Part shown: positions 1 to 22,976 of the stretch, piece by piece | Position numbering within the stretch: position 1 is the first letter of the stretch | Layout of the letters: each line of letters opens with the position of its first letter | Virus record (IMG/VR): IMGVR_UViG_2778261512_000019 | Coordinates: 1 to 22,976 of that record | Length of the DNA stretch: 22,976 nucleotides | Strand: one strand, 5' to 3' | From: a virus | Lineage: Duplodnaviria; Heunggongvirae; Uroviricota; Caudoviricetes | Program-made: the position numbers and the translations under genes | Notes under the pieces: generated by a model | Database searches by the model: none | What the model was told of the DNA's origin: nothing | The model's input: only the letters and a program-made list of their open reading frames with translations

Positions 1-351
1 ATGCCCCCACGAACCCCAAAAGCCTGCCGTGTTCGCGGCTGCCGCTCTACAACCACGGACCCTTCAGGCTACTGCGAAAGCCACAAAAGCGAAGGCTGGA
101 AGCAATACAAACCTGGACAATCCCGTCATCAGCGCGGCTACGGTTCGAAGTGGGACAGTATCCGCGCGCGTGTCCTGAAGCGTGACAAAGGCCTGTGTCA
201 GTTATGTCTGCGTGCTGGTGTGGTGCGTGAGGCGAAGACCGTTGACCACATCATCCCTAAATCGCATGGCGGCACTGATGTCGACAGTAATCTGCAGAGT
301 TTGTGCTGGCCGTGTCATAAGGCGAAGACGGCCCGTGAACGGCTGAAGTAA
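1..351 (+). CDS. Phage HNH endonuclease (terminase-associated type); start may lie at or upstream of the window edge
   Basis: 116-aa ORF with paired Cys (CRVRGC...C) and an HNH core (VDHIIPKSHGG...N...CWPCH); sits immediately upstream of the terminase small subunit as in HK97-like phages. Confidence 0.8.
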   Translation: MPPRTPKACRVRGCRSTTTDPSGYCESHKSEGWKQYKPGQSRHQRGYGSKWDSIRARVLKRDKGLCQLCLRAGVVREAKTVDHIIPKSHGGTDVDSNLQSLCWPCHKAKTARERLK

Positions 352-377
352 GAACCAGTTCCCACTGCCAGAGGGGA

Positions 378-437
378 GGGGCGGGTCAAATCCCTGTGAC
401 CTGACGTCTTCCGGACTGCCCGCCCCATCGTTTTTTT
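378..437 (+). terminator. GC-rich hairpin (GGGGCGGG ... CCCGCCCC) followed by a T7 run; terminator-like structure inside the HNH-terS intergenic region
   Basis: Inverted repeat at 378-385 / 419-426 with a 33-nt loop, then TTTTTTT at 431-437. The long loop makes it atypical for an intrinsic terminator. Confidence 0.35.
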
Positions 438-476
438 ATACCCGCGAAAAATGAAATTTAACCAGGAGTGCCGCAT

Positions 477-971
477 ATGGCTGGAACGGCGGGGCGTTCC
501 GGGCGTCGCCCCAAGCCAACGGCGCGCAAGGCGCTGGCCGGAAATCCCGGCAAGCGAGCCCTGAACAAAGATGAACCTGTTTTTACGCCCATCAAAGGTG
601 TTGAGCCACCGGAGTGGTTCGCTGAAGAAGATCTCCCTCTCGCCACGATCATGTGGCAACTGACAACCAAAGAACTCTGCGGTCAGGGCCTGCTGTGCGT
701 GACTGACCTCGCGGTGCTTGAGCGGTGGTGCGTGGCCTACGAGTTCTGGCGACGTGCCGTGAAAAATATTGCCAGACAGGGCAACACCATCACCGGTGCA
801 ATGGGCGGTATGGTCAAAAATCCTGAGCTGACCGCCAAAAAAGAACAGGAGTCCGAGATGAGCAGTACGGGGGCAATGCTCGGACTCGACCCCAGCAGCC
901 GCCAGCGTCTGATTGGCCTGGCGGGGCAGAAGAAAGCCACTAACCCGTTTCTGAAAATTATCGAATCATGA
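477..971 (+). CDS. Terminase small subunit (P27 family)
   Basis: Translation [27 protein letters not shown]... is typical of the P27-family small terminase N-terminus; AGGAG at 464-468 precedes the ATG at 477; stop overlaps the terL start (ATGA). Confidence 0.8.
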
Positions 972-2701
972 GCCGGAAATCTTACCCCAACGTAAATGCT
1001 GCCAATCAGTATGCCCGGGATGTCGTGCGCGGAAAGATTGTGGCCTGCCAGTTTGTGATTCAGGCCTGCCAGCGCCATCTTGATGACCTGATGGCGGAAA
1101 AAAGTAAGTCGTTTCGTTACCGCTTCGACAAGGATCTGGCTGAACGGGCCGCCAAATTTATTCAGCTGTTGCCGCACACCAAGGGGGAGTGGGCATTCAA
1201 ACGGATGCCCATCACGCTGGAGCCGTGGCAGCTATTTGTGATCTGCTGTGCGTTTGGCTGGGTCAATAAAGGCACCCGGTTGCGCCGCTTCCGGGAGGTG
1301 TACACCGAAATCCCCCGTAAGAACGGCAAATCAGCAATCTCTGCCGGTGTTGCCCTGTATTGTTTTGCCTGTGATAACGAGTTTGGCGCGGAAGTGTATT
1401 CCGGTGCCACGACAGAGAAACAGGCGTGGGAAGTCTTTCGCCCGGCACGACTGATGTGTAAACGCACACCCATGCTGACGGAAGCGTTCGGGATTGAGGT
1501 TAACGCCTCAAACATGAACCGTCCGGAGGATGGCGCGCGGTTTGAACCGCTGATCGGCAACCCAGGTGATGGTTCATCACCCCACTGTGCCGTGGTTGAT
1601 GAATATCACGAGCATGCCACCGATGCGCTTTATACCACAATGCTTACCGGGATGGGGGCGCGACGTCAGCCACTGATGTGGGCCATTACTACTGCCGGGT
1701 ACAACATTGAGGGGCCGTGCTACGACAAACGGCGGGAAGTTATCGAGATGCTCAACGGTTCGGTACCCAACGATGAACTGTTCGGGATCATCTATACCGT
1801 TGACGAAGGTGACGACTGGACCAACCCACAGGTGCTGGAAAAAGCTAACCCGAATATCGGGGTGTCGGTTTACCGTGAGTTTTTGTTAAGTCAGCAACAG
1901 CGTGCGAAAAATAACGCCCGTCTGGCAAACGTCTTTAAAACAAAACACCTCAATATCTGGGTGTCGGCGCGTTCGGCGTATTTCAACCTGGTGAGCTGGC
2001 AGAGCTGCGAGGATAAATCACTGACTCTTGAGCAATTCGAGGGGCAGCCGTGCATTCTGGCCTTTGACCTGGCGCGTAAACTGGATATGAACAGCATGGC
2101 GCGACTTTATACCCGCGAGATTGACGGTAAAACGCATTACTACAGTGTGGCCCCGCGTTTCTGGGTACCGTATGACACGGTGTACAGCGTCGAGAAAAAT
2201 GAAGATCGCCGGACAGCCGAACGCTTTCAGAAATGGGTGGAAATGGGCGTCCTGACCGTTACCGATGGTGCAGAGGTGGATTATCGCTACATCCTCGAAG
2301 AGGCCAAAGCGGCGAACAAAATCAGCCCGGTCAGCGAGTCACCCATCGACCCCTTCGGGGCGACCGGGCTGTCACATGACCTTGCTGATGAAGACCTGAA
2401 TCCCGTCACTATCTTCCAGAACTTCACCAATATGTCCGATCCGATGAAAGAGCTGGAAGCAGCGATTGAATCGGGACGTTTTCATCATGACGGCAATCCC
2501 ATCATGACCTGGTGTATCGGCAACGTGGTCGGCAAAAACATGCCGGGTAACGATGATGTGGTGAAACCCGTCAAAGAGCAGGCGGAAAACAAAATTGACG
2601 GTGCAGTTGCGCTGATTATGGCGGTTGGCAGAGCCATGCTGTACGAGAAAGAAGACACGCTGTCTGATCACATTGAGTCCTACGGGATCCGCTCGCTTTA
2701 A
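968..2701 (+). CDS. Terminase large subunit
   Basis: 577-aa ORF directly downstream of terS and translationally coupled; size and position fit a phage large terminase. Confidence 0.85.
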
Positions 2702-2712
2702 CTGAGGTAATT

Positions 2713-2895
2713 ATGATCATGCTGATTCTCGCGCCTCTGGTGGGCGTGCTGGGGGGGCTTTTGCTGGCGTATGGGGCCTGGCTGATTTATCCCCCTGCGG
2801 GGTTTGTTGTTGCCGGGGCGTTGTGCCTGTTCTGGTCGTGGCTGGTGGCGCGATATCTCGACCGTACACAGATGTCTGTTGGTGGAGGTAAATAG
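2713..2895 (+). CDS. Small hydrophobic (2-TM) protein of unknown function
   Basis: 60-aa ORF with GAGGTAA 5 nt upstream of the ATG; two hydrophobic stretches ([22 protein letters not shown] and [17 protein letters not shown]); its stop overlaps the portal GTG start. Confidence 0.5.
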
Positions 2896-4136
2896 TGTTC
2901 TTTTCGGGATTATTTCAACGAAAAAGTGACGCACCGGTGACCACGCCAGCAGAGCTGGCGGATGCTATCGGGCTGTCATACGACACCTATACCGGAAAGC
3001 AGATCAGCAGCCAGAGGGCCATGCGACTGACGGCGGTTTTTTCCTGCGTCAGGGTGCTGGCGGAGTCGGTCGGGATGTTGCCCTGCAACCTGTATCACCT
3101 GAACGGCAGCCTGAAGCAGAGAGCCACTGGCGAACGTCTGCATAAGCTGATCTCCACGCATCCCAATGGCTATATGACGCCGCAGGAGTTCTGGGAGCTG
3201 GTGGTCACCTGTCTGTGCCTGCGGGGAAACTTTTACGCCTACAAAGTGAAAGCGTTTGGCGAAGTGGCTGAACTGCTGCCCGTCGATCCCGGTTGTGTGG
3301 TACCGAAGCTTAACAGTAGCTGGGAACCGGTTTACCAGGTCACATTCCCGGACGGCTCCACGGATGTACTGAGCCAGGAAGATATCTGGCATGTGCGCAC
3401 GCTGACGCTGGACGGTCTGGTGGGACTGAATCCCATCGCCTATGCCCGCGAGGCAATATCGCTGGCAGCTGCGACCGAAGAGCACGGGGCCAGACTGTTC
3501 AGCAATGGCGCGGTGACGTCGGGTGTGTTGCGTACAGAACAGACGCTGTCGGATCAGGCTTATGAGCGCCTGAAGAAAGATTTTGAGGAGCGTCACACCG
3601 GGCTTGGTAATGCTCACCGCCCGATGATCCTTGAGATGGGGCTGGACTGGAAGTCGATGGCGCTGAACGCCGAGGACAGCCAGTTCCTGGAAACCCGCAA
3701 GTTTCAGCTTGAAGAAATCTGTCGTCTGTTCCGGGTGCCGTTGCACATGGTGCAGAACACCGATCGCGCCACCTTCAACAATATCGAAGAGCTGGGGCTG
3801 GGATTTATCAACTATTCACTGGTGCCGTATCTGACCCGCATCGAACAGCGGATCAACACCGGACTGGTACGAAAAAGTAAGCAGGGCGTTTATTACGCCA
3901 AATTTAACGCCGGGGCGTTACTGCGCGGGGATATGAAGTCCCGTTTTGAAGCCTACGCCACCGGGATCAACTGGGGAATTTACTCTCCCAATGACTGCCG
4001 CGATCTGGAAGATATGAATCCGCGTCCCGGTGGTGATGTCTATCTCACACCGATGAACATGACCACGAAACCCTCCGATGGCAGTAAAGCCGGTAAGCAG
4101 AAGGATAACGCCAATGCAGACGAAACAACGTCTTGA
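2895..4136 (+). CDS. Portal protein (HK97 family)
   Basis: 413-aa ORF with GTG start preceded by GGAGG; position between terminase and prohead protease. Confidence 0.85.
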   Translation: MFFSGLFQRKSDAPVTTPAELADAIGLSYDTYTGKQISSQRAMRLTAVFSCVRVLAESVGMLPCNLYHLNGSLKQRATGERLHKLISTHPNGYMTPQEFWELVVTCLCLRGNFYAYKVKAFGEVAELLPVDPGCVVPKLNSSWEPVYQVTFPDGSTDVLSQEDIWHVRTLTLDGLVGLNPIAYAREAISLAAATEEHGARLFSNGAVTSGVLRTEQTLSDQAYERLKKDFEERHTGLGNAHRPMILEMGLDWKSMALNAEDSQFLETRKFQLEEICRLFRVPLHMVQNTDRATFNNIEELGLGFINYSLVPYLTRIEQRINTGLVRKSKQGVYYAKFNAGALLRGDMKSRFEAYATGINWGIYSPNDCRDLEDMNPRPGGDVYLTPMNMTTKPSDGSKAGKQKDNANADETTS

Positions 4137-4764
4137 TGTACCGCTGAGTCTGAAGTCTGTCAGTGACTCCGGTGAGTTTGAAGGGTATGGCTCCGTCTTT
4201 GGTGTAAAGGACAGCCACGATGATGTGGTGATGTCCGGGGCATTTGCCGCCTCCCTGCGGGCGTGGAGTGACAGAAAAGCGTTACCTGCGCTGCTCTGGC
4301 AGCACCGCATGGATGAACCCATCGGTGTTTACACCGAAATGAAGGAAGACGATGTCGGGCTTTACGTCAGGGGACGGTTGCTTATTGATGATGATCCCCT
4401 CGCAAAACGCGCACATGCACACATGAAGGCCGGTTCGTTAACCGGCCTTTCTATTGGGTACGTCCTGAAAGACTGGGAATACGACCGGAGCAAAGAAGCC
4501 TTTCTGCTGAAAGAAATCGACCTCTGGGAAGTCAGCCTGGTGACGTTCCCGTCTAACGACGAGGCGCGGATCAGCGACGTCAAGAACGCACTGGCCCGCG
4601 GGGAAATCCCCGAACAGAAAAAAATCGAAAGAGTCCTGCGTGATGTCGGACTCTCCCGTACCCAGGCCAAAGCATTCATGGCCGGGGGCTATGGCGCACT
4701 GTCCCTGCGCGACGCTGAGGATGTGGGCTCTGCACTGAATGCACTGAAAAATCTGAACTTCTAA
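4114..4764 (+). CDS. Prohead maturation protease (HK97 family, peptidase S78/U35)
   Basis: N-terminal motif SGEFEGYGSVFGVKDSHDDVVMSGAF matches the HK97 prohead protease signature; AAGGA sits 7 nt upstream of the ATG at 4114, preferred over the in-frame ATG at 4078. Confidence 0.85.
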   Translation: MQTKQRLDVPLSLKSVSDSGEFEGYGSVFGVKDSHDDVVMSGAFAASLRAWSDRKALPALLWQHRMDEPIGVYTEMKEDDVGLYVRGRLLIDDDPLAKRAHAHMKAGSLTGLSIGYVLKDWEYDRSKEAFLLKEIDLWEVSLVTFPSNDEARISDVKNALARGEIPEQKKIERVLRDVGLSRTQAKAFMAGGYGALSLRDAEDVGSALNALKNLNF

Positions 4765-4778
4765 TCAGGAGAAATACG

Positions 4779-5984
4779 ATGGCGGTTGATATTAAAGATG
4801 TCGAACAGGTCGCGCAGGAGCTGCAGCAGAAGTTTGACGACTTCAAAGCAAAGAACGACAAGCGCGTGGATGCGATTGAGCAGGAAAAAGGCAAGCTTGC
4901 CGGGCAGGTGGAAACCCTGAACGGGAAACTCAGCGAGCTGGAAAATCTCAAAAGCGACCTTGAAAAAGAGCTGATTGAGCTGAAACGTCCGGCAGGTGGA
5001 GCGCAAAATAAACTGGCCACCGAGCATAAAGAGGCGTTTGTGGGCTTCCTGCGTAAAGGCCGTGAAGACGGTCTGCGCGATCTGGAGCGTAAGGCATTGC
5101 AGGTGGGCACCGATGAAGACGGTGGCTACGCCGTGCCGGAAGAACTGGATCGCAACATTCTTAACCTGCTGAAAGATGAAGTGGTGATGCGTCAGGAAGC
5201 CACGGTGATCACCGTTGGCGGCTCCGACTACAAAAAACTGGTGAATCTGGGCGGTACGGCTTCCGGATGGGTTGGCGAGACTGACGCGCGATCCCAGACT
5301 GCCACCTCCAGACTGGAGCTGATTGAACCTCTCATGGGGGAAATCTACGGCAACCCGCAGGCTACCCAGAAAATGCTGGACGATGCCTTCTTCAACGTGG
5401 AGGCATGGATCAACAGCGAGCTGGCAACCGAATTTGCCGAACAGGAAGAAATTGCCTTTACCTCAGGCGATGGCACCAAGAAGCCGAAAGGGTTCCTGGC
5501 GTATGAATCCACTGATGAAACCGACAAGGTCCGGGCGTTCGGCAAACTTCAGCATATTGTATCCGGCGAAGCGACCGCGGTGACCGCAGACGCCATTATC
5601 AAACTGATTTACACGCTGCGTAAGGCACACCGCACTGGCGCGAAGTTCATGATGAACAACAACAGCCTGTTTGCCATCCGTCTGCTTAAAGACAGCGAGG
5701 GTAACTATCTGTGGCGTCCGGGGCTGGAACTGGGGCAGCCGTCCTCTCTGGCGGGTTACGGTATCGCTGAAAACGAACAGATGCCGGATATCGCCGCTGA
5801 TGCGAAAGCCATTGCATTTGGTAACTTCAAACGGGGTTACACCATCGTTGACCGTATCGGCACCCGCATTCTGCGTGACCCGTACACCAATAAACCGTTT
5901 GTCGGTTTTTATACCACCAAGCGCACCGGCGGGATGCTGGTCGATTCGCAGGCCATCAAACTGCTGAAGATTGCAGCGGCGTAA
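4779..5984 (+). CDS. Major capsid protein (HK97 fold) with N-terminal coiled-coil scaffolding (delta) domain
   Basis: 401-aa ORF with AGGAG RBS; the first ~75 aa are heptad-rich and charged (QELQQKFDDFKAKNDKRVDAIEQEKGKLAGQVETLNGKLSELENLKSDLEKELIELK); follows the protease gene. Confidence 0.9.
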   Translation: MAVDIKDVEQVAQELQQKFDDFKAKNDKRVDAIEQEKGKLAGQVETLNGKLSELENLKSDLEKELIELKRPAGGAQNKLATEHKEAFVGFLRKGREDGLRDLERKALQVGTDEDGGYAVPEELDRNILNLLKDEVVMRQEATVITVGGSDYKKLVNLGGTASGWVGETDARSQTATSRLELIEPLMGEIYGNPQATQKMLDDAFFNVEAWINSELATEFAEQEEIAFTSGDGTKKPKGFLAYESTDETDKVRAFGKLQHIVSGEATAVTADAIIKLIYTLRKAHRTGAKFMMNNNSLFAIRLLKDSEGNYLWRPGLELGQPSSLAGYGIAENEQMPDIAADAKAIAFGNFKRGYTIVDRIGTRILRDPYTNKPFVGFYTTKRTGGMLVDSQAIKLLKIAAA

Positions 5985-5991
5985 TCATTCA

Positions 5992-6017
5992 GGGGCGCGG
6001 AACCGCGCCCCCTGTTT
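5992..6017 (+). terminator. Rho-independent terminator after the capsid gene
   Basis: GGGGCGCGGAACCGCGCCCC perfect GC-rich hairpin followed by TGTTTT, 8 nt after the capsid stop codon. Confidence 0.65.
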
Positions 6018-6033
6018 TGACGGGTGAAGAATC

Positions 6034-6234
6034 ATGATCCTGAAACAAGATCTGAAATGGTCACCGGACGGTATGCGTGTTGAGGTCATTCGGGCCGGTG
6101 AGTATGACGACGGGGCGCTTCCTGCCCGGGTGCAGGAGATTGCACTTCAGGCCGGGTTAGCAGAGCGCGGAACCAGTGCAAAAAGCAGTAAAGCGACAAA
6201 AGAGAAAAAAGCCACGACCAGTAAAGAGGGCTGA
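6034..6234 (+). CDS. Hypothetical small protein with Lys-rich C-terminus
   Basis: 66-aa ORF just downstream of the capsid terminator; weak RBS; C-terminus KSSKATKEKKATTSKEG. Only positional support. Confidence 0.4.
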   Translation: MILKQDLKWSPDGMRVEVIRAGEYDDGALPARVQEIALQAGLAERGTSAKSSKATKEKKATTSKEG

Positions 6235-6236
6235 GT

Positions 6237-6560
6237 ATGCTTCTGACAATGGAAGAGATTAAAGCCCAACTCCGGCTGGATGAGGATTTCGATGCTGATG
6301 ACCGCCATCTGCAACTGCTGGCCTGTGCGGCGCAAAAGCGGACGGAAACGTATCTGAACCGGAAGCTCTATGCTCCGGATGAAACCATTCCGGACAGCGA
6401 TCCGGACGGGCTGCACCTGCCGGATGATATTCGTCTGGGGATGCTGATGCTTATCAGCCATTTTTACGAAAACCGCTCGTCGGTTACGGAAGTGGAGAAA
6501 CTCGACATGCCGCAGAGTTTTGGCTGGCTTGTCGGCCCGTACAGGTACTTTCCGCAATGA
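6237..6560 (+). CDS. Head-tail connector protein (gp6-like); true start may be the internal Met at 6249
   Basis: 107-aa ORF, N-terminus MEEIKAQLRLDEDFDADD... resembles phage gp6-like connector proteins; stop overlaps the next start (ATGA). Confidence 0.7.
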   Translation: MLLTMEEIKAQLRLDEDFDADDRHLQLLACAAQKRTETYLNRKLYAPDETIPDSDPDGLHLPDDIRLGMLMLISHFYENRSSVTEVEKLDMPQSFGWLVGPYRYFPQ

Positions 6561-6967
6561 AAATTCGTCAGGCGCAGACCAGCGCAACCTACATTCTGCC
6601 GGACCCCGGTGAACTGAATAAACGCGTCCTGATCCGCCTGCGGGTGGATATGCCCGCGGATAACTTTGGCGTGGAGCCTCAATACCCGGTTACGTTCCGG
6701 ACATGGGCGAAGGTTATCCAGACCAGTGCCACCACCTGGCAGGAAACCGCGCAGACCGGGGACGCCATCACCCATTACATCACCATTCGTTACCGCCGGG
6801 GGATCACCGCTGATTATGAGGTGGTCTGCGGTGACAGTGTGTACCGGGTGAAACGTCAGCGCGATCTGAACGGGGCGCGGCGCTTTCTGCTGCTGGAGTG
6901 TACGGAGCTGGGCGAATGTAGGCAGAGTCACGGAGGCAACAATGACGACTTCCTTTTTGCACGTTGA
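6557..6967 (+). CDS. Head closure / head-tail adaptor protein (SPP1 gp16-like)
   Basis: 136-aa ORF with FRTWAKV...ITIRYRRGI...YRV...RFLLLEC pattern typical of head-tail joining proteins. Confidence 0.7.
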   Translation: MKIRQAQTSATYILPDPGELNKRVLIRLRVDMPADNFGVEPQYPVTFRTWAKVIQTSATTWQETAQTGDAITHYITIRYRRGITADYEVVCGDSVYRVKRQRDLNGARRFLLLECTELGECRQSHGGNNDDFLFAR

Positions 6968-7448
6968 TTTTCAGCAGCCCGCGGAGATGCGCTTTAACCG
7001 CGCCCGTGTCAGGCGGGCGTTTGTCACGATTGGTCAGCGTCATATGCGTGATGCCCGTCGGCTGGTGATGCGCCGTGCGCGGTCGGCACCGGGTGAAAAC
7101 CCCGGTTATCAGACCGGACGCCTGGCTCGTTCGATTGGTTACATGGTACCCAGAGCCAGTAAACATCGCCCTGGTTTTATGGCACGTATAGCCCCTAACC
7201 AGCGTAATGGAGAGGGAAACCGCCGTATCACCGGTGATTTTTATCCGGCTTTTCTGTTCTATGGCGTGAGGCGAGGGGCAAAGCGTCGTCGCAGCCATCA
7301 TCGTGGTGCATCCGGTGGCAGCGGCTGGCGACTGGCTCCACGTAATAACTTTATGGTGGAAACTCTTGAAAAGAACCGCAGCTGGACACGCTATTTTCTG
7401 GCGCGGGAATTGCGTAAATCACTGAAGCCGGAGCGACGACACAGATGA
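6942..7448 (+). CDS. Arg-rich neck / virion morphogenesis protein (HK97 gp10-like or Mu G-like)
   Basis: 168-aa strongly basic ORF with GGAGG RBS; assignment is by position between head-closure and tail genes. Confidence 0.5.
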   Translation: MTTSFLHVDFQQPAEMRFNRARVRRAFVTIGQRHMRDARRLVMRRARSAPGENPGYQTGRLARSIGYMVPRASKHRPGFMARIAPNQRNGEGNRRITGDFYPAFLFYGVRRGAKRRRSHHRGASGGSGWRLAPRNNFMVETLEKNRSWTRYFLARELRKSLKPERRHR

Positions 7449-8005
7449 AACTGACGCCTGTTATTGCTGCGCTGCGTGCCCGCTGCCCGTATTTTGAAAA
7501 CCGGGTGGCAGGCGCGGCACAGTTCAAAAATCTGCCGGAGGTCGGAAAGCTGAGACTCCCGGCGGCGTATGTGGTACCGGGTGATGACTCTCCGGGAGAA
7601 AACAAAAGCCAGACCGACTACTGGCAGGAGCTGAAAGAGGGCTTCTCCGTGGTTGTCATACTGAGTAACGGGCGTGATGAGCGCGGTCAGTTTGCTTCGT
7701 ATGATGTGGTGGACGATGTCCGGCAGATGCTCTTTAAGGCTCTGCTGGGCTGGAACCCGGAGGCGTGCGGTAACCCGATTACCTATGACGGCGGCACGCT
7801 GCTGGATCTGAATCGTCATGAGCTGATTTATCAGTTCGATTTTTCGGTCATCAGCGAGCTGACTGAAGACGATACCCGCCAGCAGGATGATCTGAACAGT
7901 CTGGATGAACTGCAAACGCTGGCGATTGATGTTGATTATCTCGAGCCCGGTAACGGGCCTGACGGCGATATCGAACATCACACCGAAATAACCCTTCCTT
8001 CCTGA
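7445..8005 (+). CDS. Structural protein resembling Mu gp37 (DUF1834)
   Basis: 186-aa acidic ORF, translationally coupled (ATGA) to the previous gene and lying just upstream of the sheath gene; family assignment is tentative. Confidence 0.5.
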   Translation: MKLTPVIAALRARCPYFENRVAGAAQFKNLPEVGKLRLPAAYVVPGDDSPGENKSQTDYWQELKEGFSVVVILSNGRDERGQFASYDVVDDVRQMLFKALLGWNPEACGNPITYDGGTLLDLNRHELIYQFDFSVISELTEDDTRQQDDLNSLDELQTLAIDVDYLEPGNGPDGDIEHHTEITLPS

Positions 8006-8013
8006 GGATCCTC

Positions 8014-8184
8014 ATGTTTGTCAAACCTGTTAAAGGGCGGTCAGTTCCTGACCCTGCCCGCGGCGACCTTTTGCCCGCCGAAGGGCGAAATGTTGACGAG
8101 AACAACTACTGGCTGCGCCGTGAAGCAGCGGGTGATATCCGGCGCGTGAATAAAAAGGTGAACACCGATGACGATAAGCTTTAA
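8014..8184 (+). CDS. Small conserved protein (DUF2635-like), absent from the supplied ORF track
   Basis: 56-aa ORF (MFVKPVKGRSVPDPARGDLLPAEGRNVDENNYWLRREAAGDIRRVNKKVNTDDDKL) with GAGGA RBS 5 nt upstream; overlaps the sheath start; a similar small protein precedes the sheath gene in Mu-like tail clusters. Confidence 0.5.
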   Translation: MFVKPVKGRSVPDPARGDLLPAEGRNVDENNYWLRREAAGDIRRVNKKVNTDDDKL

Positions 8185-9664
8185 CACCATTCCGTCGAAT
8201 ACGCTGGTTCCGCTGTTTTATGCGGAAATGGATAACCAGGCGGCGAATACTGCACAGGACAGCGGAGCATCGCTGCTGATTGGTCATGCCAATAACGGTG
8301 CAGAGATTGTTGCCAACAGTCTGGTACTGATGTCGTCGGCAGACTATGCACGCCAGATTTGTGGTGCGGGAAGTCAGCTGGCGCGTATGGTCGAGGCTTA
8401 TCGCCAGACCGACCCGTTTGGCGAGCTGTATGTGATTGCCGTTCCTGAATCCACAGGCGCGGCGGCAACGGTTACGCTGACGGTGACCGGGGCGGCAACC
8501 GAAACCGGCACGGTGAATGTGTATGTGGGACGTACCCGCGTGCAGGCACCGGTGACTAACGGCGATAACGTCACGATGATTGCCAGCAGTATCCAGGATG
8601 CCATCAATGCCGTTCCGGCCCTGCCGTTTACGGCTTCATCTTCGGCAGGCGTGGTTACACTGACCGCGCGTCATAAGGGGCTTTGCGGGAATGAAATTCC
8701 TGTCAGCCTCAATTACTACGGCTTTGGTGGGGGCGAAGTGCTGCCAGCGGGCGTACAGATTGCCGTGGCGACGGGTACCGCCGGAACGGGTGCTCCGGTT
8801 CTCACCGGCGCGGTGGCTGCAATGGCGGATGAGCCGTTTGATTATATCGGCCTGCCGTTCAACGACACGGCCTCCGTTAACACGCTGGTGACCGAGATGA
8901 ACGATACCAGCGGTCGCTGGAGCTATGCGCGTCAGCTGTATGGTCATGTGTATACGGCAAAGATCGGCACGCTGTCAGAACTGGTGACCGCAGGTGACCA
9001 GTTTAACCAGCAGCACATTACCCTGGCGGGGTACGAAAAAGACACCCAGACGCCTGCCGACGAGCTGGCGGCAAGCCGTACCGCCCGCGCAGCGGTGTTT
9101 ATCCGCAACGATCCGGCACGTCCCACGCAGACCGGTGAGCTGGTGGGTATGCTGCCTGCGCCGAAGGGGAAACGGTTCACGATGACCGAACAACAGACCC
9201 TGCTGTCTCATGGCGTGGCAACGGCGTATGTCGAAAGCGGGGTACTGCGCATTCAGCGTGATGTCACCACGTACAGGAAAAACGCTTACGGGGTTGCGGA
9301 TAACAGCTACCTCGACAGCGAGACGCTGCATACCAGTGCGTATGTACTGCGCAAACTGAAATCCGTCATTACCAGTAAGTACGGGCGTCACAAGCTTGCC
9401 AGCGACGGTACCCGCTTTGGTCCCGGTCAGGCGATTGTCACCCCGGCGGTGATCAAAGGGGAACTGCTGGCAACCTACCGTCAGCTTGAGCGTGCGGGGA
9501 TCGTGGAAAACTACGAACTGTTTAAGCAGTACCTGGTTGTGGAGCGTGATGCCAGCGATCCGAACCGCCTGAACACGCTGTTCCCGCCTGACTATGTTAA
9601 CCAGTTGCGTGTCTTTGCCGTGGTTAACCAGTTCCGTCTTCAGTATTCAGAGGAGTCTGCATAA
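8168..9664 (+). CDS. Contractile tail sheath protein (Mu L-like)
   Basis: 498-aa ORF, N-terminus MTISFNTIPSNTLVPLFYAEMDN... resembles Mu-type sheath proteins; followed by a 118-aa tube gene with TAATG overlap. Confidence 0.85.
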   Translation: MTISFNTIPSNTLVPLFYAEMDNQAANTAQDSGASLLIGHANNGAEIVANSLVLMSSADYARQICGAGSQLARMVEAYRQTDPFGELYVIAVPESTGAAATVTLTVTGAATETGTVNVYVGRTRVQAPVTNGDNVTMIASSIQDAINAVPALPFTASSSAGVVTLTARHKGLCGNEIPVSLNYYGFGGGEVLPAGVQIAVATGTAGTGAPVLTGAVAAMADEPFDYIGLPFNDTASVNTLVTEMNDTSGRWSYARQLYGHVYTAKIGTLSELVTAGDQFNQQHITLAGYEKDTQTPADELAASRTARAAVFIRNDPARPTQTGELVGMLPAPKGKRFTMTEQQTLLSHGVATAYVESGVLRIQRDVTTYRKNAYGVADNSYLDSETLHTSAYVLRKLKSVITSKYGRHKLASDGTRFGPGQAIVTPAVIKGELLATYRQLERAGIVENYELFKQYLVVERDASDPNRLNTLFPPDYVNQLRVFAVVNQFRLQYSEESA

Positions 9665-10020
9665 TGGCCCGTATCGGGGGAACCTGTTATTTCAAAATTG
9701 ACGGTCAGCAGCTATCGCTGACCGGCGGCATTGAGGTGCCCATGAACAGGACGGTCAATGATGACATCATCGGCCTGGACGGTTCAGTGGACCGCAAGGA
9801 AACTCACCGTGCGCCTTATGTTAAAGGGACCTTCAAGGTGCCGAAGAATTTTCCGGTGAGCAAAATCACCTCGTCTGATGAGATGACCATCACTGCCGAG
9901 CTGGCGAACGGTCAGGTCTATGTACTGTCGTCTGCCTGGCTGCACGGCGAAGCGAACCATAATGCCGAAGAAGGGACGGTTGATCTTGAGTTCCACGGTG
10001 AAGAAGGGGATTACCAGTAA
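9664..10020 (+). CDS. Tail tube protein (Mu M-like)
   Basis: 118-aa ORF immediately after the sheath gene; size and position. Confidence 0.8.
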   Translation: MARIGGTCYFKIDGQQLSLTGGIEVPMNRTVNDDIIGLDGSVDRKETHRAPYVKGTFKVPKNFPVSKITSSDEMTITAELANGQVYVLSSAWLHGEANHNAEEGTVDLEFHGEEGDYQ

Positions 10021-10289
10021 TGAAAGAGCTTGAGTTAAAGAAACCGATTACCGCTCATGGCGAGACACTCTCCGTACTGGAGTTTGATGAGCCCACCGGG
10101 AAAGATGTCCGCGAGCTGGGGTATCCCTACCAGATGAATCAGGATGAGTCCGTCAGACTTCTGGCGCATGTGGTATCGAAATACATTGTGCGGCTGGCGA
10201 AAGTGCCGCAAAACTCTGTCGACCAGATGTCTCCGGCAGACCTGAATGCTGCGGCGTGGCTTGTGGCTGGTTTTTTCCTCCAGGCCTGA
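10020..10289 (+). CDS. Tail assembly chaperone (G-like, upstream frame)
   Basis: 89-aa ORF between the tube and tape-measure genes; ends just after a TTTTTTC slippery site. Confidence 0.7.
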   Translation: MKELELKKPITAHGETLSVLEFDEPTGKDVRELGYPYQMNQDESVRLLAHVVSKYIVRLAKVPQNSVDQMSPADLNAAAWLVAGFFLQA

Positions 10290-10438
10290 CGGCTGAATAC
10301 CTCACTGATCGCTTCTTTGACTGCGCCAGCTACTGGCGCATTAATCCCTTCGAATTGCTGAATATGCCGATCAGTGAAATTCCCTTGCTGGTCAGTCAGG
10401 CAAACAGGATAGAGCAGGAGAAACGCACACATGGCTGA
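10020..10438 (+). CDS. Tail assembly chaperone -1 frameshift fusion product (GT-like); shift at the T TTT TTC heptamer 10271-10277, then frame 2 to the stop at 10438
   Basis: The 10256-10438 ORF is in the -1 frame relative to 10020-10289 and overlaps it exactly at the slippery heptamer; the arrangement precedes the tape measure gene as in lambda G/GT. Confidence 0.55.
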
Positions 10439-12266
10439 ATTTGAGCTTAAGGCGTTGATCACCGGTGTCGACAGACTTTCTCCCGCGCTGTCGAAAATGC
10501 AAAAGAAAATCCGGGGATTTAAACGCCAGGCGGAAGAAGCATCACAGGGTGGGCTGGCGCTTGGTGGCGGACTGGCAGCGGGTCTGACGCTTTCCCTGAA
10601 ATCTTATGCCGATCAGGAAAACGCCGCCACCGGGCTGAAAGTCGCCATGATGGATGCGAACGGCGAGGTCGGAAAGCGCTTTCAGGACATCAATAAACTG
10701 GCTATTGGCCTGGGTAACCAGCTACCCGGTACAACGGCTGATTTCCAGAACATGATGCAGATGCTGGTGCGTCAGGGGATCCCGGCAGAAAACATTCTGG
10801 GTGGTGTGGGTAAAGCGACAGCTTATCTTGCGGTACAACTGAAAAAAACACCGGAAGCGGCTGCTGAGTTTGCTGCAAAGATGCAGGATGCTACCGGAAC
10901 GGCGTCAGAAGACATGATGGGGCTGTTCGACACTATCCAGAAGGCGTTTTATCTGGGCGTTGACGATACCAACATGTTGTCCTTCTTCACTAAAACCAGT
11001 TCTGTTCTGAAGATGGTGAACAAGGACGGTCTTCAGGCTGCACAGAGCCTTGCCCCTATCAGCGTCATGATGGATCAGATGGGGATGAACGGGGAGTCGG
11101 CAGGTAATGCCCTGCGAAAAGTTATCCAGTCCGGATTAAGCGTTAAGAAAATCAGGGACGTCAATAAAGTCATGGCCCGCCAGAAACTCGGAGTGCAGCT
11201 CGATTTTACTGACGGCAAAGGGAGTTTTGGCGGTCTTGATAACATGTTCAGGCAACTGGCAAAGCTGCGAAAACTGACCGACGTTAAGCGAACAGGTGTA
11301 CTTAAGGCAATATTTGGTGATGATGCCGAAACCCTTCAGGTGGTCAATGCTCTGATCGATAAAGGAAAGGATGGTTACGATCAGATCCAGCAGAAGATGA
11401 ATAAACAGGCCAGCCTGAATAAACGTGTTCAGGCACAGCTTGGTACGCTGTCCAACCTGTGGGAGGCAATGACAGGGACCGCAACTAACGGCCTTGCGGC
11501 TATTGGCGGCGCATTTTCTGGTGACGCTAAAAATATCACACAATGGCTGGGGGAGTTGGGGGAGAAATTCACGAAGTTTGCGGATGAAAATCCCCGGGTT
11601 ATTCGCGGCGTCGTCGGGCTTGCTGCCGGTCTTGCGATTCTGAAACTGGGATTGATGGGCGTGGGCAGTGCCATCAGTATTGTCAGCAGGATTATGTCGA
11701 TGACGCCGATTGGCATGATTGCGACGGCGATTGCTCTGGCTGCGGGATTAATTATCACTAACTGGGATGTTGTCGGACCTTATTTCAAGAAGCTCTGGGA
11801 AACCATTGGTCCTTATTTTGAGGCAGGTTGGGAACTTCTGAAGAAGGTTTTTGCCTGGTCGCCGCTGGGGATGGTGATCAATAACTGGGGACCGGTTGTT
11901 AAGTGGTTTCAGGATATGTGGGATAAGCTGAAGCCGATTATTGAATGGTTTACCGACAGTTCCGGTGACACGGTCGATGCCATTAACTCGGCGCAGTGGG
12001 GCGCGGGTGCTTATGATGCTTATGGGACGGGAATACCGGCACGGGGATACACTCCTTATCCGGCGGTGGATCCGGCTCAGGCAAACAACGCCTCCGATGC
12101 CACAGGCTCGAATCCCTTCATGATTAACAAAGCTTCTGCGCCAAAAGTTGATGGTGAGATCAAGGTCTCTTTTGTGAATTCGCCTCCGGGTATGCGGGTT
12201 ATGGAAACGCGATCCAGCGGTTTTGATGTCAGCCATGATGTTGGCTATACGCGCTTTGGCAGGTAA
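10431..12266 (+). CDS. Tail tape measure protein
   Basis: 611-aa ORF with a coiled-coil-like N-terminal half and a Gly/Ala-rich hydrophobic segment (VVGLAAGLAILKLGLMGVGSAISIV); directly follows the chaperone pair. Confidence 0.85.
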   Translation: MAEFELKALITGVDRLSPALSKMQKKIRGFKRQAEEASQGGLALGGGLAAGLTLSLKSYADQENAATGLKVAMMDANGEVGKRFQDINKLAIGLGNQLPGTTADFQNMMQMLVRQGIPAENILGGVGKATAYLAVQLKKTPEAAAEFAAKMQDATGTASEDMMGLFDTIQKAFYLGVDDTNMLSFFTKTSSVLKMVNKDGLQAAQSLAPISVMMDQMGMNGESAGNALRKVIQSGLSVKKIRDVNKVMARQKLGVQLDFTDGKGSFGGLDNMFRQLAKLRKLTDVKRTGVLKAIFGDDAETLQVVNALIDKGKDGYDQIQQKMNKQASLNKRVQAQLGTLSNLWEAMTGTATNGLAAIGGAFSGDAKNITQWLGELGEKFTKFADENPRVIRGVVGLAAGLAILKLGLMGVGSAISIVSRIMSMTPIGMIATAIALAAGLIITNWDVVGPYFKKLWETIGPYFEAGWELLKKVFAWSPLGMVINNWGPVVKWFQDMWDKLKPIIEWFTDSSGDTVDAINSAQWGAGAYDAYGTGIPARGYTPYPAVDPAQANNASDATGSNPFMINKASAPKVDGEIKVSFVNSPPGMRVMETRSSGFDVSHDVGYTRFGR

Positions 12267-12289
12267 TGAAAAATTAATCTGTTAATGAG

Positions 12290-12311
12290 TCCCACTCCGG
12301 TGGGATTTTTT
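12290..12311 (+). terminator. Weak hairpin plus T-run between tape measure and the next gene (possible attenuator)
   Basis: TCCCAC-TCCG-GTGGGA 6-bp stem followed by TTTTTT, 24 nt after the tape measure stop. Confidence 0.3.
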
Positions 12312-12326
12312 ATGTACGGAGTTTAT

Positions 12327-13655
12327 ATGACGTGGAAAGACAGACTTCAGGACGCGTCATTTCGCGGTGTGCCGTTTAAGGTTGAAGAAGAAAGTACGGG
12401 AACCGGTCGTCGTGTGGAAACGCACGAATACCCGAACCGCGACAAACCCTATACCGAAGACCTGGGGAAAATCACTTTCCGCCCGTCCATCACGGCTTAT
12501 GTGGTGGGAGATGACTGCTTTGACCAGCGCGATCGCCTGATTGACGCGCTGAATAAACCCGGTCCCGGCACGCTTGTCCATCCGACTTACGGTGAGCTGA
12601 AAGTCTGTGTTGACGGAGAGGTTCGGGTCAGCACATCGAAGAGTGAAGGGCGTATTGTCCGCTTTGACCTGAAGTTTGTCGAAGCGGGAGAACTCTCTTA
12701 CCCCACTTCAGGTGCGGCGACGGCGCAGACGCTGATGTCATCCTGTTCTGCACTGGATGACTGCATCAGTGACAGCTTCAGCGGTTTCAGTATCGATGGC
12801 GTGGCGGATTTCGTGCAGAACGACGTTATTGGTAATGCCAGCATAATGCTGGGGTATGTTTCTGATGCGATGAAAGTGGTGGATTCTGCCGTATCGGATG
12901 CCGCCAGGCTGTTGCAGGGGGATATCTCGGTACTTCTGCCGCCGCCATCGTCAGGCAAAAATTTCGTTGAGCAGGTGCAGAAAATGTGGCGTACCGGGAA
13001 ACGCCTTTATGGTAACGCCAGCGATCTGGTCACCATGATCAAAACGCTTTCCGGTGTCAGCCTCGGCAGTGATCTGCAACCGCGCGGCGTCTGGAAAACG
13101 GACAGTAAAACCACCGCTACGGCGACGCAGCAGCGTAACGTGGTTGCCAGCACCCTTCGTACGACCGCAATCAGCGAAGCGGCGTATGCCGTCACCCGAT
13201 TGCCTGCGCCAACAACTTCCGCGGTGATGCAGAATGCCGCAGTGGGGCAGGCAACAACAGCTGCACAGAGCACCGGCTGGCCTTCCGTCACGCATCCGGC
13301 ACTGAACAATGCACCGGCGATGAAAAACACGGTTGATCTGCCGACGTGGGAAGAACTGACTGACATTCGCGACACACTGAATACGGCAATTGATAAGGAG
13401 TTGTCCCGTACAACCAGTGATGCGCTGTTTCTGGCGCTGCGCCGGGTGAAAGCAGATCTGAATGCGGATATCAACACGCGCCTTGAACAGTCTGCACGGA
13501 TCATTCAGCGCACACCGGATGAGGTTTTACCCGCGCTGGTGCTGGCGGCGACCTGGTTTGATAACGCGACGCGTGACGCGGACATTATCCGGCGTAATGC
13601 TATTACGCATCCCGGCTTTGTGCCGGTGATCCCTCTGAAGGTGCCAGTGCAATGA
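12327..13655 (+). CDS. Mu N-like DNA circularization / baseplate hub-associated protein
   Basis: N-terminus MTWKDRLQDASFRGVPFKVEE... matches the conserved start of Mu gpN-family proteins; GGAG lies 6 nt upstream of 12327. The longer ORF from 12285 would include the hairpin and has no RBS. Confidence 0.8.
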   Translation: MTWKDRLQDASFRGVPFKVEEESTGTGRRVETHEYPNRDKPYTEDLGKITFRPSITAYVVGDDCFDQRDRLIDALNKPGPGTLVHPTYGELKVCVDGEVRVSTSKSEGRIVRFDLKFVEAGELSYPTSGAATAQTLMSSCSALDDCISDSFSGFSIDGVADFVQNDVIGNASIMLGYVSDAMKVVDSAVSDAARLLQGDISVLLPPPSSGKNFVEQVQKMWRTGKRLYGNASDLVTMIKTLSGVSLGSDLQPRGVWKTDSKTTATATQQRNVVASTLRTTAISEAAYAVTRLPAPTTSAVMQNAAVGQATTAAQSTGWPSVTHPALNNAPAMKNTVDLPTWEELTDIRDTLNTAIDKELSRTTSDALFLALRRVKADLNADINTRLEQSARIIQRTPDEVLPALVLAATWFDNATRDADIIRRNAITHPGFVPVIPLKVPVQ

Positions 13656-14731
13656 ACGATAACGTCACGCTACGGGTAAATGGCCGGGAGTGGAATGGCT
13701 GGACATCGGTGCGCATCGGTGCCGGTATTGAACGGCTGGCGCGGGATTTCAGTGTGGAGATCACCCGCCAGTGGCCGGGAGATGAGGGTATCACCACGCT
13801 TCAGCCGCGCATTAAAAACGGTTCAAAAGTGGAAGTGCTGATTGGTGATGAGCGGGTGATCACCGGCTGGGTGGAGGCGACTCCCGTTCGTTACGATGCC
13901 CGTTCGGTCAGCACAGGTATTGCCGGACGCAGTCTGACCGCTGACCTGATTGACTGTGCAGCCGAACCGACACAGTTTAACGGACGATCGCTGGTACAGA
14001 TTGCGCAGGCGCTTGCTGCGCCTTTCGGCATTGAGGTGGTGAACAGCGGTGCGCCGTCGGGTGTTATTCCTGATGTCCAGCCTGATCACGGTGAAACGGT
14101 GATTGAGGTAATCAACAAAATACTCGGTCAGCAGCAGGCACTGGCTTACGACGATCCGCACGGCAGGCTGGTGATTGGCGGTATTGGCTCAACGCGGGCA
14201 CATACCGCGCTGGTACTTGGGGAAAACATCCTTTCCTGCGATACGGAGAAGAGTATCCGGGAGCGGTTTTCTGTTTACCAGGTGGCGGGGCAGCGTACCG
14301 GAAACGACGATGATTTCGGTGAGGCCACCACCACCGCGCTGCGGGCCCGCACAGAGGACGCATTTATTGCCCGTTACCGTCCGATGTATATCAGGCAGAC
14401 AGGGCAGGCTACGGGGGCAGGCTGTATTGCGCGTGCTGACTTTGAAGCCCGGCAACGGGCGGCGCGGACGGATGAAACCACCTATGTGGTGCAGGGCTGG
14501 CGACAGGGTAACGGTACGCTGTGGCAACCCAACCAGCGGGTGATTGTCTTTGATCCGGTCTGTGGTTTTGACAATACCGAACTGCTTGTTTCGGAAGTCA
14601 CGTTTACTCAGGACCAGAACGGCACCCTGACGGAAATCCGTGTCGGCCCGCCTGATGCTTATCTGCCTGAACCTGAAGACCCCGGCGCGCGGAAAAAGAA
14701 AAAAGCCAGAGTACAGGAGGACCCGTTCTGA
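13652..14731 (+). CDS. Mu P-like baseplate hub protein
   Basis: 359-aa ORF coupled (ATGA) to the gpN-like gene, in the conserved Mu-like baseplate order. Confidence 0.75.
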   Translation: MNDNVTLRVNGREWNGWTSVRIGAGIERLARDFSVEITRQWPGDEGITTLQPRIKNGSKVEVLIGDERVITGWVEATPVRYDARSVSTGIAGRSLTADLIDCAAEPTQFNGRSLVQIAQALAAPFGIEVVNSGAPSGVIPDVQPDHGETVIEVINKILGQQQALAYDDPHGRLVIGGIGSTRAHTALVLGENILSCDTEKSIRERFSVYQVAGQRTGNDDDFGEATTTALRARTEDAFIARYRPMYIRQTGQATGAGCIARADFEARQRAARTDETTYVVQGWRQGNGTLWQPNQRVIVFDPVCGFDNTELLVSEVTFTQDQNGTLTEIRVGPPDAYLPEPEDPGARKKKKARVQEDPF

Positions 14732-15279
14732 TGAGGACGATTGAAGCCATGCAGCGACAACTTCTCGGCCTGATTGGGCGGGCAGTGGTGAAAAGCATCA
14801 GTGCCGCCACGAAATGTCAGACCGTGGATGTGTCCCTGATTGCCGGTGAACCCAAAGCCGGGGTTGAACATCTTGAACCCTACGGTTTTACCGCAAGGGC
14901 AAACAGCGGTGCGGAAGCGGTGGTGTTGTTTCCGGATGGCGACCGTTCTCATGCGGTGGTTGTTACGGTGTCGGACCGGCGCTACCGCCTGAAAGGGCTG
15001 CATACGGGGGAGGTGGCTGTCTATGACGATCAGGGGCAGTCCGTGACGCTGACCCGGGAGGGGATCGTGGTGGACGGTGCAGGTAAAACAATCACGTTTC
15101 GCAATGCGCCTAAGGCTCGTTTTGAAATGGACCTGGAAGTGACCGGACAGGTGAAAGACCTGTGCGACTCCACCGGCACCACCATGTCAGCGATGCGGCT
15201 TGCCTATAACGGGCATCGTCACAGAGAGAACGGTCAGGGCAGTAACACCGACAAACCTGATAAAGCGATGGAGGCATGA
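14731..15279 (+). CDS. Baseplate spike / assembly protein V-like (Mu gp45-like)
   Basis: 182-aa ORF in the conserved position and size range; overlapping start/stop with its neighbours. Confidence 0.75.
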   Translation: MRTIEAMQRQLLGLIGRAVVKSISAATKCQTVDVSLIAGEPKAGVEHLEPYGFTARANSGAEAVVLFPDGDRSHAVVVTVSDRRYRLKGLHTGEVAVYDDQGQSVTLTREGIVVDGAGKTITFRNAPKARFEMDLEVTGQVKDLCDSTGTTMSAMRLAYNGHRHRENGQGSNTDKPDKAMEA

Positions 15280-15704
15280 TGGAACTGTGGCTGACGGTGA
15301 ACGGTAAACGCACCTGCGCCAGCGCACCGCTGGATCCGCTGACCCGTGCCGTGGTGATTTCCCTGTTCACCTGGCGGCGGGCTGAACCTGATGACAATGC
15401 CGACGTCCCGATGGGATGGTGGGGGGATACCTGGCCTGCGGTACAGAATGACCGTTACGGCTCCCGACTGTGGCTGCTTCAGCGCAGCAAACTGACCAAT
15501 CAGCTGGGGCAGACGGTAAGGGGATATATCCGCGAATGCCTGCAATGGATGATTGATGACGGCGTGGTGTCCCGTATTGATCTGGATATCCGCCGCACCG
15601 GGATTAATGAGCTGGGTAACAGTATCACCCTCTGGCGTCGTGACGGACCGGTAATGATTTCTTTTGATGATCTGTGGAGTGCGATAACGCATGGCGGACA
15701 GTGA
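15276..15704 (+). CDS. Baseplate wedge protein, GPW/gp25 family (Mu gp46-like)
   Basis: 142-aa ORF upstream of the baseplate J-like gene; size and position. Confidence 0.75.
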   Translation: MMELWLTVNGKRTCASAPLDPLTRAVVISLFTWRRAEPDDNADVPMGWWGDTWPAVQNDRYGSRLWLLQRSKLTNQLGQTVRGYIRECLQWMIDDGVVSRIDLDIRRTGINELGNSITLWRRDGPVMISFDDLWSAITHGGQ

Positions 15705-16749
15705 ATTTCAACGCCCGACGCTGGCAGAAAATATCAGTATGCTCCGTAACGATTTATTCGCCAGGCTGGACGTCAGCGACACGCTCCGGCGCATGGATGA
15801 AGACGTGCGGGCAAAGGTGTATGCGGCGGCGCTGCATACGGTTTACGGTTACATCGATTATCTGGCAATGAACATGCTGCCTGACCTGTGCGATGAGTCC
15901 TGGCTGGCGCGACATGCTGCGATGAAACGGTGTCCGCGCAAGGGGGCCACGTCTGCCAGCGGGTATATGCGCTGGGAAGGTGTCAGCGATGGCCTGAAGG
16001 TGACCGCCGGGAGTGTTATTCAGCGCGATGACCTGGTTCAGTACACGACAACTGACGATGCAACCAGCTCCGGTGGTGTCCTGCGCGTGCCGATCGCCTG
16101 CTCAAGTGCAGGTGCGGTCGGTAACGCTGACGACGGTACGGCATTAATCCTGGTCACGCCGGTGAATGGTCTGCCGTCTTCCGGTGTGGCTGACACCATT
16201 ACAGGCGGATTTGATACTGAAGAGCTGGAAACGTGGCGCGCCCGCGTCATTGAGCGGTATTACTGGACGCCGCAGGGCGGGGCTGACGGGGACTATGTCG
16301 TTTGGGCTAAAGAAGTGCCCGGCATTACCCGCGCATGGACATACCGTCACTGGATGGGAACGGGAACTGTCGGTGTGATGATTGCCAGCAGTGACCTGAT
16401 TAATCCCATTCCGGAAGAATCAACGGAAACGGCAGCAAGACAACATATCGGGCCACTGGCCCCGGTGGCAGGCTCTGATTTGTATGTATTCAGGCCGGTG
16501 GCACATACGGTGGATTTTCATATCCGCGTGACGCCGGACACACCAGAAATACGGGCTGCCATTACCGCGGAGTTGCGTTCGTTCCTGCTGCGTGATGGTT
16601 ATCCGCAGGGAGAACTGAAGGTATCGCGTATCAGTGAGGCGATTTCCGGTGCGAACGGGGAATACAGCCATCAGTTGCTTGCACCGGTGGACAATATCTC
16701 CATTGCGAAAAACGAACTGGCGGTACTGGGGACGATTTCATGGACGTGA
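15691..16749 (+). CDS. Baseplate J-like protein (Mu gp47-like); intact counterpart of the K-12 e14 jayE remnant
   Basis: 352-aa ORF immediately upstream of the ymfQ-like gene, matching the e14 order jayE-ymfQ-stfP. Confidence 0.8.
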
Positions 16750-17324
16750 CAAACGATGATTACATCCGCCTGTTATCGGCACTGTTGCCGCCCGGTCCGG
16801 CGTGGTCAGCCAGCGATCCGGCGATTGCCGGTGCGGCACCGTCATTAACCCGTGTTCATCAGCGTGCGGATGCCCTGATGCGGGAGCTGGATCCGCGCAC
16901 CACCACTGAACTGATAAACCGCTGGGAGCGTCTGTGCGGTCTGCCGGATGAATGTATTCCCGCAGGGACACAGACCCTTCGTCAGCGTCAGCAACGGCTG
17001 GATGCGAAGGTTAACCTGGCGGGCAGCATCAACGAGAATTTTTATCTTGCACAGCTTGCTGCCCTGGGCAGACCAGATGCCAACATCACGCGATACGATA
17101 AAAGCACGTTCACCTGCTCATCGGTCTGTACTGACGCGGTGAATGCGCCGGAATGGCGGTATTACTGGCAGGTCAACATGCCAGCCGCCACAAACACCAC
17201 CTGGATGACATGTGGCGATCCCTGTGATTCCGCGCTGCGTATCTGGGGCGACACCGTTGTCGAATGTGTGCTTAACAAACTCTGCCCGTCGCATACCTAC
17301 GTAATTTTTAAATATCCGGAGTAA
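16740..17324 (+). CDS. ymfQ: Tail protein YmfQ (Mu gp48-like, DUF2313)
   Basis: 194-aa ORF, the same length as K-12 e14 YmfQ, directly upstream of the side tail fibre gene. Confidence 0.75.
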
Positions 17325-17327
17325 TCC

Positions 17328-18149
17328 ATGCATCGTATAGACACGAAAACCGCGCAGAAGGATAAGTTCGGCGCGGGTAAGAACGGTTTTACCCGTGGTA
17401 ACCCCCAGACCGGCACACCTGCCACCGATCTGGATGATGACTACTTTGACATGTTGCAGGAGGAACTTTGCAGTGTTGTGGAGGCATCCGGTGCCAGCCT
17501 GGAGAAGGGGCGGCATGACCAGCTGCTTACAGCGCTTCGTGCGCTGCTGTTAAGCCGCAAGAATCCGTTTGGCGATATCAAATCGGATGGCACGGTGAAA
17601 ACGGCTCTCGAAAACCTTGGTTTGGGAGAAGGTGCTCCAGCTATTGGCGTTCCGTTCTTCTGGCCGTCCGCCGCAATGCCAAATACTGTAATCGACAGTT
17701 GGTCCAGTATGGTGTTTTTGAAGTTCAACGGCGCGAAATTCTCTGCCACTGATTACCCTGTGCTGGCGAAAGTGTTTCCGGCGCTAGCATTACCTGACGC
17801 ACGGGGTGATTTCATTCGTATCTGGGATGATGGGCGCGGGATTGATGTCGGACGTACCCTACTTTCAGGGCAATCACACACAATTATGGATCATGCACAC
17901 AATATGGAATTGTGGACGGGGGACGGGCTTGCCGCAGGAAGTGCACGGGAAGGAGTAAACCCAGGAATACTGGCTACATACGGTGACGGGGGAATAGTTA
18001 AAACGGACGAACCCGGTCTTAAGGTGCCTTCCTCACTACGAGCTCTTAGCTCTCGTAGTGTTAAACGTTATGGTGAAATTAGTGGAAATGTAGATACAGA
18101 AACCCGTCCACGAAATATTGCATTTAACTTTCTGGTGAGGGCTAAATAA
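17328..18149 (+). CDS. stfP: Side tail fibre protein: constant N-terminal part (to about 17620) fused to the variable C-terminal part in the current orientation
   Basis: 273-aa ORF; the invertase crossover site lies inside it at 17612-17631 (encoding ENLGLGE); Gly-rich C-terminal region. Confidence 0.75.
17612..17631. repeat. Left invertase recombination site (pix-like) inside the tail fibre gene
   Basis: AAACCTTGGTTTGGGAGAAG; its inverted partner at 19477-19496 differs at one position; AAACC-TT-GGTTT dyad with a 2-bp centre, as in Gin/Hin/Cin/Pin sites. Confidence 0.75.
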
Positions 18150-18742
18150 TGATACCTGTTTTTGATGAAAATGGGCTGGCTACAGTGCCGGGCGATATGC
18201 GTTGTTTTTATTATAATGCAGTAACGTATGAATATACCGGCTGGTCTGATGAATATATTAATACTGGCGTAAGTATACCCGCCTGTTCCACTGGTATTGA
18301 CCCGGGCGAAAACATCCCGGGAAAAGTGGCAGTATTTACGGGTAAGGGATGGAGCCATGAAGAAGACCATCGCAATGAGACCGTTTACTCAACTGAAAAT
18401 GGCGCAGCTGTTACAGTGGATTATATCGGTGCCATCAAAGACGGTTATGTCACGCTTTCACCGTTAACGCCATACGATAAATGGGATGGTGAGAAATGGG
18501 TGACGGATACCGAGGCACAGCATAGCGCCGCAGTAGAAGCGGCAGAAGCACAGCGCCAGTCGCTGATTGATGCTGCAATGGCTTCCATCAGTCTGATTCA
18601 ACTGAAATTACAGGCTGGGCGGAAGCTGACGCAGCCAGAAAACACCCGACTTAACGCTGTGCTGGATTACATTGACGCGGTGACGGCAACAGATACCAGC
18701 ACAGCGCCGGACGTCATCTGGCCTGAACTGCCGGAGGCGTAG
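18149..18742 (+). CDS. tfaP: Tail fibre assembly protein (expressed orientation)
   Basis: 197-aa ORF with TAATG coupling to the fibre gene; C-terminal motif TAPDVIWPELPEA typical of Tfa proteins. Confidence 0.75.
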   Translation: MIPVFDENGLATVPGDMRCFYYNAVTYEYTGWSDEYINTGVSIPACSTGIDPGENIPGKVAVFTGKGWSHEEDHRNETVYSTENGAAVTVDYIGAIKDGYVTLSPLTPYDKWDGEKWVTDTEAQHSAAVEAAEAQRQSLIDAAMASISLIQLKLQAGRKLTQPENTRLNAVLDYIDAVTATDTSTAPDVIWPELPEA

Positions 18743-19157
18743 GCCATTCAATATCTGGCGCACCGGAAGTATCGACCAGTTCCAGTGCGTCCAGATAATC
18801 CAGCCACAAATTATATTGCGCCAGTTCCTCACCTTTCAGACGACCAATTGATGCTTTACCTGGCCATTGTTTACTGTTTATGTATTCGTTGGCCTGGTTA
18901 ATCAATTGCTGCTTTTTAGTTTCGGCTGATGCAATTTGTTCTTCACGTGTTGGTGGAGGTATATCTGCCCATGCAGGCAGTCCATCCTCTCCGACACATC
19001 TGTATTTTCCTTCTGGTGGTGTATCATAGAAATATTCCCTGAAAATTACTTCGTCTATATCAACACCTTTTTCTTCAGGCCATTCACCTTTTTCAACATA
19101 AAGAGACTGAAGTTCGTAAGGATATGCCAGGTTGTTTACGTACAGATATTTCATCAT
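18714..19157 (-). CDS. tfaE: Tail fibre assembly protein (alternative, currently silent orientation)
   Basis: 147-aa minus-strand ORF with C-terminal GAPDIEWPTPP Tfa motif; TAATG-coupled to the alternative fibre tip upstream on the minus strand. Confidence 0.75.
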   Translation of the reverse strand: MMKYLYVNNLAYPYELQSLYVEKGEWPEEKGVDIDEVIFREYFYDTPPEGKYRCVGEDGLPAWADIPPPTREEQIASAETKKQQLINQANEYINSKQWPGKASIGRLKGEELAQYNLWLDYLDALELVDTSGAPDIEWPTPPAVQAR

Positions 19158-19496
19158 TACCAGCCCTTAGCGAAAAACGCACCACCTTCAAGACCATAAT
19201 TGCAGTGAGCTATGAAGCCGGTAGTGCTCCAGTTGGTCGCCCCCCACATATTCCCGCCCCCGAAACCACCATCGCACACAATTACAATGCCCGGTGTCTG
19301 TGTAAATGGAATCGGGAATGAAACATTGGCGGATACAGGCCCGTGTTCACCAGGAAAACTAATTCGTCCCCACTGTTCAATTGAACCATCTGGCATTTTT
19401 CGCCAGCCTGAACCTGATGCATATGATGACATATCAGGTATCTGATTTTCCCCTGTTCCCACATTTCGTTTTGCCGCTTCTCCCAAACCAACGTTT
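19157..19496 (-). CDS. stfE: Alternative tail fibre C-terminal segment (no own start; would fuse in frame to the constant N-terminus after inversion)
   Basis: Minus-strand frame reads [17 protein letters not shown]... from the right recombination site, in the same frame as ENLGLGE at the left site; Gly-rich tip ([16 protein letters not shown]). Confidence 0.7.
19477..19496. repeat. Right invertase recombination site (pix-like), about 60 bp upstream of pin
   Basis: CTTCTCCCAAACCAACGTTT, whose reverse complement AAACGTTGGTTTGGGAGAAG matches the left site at 19 of 20 positions. Confidence 0.75.
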
Positions 19497-19557
19497 ATGA
19501 AAATGCAGAAATAACGAGCAAATGGCATCATTCCTGCTTTTGTCAGGGGGAGCTACC

Positions 19558-20112
19558 ATGCTTATTGGCTATGTACGCGTATCAACAAATGACCAGAACA
19601 CAGATCTACAACGTAATGCGCTGAACTGTGCAGGATGCGAGCTGATTTTTGAAGACAAGATAAGCGGCACAAAGTCCGAAAGGCCGGGACTGAAAAAACT
19701 GCTCAGGACATTATCGGCAGGTGACACTCTGGTTGTCTGGAAGCTGGATCGGCTGGGGCGTAGTATGCGGCATCTTGTCGTGTTGGTGGAGGAGTTGCGC
19801 GAACGAGGCATCAACTTTCGTAGTCTGACGGATTCAATTGATACCAGCACACCAATGGGACGCTTTTTCTTTCATGTGATGGGTGCCTTGGCTGAAATGG
19901 AGCGTGAACTGATTGTTGAACGAACAAAAGCTGGACTGGAAGCTGCTCGCGCACAGGGGCGAATTGGTGGACGTCGTCCCAAACTTACACCAGAACAATG
20001 GGCACAGGCCGGACGATTAATTGCATCAGGAGTTCCTCGCCAGAAGGTGGCGATTATCTATGATGTTGGTGTGTCAACTTTGTATAAGAGGTTTCCTGCA
20101 GAGGATAAATAA
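19558..20112 (+). CDS. pinE: Serine DNA invertase Pin (Gin/Hin/Cin family)
   Basis: 184-aa product starting MLIGYVRVSTNDQNTDLQ with the catalytic Ser in YVRVSTNDQ and a C-terminal HTH (VGVSTLYKRF); matches my recollection of e14 Pin; lies beside the inverted repeats. Confidence 0.9.
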   Translation: MLIGYVRVSTNDQNTDLQRNALNCAGCELIFEDKISGTKSERPGLKKLLRTLSAGDTLVVWKLDRLGRSMRHLVVLVEELRERGINFRSLTDSIDTSTPMGRFFFHVMGALAEMERELIVERTKAGLEAARAQGRIGGRRPKLTPEQWAQAGRLIASGVPRQKVAIIYDVGVSTLYKRFPAEDK

Positions 20113-20218
20113 AGTTAAAGACACTTTGTGTACAAAAGAAAATAAAACAACAGCAACTTGTTGCAATTTTATCAATAAAAGTAGTATTGTCGTAAAAAAT
20201 TGATTAAAGATTAATATT

Positions 20219-21052
20219 ATGCATGTTTTTGATAATAATGGAATTGAACTGAAAGCTGAGTGTTCGATAGGTGAAGAGGATGGCGTTTATGGTCTAATCC
20301 TTGAGTCGTGGGGGCCGGGTGACAGAAACAAAGATTACAATATCGCTCTTGATTATATCATTGAACGGTTGGTTGATTCTGGTGTATCCCAAGTCGTAGT
20401 ATATCTGGCGTCATCATTAGTCAGAAAACATATGCATTCTTTGGATGAAAGAAAAATCCATCCTGGTGAATATTTTACTTTGATTGGTAATAGCCCCCGC
20501 GATATACGCTTGAAGATGTGTGGTTATCAGGCTTATTTTAGTCGTACGGGGAGAAAGGAAATTCCTTCCGGCAATAGAACGAAACGAATATTGATAAATG
20601 TTCCAGGTATTTATAGTGACAGTTTTTGGGCGTCTATAATACATGGAGAACTATCAGAGCTTTCACAGCCTACAGATGATGAATCGCTTCTGAATATGAG
20701 GGTTAATAAATTAATTAAGAAAACGTTGAGTCAACCCGAGGGCTCCAGGAAACCAGTTGAGGTAGAAAGACTACAAAAAGTTTATGTCCGAGACCCAATG
20801 GTAAAAGCTTGGATTTTACAGCAAAGTAAAGGTATATGTGAAAACTGTGATAAAAATGCTCCGTTTTATTTAAATGATGGAAGCCCATACTTGGAAGTGC
20901 ATCATGTAATTCCCCTGTCTTCAGGTGGTGCTGATACAACAGATAACTGTGTTGCCCTTTGTCCGAATTGCCATAGAGAATTGCACTATAGTAAAAATGC
21001 AAAAGAACTAATCGAGATGCTTTACGTTAATATAAACCGATTACAGAAATAA
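20219..21052 (+). CDS. mcrA: McrA, modified-cytosine-dependent (type IV) restriction endonuclease with C-terminal HNH domain
   Basis: 277-aa ORF (the K-12 McrA length) with C-terminal CENCD...HHVIPLSSGGADTTDNCVALCPNCHRELH zinc-finger/HNH motif; AT-rich gene between pin and attR, as in e14. Confidence 0.9.
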   Translation: MHVFDNNGIELKAECSIGEEDGVYGLILESWGPGDRNKDYNIALDYIIERLVDSGVSQVVVYLASSLVRKHMHSLDERKIHPGEYFTLIGNSPRDIRLKMCGYQAYFSRTGRKEIPSGNRTKRILINVPGIYSDSFWASIIHGELSELSQPTDDESLLNMRVNKLIKKTLSQPEGSRKPVEVERLQKVYVRDPMVKAWILQQSKGICENCDKNAPFYLNDGSPYLEVHHVIPLSSGGADTTDNCVALCPNCHRELHYSKNAKELIEMLYVNINRLQK

Positions 21053-21084
21053 AATTGTTTATTAAAGTCACATTTAAGACGTAA

Positions 21085-21106
21085 TACCCTACAGGGTAAA
21101 AATTTT
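21085..21106 (+). terminator. Weak hairpin plus A/T run downstream of mcrA
   Basis: TACCC-TACA-GGGTA followed by AAAATTTT, about 30 nt after the mcrA stop. Confidence 0.3.
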
Positions 21107-21285
21107 CTCTGATCTTAACTTCTGCAAATGTTAACTGCTATTTTTATGCTAAAAATGGTTATCAAAACTCAAAAACACATGTTGATAATCAATGAGTTAT
21201 GGAAATGCTAAGAGCTAATGAGTTATATGCAAATTAGTAAAATTATGTTGCTATGTCAAATAGTTACGATTTGGTCATCTAACTA

Positions 21286-21450
21286 ATGTTACGCCATATG
21301 GGCTGGACTGAAGCCGCAGACCTGATTGTTAAAGGTATGGAAGGCGCAATCAATGCGAAGACCGTAACCTATGACTTCGAGCGTCTGATGGAAGGCGCTA
21401 AACTGCTGAAATGTTCAGAATTTGGTGATGCGATCATCAAGAACATGTAA
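21286..21450 (+). pseudogene. icdC: icd 3' fragment (last 54 codons of isocitrate dehydrogenase) marking the prophage attR junction
   Basis: Frame translates to [54 protein letters not shown], the Icd C-terminus; similarity stops at an in-frame TAA at 21280-21282, beyond which the sequence is phage-side. Confidence 0.85.
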
Positions 21451-21473
21451 TCACTACATGTGTTTAATATTGC

Positions 21474-21505
21474 AACGGGCGTATAACACGCCCGTTGTTT
21501 TATTT
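21474..21505 (+). terminator. icd rho-independent terminator
   Basis: AACGGGCGT-ATAAC-ACGCCCGTT perfect 9-bp stem followed by GTTTTATTT, 24 nt after the icd stop codon. Confidence 0.7.
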
Positions 21506-21552
21506 ATGTAGGTATTATTAATAGCATATCGAGCATATTTATATAAAACCCT

Positions 21553-21876
21553 TTACTTGAGCCCATATGGGCATATTTTTATAATGCAACTATTATGCAA
21601 ACATTTATTTGTTATTTTTCTTTCTCCTGGAGGACACTCTTGACTGCTTTTGAGTAGACTCCATAAATCCTTGTTGAATGGTGCGATGTTATAAATAGTA
21701 ATAGGATATTCTTTATCTTTAAGGATAATTCCAGATTTAACCGGTGTAAATATACTGCCAGGAGGGAGAAATATAGTAGATTGATACCAGATGATCATTT
21801 TCATATTACCCCATATGGCTGAAAAAGATATGCCGCATGAAGGTTGAATTATCGTGTCAATTACTATCCACTTCAT
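21553..21876 (-). CDS. iraM: Anti-adaptor protein IraM (RssB inhibitor that stabilises RpoS)
   Basis: 107-aa minus-strand ORF ([31 protein letters not shown]...) matching my recollection of E. coli IraM in length, sequence and position next to icdC; AT-rich. Confidence 0.8.
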
Positions 21877-22333
21877 TTGTTATGTCTTATCCCACGGTAT
21901 TTAATATAGTTCATTTGGATGTTCATTTCTTTATTTTGCATATGAGTATATTACCCCTTCAAAAAATAAATTAATTAAAACGATTGCTTATATAAAACAA
22001 AATTTAAAGCAAGGAATCTCAATGGATGTTAAACAAAATGAGATTTAGTGAAAACAATAAATTATTCACTTCGTTTTAGATTTGTTTAGCTATAATGTTA
22101 TACATTCAAATGACTGAACATCCTGTAATTAAAACATAGCCTTTATGCTACTTTGTGCCAATTTGCTAAACATTATGGTTGCCTTTTTATATAACGATAA
22201 TAATGAATATAAGCATGACATGAGAATAAGGTTTCAATTTTTGAGTTATATAGGAAAGGTTTAACCTGTTCCTGGCTAAAATACATATAACTGGATGATG
22301 ACTAAACCAAAACACATGTGCGTTAAGTATTGA

Positions 22334-22364
22334 AACGGGCGTATGGCACACCCGTTGTTTTTAT
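22334..22364 (+). repeat. Second, degenerate copy of the icd terminator hairpin and its flank
   Basis: AACGGGCGTATGGCACACCCGTT + GTTTTT; the surrounding ~50 bp (22314-22364) align at roughly 80% identity with 21456-21505. Confidence 0.5.
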
Positions 22365-22571
22365 AAATATATTAACCGTTATAAAATAACGTATAGAAAG
22401 TCAAGTGATCACATTTCAAATATCAATTTGATAGTATTGGCATGGTGATTATTTATGGGTAGCAATAAAAGGACAGTATTTATCATCCATAGGGATAGTC
22501 TCTGTACTTTTATTCCCATTATGCTAATGCCTTACTGAATTATGAAGCATTTCTTAAGCATCCAACTTTAG

Positions 22572-22976
22572 CTAGATTAATGGTTTATTATTTTCTACAT
22601 CTTCAATATATAAAAGCGTATTATCAATGGCGTAGTAACTGCGTTTGTTATGATTAACATCAGTAACCCACCGGAAAACGCCCGCGCCTGCTAGTGTTGA
22701 ACAGTATTCCCGAAATGTAGATTTTCCGCAAATATGAAGCAATGCGGCCTCTTTTATTTTAGCAGGGTTCTTGGTCGTACTAACTTTTAACAGGTTCCTG
22801 GTTCCTCTTAATAACAAAACCGTGTCATCGTGAGTAATAATTCTGATGTTATCCGTAGCCAGATAATAAATGTAATGTGCAATACGGTGATGTTTTAATT
22901 CTGAATAAAACCAGGAGAAGTTTTGCTCTTTTCTCACTTGCTCAAACATCTTTTGAAAAACAACGACCTGATCCAT
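22572..22976 (-). CDS. ycgX: YcgX-like protein (DUF1398); start codon at the window edge
   Basis: 134-aa minus-strand ORF (MDQVVVFQKMFEQVRKEQNFSWFYSELKHH...) matching my recollection of E. coli YcgX, the gene next to iraM; its ATG is the last three bases of the window, so the true start cannot be confirmed. Confidence 0.75.
   Translation of the reverse strand: MDQVVVFQKMFEQVRKEQNFSWFYSELKHHRIAHYIYYLATDNIRIITHDDTVLLLRGTRNLLKVSTTKNPAKIKEAALLHICGKSTFREYCSTLAGAGVFRWVTDVNHNKRSYYAIDNTLLYIEDVENNKPLI

What the first reader, a model, noticed from the sequence alone, without database searches (positions are those of the whole stretch)
10020..10438. Programmed -1 ribosomal frameshift in the tail assembly chaperone pair
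The 89-aa chaperone ORF ends 10 nt after a T TTT TTC slippery heptamer (10271-10277, in the zero frame as GGT TTT TTC). The downstream 60-aa ORF is in the -1 frame and starts to be open exactly there, running to 10438 where it overlaps the tape measure start. A -1 slip would yield a roughly 139-aa fusion, the conserved G/GT arrangement upstream of tape measure genes.
Basis: partly seen in the sequence, partly recalled or inferred. Interest (0 to 1): 0.45.

Follow-up and report, generated by a model that had tools for sequence, protein, structure and literature searches.

The report
Phage tail chaperone -1 frameshift site
This is the standard programmed -1 ribosomal frameshift that long-tailed phages use to make a short and a long tail-assembly chaperone from one start codon, here in an SfV-like prophage of E. 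coli/Shigella; it looks real and is strongly conserved but ordinary, and its only news value is that public annotations of this phage group omit it.

Summary
ORF 10020-10289 (89 aa, Pfam Phage_TAC_7) reads GGT TTT TTC in frame, so T TTT TTC (10271-10277) is an in-register X XXY YYZ heptamer. The stop lies 9 nt later. The -1 frame runs to TGA 10436-10438 and overlaps the tape-measure ATG (10431) by 8 nt. A slip gives exactly 139 aa.

One detail is wrong. The -1 frame is open from 10148, not "exactly there".

Comparative evidence supports the interpretation:
- 8 related phages, 12 genomic loci from 10 named enterobacterial species or MAG bins, and 77 of 80 IMG/VR contigs keep an in-register T TTT TTY at the same ...FF site.
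- Most relatives have no start codon in the -1 frame upstream of the site.
- Substitution phase switches from the zero frame to the -1 frame at the heptamer.
- All four codons at the site are synonymously invariant, against 5 of 54 in the background.
- Profile comparison aligns VAGFF here with VVGFL of phage P2 gpE, where the E/E+E' frameshift is annotated in RefSeq and reported as a -1 frameshift in the literature.

No conserved stimulatory structure lies next to the site, as is also reported for P2. This is a new member of a known kind. It is unannotated in the annotated GenBank/RefSeq records of relatives that I inspected. An unexplained invariant 8-bp hairpin (10322-10340) lies 44 nt downstream.

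The parts
9664..10020 (+). Tail tube gene (118 aa). It is the upstream neighbour, and its stop TAA overlaps the chaperone ATG by 1 nt (TAATG).
   Evidence: PF10618 Tail_tube, E = 2.4e-33; sequence.
10020..10289 (+). Zero-frame tail assembly chaperone, the short form (89 aa, 10.0 kDa). It is the analogue of lambda gpG and P2 gpE.
   Evidence: PF10109 Phage_TAC_7, E = 3.6e-16, with the model matched at positions 2-78 of 79 and ending at residue 86, which is the slip site. phrog_166 'tail protein', E = 2e-23. PGAP names it 'phage tail assembly protein'.
10271..10277 (+). Slippery heptamer T TTT TTC, in X XXY YYZ register (GGT TTT TTC).
   Evidence: It is invariant in 13 distinct SfV-like sequences, including 3 synonymous positions plus the following CCT codon: 4/4 codons against 5/54 in the background, Fisher p = 3e-4. 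T TTT TTT or T TTT TTC sits at the homologous site in the ST64B, SfIV, phiP27 and BgVeeders33 clades. It is GGT TTT TTG in P2-like phages and GGT TTT TTC in Aeromonas phage AhyVDH1.
10277..10438 (+). -1 frame extension. It has 53 codons, starting with CCT at 10277 (the C is read twice), plus the TGA stop. It is the analogue of lambda T and P2 E'.
   Evidence: This is the only frame open over the whole stretch. Window against EPP-1, substitutions fall 9/7/27 by codon position in the -1 phase, and comparable skews appear in 5 other pairs. tblastn of the fusion finds two pieces in two frames in 23 phage records. phrog_32181, function unknown, E = 2e-41. No Pfam or NCBIfam hit.
10020..10438 (+). 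Predicted frameshift fusion product, the long form: 139 aa, 15.8 kDa (residues 1-86 from the zero frame, 87-139 from the -1 frame).
   Evidence: Fusion length is 138-140 aa in all 8 related phages, against 142 aa for P2 E+E'.
10431..12266 (+). Tape measure protein gene (611 aa). Its ATG lies 8 nt inside the end of the -1 extension (ATGGCTGA).
   Evidence: PF10145 PhageMin_Tail, E = 5e-27. The same 8-nt overlap geometry is found in P2 between E+E' and T, as ATGAGTAA.
10322..10340 (+). Perfect 8-bp / 3-nt-loop hairpin or palindrome TGCGCCAG-CTA-CTGGCGCA, inside the -1 extension (codons C-A-S-Y-W-R) and 44 nt 3' of the heptamer. Its relation to the frameshift is unknown.
   Evidence: All stem positions are invariant in 13 distinct sequences, including 4 synonymous positions, while the loop wobble base and the flanking wobble bases vary. 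It is present in 77/80 IMG/VR contigs. It occurs once in the window and once in the SfV genome. It was not detectable in the ST64B-like clade (and inspection of the sequences).

Best explanation
This is a programmed -1 ribosomal frameshift of the phage tail-assembly-chaperone (G/GT, P2 E/E+E') type.

Ribosomes that start at ATG 10020 mostly terminate at TGA 10287-10289 and make the 89-aa chaperone. A minority slip. With peptidyl-tRNA-Phe on UUU (10272-10274) in the P site and Phe-tRNA-Phe on UUC (10275-10277) in the A site, both tRNAs move back one base onto UUU UUU (10271-10276). Both stay fully paired. These ribosomes then read CCU CCA GGC ... in the -1 frame as far as TGA 10436-10438, and make a 139-aa protein with the same first 86 residues and a 53-residue extension.

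The rest is inferred by analogy with lambda G/GT and P2 E/E+E' and is not shown here. The shared N-terminal domain would coat the tape measure protein encoded immediately downstream. The extension of the rare long form would recruit the tube protein to start tube polymerisation. Neither form would stay in the virion. The fixed ratio would be set by the heptamer alone, since no conserved stimulatory element flanks it.

Shown here: the anatomy, the conservation, the coding signature of the -1 frame, nucleotide-level selection on the heptamer, and positional homology to the P2 site. Inferred: that ribosomes slip, the efficiency (probably a few per cent), and the chaperone roles.
For: 1. Anatomy and gene order.

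2. Conservation. tblastn of the 139-aa fusion hits two pieces in two frames in SfV, SfI and SfII (95%), Edwardsiella EPP-1 (76%), Pantoea AH07 (66%), ST64B, F1055, SfIV and phiP27 (39-43%) and Burkholderia BgVeeders33 (43%). Every one has T TTT TTC or T TTT TTT in zero-frame register at the homologous ...FF site. In every one a -1 ORF ends at or in the tape-measure start, and the fusion is 138-140 aa.

3. Wider sampling. 12 loci from 10 named enterobacterial species or MAG bins and 77 of 80 IMG/VR contigs keep GGT TTT TTC CT.

4. No independent initiation. The -1 frame between its upstream stop and the heptamer has no ATG, GTG or TTG in 6 of 8 related phages and in 7 of 12 genomic loci. There is no Shine-Dalgarno sequence before GTG 10256 in the window.

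5. Coding phase switches at the heptamer. Upstream, substitutions concentrate at zero-frame third positions (for example 18/10/47). Downstream they concentrate at -1-frame third positions (9/7/27; 6/3/25). The other two frames contain stops.

6. Nucleotide-level selection. The codons GGT, TTT, TTC and CCT are invariant in 13 distinct sequences. Only 5 of 54 other codons with a conserved amino acid are invariant (p = 3e-4). The codon before the T run is always T-ending although it encodes G, N, R, L or T in different clades.

7. Homology to an annotated and literature-reported case. hhalign of SfV-like against P2-like fusions gives probability 95.6% and E = 1.2e-8, and aligns VAGFF (82-86) with P2 VVGFL (81-85). 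PF10109 ends at the slip site in both. The P2 RefSeq record annotates the join at this site.

8. Heptamer quality. U_UU.U_UU.C and U_UU.U_UU.U are under-represented in E. coli genes. They fall in the most efficient E. coli class, H_HH.U_UU.Y (PMC4066793).

9. Ribosomal rather than RNA-polymerase slippage. The P2-like phage PHL101 replaces the T run with another in-register heptamer, G GGA AAG, and not with another homopolymer.
Against: - There is no direct evidence here: no junction peptide, ribosome profiling or reporter data.
- No conserved hairpin or pseudoknot lies 5-9 nt downstream, and there is no upstream Shine-Dalgarno-like element. Efficiency therefore rests on the heptamer alone and is unknown.
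- A run of six T could also support low-level RNA-polymerase slippage, which would give the identical protein.
- One IMG/VR contig (L086) carries GGG TTT TTT CTC, which loses the canonical heptamer and keeps only the U_UUU tetramer.
- Two contigs (L034, L035) have an extra G that fuses the two frames. These may be sequencing errors or defective prophages.
- The extension does not match Pfam PF06528, the P2 GpE' domain. Compared alone with P2-like extensions it is not significantly similar (E = 0.52).
Confidence: 0.88

Rival explanations
1. Transcriptional slippage. RNA polymerase occasionally adds one extra U while copying the T6 run. Ordinary translation of that minority mRNA then yields the same 139-aa protein.
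For: The site is a homopolymer run, T6 here and T7 in the ST64B clade. The codon before it is always T-ending, which lengthens the run. An insertion of one U gives exactly the same protein, so the comparative protein evidence cannot separate the two mechanisms. A weak, G-U-rich stem (10248-10267) precedes the run and was flagged as terminator-like.
Against: - Efficient slippage by bacterial RNA polymerase is described for runs of about 9 A or T, matching a 9-10 bp hybrid (PMC5009743). The run here is 6.
- The run is never lengthened. It stays T6 followed by C in 13 distinct SfV-like sequences and in 77/80 contigs.
- The upstream stem is not conserved; alifold finds no structure there.
- In the homologous P2-like family one member (PHL101) has G GGA AAG at this site. 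That is a ribosomal heptamer with no long homopolymer.
- The heptamer is in X XXY YYZ register in every case.
- P2 E/E+E' is described in the literature as a translational frameshift (PMC3091744, citing Christie 2002 and Xu 2004).
Confidence: 0.07
2. Two separate genes. The 60-aa ORF 10256-10438 is translated on its own from GTG 10256 or an internal start, as some phage records annotate it.
For: The ORF exists mechanically with a GTG start. It is annotated as a separate 'hypothetical protein' in phage vB_EcoM-689R6. It has its own PHROG family, phrog_32181.
Against: - No Shine-Dalgarno sequence lies upstream of GTG 10256.
- 6 of 8 related phages and 7 of 12 genomic loci have no ATG, GTG or TTG in the -1 frame upstream of the heptamer.
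- The only Met inside the extension (NMP in the window) is not conserved in EPP-1, AH07 or Erwinia, and it lies after the most conserved motif, FDCASYWRINP.
- The -1 frame opens at variable distances upstream, from 21 to 198 nt.
- Synonymous invariance of the heptamer is unexplained under this model.
Confidence: 0.03
3. Chance heptamer next to a non-functional leftover reading frame, with no second product of any use.
For: Heptamers of this form occur 81 times on the plus strand of the window, so a single instance alone proves little.
Against: - The expected number of in-register heptamers in the two-frame overlap is about 0.08.
- The arrangement is conserved across Enterobacterales and Burkholderia.
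- The -1 frame shows a purifying-selection signature.
- The heptamer is invariant at synonymous sites.
- The site is positionally homologous to the P2 site.
Confidence: 0.01

Closest known systems
Phage P2 gpE / gpE+E' -1 frameshift (Christie et al. 2002; Xu, Hendrix & Duda 2004; annotated in NC_001895)
   Same: - The N-terminal domain is the same Pfam family, PF10109, and it ends at the slip site.
- The slip site is at the aligned position, VAGFF against VVGFL.
- Both have a GGT TTT TTN heptamer.
- Sizes are nearly the same: 89/139 aa here, 91/142 aa in P2.
- The 8-nt overlap between the stop of the extension and the tape-measure ATG is the same.
- Neither has a stimulatory hairpin (PMC3091744).
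   Different: - The last base of the heptamer is C (A-site Phe UUC), not G (Leu UUG). The P2-like Aeromonas phage AhyVDH1 also has TTC.
- The zero-frame stop lies 9 nt after the heptamer, against 18 nt in P2.
- The extension does not hit PF06528 (Phage_P2_GpE) and on its own is not significantly similar to P2-like extensions.
- The rest of the tail is Mu-like, not P2-like: sheath, tube, DNA-circulation protein and gp44-48 homologues.
Phage lambda gpG / gpGT -1 frameshift (Levin, Hendrix & Casjens 1993; Xu et al. 2013, 2014)
   Same: - Same genomic position, between the major tail/tube gene and the tape-measure gene.
- Same logic: an abundant short form and a rare long form that share an N-terminus.
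- A heptamer-only signal, with presumably the same chaperone role (PMC5009743).
   Different: - The heptamer is G GGA AAG in lambda.
- The lambda proteins are about twice as long (from my own knowledge: G 140 aa, GT 279 aa).
- No detectable sequence similarity.
- Lambda is a siphovirus, whereas this tail is contractile.
Phage Mu gp41 tail assembly chaperone (-2 frameshift)
   Same: - Same Pfam family by its description ('E, or 41 or 14').
- The flanking genes here (sheath, tube, gp43-48 homologues) are Mu-like.
   Different: - Mu is reported to shift by -2 (PMC2628397, PMC5009743).
- Here the -2/+1 frame is closed; it is open only over 10246-10296.
- Mu gp41 is 144 aa, and its stop lies 144 nt before gene 42.
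E. coli dnaX and IS3-type stimulated -1 frameshifts
   Same: Tandem -1 slippage on an X XXY YYZ heptamer in E. coli.
   Different: Those signals combine an upstream Shine-Dalgarno-like element with a downstream hairpin or pseudoknot at a spacing of 5-9 nt. Neither is present or conserved here.

Membership tests
G/GT-type tail assembly chaperone frameshift (Xu, Hendrix & Duda 2004) | Located between the major tail/tube gene and the tape measure gene. | tested here: met
   Tube 9664-10020 (PF10618), chaperone 10020-10289 (PF10109), tape measure 10431-12266 (PF10145).
G/GT-type tail assembly chaperone frameshift (Xu, Hendrix & Duda 2004) | Two overlapping ORFs, the second in another frame and without a start or ribosome-binding site of its own. 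| tested here: met
   The -1 frame is open over 10148-10438. No start codon lies upstream of the heptamer in 6/8 related phages and 7/12 genomic loci. No Shine-Dalgarno sequence precedes GTG 10256.
G/GT-type tail assembly chaperone frameshift (Xu, Hendrix & Duda 2004) | A slippery sequence in the overlap, in register with the upstream frame, and conserved among relatives. | tested here: met
   T TTT TTC at 10271-10277. It is conserved as T TTT TTY in all relatives examined and is synonymously invariant.
G/GT-type tail assembly chaperone frameshift (Xu, Hendrix & Duda 2004) | The downstream frame is a real coding sequence. | tested here: met
   Substitutions show third-position bias in the -1 phase, and the other frames contain stops. 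Protein-level conservation of the extension holds down to about 40% identity.
G/GT-type tail assembly chaperone frameshift (Xu, Hendrix & Duda 2004) | Both the short product and the fused product are made in vivo at a fixed ratio, and both are needed for tail assembly. | not testable with these tools
   This needs proteomics, a reporter assay or genetics.
P2 gpE / gpE+E' family | N-terminal domain of Pfam PF10109 (Phage_TAC_7). | tested here: met
   E = 3.6e-16, 59.4 bits against a cut-off of 25. P2 E+E' scored in the same scan gives 1.4e-12.
P2 gpE / gpE+E' family | Slip site at the homologous position at the end of the N-terminal domain. | tested here: met
   hhalign gives probability 95.6% and E = 1.2e-8, aligning residues 82-86 (VAGFF) with P2 81-85 (VVGFL). 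The Pfam match ends at model position 78/79 in both.
P2 gpE / gpE+E' family | Heptamer T TTT TTG. | tested here: not met
   Here it is T TTT TTC. Six of the seven bases and the preceding GG are identical. The P2-like phage AhyVDH1 also has TTC.
P2 gpE / gpE+E' family | C-terminal extension of Pfam PF06528 (Phage_P2_GpE). | tested here: not met
   No PF06528 hit even at E <= 10, for either the 60-aa ORF or the fusion, whereas P2 E+E' hits at 1.2e-21. Profile against profile for the extension alone gives E = 0.52. A shared W-x-x-P-x-E...[ML]-x-[IL]-[ST]-E pattern is visible by eye only.
Mu gp41-type -2 frameshift | The extension is encoded in the -2/+1 frame. | tested here: not met
   The +1 frame is open only over 10246-10296.
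Stimulated -1 PRF (dnaX / IS3 type) | A conserved hairpin or pseudoknot 5-9 nt downstream, and/or a Shine-Dalgarno-like element 6-17 nt upstream. | tested here: not met
   Only a 4-bp GGCC/GGCU stem is found (10283-10294), and it is broken in AH07 and in L017-L019. alifold finds nothing upstream and only a 3-bp stem downstream. No Rfam hit.

The most novel reading that the evidence does not exclude
The perfectly invariant 8-bp hairpin at 10322-10340 may be a selected RNA element that tunes tail-gene stoichiometry. It lies 44 nt past the slip site, in a stretch translated only by ribosomes that have frameshifted. It could act as a decay barrier or processing site that keeps sheath-tube-chaperone mRNA more abundant than tape-measure mRNA. 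It could instead act as a roadblock whose queued ribosomes influence frameshifting or tape-measure initiation. Either role would be a new accessory layer on the classic G/GT signal, specific to the SfV-like clade.
Probability: 0.12. Interest if true: 0.4.

Novelty: new member of a known kind. Interest (0 to 1): 0.15.

Why it matters
Mainly for annotation. The prophage carrying this region is found in 1,102 of 5,426 complete E. coli genomes and in the Shigella serotype-converting phages SfV, SfI and SfII. Yet PGAP/RefSeq and every annotated GenBank record I inspected handle the region in one of two ways. Most leave it unannotated: a 142-nt gap between chaperone and tape measure in the SfV-like records, and an 84-133 nt gap in the others. 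One record calls a separate 60-aa hypothetical protein there. The SfI and SfIV genome papers do not mention a frameshift. Adding the 139-aa joined CDS would correct the proteome of a very common prophage. It would also give a name to PHROG 32181, currently 'unknown function'.

Biologically it adds nothing unexpected. It is one more instance of a near-universal device. The one instructive detail is that a Mu-like contractile tail here uses a P2-type -1 site rather than Mu's -2 shift.

Tried and rejected
1. Local stimulatory structure. I folded 45-103 nt downstream of the heptamer in the window and in 20 relatives, and ran RNAalifold on 13 SfV-like sequences. Nothing is conserved within 5-9 nt. 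The 4-bp GGCC/GGCU stem is broken in several relatives. The 10-bp inverted repeat 10302-10311 / 10368-10377 is perfect only in the E. coli/Shigella lineage and breaks in EPP-1 and Buttiauxella.

2. Long-range pairings proposed by alifold. These were UUUUUCCU (10272-10279) with the tape-measure Shine-Dalgarno region AGGAGAAA (10416-10423), and GCCUG (10284-10288) with CAGGC (10397-10401). Both show only invariant or one-sided changes and no compensatory change. They are not supported.

3. Sequestration of the tape-measure Shine-Dalgarno sequence by 10477-10492 (inverted repeat I1). It is not conserved in EPP-1, AH07, Buttiauxella, Atlantibacter or Erwinia, and alifold does not recover it.

4. 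An upstream hairpin plus T run acting as a terminator or slippage stimulator. It is not conserved.

5. Rfam gives no family in 9600-10800.

6. A PDB sequence search with the fusion returns only spurious light-harvesting-complex hits.

7. The search for related loci with the 7-sequence alignment failed because no stretch was conserved enough. The 3-sequence alignment worked, but the IMG/VR hits were almost all 99-100% identical, so they add population depth rather than divergence.

8. I could not obtain Xu et al. 2004 or Christie et al. 2002. I therefore cannot say whether SfV was already listed there.

9. I did not run a structure prediction.
Full report
**What is there.** The window is the virion-morphogenesis half of an SfV-like prophage. 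PHROG and Pfam scans give this gene order:
- small and large terminase, portal, protease, HK97-type major head protein, and connector proteins;
- a Mu-like contractile tail: sheath 8168-9664, tube 9664-10020, a small PF10109 protein 10020-10289, tape measure 10431-12266, DNA-circulation protein 12285-13655, baseplate hub 13652-14731, wedge proteins and fibres;
- an invertible fibre segment with a DNA invertase.

The 1.1-kb region around the finding is 98% identical to phages SfV, SfI and SfII. It occurs in 1,102 of 5,426 complete E. coli genomes.

**Checking the observation.** The 89-aa ORF reads ...GCT GGT TTT TTC CTC CAG GCC TGA. T TTT TTC (10271-10277) is therefore an X XXY YYZ heptamer in the correct register, 9 nt before the stop. 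The -1 frame runs to TGA 10436-10438. That stop shares the octamer ATGGCTGA with the tape-measure start at 10431. A tandem -1 slip gives exactly 139 aa, 15.8 kDa against 10.0 kDa for the short form.

It is open from 10148, and the first start codon is GTG 10256.

Chance is an unlikely explanation. In 23 plus-strand genes there are only 11 in-register heptamers. Three are of the class that is efficient in E. coli. This is the only one that opens a long extension, and the extension ends precisely at the next gene.

**Comparative evidence that the two frames make one protein.**
- *Two frames, many phages.* tblastn with the hypothetical 139-aa fusion finds two pieces in two frames in 23 phage records. 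The hits range from 95% identity (SfV, SfI, SfII) through Edwardsiella EPP-1 (76%) and Pantoea AH07 (66%) to ST64B, F1055, SfIV and phiP27 (39-43%) and Burkholderia phage BgVeeders33 (43%).
- *Heptamer and geometry are kept.* In each of these, T TTT TTC or T TTT TTT sits in zero-frame register at the homologous ...FF position. The -1 ORF runs into the tape-measure start, and the fusion is 138-140 aa.
- *Distance to the zero-frame stop varies.* It is 9, 30 or 63 nt, so what is conserved is the heptamer and the -1 frame, not the short tail of the zero frame.
- *Wider sampling.* Twelve further loci from 10 named enterobacterial species or MAG bins all keep GGT TTT TTC. So do 77 of 80 IMG/VR contigs.
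- *No independent start.* Six of 8 related phages and 7 of 12 genomic loci have no ATG, GTG or TTG in the -1 frame between its upstream stop and the heptamer. The window's GTG 10256 has no Shine-Dalgarno sequence. Independent initiation cannot explain a conserved peptide.
- *Coding phase switches at the heptamer.* Upstream, substitutions pile up at third positions of the zero frame (18/10/47 for window against EPP-1). Downstream they pile up at third positions of the -1 frame (9/7/27 for the same pair; 6/3/25 for SfIV against phiP27). The other frames contain stops.
- *Selection on the nucleotides.* In 13 distinct SfV-like sequences, 49 of 54 codons with a conserved, degenerate amino acid vary synonymously. 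The four codons GGT TTT TTC CCT are invariant (Fisher p = 3e-4).
- *T-ending codon before the run.* Across clades this codon encodes G, N, R, L or T, and it always ends in T.

**Relation to known cases.** The N-terminal domain is Pfam PF10109, "tail assembly chaperone proteins E, or 41 or 14". The match ends at residue 86, the slip site, as it does in P2 gpE.

The P2 RefSeq record annotates E (91 aa) and a joined E+E' CDS (142 aa), with a -1 frameshift at GGT TTT TTG. It shows the same 8-nt overlap between the E' stop and the tape-measure ATG.

A profile-profile comparison of 12 SfV/ST64B-like fusions with 8 P2-like fusions gives 95.6% probability and E = 1.2e-8. It aligns VAGFF here with VVGFL in P2. 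The P2-like Aeromonas phage AhyVDH1 even has the identical GGT TTT TTC.

The extension is the weak point for strict family membership. It has no PF06528 hit, and taken alone it is not significantly similar to P2-like extensions (E = 0.52). Only a W-x-x-P-x-E...[ML]-x-[IL]-[ST]-E pattern is shared by eye.

Phage Mu, whose tail genes otherwise resemble these, is reported to use a -2 shift (PMC2628397, PMC5009743). Here the +1/-2 frame is closed.

**Mechanism.** E. coli tRNA-Phe (anticodon GAA, from my own knowledge) reads both UUU and UUC. After a tandem -1 slip from UUU-UUC to UUU-UUU, both tRNAs therefore remain cognately paired.

Sharma et al. (PMC4066793) list U_UU.U_UU.C and U_UU.U_UU.U among heptamers that are under-represented in E. 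coli genes and that frameshift without stimulators. They place H_HH.U_UU.Y in the most efficient class in E. coli.

I found no conserved stimulator. There is no Shine-Dalgarno-like element upstream. There is no conserved stem within 45 nt downstream in the SfV-like clade, and there is no Rfam match. Only the high-GC Burkholderia relative has a strong hairpin 7 nt after the heptamer (-26.8 kcal/mol, z = -3.6). P2-like phages are likewise reported to lack a hairpin (PMC3091744).

The expected outcome is a few per cent of long product. Lambda G:GT is about 30:1, and P2-type sites are 2- to 3-fold more efficient (PMC5009743). The number for this site is unknown.

The chaperone roles are inferred from lambda (PMC5009743) and were not tested here. 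In that model the shared domain coats the tape measure, the extension recruits tube protein, and neither form is in the virion.

**Rivals.**
- *RNA-polymerase slippage on T6* would give the identical protein and cannot be excluded from sequence alone. It is less likely for four reasons. Efficient slippage needs runs of about 9 (PMC5009743). The run is never lengthened in about 90 sequences. The weak upstream stem flagged is not conserved. A P2-like homologue (PHL101) substitutes G GGA AAG, a ribosomal heptamer without a homopolymer.
- *A separate 60-aa gene* is contradicted by the missing start codons in relatives.
- *A chance heptamer* is contradicted by all the comparative results.

**Status in databases and literature.** None of the annotated records of relatives that I inspected joins the two frames. 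These were PGAP RefSeq for E. coli C9, plus SfV, vB_EcoM-689R6, EPP-1, AH07, F1055, SfIV, ST64B, phiP27 and BgVeeders33. Most leave the region unannotated. The gap between chaperone and tape measure is 142 nt in the SfV-like records and 84-133 nt in the others. vB_EcoM-689R6 instead calls a 60-aa hypothetical protein there.

The SfI and SfIV genome papers never mention a frameshift. I could not read Xu et al. 2004, so I cannot exclude that SfV is in their tables.

I therefore file this as a new, or at least unannotated, member of a thoroughly known kind, and I score its interest low.

**A side observation worth recording.** A perfect hairpin or palindrome, TGCGCCAG-CTA-CTGGCGCA (10322-10340), lies 44 nt downstream of the heptamer, inside the extension. 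Every stem base is invariant in 13 distinct sequences, including four synonymous positions. The loop wobble base and both flanking wobble bases vary.

It is too far away to be a canonical frameshift stimulator. It is unique in the window and in the SfV genome. I could not detect it in the ST64B-like clade. Its function is unknown. It sits in RNA that only frameshifted ribosomes translate, so it should be folded on most transcripts.

Noticed in passing
window 10322-10340: A perfect 8-bp stem with a 3-nt loop, TGCGCCAG-CTA-CTGGCGCA, lies inside the -1 extension (codons C-A-S-Y-W-R). All stem bases, including 4 synonymous positions, are invariant in 13 distinct sequences from about 10 enterobacterial species. 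The loop wobble base (C/T/A) and the flanking wobble bases vary. It lies 44 nt 3' of the heptamer and is unique in the window and in the SfV genome. I did not see it in the ST64B-like clade. Function unknown.
   Followed up: partly
L034 and L035 (IMG/VR UViG_2585427747_000001 and 2585427730_000011), about 850-860; L086, about 850-860: Two contigs carry an extra G before the T run (GCT GGG TTT TTT CCT...). This puts the chaperone and its extension in one continuous 139-aa ORF, so there is no short form. One contig has GGG TTT TTT CTC, two zero-frame-synonymous changes that destroy the canonical heptamer. These are either sequencing errors or defective prophages.
   Followed up: partly
window ~10057 (query position 458 of 9600-10700) compared with SfIV (L007): There is a mosaic boundary here. 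SfIV-type phages are about 97% identical to the window through sheath, tube and the first ~38 nt of the chaperone gene. After that point the chaperone (43% aa identity) and the tape measure (<50% identity per PMC3851460) diverge together. This suggests that chaperone and tape measure are exchanged as one module, with the frameshift site retained in both versions.
   Followed up: partly
window 17328-20112: This looks like an invertible tail-fibre segment. It contains a fibre gene (17328-18149, +), a fibre-assembly gene (18149-18742, +), an oppositely oriented second assembly gene (18714-19157, -) and fibre C-terminal fragment (19157-19531, -), followed by a DNA invertase (19522-20112, phrog_125, E = 6e-98). 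SfV itself has O-antigen gtr genes at the corresponding place.
   Followed up: no
window 20219-21052: A 277-aa HNH-endonuclease-like ORF (phrog_3106, E = 8e-86) lies just after the invertase, at the edge of the tail module.
   Followed up: no
L010 (Burkholderia phage BgVeeders33) 1063-1112: Unlike the enterobacterial relatives, this phage has a strong stem-loop that starts 7 nt after its T TTT TTC heptamer (-26.8 kcal/mol, z = -3.6 against shuffles). This is the classical spacing for a -1 frameshift stimulator.
   Followed up: no
window 10408-10423 / 10477-10492: An inverted repeat could pair the tape-measure Shine-Dalgarno sequence (GGAGAAA) with TTTCTCC, 53 nt downstream. It is present in the E. 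coli/Shigella, Scandinavium, Citrobacter and Kluyvera versions but not in EPP-1, AH07, Buttiauxella, Atlantibacter or Erwinia, and the consensus folding does not support it.
   Followed up: yes
window 10020-10438, against public annotation (L001, L002, L004-L010): PGAP/RefSeq and most GenBank records leave the stretch between the chaperone stop and the tape-measure start unannotated. The gap is 142 nt in the SfV-like records and 84-133 nt in the others. PHROG 32181 ('unknown function') corresponds to the -1 extension called as a stand-alone gene.
   Followed up: yes

Follow-up and report, generated by a model that had tools for sequence, protein, structure and literature searches.

The Pin/P-segment inversion switch of Escherichia coli K-12 e14 has been known since the 1980s, its description reportedly being that of Plasterk and van de Putte in 1985. 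Two phage relatives, the G segment of Mu with its invertase Gin and the C segment of P1 with Cin, have the same arrangement as the locus considered here: a constant fibre N-terminus lies outside the segment, two tip-plus-chaperone cassettes face each other within it, and the invertase gene adjoins it. The sites are also alike, being 26 bp long with an AAACC-NN-GGTTT core. However, the segment is 1.9 kb here as against 3.0 kb in Mu and 4.2 kb in P1, the fibre, of 273 or 207 aa, is much shorter than the 504-aa Mu S and has unrelated tips, and in P1 cin, unlike pin here, is on the other side of the segment and reads towards it. Hin of Salmonella, with its hix sites, is of the same Fis/enhancer-dependent invertase subfamily, but it flips a promoter where Pin flips coding cassettes. 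For the K-12 locus, whose sites are those of the present one, coexisting orientations have been reported (Goldberg et al. 2014, PMC4272514), as has inversion driven by PinE or PinQ (PMC12529663).

The window, i.e. the whole 22,976-nt stretch analysed, is a 100% match to E. coli JB2, where it is part of a prophage of about 43 kb, an e14/SfV-type myovirus inserted in icd, with the switch at its right end. Downstream of the switch are pinE, mcrA and an icd remnant, with intE/xisE and the intact icd at the opposite prophage end. The prophage has full head, tail and lysis genes and its tail module is complete; two IS insertions are present, both outside the window. A second JB2 prophage is SfV-like and has its own pinE, the product of which is 96% identical to the Pin considered here, and identical pix sites. 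With a probability of about 0.93, the locus is a Pin/pix DNA-inversion switch of the e14 prophage family that swaps the tail-fibre tip. The first-pass annotation had assigned it to the Mu G / e14 P type, and that assignment holds, with a serine invertase, two 26-bp sites and an in-frame alternative tip with its own chaperone all present. The type of switch is already known, and novelty is limited to the alleles of the cassettes.

The longest inverted pair found in a repeat search has 20-nt arms at 17612-17631 and 19477-19496, 95% complementary (19/20) and 1845 nt apart. A search for the 20-mer with up to three mismatches gave two copies only, with 0 expected from 100 dinucleotide shuffles, so the 20-bp inverted pair earlier described as bracketing about 1.9 kb is confirmed and is above chance. 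The recombination sites themselves are each 26 bp, form an imperfect dyad around a 2-bp core, and share their architecture with gix of Mu and cix of P1. The left pix, at 17605-17630, is CTCTCGAAAACC TT GGTTTGGGAGAA, with its crossover dinucleotide at 17617-17618, and the right, at 19478-19503, is TTCTCCCAAACC AA CGTTTATGAAAA, with its crossover dinucleotide at 19490-19491. Their inner half-sites are identical, and the core of one is TT and that of the other the reverse complement of AA; the two are in inverted orientation, and the central dinucleotides are compatible for inversion only. The invertible P segment so delimited is 17617-19491, 1,875 bp from centre to centre. The left site is the same as the K-12 e14 left site, a site in the second JB2 prophage and the lone site of SfII, and the right is base-for-base identical to the K-12 e14 right site. 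Further pix-like sites, as in a multi-segment shufflon such as Min of p15B, were looked for in the window and none was found beyond the two. The earlier claim that the sites encode ENLGLGE and NVGLGE in the same phase proved correct: on the plus strand the left site is read gaa aac ctt ggt ttg gga gaa (E N L G L G E), on the minus strand the right is read aac gtt ggt ttg gga gaa (N V G L G E), and the central TT occupies codon positions 2-3 at both.

In the present state (state A) the tail-fibre gene is a plus-strand ORF of 273 aa at 17328-18149. Its constant part, 17328-17616, comprises codons 1-96 and the first base of codon 97, and a variable Collar-type tip occupies 17617-18149. The present fibre matches PHROG tail-fibre families, its Pfam Collar match is weak (E=0.0027), and the tip resembles the T4 gp37 tip (2XGF, E=3e-5). 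Next on the same strand, at 18149-18742, is the gene for a TfaE-like tail-fibre assembly chaperone of 197 aa (Pfam Caudo_TAP, E=1e-27; phrog_105). Identity to the K-12 counterparts is 42% for the tip (StfE fragment) and 63% for the chaperone (TfaE); by homology, the present cassette is thus of the stfE/tfaE type. The labels tfaP and tfaE were swapped in the first-pass annotation, since it is the silent chaperone that is TfaP-like (59% identical to K-12 TfaP, over its C-terminal part).

The silent cassette is on the minus strand. Its chaperone gene, at 18714-19157, encodes 147 aa (Pfam Caudo_TAP, E=4e-33; phrog_188), and the two tfa genes overlap tail to tail by 29 bp. The alternative, Gp53-like tip as it stands is a 124-aa ORF at 19157-19531 (Pfam Gp53-like_C, E=1e-7), annotated as a gene, which begins outside the segment with an ATG of its own and an 18-aa leader; the coding part of the tip within the segment is 19157-19491. 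Among PDB sequences, this tip is similar to gp92, a short tail fibre (9ZD7, E=7e-7), and to the fibre of R2 pyocin (6CT8, E=4e-4); it shows 34% identity to the in-silico K-12 StfE2, having the same type of domain as the K-12 StfP tip. In-silico inversion of 17617-19491 yields an uninterrupted fibre ORF of 207 aa, so that the constant 97 codons are followed either by the present tip of 176 aa or by the alternative of 110 aa. The exchange of a 176-aa end and its chaperone for another end and chaperone is accordingly borne out at the level of the reading frame, the alternative end being 110 aa where about 109 had been claimed. By their Pfam, PHROG and PDB sequence matches, the two tips are of different fibre-tip families, with a Caudo_TAP chaperone gene after each.

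Both orientations were sought in public assemblies, and rather than a single one being found, complete genomes with the same cassette pair (coverage of at least 80%) include 18 in the state of the window and 17 in the inverted state. One comparison involves the isolates 0H23 and 0H15, members of one ST399 O154:H12 clone (PMC11169474), for which in-silico inversion of the 1,875-bp interval leaves 0 mismatches over 5,815 bp; this limits the crossover to the 15-bp identity block 17617-17631 as a whole and not to the central TT. In the assembly of CX15, the chromosome and an extra contig are in opposite states, the central 1,885 bp of the contig being reversed at 99.8% identity. Inversion thus occurs at these sites in loci 97.6-99.9% identical to the window, and by extrapolation from these loci switching would also be expected in JB2 itself. 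The recurrence of NLGL-type motifs in unrelated tail fibres, e.g. in the 9ZD7 alignment, could be taken to mean that the inverted repeat is the footprint of a conserved NLGLGE fibre motif encoded on opposite strands of a segment that is fixed. However, 15 consecutive bases are identical at both sites despite codon freedom, the sites are identical to the proven K-12 sites, and a fixed segment is contradicted by the two orientations in genomes, the exact inversion between 0H23 and 0H15, and the two states of CX15; the probability left to it is close to negligible. (In phage vB_EcoM-689R6, pin and mcrA are seemingly inverted with respect to the fibre gene, but the record is a scaffold of part of the genome and the join contains Ns, so that it was dropped as evidence of a variant architecture.)

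Comparison with K-12 e14 brings out both a shared framework and divergent contents. The 26-bp sites on both sides are the same, fibre residues 1-103 have 99% identity to K-12 StfP, and the order of genes (ymfQ, fibre, tfa, tfa, tip, pin, mcrA, icd remnant) is unaltered, with McrA and YmfQ respectively 98.2% and 96.4% identical to their K-12 orthologues. Both loci also pair a Collar tip with a Gp53-like_C one, and in both every tip has its Caudo_TAP chaperone. The alleles differ, with identities of 42% for the Collar tip, 63% and 59% for the TfaE-like and TfaP-like chaperones, and about 34% for the Gp53-like tip. The segment is 1,875 bp in the JB2 prophage as against 1,797 bp reported for K-12, and the host element is a prophage of about 43 kb where K-12 has a 15-kb e14 remnant. 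The orientation in the window is opposite to that of the MG1655 reference and corresponds to the K-12 ‘inverted’ StfP2/StfE2 state. A different type of relationship is seen with the serotype-converting Shigella phages SfI, SfII, SfIV and SfV, whose head, tail and baseplate module is about 97% identical to window positions 1-17631, a stretch that takes in the left pix and the constant part of the fibre. In SfII, which lacks an invertase and has a lone pix site, there is only one tip, which is fixed, and one chaperone; its homology to the window ends exactly at the end of the left site.

The invertase gene, pin (pinE in RefSeq), is on the plus strand at 19558-20112 and encodes a serine DNA invertase of 184 aa (Pfam Resolvase, E=1.5e-51; HTH_7, E=1.5e-13). 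Its start is 61 nt past the end of the right repeat arm, in keeping with the distance of about 60 bp beyond the right site given before. Pin has 97.8% identity to K-12 PinE, aligns with the Gin crystal chains (3UJ3) over residues 1-182 (E=2e-94), and has Ser9 within the motif MLIGYVRVST. Residues of Hin tied to activation by Fis and the enhancer are Q151, R154 and L155 together with the basic helix-B residues 47, 48 and 51 (PMC3798978); Pin carries QAGRL at 150-154 (Q150/R153/L154) and GLKKLLR at 44-50 (K46/K47/R50), and these align with Gin and a Hin-like invertase. Whether the adjacent pin is the main source of invertase is a separate matter. The second JB2 prophage, whose pix sites are identical and which carries a pinE too, could provide its 96% identical Pin in trans, or an invertase of the PinQ/PinR type might act, leaving the adjacent gene a minor role; when over-produced in K-12, PinQ gave 88% inversion as against 49% for PinE (PMC12529663). 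However, the adjacent pin is intact and nearly identical to the active K-12 PinE, and deletion of pinE locks the segment in K-12 (PMC12529663), so that flipping mainly in trans is quite improbable; moreover, it would change the catalyst and not the identity of the element.

For the recombinational enhancer, the first-pass annotation had given an expected range of 19558-19750, and an interval inside it is predicted from alignments and from colinearity with the cin enhancer, which the P1 GenBank annotation puts at cin nt 19-90. The predicted interval lies at about 19576-19647 in the 5′ end of pin, the placement being by homology only. Across this interval pin, gin and cin align without gaps, with 57 of 72 bases the same in pin and cin. 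Codons 7-29 have a higher synonymous identity (0.53, as against 0.39 elsewhere, from pairs that are non-independent), and in 7 invertase genes, whose products share as little as 55% amino-acid identity, the DNA of the block GTATCAACAA does not vary. Scanning the 5′ end of pin for Fis sites with GNNYRWWWWWYRNNC, as had been suggested, did yield several matches, but these were moderate and the scan by itself was not discriminating. Those kept as candidate 15-bp Fis cores, GTATCAACAAATGAC at 19579-19593 and GTGCAGGATGCGAGC at 19628-19642, are the two that keep their position in gin, cin and a hin-like gene; their agreement with the degenerate Fis consensus is moderate, 9-10 of 13 weighted positions. 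The predicted geometry is similar to that of the Hin enhancer, with a spacing of about 64 bp and about 95 bp between the proximal Fis core and the nearest site, where Hin has 65 bp and about 100 bp (PMC3798978).

From these features, Pin dimers would bind the two inverted 26-bp pix sites and an invertasome would form on supercoiled DNA together with the Fis-bound enhancer in the first 90 bp or so of pin. Staggered cuts, 2 bp apart, would then be made in both sites at the central TT/AA, and half of the tetramer would rotate by 180 degrees before religation of the ends, leaving the 1,875 bp flipped. Cutting at the central dinucleotide is inferred, as is the dependence on Fis and the enhancer. 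With the left site at codon 97, and the late promoter and fibre N-terminus remaining outside the segment, the flip would exchange the receptor-binding tip at the C-terminus together with the chaperone gene downstream of it, state A giving the Collar-type tip with the TfaE-like chaperone and state B the Gp53-like tip with the TfaP-like chaperone. The two tips presumably bind different receptors and, by analogy with Mu S/S′, these are probably LPS-core variants.

An alternative view of what is selected takes the lysogen as the main beneficiary, with the 124-aa ORF being expressed in the present orientation and blocking other phages, i.e. a phage-defence toggle. According to Kirigo et al. (2025), who worked with K-12, StfE2 prevents T2 from adsorbing and the inverted state gives protection (PMC12529663). 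The ORF starts at an ATG of its own outside the segment, is annotated as a gene, and is an analogue of StfE2, with 34% identity and the Gp53-like_C domain in common. Yet the published effect derives largely from plasmid over-expression and docking, and the tip is only a distant relative of the K-12 one. In a promoter scan of 17000-20400, sites were no more numerous than in shuffles, and in the spacer between pix and pin, 19497-19560, it gave no convincing sigma-70 promoter for pin or for the 124-aa ORF. The tail module of the JB2 prophage being complete, the classical virion role has a direct use, and defence as the main function is unlikely. The defence and virion roles are mutually compatible, and by analogy with K-12 a dual job can be envisaged in this apparently near-intact prophage, the virion having the Collar-type tip while the lysogen's 124-aa ORF (19531-19157) would mask the surface and lower adsorption of unrelated phages. 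That is a doubtful proposition, but were it true, a single inversion would couple virion host range reciprocally to phage resistance of the lysogen, and the divergent tip alleles would be expected to confer different spectra of protection.

As a discovery, the tail-fibre switch described here carries little weight. The locus does show the e14 switch in a full-length prophage with tip alleles unlike those of K-12, and would be a useful start for tests of the connection lately reported between phage defence and the orientation of the P segment. In practical terms, it is of use in annotation and assembly. In existing annotation, the fibre in one state is called ‘hypothetical protein’, and silent tips appear as separate or incomplete genes. 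One assembler output the minority orientation as a spurious ‘plasmid’.

Two inverted-repeat arms at 17612-17631 (AAACCTTGGTTTGGGAGAAG) and 19477-19496, 19/20 complementary and 1,845 nt apart, form the longest inverted pair within 15-22 kb, and a 20-mer search allowing up to three mismatches recovers two copies only in the window and none in 100 dinucleotide-preserving shuffles. Extended to the 26-bp DNA-invertase format, the arms become the pix sites, i.e. the recombination sites of the Pin invertase, at 17605-17630 (CTCTCGAAAACC-TT-GGTTTGGGAGAA) and 19478-19503 (TTCTCCCAAACC-AA-CGTTTATGAAAA), with identical inner and different outer half-sites, a build shared with Mu gix and P1 cix. Since the cores are TT and AA, the sites align solely in the way that gives inversion. 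The left arm is read as E-N-L-G-L-G-E in a 273-aa fibre ORF (17328-18149, plus strand) and the right arm as N-V-G-L-G-E in a pin-proximal ORF of 124 aa (19531-19157, minus strand), the central TT being codon positions 2-3 in both, and in-silico inversion of 17617-19491, the 1,875-bp P segment, yields an open fibre ORF of 207 aa. The arms, their common phase and the resulting exchange of tips had been proposed in the first-pass annotation, whose figures (a 176-aa tip, an alternative of ~109 aa and ~60 bp to the invertase start) were right.

The rival view of the repeat as no more than the relic of a motif is contradicted by genomes in both orientations, by an exact inversion between two isolates and by one assembly with both states. 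With the window version and a constructed inverted version both searched against 5,426 complete E. coli genomes, the window arrangement was found at coverage of at least 80% in 18 and the inverted arrangement in 17, with ten single-piece alignments spanning both junctions for each orientation; the search for isolates of both kinds suggested in the first-pass annotation was thus productive. Both orientations are present within a single meat-plant clone, ST399 O154:H12 (0H15, 0H18, 0H23, 0H24, 0H25 and 0H26), and within a second clone, the CX strains (PMC11169474). Across a 5,815-bp locus the segment is the sole difference between 0H23 and 0H15, and once 1,875 bp are inverted at the central dinucleotides, 0 mismatches remain. 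The single C/G difference of the outer half-sites remains with the flanks, so that crossover is confined to the 15-bp block 17617-17631; this comparison is consistent with, but does not prove, crossover at the central TT. In the CX15 assembly the chromosome has one state and an 18.4-kb linear contig, ‘plasmid unnamed5’ (NZ_CP081745.1), the other; the flanks match at 99.9% identity and the central 1,885 bp run in reverse, from which it follows that both forms were in a single culture. The contig, a chromosomal prophage end with a flipped P segment, has numerous frameshifts, as is usual for long-read contigs of low coverage, and its status as a plasmid was rejected in favour of an assembly artefact from a mixed-orientation culture. 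Phage vB_EcoM-689R6 (ON470584.1, 1-2600), where pin, mcrA and the icd remnant are joined across Ns to a reversed, truncated fibre gene, was rejected as a different architecture, being a partial genome scaffolded together at the invertible region. For K-12, whose locus has these very sites, published work shows coexisting orientations and inversion driven by PinE and PinQ (PMC4272514; PMC12529663).

The adjoining serine invertase gene, pin (19558-20112, plus strand), encodes 184 aa with Resolvase and HTH_7 domains, 97.8% identical to K-12 PinE and alignable over residues 1-182 with Gin crystal chains (E=2e-94). It has QAGRL at residues 150-154 plus K46/K47/R50, whose Hin counterparts are tied specifically to Fis/enhancer activation (McLean et al., PMC3798978). 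A recombinational enhancer had been expected in 19558-19750, without being pinpointed; that expectation can be sharpened, as the Cin enhancer is annotated at cin nt 19-90 in the P1 record, pin, gin and cin align gap-free across their first 210 nt, and pin equals cin at 57/72 bases within the interval, together pointing to a predicted Pin enhancer at 19576-19647. Two candidate Fis core 15-mers with G at -7 and C at +7, at 19579-19593 (GTATCAACAAATGAC) and 19628-19642 (GTGCAGGATGCGAGC), keep their positions in gin, cin and a hin-like gene. They jointly cover 64 bp; their centres are separated by 49 bp, and the proximal one is ~95 bp away from the right crossover. For Hin, an enhancer of 65 bp has been described that carries a Fis site at either end, lies ~100 bp from hixL and has TAATG-type A/T tracts in between (PMC3798978), and TAATG is likewise present in pin between the candidate cores. 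In five divergent invertase genes the fraction of identical synonymous codons is 0.53 in codons 7-29 vs 0.39 in 30-130, which would favour this placement but is only supportive because the gene pairs are non-independent; GTATCAACAA is invariant down to 55% protein identity.

The standard invertasome mechanism is the best-supported account of the switch. Pin dimers would occupy both pix sites, with a Fis-bound enhancer in the pin 5′ end; the sites would be cut with a 2-bp stagger at TT/AA, and subunits would rotate before the ends are religated, exchanging tip and chaperone (the tail-fibre assembly gene after each tip) while promoter and fibre N-terminus stay fixed. Catalysis chiefly in trans, by PinQ-type enzymes or the Pin of another prophage, is possible, and E. 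coli strain JB2 (NZ_CP182203.1), a 100% match to the window, does have a second pinE with identical pix sites. This second, SfV/e14-like prophage is ~1.27 Mb away (chromosome 4,374,022-4,388,873), with its own pinE (96% amino-acid identity), pix sites at 6306-6331 and 8216-8241 of that locus, and a current state opposite to the window's; the Collar tip, silent there, and the accompanying 197-aa chaperone match the window's expressed pair at 99.4-99.5% identity. The two Pin systems should cross-react in trans, and four identical pix sites per JB2 chromosome could in principle support larger rearrangements.

What an invertasome-driven flip would exchange are two tip types. The one now expressed belongs to the Collar-type fibre ends. 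It has 42% identity to the StfE fragment of K-12 (Pfam Collar E=1e-15 for that fragment; the tip's own match is weak, E=0.0027) and resembles the T4 gp37 tip 2XGF (E=3e-5), including the C-terminal NIAFN-[FY]-[LI]-VR motif; its chaperone of 197 aa is 63% identical to TfaE. The silent tip belongs to the Gp53-like_C family, as does the K-12 StfP tip, and resembles the R2 pyocin fibre (6CT8) and gp92, a short tail fibre (9ZD7); the chaperone that goes with it has 147 aa and 59% identity to TfaP. The first-pass assignment of tfaP to the current tip and tfaE to the alternative therefore had the labels swapped. The window is in the state called inverted (StfP2/StfE2) for K-12 by Kirigo et al. (PMC12529663). 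The chaperone genes converge, their 3′ ends overlapping by 29 bp (18714-18742), and since both encode a conserved C-terminal LDY[IL]DA on opposite strands, an 18-nt inverted repeat (18661-18678/18787-18804, 83%) flanks the overlap and makes the segment centre near-symmetric. RefSeq names change with orientation: in the 0H strains both states have the fibre as a ‘hypothetical protein’, and the pin-proximal piece is, by state, a ‘gp53-like domain-containing protein’, ‘hypothetical protein’ or ‘phage tail protein, incomplete’, so that one gene is split into differently named products among genomes.

The silent tip is a complete ORF (19157-19531, minus strand, 124 aa) because its ATG and a hydrophobic 18-aa leader, conserved with K-12, sit outside the segment, in the 54 bp that separate the right pix site from pin. 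The ORF is an analogue of K-12 StfE2 at 34% identity; StfE2 reportedly prevents T2 from adsorbing (PMC12529663). That the switch serves chiefly for lysogen defence via this ORF is unlikely, a promoter scan having found no convincing one for it in the pix-pin spacer, though defence is possible as an added role.

Identical sites (both base-for-base those of K-12 MG1655 e14), a near-identical enzyme, the same neighbours and the same tip-type pair make this the e14 Pin/P-segment system itself, beyond mere resemblance; the first-pass reading as an invertible tail-fibre switch of the e14 P type is supported, with its gene names corrected and the enhancer placed more sharply. The switch was already known and the differences from K-12 are modest: cassette alleles are 34-63% identical, the K-12 segment is reported as 1,797 bp vs 1,875 bp, and the MG1655 reference has the opposite orientation. 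The host element differs too: in JB2 it is a ~43-kb full-length relative of e14, given its structural module and upstream genes through intE and intact icd, whereas the K-12 e14, which shares the right end, is a remnant of 15 kb. In RefSeq the window opens with a complete module for head, tail and baseplate; then come a YmfQ-family protein and the fibre (‘hypothetical protein’), two genes for tail-fibre assembly, a ‘gp53-like domain-containing protein’ and pinE, with mcrA and a 3′ remnant of icd ahead of the host genes iraM to ycgX. On the upstream side JB2 has lysis genes, Q, replication genes, ymfK/ymfT/ymfL, xisE, intE and intact icd, as well as two IS elements. Within JB2 3,133,000-3,160,000, outside the window, an IS1B copy lies between yfdQ and an HD-hydrolase gene, and a copy of ISKpn26 (IS5-like) separates the Q antiterminator region from the lysis genes; these insertions may have disabled induction or late gene expression. 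The iss serum-survival gene adjoins the lysis cassette.

The structural module (1-17631) is ~97% identical to Shigella phages SfI, SfII, SfIV and SfV, homology ending exactly at the left pix site end (17631/17632). SfII has a lone identical 26-bp site within its fibre gene (SfII 17254-17279), a single fixed tip and chaperone, and no invertase. The recombination site is thus at the same time a mosaic joint for fibre modules. Over their first 26 nt, the TfaE-like gene (18149-18174, MIPVFDENG) and mcrA (20216-20241, MHVFDNNG) are 81% identical, a likeness that may be accidental or may mark an old recombination joint.

What the first reader, a model, noticed from the sequence alone, without database searches (positions are those of the whole stretch)
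20113..21106. AT-rich mcrA defence gene at the prophage end, between the invertase and attR
Base composition changes abruptly after pin: the virion operon is visibly GC-rich, whereas 20113 onward is strongly AT-rich. The single gene here encodes a 277-aa protein with a C-terminal Cys4/HNH nuclease motif and corresponds to McrA, which restricts DNA carrying modified cytosines. It is a classic prophage-borne defence gene in a terminal cargo position. This is a known system rather than a new one; I see no partner genes (methylase, ATPase, second nuclease) beside it.
Basis: partly seen in the sequence, partly recalled or inferred. Interest (0 to 1): 0.5.

Follow-up and report, generated by a model that had tools for sequence, protein, structure and literature searches.

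The report
Known McrA restriction gene in e14-like prophage
This stretch holds mcrA, a long-known E. coli gene whose enzyme cuts incoming DNA carrying methylated or hydroxymethylated cytosine, sitting in its usual place at the right end of an e14-type prophage; it is ordinary and already annotated.

Summary
The observation and the interpretation both hold. A single 277-aa ORF (20219-21052, +) lies between the invertase gene pinE (19558-20112) and the prophage/host junction (21285/21286). It is 272/277 identical to E. coli K-12 McrA. It matches the EcoKMcrA crystal structure 6GHC at E=1e-186 over its full length. It keeps every residue that has been tested experimentally: the NEco pocket S30/W31/N119/T121/K122, two CxxC zinc pairs, and H228/H229/N243/H252/H256.

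The interval has 35.9% GC against 54.7% for the prophage to its left. That is lower than any 994-bp window in the prophage.

The DNA from 19400 to 22976 is 100% identical to E. coli JB2, where RefSeq already calls the gene mcrA. The window is the virion half of an intact e14-like prophage integrated in icd, followed by the host genes icdC, iraM, ymgK, ymgL and ycgX.

- The prophage end is at 21285, not 21106.
- GC falls in steps from about 18000.
- The host flank is even more AT-rich than mcrA.

Minor additions:
- This is a rare allele with five substitutions, including G211D beside a zinc cysteine.
- In some strains the slot holds PD-T4-3 instead of mcrA.

Nothing here is new in kind.

The parts
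19558..20112 (+). pinE, the serine invertase gene immediately upstream. It is context, not part of the defence gene. RefSeq starts it at 19558; the mechanical ORF runs from 19522.
   Evidence: Pfam Resolvase PF00239 E=1.8e-51 and HTH_7. Annotated as pinE in JB2 and K-12.
20113..20218 (+). AT-rich pin-mcrA spacer (GC 0.226). It contains a block (about 20158-20218) that is conserved with a 76%-identical Buttiauxella orthologue. The block includes TTGCAA, 15 nt, then TAGTAT at 20161-20187. This is a candidate promoter and RBS; that reading is inferred, not shown.
   Evidence: Composition. The cross-genus DNA alignment shows similarity beginning about 60-70 nt before the ATG. The generic promoter scan was not above chance: 8 found against 6.4 expected.
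20219..21052 (+). mcrA coding sequence, 277 codons plus stop. It encodes the Type IV modification-dependent restriction endonuclease EcoKMcrA, in an allele carrying S67L, R142H, S163N, G211D and N222S relative to K-12.
   Evidence: ORF. 272/277 identity to K-12 b1159. PDB 6GHC E=1.3e-186 over residues 1-277. PADLOC mREase_IV E=9.4e-199. Annotated mcrA (WP_000557905.1) in the 100%-identical JB2 DNA.
20219..20647 (+). NEco domain (residues 1-143). It reads Y-5(h)mC-G-R in duplex DNA without base flipping. Pocket residues S30, W31, N119, T121 and K122, and loop residue G34, are all present.
   Evidence: Match to the NEco-DNA co-crystal chains 6R64/6T21/6T22, E=7e-93. Residue check against PMC7145662. 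No Pfam family covers this part.
20837..20986 (+). HNH (beta-beta-alpha-Me) nuclease core, residues 207-256. Structural Zn site: C207, C210, C248, C251. Active site: H228 (metal ligand), H229 (general base), N243, H252 and H256.
   Evidence: Pfam PF01844 E=1.4e-14. Residues checked against PMC6182155.
21085..21108 (+). Small hairpin TACCCTACAGGGTA followed by AAAATTTTCT, 33 nt after the stop codon. It is a weak terminator-like site, and its function has not been shown.
   Evidence: Terminator scan. Identical in K-12. Not conserved in Buttiauxella.
21053..21285 (+). Phage-side arm of attR, the last 233 bp of the prophage (GC 0.278 over 21053-21282). It has no ORF with a family match.
   Evidence: The K-12 'cryptic prophage e14' feature ends at the base equivalent to window 21285. 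The arm is found in 339 of 5426 E. coli genomes, about the same number as mcrA (340).
21286..21450 (+). icdC, the displaced original 3' end of the host icd gene. It marks the host side of attR. Its terminator hairpin follows at 21472-21498.
   Evidence: Pfam Iso_dh match to profile positions 301-348. Annotated as a pseudogene in JB2 and K-12. Homology to the prophage-supplied icd 3' end at attL begins at 21286. Terminator.

Best explanation
The interval carries mcrA, the stand-alone Type IV (modification-dependent) restriction endonuclease EcoKMcrA. It sits as AT-rich accessory cargo at the right end of an e14-family prophage integrated in icd.

Mechanism, as established for the 98%-identical K-12 enzyme:
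- Each N-terminal NEco domain binds duplex DNA at Y-5mC-G-R or Y-5hmC-G-R. It holds the two (hydroxy)methyl groups in separate uncharged pockets without flipping a base.
- The HNH site then cuts both strands. It uses H229 as general base, a metal held by H228/H252/H256 (Mn2+ in vitro), and a structural Zn on four cysteines.

The lysogen thereby restricts incoming DNA that carries such marks. Examples are M.HpaII-type methylated plasmids and non-glucosylated 5hmC T-even phage. Its own DNA is spared because E. coli Dcm makes C-5mC-W-GG, which does not fit Y-5mC-G-R. No cognate methylase or partner protein is needed.

Shown here: gene identity, domain architecture, conservation of all functional residues, and genomic position. 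Inferred by homology: activity and specificity of this particular allele. Inferred only: expression from its own promoter in the AT-rich spacer.
For: - Full-length identity of 272/277 to K-12 McrA.
- PDB 6GHC E=1.3e-186 and the NEco-DNA complexes 6R64/6T21/6T22 E=7e-93.
- Pfam HNH E=1.4e-14 at residues 207-256, with nothing else found.
- PADLOC Type IV mREase E=9.4e-199 over 277/277 profile positions.
- All pocket, zinc and catalytic residues are present. They are those defined in PMC7145662 and PMC6182155.
- In those papers H228A/H229A/H252A/H256A abolish cleavage, S30V/S30L abolish restriction, M.HpaII-methylated plasmid and T4gt are restricted, and glucosylated T4 is not.
- The gene order pinE - mcrA - icdC - iraM is the same as in K-12 e14. 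The DNA is 100% identical to E. coli JB2, where it is annotated mcrA.
- GC is 0.359 against 0.547 for the prophage, consistent with acquired cargo.
- A virion-derived phage record (vB_EcoM-689R6) carries the same pin-mcrA pair.
- Three of the five substituted positions also vary in orthologues. H142 and S222 occur in the 76%-identical Buttiauxella protein. Position 211 is C there and A in ScoMcrA.
Against: - No activity data exist for this allele. Four of its five substitutions (S67L, R142H, S163N, G211D) were absent from the five other E. coli and phage alleles compared.
- G211D puts a charged residue next to zinc ligand C210.
- Only 5 of 340 mcrA-positive genomes are at least 99% identical to it.
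- Even the K-12 enzyme has weak, Mn2+-dependent and not strictly methyl-dependent cleavage in vitro.
- No promoter was identified above chance.
Confidence: 0.93

Rival explanations
1. The ORF is intact, but this rare allele is a weakened or inactive McrA. G211D next to the zinc-binding C210, or the combination of five substitutions, could have damaged folding or dimerisation. The gene would then be a decaying passenger rather than a working defence.
For: Five of the nine nucleotide differences from K-12 change an amino acid. Four of those changes are private among the six alleles aligned. The allele is rare, with 5 of 340 genomes at >=99% identity. Decay of mcrA does occur in this slot: PEC165 keeps only a 3' remnant.
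Against: The reading frame is full length and every experimentally tested functional residue is kept. Position 211 is Cys in the Buttiauxella orthologue and Ala in ScoMcrA, so Gly is not required there. H142 and S222 are shared with that orthologue. The identical allele is kept in several unrelated isolates from rabbit farm, beef cattle and water.
Confidence: 0.08
2. The protein protects mainly by binding modified DNA and blocking its replication or expression, not by cutting it. The HNH domain would serve chiefly as a dimerisation module.
For: In PMC6182155, in vitro cleavage is weak and not strictly methyl-dependent. Catalytic mutants and the N-terminal fragment still prevented plaques at low phage titre. 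The abstract says restriction is impaired by active-site mutations 'unless the enzyme is highly' expressed.
Against: In the same work H228A and H229A lose efficient restriction of T4gt at all titres, and lose restriction of methylated plasmid at normal expression. The complete HNH catalytic set is conserved here and in the 76%-identical orthologue.
Confidence: 0.05
3. It is a member of the ScoMcrA/SRA-HNH family, or part of a multi-gene system such as McrBC, whose partner lies nearby.
For: The name is shared. The HNH region matches ScoMcrA 5ZMM at E=6e-11.
Against: The match to ScoMcrA covers only residues 183-275. No SRA or PUA domain is detected, and PMC7145662 states that NEco is not homologous to SRA. 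The flanking genes are pinE and the icdC pseudogene, with no GTPase, ATPase or methylase.
Confidence: 0.01

Closest known systems
EcoKMcrA (mcrA/rglA, b1159) of cryptic prophage e14, E. coli K-12; PDB 6GHC, 6R64, 6T21, 6T22
   Same: - Same length (277 aa), 98% identity, and the same NEco + HNH architecture with all functional residues.
- Same neighbours (pinE upstream, icdC downstream).
- Same 233-bp attR arm at 97.4% identity.
- Same AT-rich composition.
   Different: - Five substitutions: S67L, R142H, S163N, G211D, N222S.
- The host prophage here has a complete virion module (terminase through tail fibres, window 1-19531). In K-12 e14 that module is largely deleted or pseudogenised.
mcrA of Escherichia phage vB_EcoM-689R6 (ON470584)
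   Same: The pin-mcrA pair sits in an e14-like myovirus with the same Mu-like tail and HK97-like head genes. Protein identity is 97.5%.
   Different: It is a different allele: it shares S222 but has V59I, E144D and V190L. The record is a partial, rearranged assembly.
ScoMcrA (Streptomyces coelicolor; PDB 5ZMM) and other SRA-HNH enzymes such as TagI
   Same: A C-terminal HNH nuclease that dimerises, with a separate N-terminal sensor of modified DNA. All are Type IV enzymes.
   Different: The sensor domains are unrelated. SRA flips the base, whereas NEco reads 5mC inside the duplex. Only residues 183-275 align.
PD-T4-3 (GIY-YIG defence gene) in the same prophage slot in E. coli PEC165
   Same: It occupies the position between the tail-fibre module and attR of an e14-like prophage at icd. 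It is a single-gene nuclease-type defence cargo.
   Different: It has an unrelated fold and family and lies on the opposite strand. An acyltransferase gene accompanies it, and it is flanked by a decayed 3' remnant of mcrA.

Membership tests
EcoKMcrA family (NEco-HNH Type IV restriction endonuclease) | Full-length sequence homology to EcoKMcrA | tested here: met
   272/277 identity to K-12 b1159. 6GHC E=1.3e-186 over residues 1-277. PADLOC PDLC03656 matches 1-277 of 277 profile positions at E=9.4e-199.
EcoKMcrA family (NEco-HNH Type IV restriction endonuclease) | N-terminal NEco domain with proximal pocket (S30, N119, K122), distal pocket (W31, T121) and the 29-37 recognition loop | tested here: met
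   Residues 1-143 match 6R64/6T21/6T22 at E=7e-93. S30, W31, G34, N119, T121 and K122 are all present. Definitions come from PMC7145662.
EcoKMcrA family (NEco-HNH Type IV restriction endonuclease) | HNH beta-beta-alpha-Me active site: H228 and H229, N243, H252, H256 | tested here: met
   All five residues are present. Pfam HNH E=1.4e-14. Their roles and the loss of activity in alanine variants are in PMC6182155.
EcoKMcrA family (NEco-HNH Type IV restriction endonuclease) | Structural zinc site made of two CxxC motifs | tested here: met
   C207-x2-C210 and C248-x2-C251 are present (PMC6182155). The residue after C210 is Asp here instead of Gly.
EcoKMcrA family (NEco-HNH Type IV restriction endonuclease) | Stand-alone gene with no cognate methyltransferase or motor partner | tested here: met
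   The neighbours are pinE (resolvase family) and the icdC pseudogene.
EcoKMcrA family (NEco-HNH Type IV restriction endonuclease) | Restriction of Y-5mC-G-R or 5hmC DNA in vivo, and modification-dependent DNA binding | not testable with these tools
   Known only for the K-12 allele (PMC6182155, PMC7145662). It needs a plasmid or phage restriction assay with this allele.
e14-family prophage cargo at attR in icd | Located between the pin invertase and the displaced icd 3' end (icdC), inside the prophage boundary | tested here: met
   The order pinE - mcrA - icdC - iraM is identical to K-12. The prophage end maps to 21285. In JB2 the prophage runs from icd and intE to this point.
SRA-HNH family (ScoMcrA, TagI) | SRA/PUA-type base-flipping sensor domain | tested here: not met
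   No SRA or PUA hit in Pfam. Only the HNH part aligns to 5ZMM. The literature states that NEco is not homologous to SRA.
McrBC-type Type IV system | GTPase (AAA+) motor subunit plus a separate nuclease subunit | tested here: not met
   It is a single gene, and there is no ATPase or GTPase ORF within 20113-21285 or adjacent to it.

The most novel reading that the evidence does not exclude
The least ordinary reading the evidence leaves open has two parts.
1. The slot between the pin/tail-fibre module and attR of icd-integrating e14-family prophages is an exchange point for single-gene nucleases. It holds mcrA in about 340 genomes. In at least one of 9 genomes with the same partial-match pattern it holds PD-T4-3 plus an acyltransferase over a decayed mcrA stub.
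2. The rare allele here, with four private substitutions including G211D beside the zinc knuckle, has altered activity or specificity compared with K-12 McrA.
Probability: 0.15. Interest if true: 0.25.

Novelty: already known. Interest (0 to 1): 0.08.

Why it matters
It matters little beyond correct annotation. McrA has been studied for more than 30 years as a barrier to cloning methylated DNA, its structure is solved, and the identical sequence is already annotated in RefSeq.

The small points of value are:
- The gene is seen here in an apparently complete e14-like prophage, rather than the deleted K-12 remnant.
- Natural allelic variation exists next to the zinc site.
- The same prophage slot can hold a different defence nuclease in other strains. 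This fits the general picture of prophage ends as defence-cargo sites.

Tried and rejected
- **Rfam scan.** A scan of the whole window at gathering thresholds gave no RNA family.
- **Promoter and terminator scan of 19900-21600.** Promoter-like sites were not above shuffled expectation (8 against 6.4). No mcrA promoter is claimed from it. Only a weak hairpin follows the gene.
- **Pfam and NCBIfam for the N-terminal domain.** No family model covers residues 1-180. The domain is identified only through the solved NEco structures.
- **Linker-scanning paper.** I tried to read the McrA mutagenesis paper (PMC516834) to judge the substituted positions, but it is not held.
- **Partner genes.** I looked beside mcrA and found none in the window. 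A CBASS pair at the far left end of the same prophage in JB2 is a separate system, not a partner.
- **ScoMcrA/SRA-HNH or McrBC membership.** Considered and rejected on domain content.
- **GC shift as a marker of the prophage boundary.** Rejected, because the host flank is also AT-rich.
- **Direct and inverted repeats in 20000-22976.** Nothing flanks mcrA itself. The only solid repeat is the icd-terminator duplicate around iraM.
- **Structure prediction and the large protein-database searches.** Not run. A 98%-identical crystal structure and exact RefSeq annotation made them unnecessary.

Full report
**Observation**

It follows the stop codon of the invertase gene. The mechanical ORF for that gene is 19522-20112; RefSeq starts pinE at the position equivalent to 19558.

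Base composition:
- The interval is 35.9% GC, the coding sequence 38.2% (third positions 30.9%), and the 106-bp spacer before it 22.6%.
- The virion genes at 1-17327 are 55.6% GC.
- Among all 994-bp windows of the prophage part 1-20112 the lowest is 45.6% (mean 54.7%, sd 3.1%).

So the composition shift is real and far outside the local range. Two qualifications apply. The fall is stepwise, because the tail-fibre and invertible region and pin are already at 44-52%. It also does not end with the prophage, because the host flank 21451-22976 is 32.3% GC.

**What the window is**

The stretch 19400-22976 is 100% identical to the chromosome of E. coli JB2. There the annotation runs HNH endonuclease, terminase, portal, capsid, Mu-like tail and baseplate, tail fibres, pinE, mcrA, a truncated isocitrate dehydrogenase gene, iraM, ymgK, ymgL, ycgX.

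Further left in JB2 the same element continues through lysis, Q, replication, the repressor ymfK, xisE and intE to icd. This is a prophage of about 44 kb, with a complete set of virion genes, integrated in icd. It is a full version of the 15-kb cryptic prophage e14 of K-12, which has the same right end: pinE, mcrA, icdC, iraM.

The boundary was fixed in two ways. Aligning the window to K-12 places the end of the annotated e14 feature at window 21285 and icdC at 21286-21450. Aligning attR with the prophage-supplied 3' end of icd at attL shows homology starting at 21286. A further 180 bp or so of AT-rich phage DNA follows before attR.

**What the gene is**

- The protein is 272/277 identical to K-12 McrA, with no gaps.
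- Against all PDB sequences the best hits are EcoKMcrA 6GHC (E=1.3e-186, residues 1-277) and the isolated N-terminal domain bound to modified DNA, 6R64/6T21/6T22 (E=7e-93, residues 1-143).
- Pfam finds only an HNH domain at 207-256 (E=1.4e-14) and nothing in the N-terminal 180 residues.
- PADLOC's Type IV methyl-directed restriction enzyme model matches end to end (E=9.4e-199).
- NCBIfam has no specific model for it.

I checked residue by residue against the two structural papers.
- NEco pocket and loop residues S30, W31, G34, N119, T121 and K122 are present (PMC7145662).
- The two CxxC pairs C207/C210 and C248/C251 are present (PMC6182155).
- The HNH set is present: H228 as metal ligand, H229 as general base, N243, H252 and H256 (PMC6182155).

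Neither is met.

**Mechanism**

This rests on the K-12 enzyme.
- EcoKMcrA is a dimer held by its HNH domains, which form one DNA site. The two NEco domains are independent, and each binds duplex DNA.
- NEco recognises Y-5mC-G-R and Y-5hmC-G-R without flipping bases, using separate pockets for the two methyl groups. S30V and S30L abolish restriction.
- Cleavage needs Mn2+ in vitro and is abolished by H228A, H229A, H252A and H256A.
- In cells the enzyme restricts M.HpaII-methylated plasmid and 5hmC phage T4gt, but not glucosylated T4.
- E. coli's own Dcm mark is C-5mC-W-GG, which does not fit Y-5mC-G-R. That explains why no protective partner is needed; this step is my inference.
- There is no methylase, ATPase or second nuclease next to the gene.

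**The allele**

Relative to K-12 there are nine nucleotide differences in the coding sequence. Five change the protein: S67L, R142H, S163N, G211D and N222S.

In an alignment with K-12, three wild E. coli isolates and phage vB_EcoM-689R6, the first four changes are private to this allele. N222S is shared with the phage. Only 5 of the 340 mcrA-positive complete genomes are at least 99% identical to it.

None of the five positions is a residue with a demonstrated role. G211D lies directly after zinc ligand C210, which leaves a small doubt about full activity. Against that doubt, a 76%-identical orthologue in a Buttiauxella genome has H142 and S222 like this allele and has Cys at 211. ScoMcrA has Ala at the equivalent position. 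Activity of this allele remains inferred.

**Distribution and mobility**

- mcrA occurs in 340 of 5426 complete E. coli genomes, always chromosomal. Many of them are K-12 laboratory derivatives.
- The 230-bp attR arm occurs in 339 genomes.
- The e14-type integrase occurs in 496 genomes, so about a third of elements with this integrase lack mcrA.
- In a species-level scan of GTDB genomes, full-length relatives appeared only in E. coli/Shigella and in one Buttiauxella MAG.
- In Buttiauxella the gene is not beside a pin gene. It lies near an Hcp gene and a CAP12/Pycsar-type TIR protein.
- DNA similarity to the window there starts 60-70 nt before the ATG and stops at the stop codon. This suggests the transferable unit is the coding sequence with a short upstream block (TTGCAA, 15 nt, TAGTAT at 20161-20187). 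That block may be its promoter, which is inference only. The generic promoter scan gave nothing above chance.

**Variation in the slot**

Nine genomes give only a partial mcrA match of 80-90% identity and an attR-arm match of 90-95%. In the one I examined, PEC165, the last 143 nt of mcrA align at 87% by BLAST, and similarity extends to about 190 nt in the alignment. The attR arm is 92.6% identical.

Upstream of that stub lie an acyltransferase gene and a GIY-YIG gene that PADLOC identifies as PD-T4-3 (E=1.8e-139). pin is missing. Cargo at this prophage end has therefore been replaced by recombination at least once.

**Comparison with known systems, and verdict**

This is EcoKMcrA itself, in its canonical genomic position, already annotated in RefSeq for the identical sequence. 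It is not an SRA-HNH enzyme of the ScoMcrA type, since only the HNH part aligns and there is no SRA domain. It is not part of a McrBC-type system.

- Novelty: already known.
- Interest: low.

Noticed in passing
L005 18684-21970 (E. coli JB2, NZ_CP182203.1; same prophage, outside the window): The left end of the same prophage, between intE and icd, carries a type I CBASS pair. The CD-NTase cyclase matches PADLOC at E=6.5e-137. The Cap15 two-TM effector matches Pfam PF18153 at E=1.6e-37. An unassigned 320-aa ORF sits alongside. K-12 e14 has lit/ymfD/ymfE in that slot, so both prophage ends carry defence cargo.
   Followed up: partly
L004 3153-6230 (E. coli PEC165): In this e14-like prophage the mcrA position holds an acyltransferase (PF01757) and the GIY-YIG defence gene PD-T4-3. 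pin is missing. A decayed 3' stub of mcrA, roughly 143-190 nt long, remains next to the attR arm. A second integrase and a lambdoid prophage follow icdC directly, giving tandem occupancy of icd.
   Followed up: partly
window 21459-21501 and 22319-22361: A 43-nt direct repeat (84% identity) of the icd terminator region brackets iraM and ymgK. In E. coli MS10858 the roughly 860-bp iraM-ymgK segment is absent, and the junction falls exactly within this repeat. iraM therefore lies on a presence/absence segment flanked by duplicated icd-terminator sequence. It may be the scar of an older icd-targeted insertion.
   Followed up: partly
window 17612-17631 and 19477-19496: A 20-nt inverted repeat (95% complementary) lies 1845 nt apart. 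One arm is inside the tail-fibre gene and the other just upstream of pin. Between them are two opposed sets of tail-fibre C-terminus and assembly genes (18149-18742 on +; 18714-19157 and 19157-19531 on -). This is the Pin-invertible host-range segment.
   Followed up: partly
window 1-351 and 477-2701: The window starts exactly at a small HNH endonuclease gene placed just before the P27-family small terminase and the large terminase. This is the common HNH-terminase packaging arrangement and is unrelated to mcrA (L001 602-3302).
   Followed up: no
L009 2625-4999 and 27614-31063 (E. coli MS10858): Another icd-integrated, degraded lambdoid element has the same integrase type but no mcrA. It carries an AAA-ATPase plus HNH endonuclease pair next to icd, and the sitABCD iron/manganese transporter next to icdC.
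   Followed up: no
L014 4001-4834 and 6011-6907 (Buttiauxella MAG DAMBYU010000002.1): This is the only full-length McrA relative found outside Escherichia/Shigella (76% identity). It lies outside a pin/prophage-end context, near an Hcp gene and a CAP12/Pycsar-type TIR-domain protein. It has Ala instead of Gly at NEco loop position 34.
   Followed up: partly

Follow-up and report, generated by a model that had tools for sequence, protein, structure and literature searches.

In Escherichia coli K-12, three classical anti-adaptors stabilise RpoS. IraM is one of them, and it links PhoPQ signalling to the general stress response. Its homologue IraL, from the uropathogenic strain CFT073, is a published anti-adaptor, which is described as horizontally acquired (PMC4045071). 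The same paper states that iraM is located on the e14 prophage. For e14 itself, the part of Hill et al. (1989) that is relayed in PMC6379469 and PMC13626634 describes a prophage that carries its own icd 3' end and whose integration leaves a direct repeat. A further paper, on small RNAs of Shigella (PMC4782007), has ycgW and icd only in a prediction table and is not informative here.

Our analysis concerns a stretch of 22,976 nucleotides, which we call the window. In its right part, an e14-like prophage right arm is followed by icdC, a strong hairpin, iraM, an AT-rich spacer, a second hairpin, ymgL and ycgX, in this order (Table 1). The gene names iraM, ymgK, ymgL and ycgX are those of the RefSeq annotation of a locus that is 99.9% identical. 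The icdC stretch matches the icd 3' ends in other genomes with 94-96% identity, and RefSeq labels it a partial isocitrate dehydrogenase where a prophage is present.

The prophage in the window (1-21052) is much larger than the 15-kb defective e14 of K-12. Open reading frames of terminase, portal, head and tail size occupy at least 19 kb ahead of pin and mcrA. It seems to be an e14-family phage that is complete or nearly so, with its left end beyond the window.

Table 1. Features in the right part of the window, with coordinates, strand and the basis of each assignment
Feature	Position	Strand	Basis or remark
Pin-type invertase	19522-20112	+	ORF; Pfam Resolvase+HTH_7; resident e14-like prophage, outside the iraM insert
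McrA HNH endonuclease	20219-21052	+	ORF; Pfam HNH; resident e14-like prophage, outside the iraM insert
Right end of resident e14-like prophage	19522..21052	+	context, outside the iraM insert
icdC, displaced original icd 3' end, 54 codons	21286-21450	+	ORF; attR side of resident prophage
Copy 1 (H1), working icd terminator	21456..21503	+	stem-loop 21472-21498, then T-run
Left junction of insert and iraM 3' flank	21504..21552	unstranded	unique to iraM-bearing genomes
iraM, 107 aa, RssB anti-adaptor	21553-21876	-	ORF; RefSeq annotation
iraM upstream region, right-hand part of insert, 22-30% GC	21877..22313	-	includes ymgK
ymgK, annotated micro-ORF, 14 codons	22129-22173	-	position from RefSeq annotation of 99.9% identical locus
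Copy 2 (H2), degenerate second icd terminator region	22314..22361	+	alignment with copy 1
Chromosomal right flank	22362..22976	-	common to iraM-bearing and iraM-less genomes
ymgL	22409-22519	-	RefSeq annotation of 99.9% identical locus
ycgX, DUF1398	22572-22976	-	RefSeq annotation of 99.9% identical locus; Pfam

The iraM gene is not a part of e14. It lies beyond the attR of the resident prophage, which consists of icdC and copy 1. In strain BS90R-A, an intact icd is followed directly by iraM, and there is no prophage at this place. Hence, the published statement on its e14 location is inaccurate.

A preliminary description of the window had claimed that about 50 bp at the icd terminator recur in direct orientation at 22314. 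The repeat is real. A repeat search finds a direct repeat of 43 nt (21459-21501 and 22319-22361; 84% identity, spacing 860 nt), which is the sole long, high-identity repeat pair in that part of the window. In a gapped local alignment of 21456-21501 with 22314-22361, 41 of the 48 columns are identical, with five mismatches and two gap columns. The first estimate of the identity, roughly 80%, was slightly below the actual 85%. The alignment score is 57. When the query was shuffled 100 times and searched against the rest of the window, scores averaged 22.7 (sd 2.35, maximum 34; z about 14 for the repeat), so the similarity does not drop to background on proper alignment.

The similarity of the two copies reaches 17 nt upstream of the stem. 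In the window, the alignment ends at ACATGTG, 5 nt past the icd stop codon. Whether icd coding similarity precedes copy 2 had been proposed as a check; stringent and relaxed local alignments find none in the window.

Between the copies lie 812 bp (about 0.81 kb) with a GC content of 22-35% (about 30%). The AT-richness agrees with the preliminary description, which also named iraM as the only gene. It is the only long open reading frame, but RefSeq annotates ymgK as well. There is no plus-strand open reading frame upstream of copy 2, and so the second hairpin indeed has no plus-strand gene to terminate.

The repeat is not a member of a dispersed, REP-like family. A scan with the hairpin pattern, in one genome per species, yields 12 hairpin stretches, all of which adjoin icd or icd remnants. 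The pattern occurs beside icd in Escherichia, Shigella and Citrobacter only, and in two contigs that are labelled otherwise (uncultured Sutterella sp. and a Veillonella parvula MAG), in which the icd end resembles that of E. coli. The median E. coli genome contains the hairpin stretch in two places. Transposon or MITE ends are equally missing at the insert termini, since the only inverted matches found are short and AT-rich and lie elsewhere. The duplication at the insert is 46-48 bp long and not identical, unlike the target-site duplication of a transposon.

To what extent iraM and copy 2 occur together can be read from 5,426 complete E. coli genomes. The query of 1,691 nt (21286-22976) finds at least a partial match in all of them, and a match over at least 80% of its length in 3,844. 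In one class of partial matches, 825 nt of the record correspond to 1,685 nt of the query, which leaves 860 bp missing, exactly the spacing of the repeat. The genomes A22 and UPEC_U013 have a single hairpin there. Its left flank is the end of icd, and its right flank is the sequence that otherwise follows copy 2. Across iraM-bearing and iraM-less genomes this right flank is 96.5-100% identical over 600 nt. The empty junction (201-nt query, at least 80% of its length) is present in 1,037 of the 5,426 genomes, CFT073 included.

With iraM itself as the query, the best match is at least 90% identical in 3,926 records and 60-80% identical, the phage-type range, in 851; 661 genomes have no match. 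The gene is cleanly absent from about a fifth of the sequenced E. coli, among them CFT073, other urinary isolates and ST131-type isolates (phylogroups were not assigned). The empty-junction and iraM queries together show that iraM tracks copy 2, and that the unit of presence and absence is exactly the interval between the repeats. The preliminary description had proposed this comparison as a check, and its reading passes it: genomes without iraM show the precise gap of about 860 bp and one hairpin, and the second copy is not seen with identical flanks in any of them.

The pattern of presence and absence also bears on the idea of a local duplication. Here, the terminator region would have been copied in place by slippage or unequal crossing-over, and iraM would have been inserted later or would already have been there. 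The copies are direct, close and similar, as such an event would leave them, and the sequences after both copies weakly resemble each other and e14-type arms. Yet two hairpin copies without the insert exist in no genome examined; the sole alternative state has one copy. Furthermore, the DNA between the copies is compositionally foreign, its gene comes from a mobile-element family, and a duplication needs two events where one suffices. We therefore regard a local duplication as very unlikely.

In several genomes IS1 or IS200C has inserted within the interval from icd through iraM to ycgX. Thus this AT-rich stretch is also a target of insertion sequences.

In a tree of the 600 nt downstream, empty and iraM-bearing haplotypes form reciprocally monophyletic sister clades, with a long form of the insert (described below) outside both. 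We lean slightly towards the empty state being a later deletion rather than ancestral. It would be a later deletion if the long and the short form share one acquisition. A crossover within about 33 nt that were then identical would give the hairpin observed at the empty site, which is copy-1-like throughout. Alternatively, separate integrations of related elements would allow the empty state to be the ancestral one.

The two hairpins differ in their state of preservation. As RNA, copy 1 folds with -19.3 kcal/mol (z -5.1; -18.4 kcal/mol on the minus strand), and a consensus scan finds it terminator-like. None of the E. coli, E. albertii and Citrobacter loci examined shows damage to the stem or T-run of copy 1; these loci were partly fetched by the hairpin pattern, which favours an intact copy 1, and one locus retrieved through copy 2 (L054) likewise has an intact copy 1 stem. 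Copy 1 is the working icd terminator and would be under selection as such. It probably also ends iraM transcripts, which arrive from the opposite strand.

Copy 2 folds with only -9.9 kcal/mol (z -1.5), and the consensus scan does not call it. All copy-2 alleles differ from the icd-adjacent hairpin by a CG insertion, by TTAAGT for TTAAAT and by a GG loop for AA. Four further stem or T-run mutations are specific to lineages. The window's allele has a G to A change in the 3' arm of the stem. Another lineage has two stem changes plus a loop change, another a G within the T-run, and another a G to A change in the 5' arm. A weak fold, a missed scan and disruptive mutations that are specific to lineages are not what a functional Rho-independent terminator displays. 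Because the fold is weak and different lineages carry different stem and T-run mutations, copy 2 looks, as far as its sequence goes, like a decaying relic without a job. An intact copy 1 and a degraded copy 2 are the contrast expected when one copy is selected and the other is a relic.

Could copy 2 nevertheless be functional and kept by selection? It might insulate the iraM promoter from ycgX-ymgL or terminate transcription between them, or it might end an unannotated small RNA on the plus strand, and its likeness to the icd terminator would then be secondary. It does sit between two minus-strand transcription units. The window's allele retains a fold of -13.4 kcal/mol (z -3.0) on the minus strand, because its stem change makes a G-U pair there. 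However, the minus strand has no U-run, and both the terminator scan and the Rfam threshold, which no family reaches for copy 2, are missed. An A-G or C-A stem mismatch or a G inside the T-run disrupts the structure lineage by lineage, and a similarity that extends 17 nt upstream of the stem exceeds what a terminator needs. We consider a selected function very unlikely.

In the Rfam search, the icd terminator region (21455-21525) matches the tpke11 small RNA family weakly, with 26.4 bits against a gathering score of 43 (E 0.006). This is most likely a mere resemblance between hairpins. Promoter-like sites in the region are not above those in shuffled sequences.

The left boundary of the insert is shared with known phages. 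Directly after ...CCCGTTGTTTT, the loci split into four sequence classes. The hairpin is followed by the iraM flank in the first class and by the empty-site flank leading to ymgL-ycgX in the second. In the third it is followed by a lambdoid prophage with int and xis, as in O157:H7 EDL933 (E. albertii has an integrase fragment), and in the fourth by the left arm of the e14 family, TTGTTAGCATGCTAACGGTTATCAAAATTTTATC. At the left junction of the insert, GTTGTTTT is the last sequence that the classes have in common. In e14-type and lambdoid icd prophages, homology to the chromosome ends exactly at the right edge of the repeat. Because the classes diverge at one nucleotide, the iraM insert starts exactly where known icd-targeting phages start. 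In E. albertii and Escherichia sp. MOD1-EC7003 a prophage directly follows the hairpin, its far end lying outside the DNA that was fetched.

The lambdoid prophage after the icd hairpin of EDL933 (locus 6165-12218) holds int, xis, replication P, ren, emrE and ybcK. The stretch from iraM to ycgX (21504-22976) has no match anywhere in the EDL933 genome. In O157:H7 strains, the only iraM-like gene is a prophage copy with 71% identity.

The sequence to the right of copy 2 (22362-22400) and of the empty-site hairpin, TTTTTATAAATATGTTAACCGTTATAAAATAACGTATC, resembles the left arm of the e14 family, TTTTATGTAAGTTTGCTAACGGTTATCAAAATTTTATC. The alignments are 74-107 nt long, 75-78% identical, and run past the hairpin. 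There are two ways to read this: the e14-type attP took up a little host DNA beyond the terminator, or the seemingly native flank with ymgL-ycgX is in turn left over from an earlier e14-type element.

Relatives of IraM are found on mobile elements. Homologues with 57-74% identity occur in lambdoid and Stx prophages and in a plasmid- or island-like element. In the prophages, their place is between the genes for the Q antiterminator and the holin, on the opposite strand, and some adjoin Shiga-toxin genes; deposited Stx2 phage genomes contain them too. The homologue in the plasmid- or island-like context is accompanied by PerC, IS21 and a SPATE protease. Between the chromosomal insert and the phage-borne iraM homologues, DNA similarity ends at the coding sequence and there is none beyond it. 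A transferable unit shared with phage-borne iraM was therefore rejected: the flanks are without homology and no donor element was identified.

In the precomputed annotation of a protein database, IraM and every one of its homologues belong to Pfam PF11183 (PmrD). When IraM was itself run with hmmscan against Pfam-A, no family was found at E values up to 1.

A divergent haplotype, first met in a contig from a metagenome run, contains a long form of the insert (about 6.5 kb), which is present in 19 complete E. coli genomes. In strain WL297, icd and the hairpin are followed by about 100 nt of e14-type left arm, a 455-aa open reading frame, an IS5 fragment and trkG. Then come iraM, a gene of the ariR/YmgB family, the iraM upstream region, 215 extra nt, the hairpin and ycgX. 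The long-form IraM protein is 73% identical to that of the window, and the 455-aa reading frame has no significant Pfam match.

The 215 extra nt end in GCTATCAAGAATATGT-TAA. Thus the last icd codons, ATCAAGAATATGT, and then TAA directly precede copy 2 of the long form. This exact match to the last icd codons is 13 nt long and in the register of the hairpin, and it extends the repeat to about 66 nt (score 60). It shows that the distal hairpin has its origin in an icd 3' end, the convincing icd remnant being only about 13-25 nt long. By eye, a longer icdC remnant ('TGTTCAG...TTTGGTG') had seemed to be present. It was rejected, as the score of 247 for the 300 nt that precede the icd tail is no better than that of shuffles (249±17).

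The short form could have been made from such a long form by a deletion from T-run to T-run, as its left flank (21504..21552) is homologous to the DNA just past the T-run of the trkG terminator in the long form. However, the parts that both forms share are only 72-79% identical, and judged by this divergence the two forms might be independent acquisitions.

Two metagenome-run contigs (L091 and L092) hold a third haplotype, an ariR-like-iraM module that is about 80% identical to both other forms. Past the 3' end of iraM the module adjoins the start of an IS3-type transposase, and at its opposite end the flanking DNA is unrelated. The iraM upstream region of the window (21877..22313) is 72-77% identical to the long-form and third (L091) haplotypes. 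Since the third haplotype also holds the pair, the original module was probably an ariR-like gene plus iraM. The long form could also be a composite, in which a later e14-type remnant was fused to an older iraM segment. In that case, iraM and the e14 arm could stem from different elements.

An insertion that did not involve an integrase would account for some of these observations. Foreign DNA, circular or linear, with a related terminator-like sequence (for example, from the icd region of another enterobacterium or a phage attP region) would have recombined at the icd terminator, by homologous or homology-facilitated illegitimate recombination, and would have duplicated about 48 bp of homology. 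Such a route fits with the lack of an integrase remnant. It fits with a short-form repeat of 46-48 bp that begins past the icd stop and not at the e14 crossover 165 nt upstream. The copy-2 changes common to all iraM-bearing lineages are also expected if copy 2 had already diverged on arrival. It leaves unexplained why the left junction is the boundary of e14-type and lambdoid icd prophages, and why the long form has an e14-type arm and icd codons before copy 2. We consider this route rather unlikely.

In our view, copy 2 is probably a vestigial icd terminator that marks the attR-type end of an integrative element which long ago entered the icd attachment hot spot. The preliminary description had offered two explanations, that iraM was the cargo of an older, decayed element at the icd attachment region or that the region was duplicated locally. 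The mobile carriers of IraM, the boundary shared with prophages, and the e14 arm and icd codons of the long form favour the older element. The locus shows what attL and attR scars leave behind: direct repeats, an empty site with the same outer flanks, a known target in icd, and foreign composition with mobile cargo. The foreign composition of the iraM segment (22-35% GC) counts for an older element as well.

The older element may have arrived and decayed as follows. An icd-targeting element would bring an icd 3' end and a terminator of its own, so that upon integration there would be two terminators, one beside icd and one beyond the element. Deletions would then whittle the element down, until in most E. 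coli about 0.81 kb of AT-rich cargo was left: iraM, its upstream control region and ymgK. Copy 1 would be kept by selection as the icd terminator, probably also for convergent iraM, while copy 2 would decay. In the strain of the window, a newer e14-like prophage would have re-entered icd, and icdC, copy 1 and iraM would have been pushed to its right end. Two steps in this sequence of events are inferred: the action of an integrase in the original insertion, and the origin of the short form from a longer one by deletion.

Two observations sit less easily with an older element of the e14 type. No integrase or element-maintenance gene, or fragment of one, is found in the 812 bp of the short form, and none is annotated in the 6.5 kb of the long form, which could reflect deletion. 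Integration of the e14 type predicts about 165 nt of icd coding sequence before copy 2, and the window has none.

A wider reading, which we regard as doubtful, extends the older element to a series. The AT-rich region after icd, with iraM, ymgL-ycgX and perhaps bluR/bluF and ycgZ-ymgA-ariR, would be a stack of remnants of successive icd elements. Every such element could have contributed one or two regulatory cargo genes and a scar in the form of a terminator. Hints come from the e14-like flank that follows copy 2 and the empty site, from the DUF1398 gene ycgX, from the ariR paralogue in the iraM module, and from the distribution of bluF-bluR. The DUF1398 family has paralogues in lambdoid prophages. 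BluF homologues are 93-99% identical within E. coli and then 73-75% identical in Citrobacter; among the matches listed, none lies between 75% and 93% and none is a close BluF from other Escherichia species. The link of the bluF-bluR/ycgZ-ymgA-ariR cluster to icd seems specific to E. coli. If the stack were true, serial phage integration at one site would have assembled a part of the network that controls RpoS, biofilm and the acid-stress response.

Citrobacter (C. braakii and relatives) has bluF-bluR and ycgZ/ymgA/ariR-like genes as well. There, they are not beside icd, and ycgX is not alongside.

With the older element as the supported explanation, an insertion at the phage hot spot that e14 uses too has been almost erased, and iraM is the last of its cargo to survive. 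This proposes a concrete origin for iraM, and it provides an example of a phage cargo gene that became a fixed host regulator. It also defines a precise presence/absence allele, 860 bp delimited by two 48-bp repeats, where strains without iraM have one hairpin. The insert reveals no new mechanism and is an ordinary kind of event. It is well known that the displaced end of a target gene can lie at the distal side of an element that has decayed. In the literature searched, there appears to be no description of this for iraM, of the exact 860-bp allele or of the long form.

The nearest known systems differ from the iraM locus in specific ways. Prophage e14 and the lambdoid prophages of the phage 21 type in icd use the same target region, and the iraM insert begins at the same nucleotide. 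Elements of the e14 type bring their own icd 3' end and terminator, which in the window would give a direct repeat of 216 nt (21286-21501) ending at the T-run, whereas the iraM repeat has 46-48 nt (about 66 in the long form). Unlike that of e14, it starts after the icd stop or, in the long form, about 15 nt before it. The iraM segment also has no integrase or phage genes, and iraM is present in an e14-free strain with an intact icd.

Phage morons and the prophage-borne IraL (PMC4045071) are similar in that IraM is homologous and that its homologues sit between Q and the lysis genes on the opposite strand, the classic position of independently expressed cargo genes. Chromosomal iraM has no recognisable prophage around it, in contrast, and its DNA similarity to them stops at the ends of the coding sequence. 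The closest parallel in form is the 47-bp argU repeat of the grounded prophage DLP12 (PMC6379469). There, too, a short repeat of the target's 3' end lies distal while the proximal copy is functional. Compared to DLP12, the iraM element has decayed much further, to one gene in about 0.8 kb, and its repeat is an mRNA terminator instead of the end of a tRNA gene.
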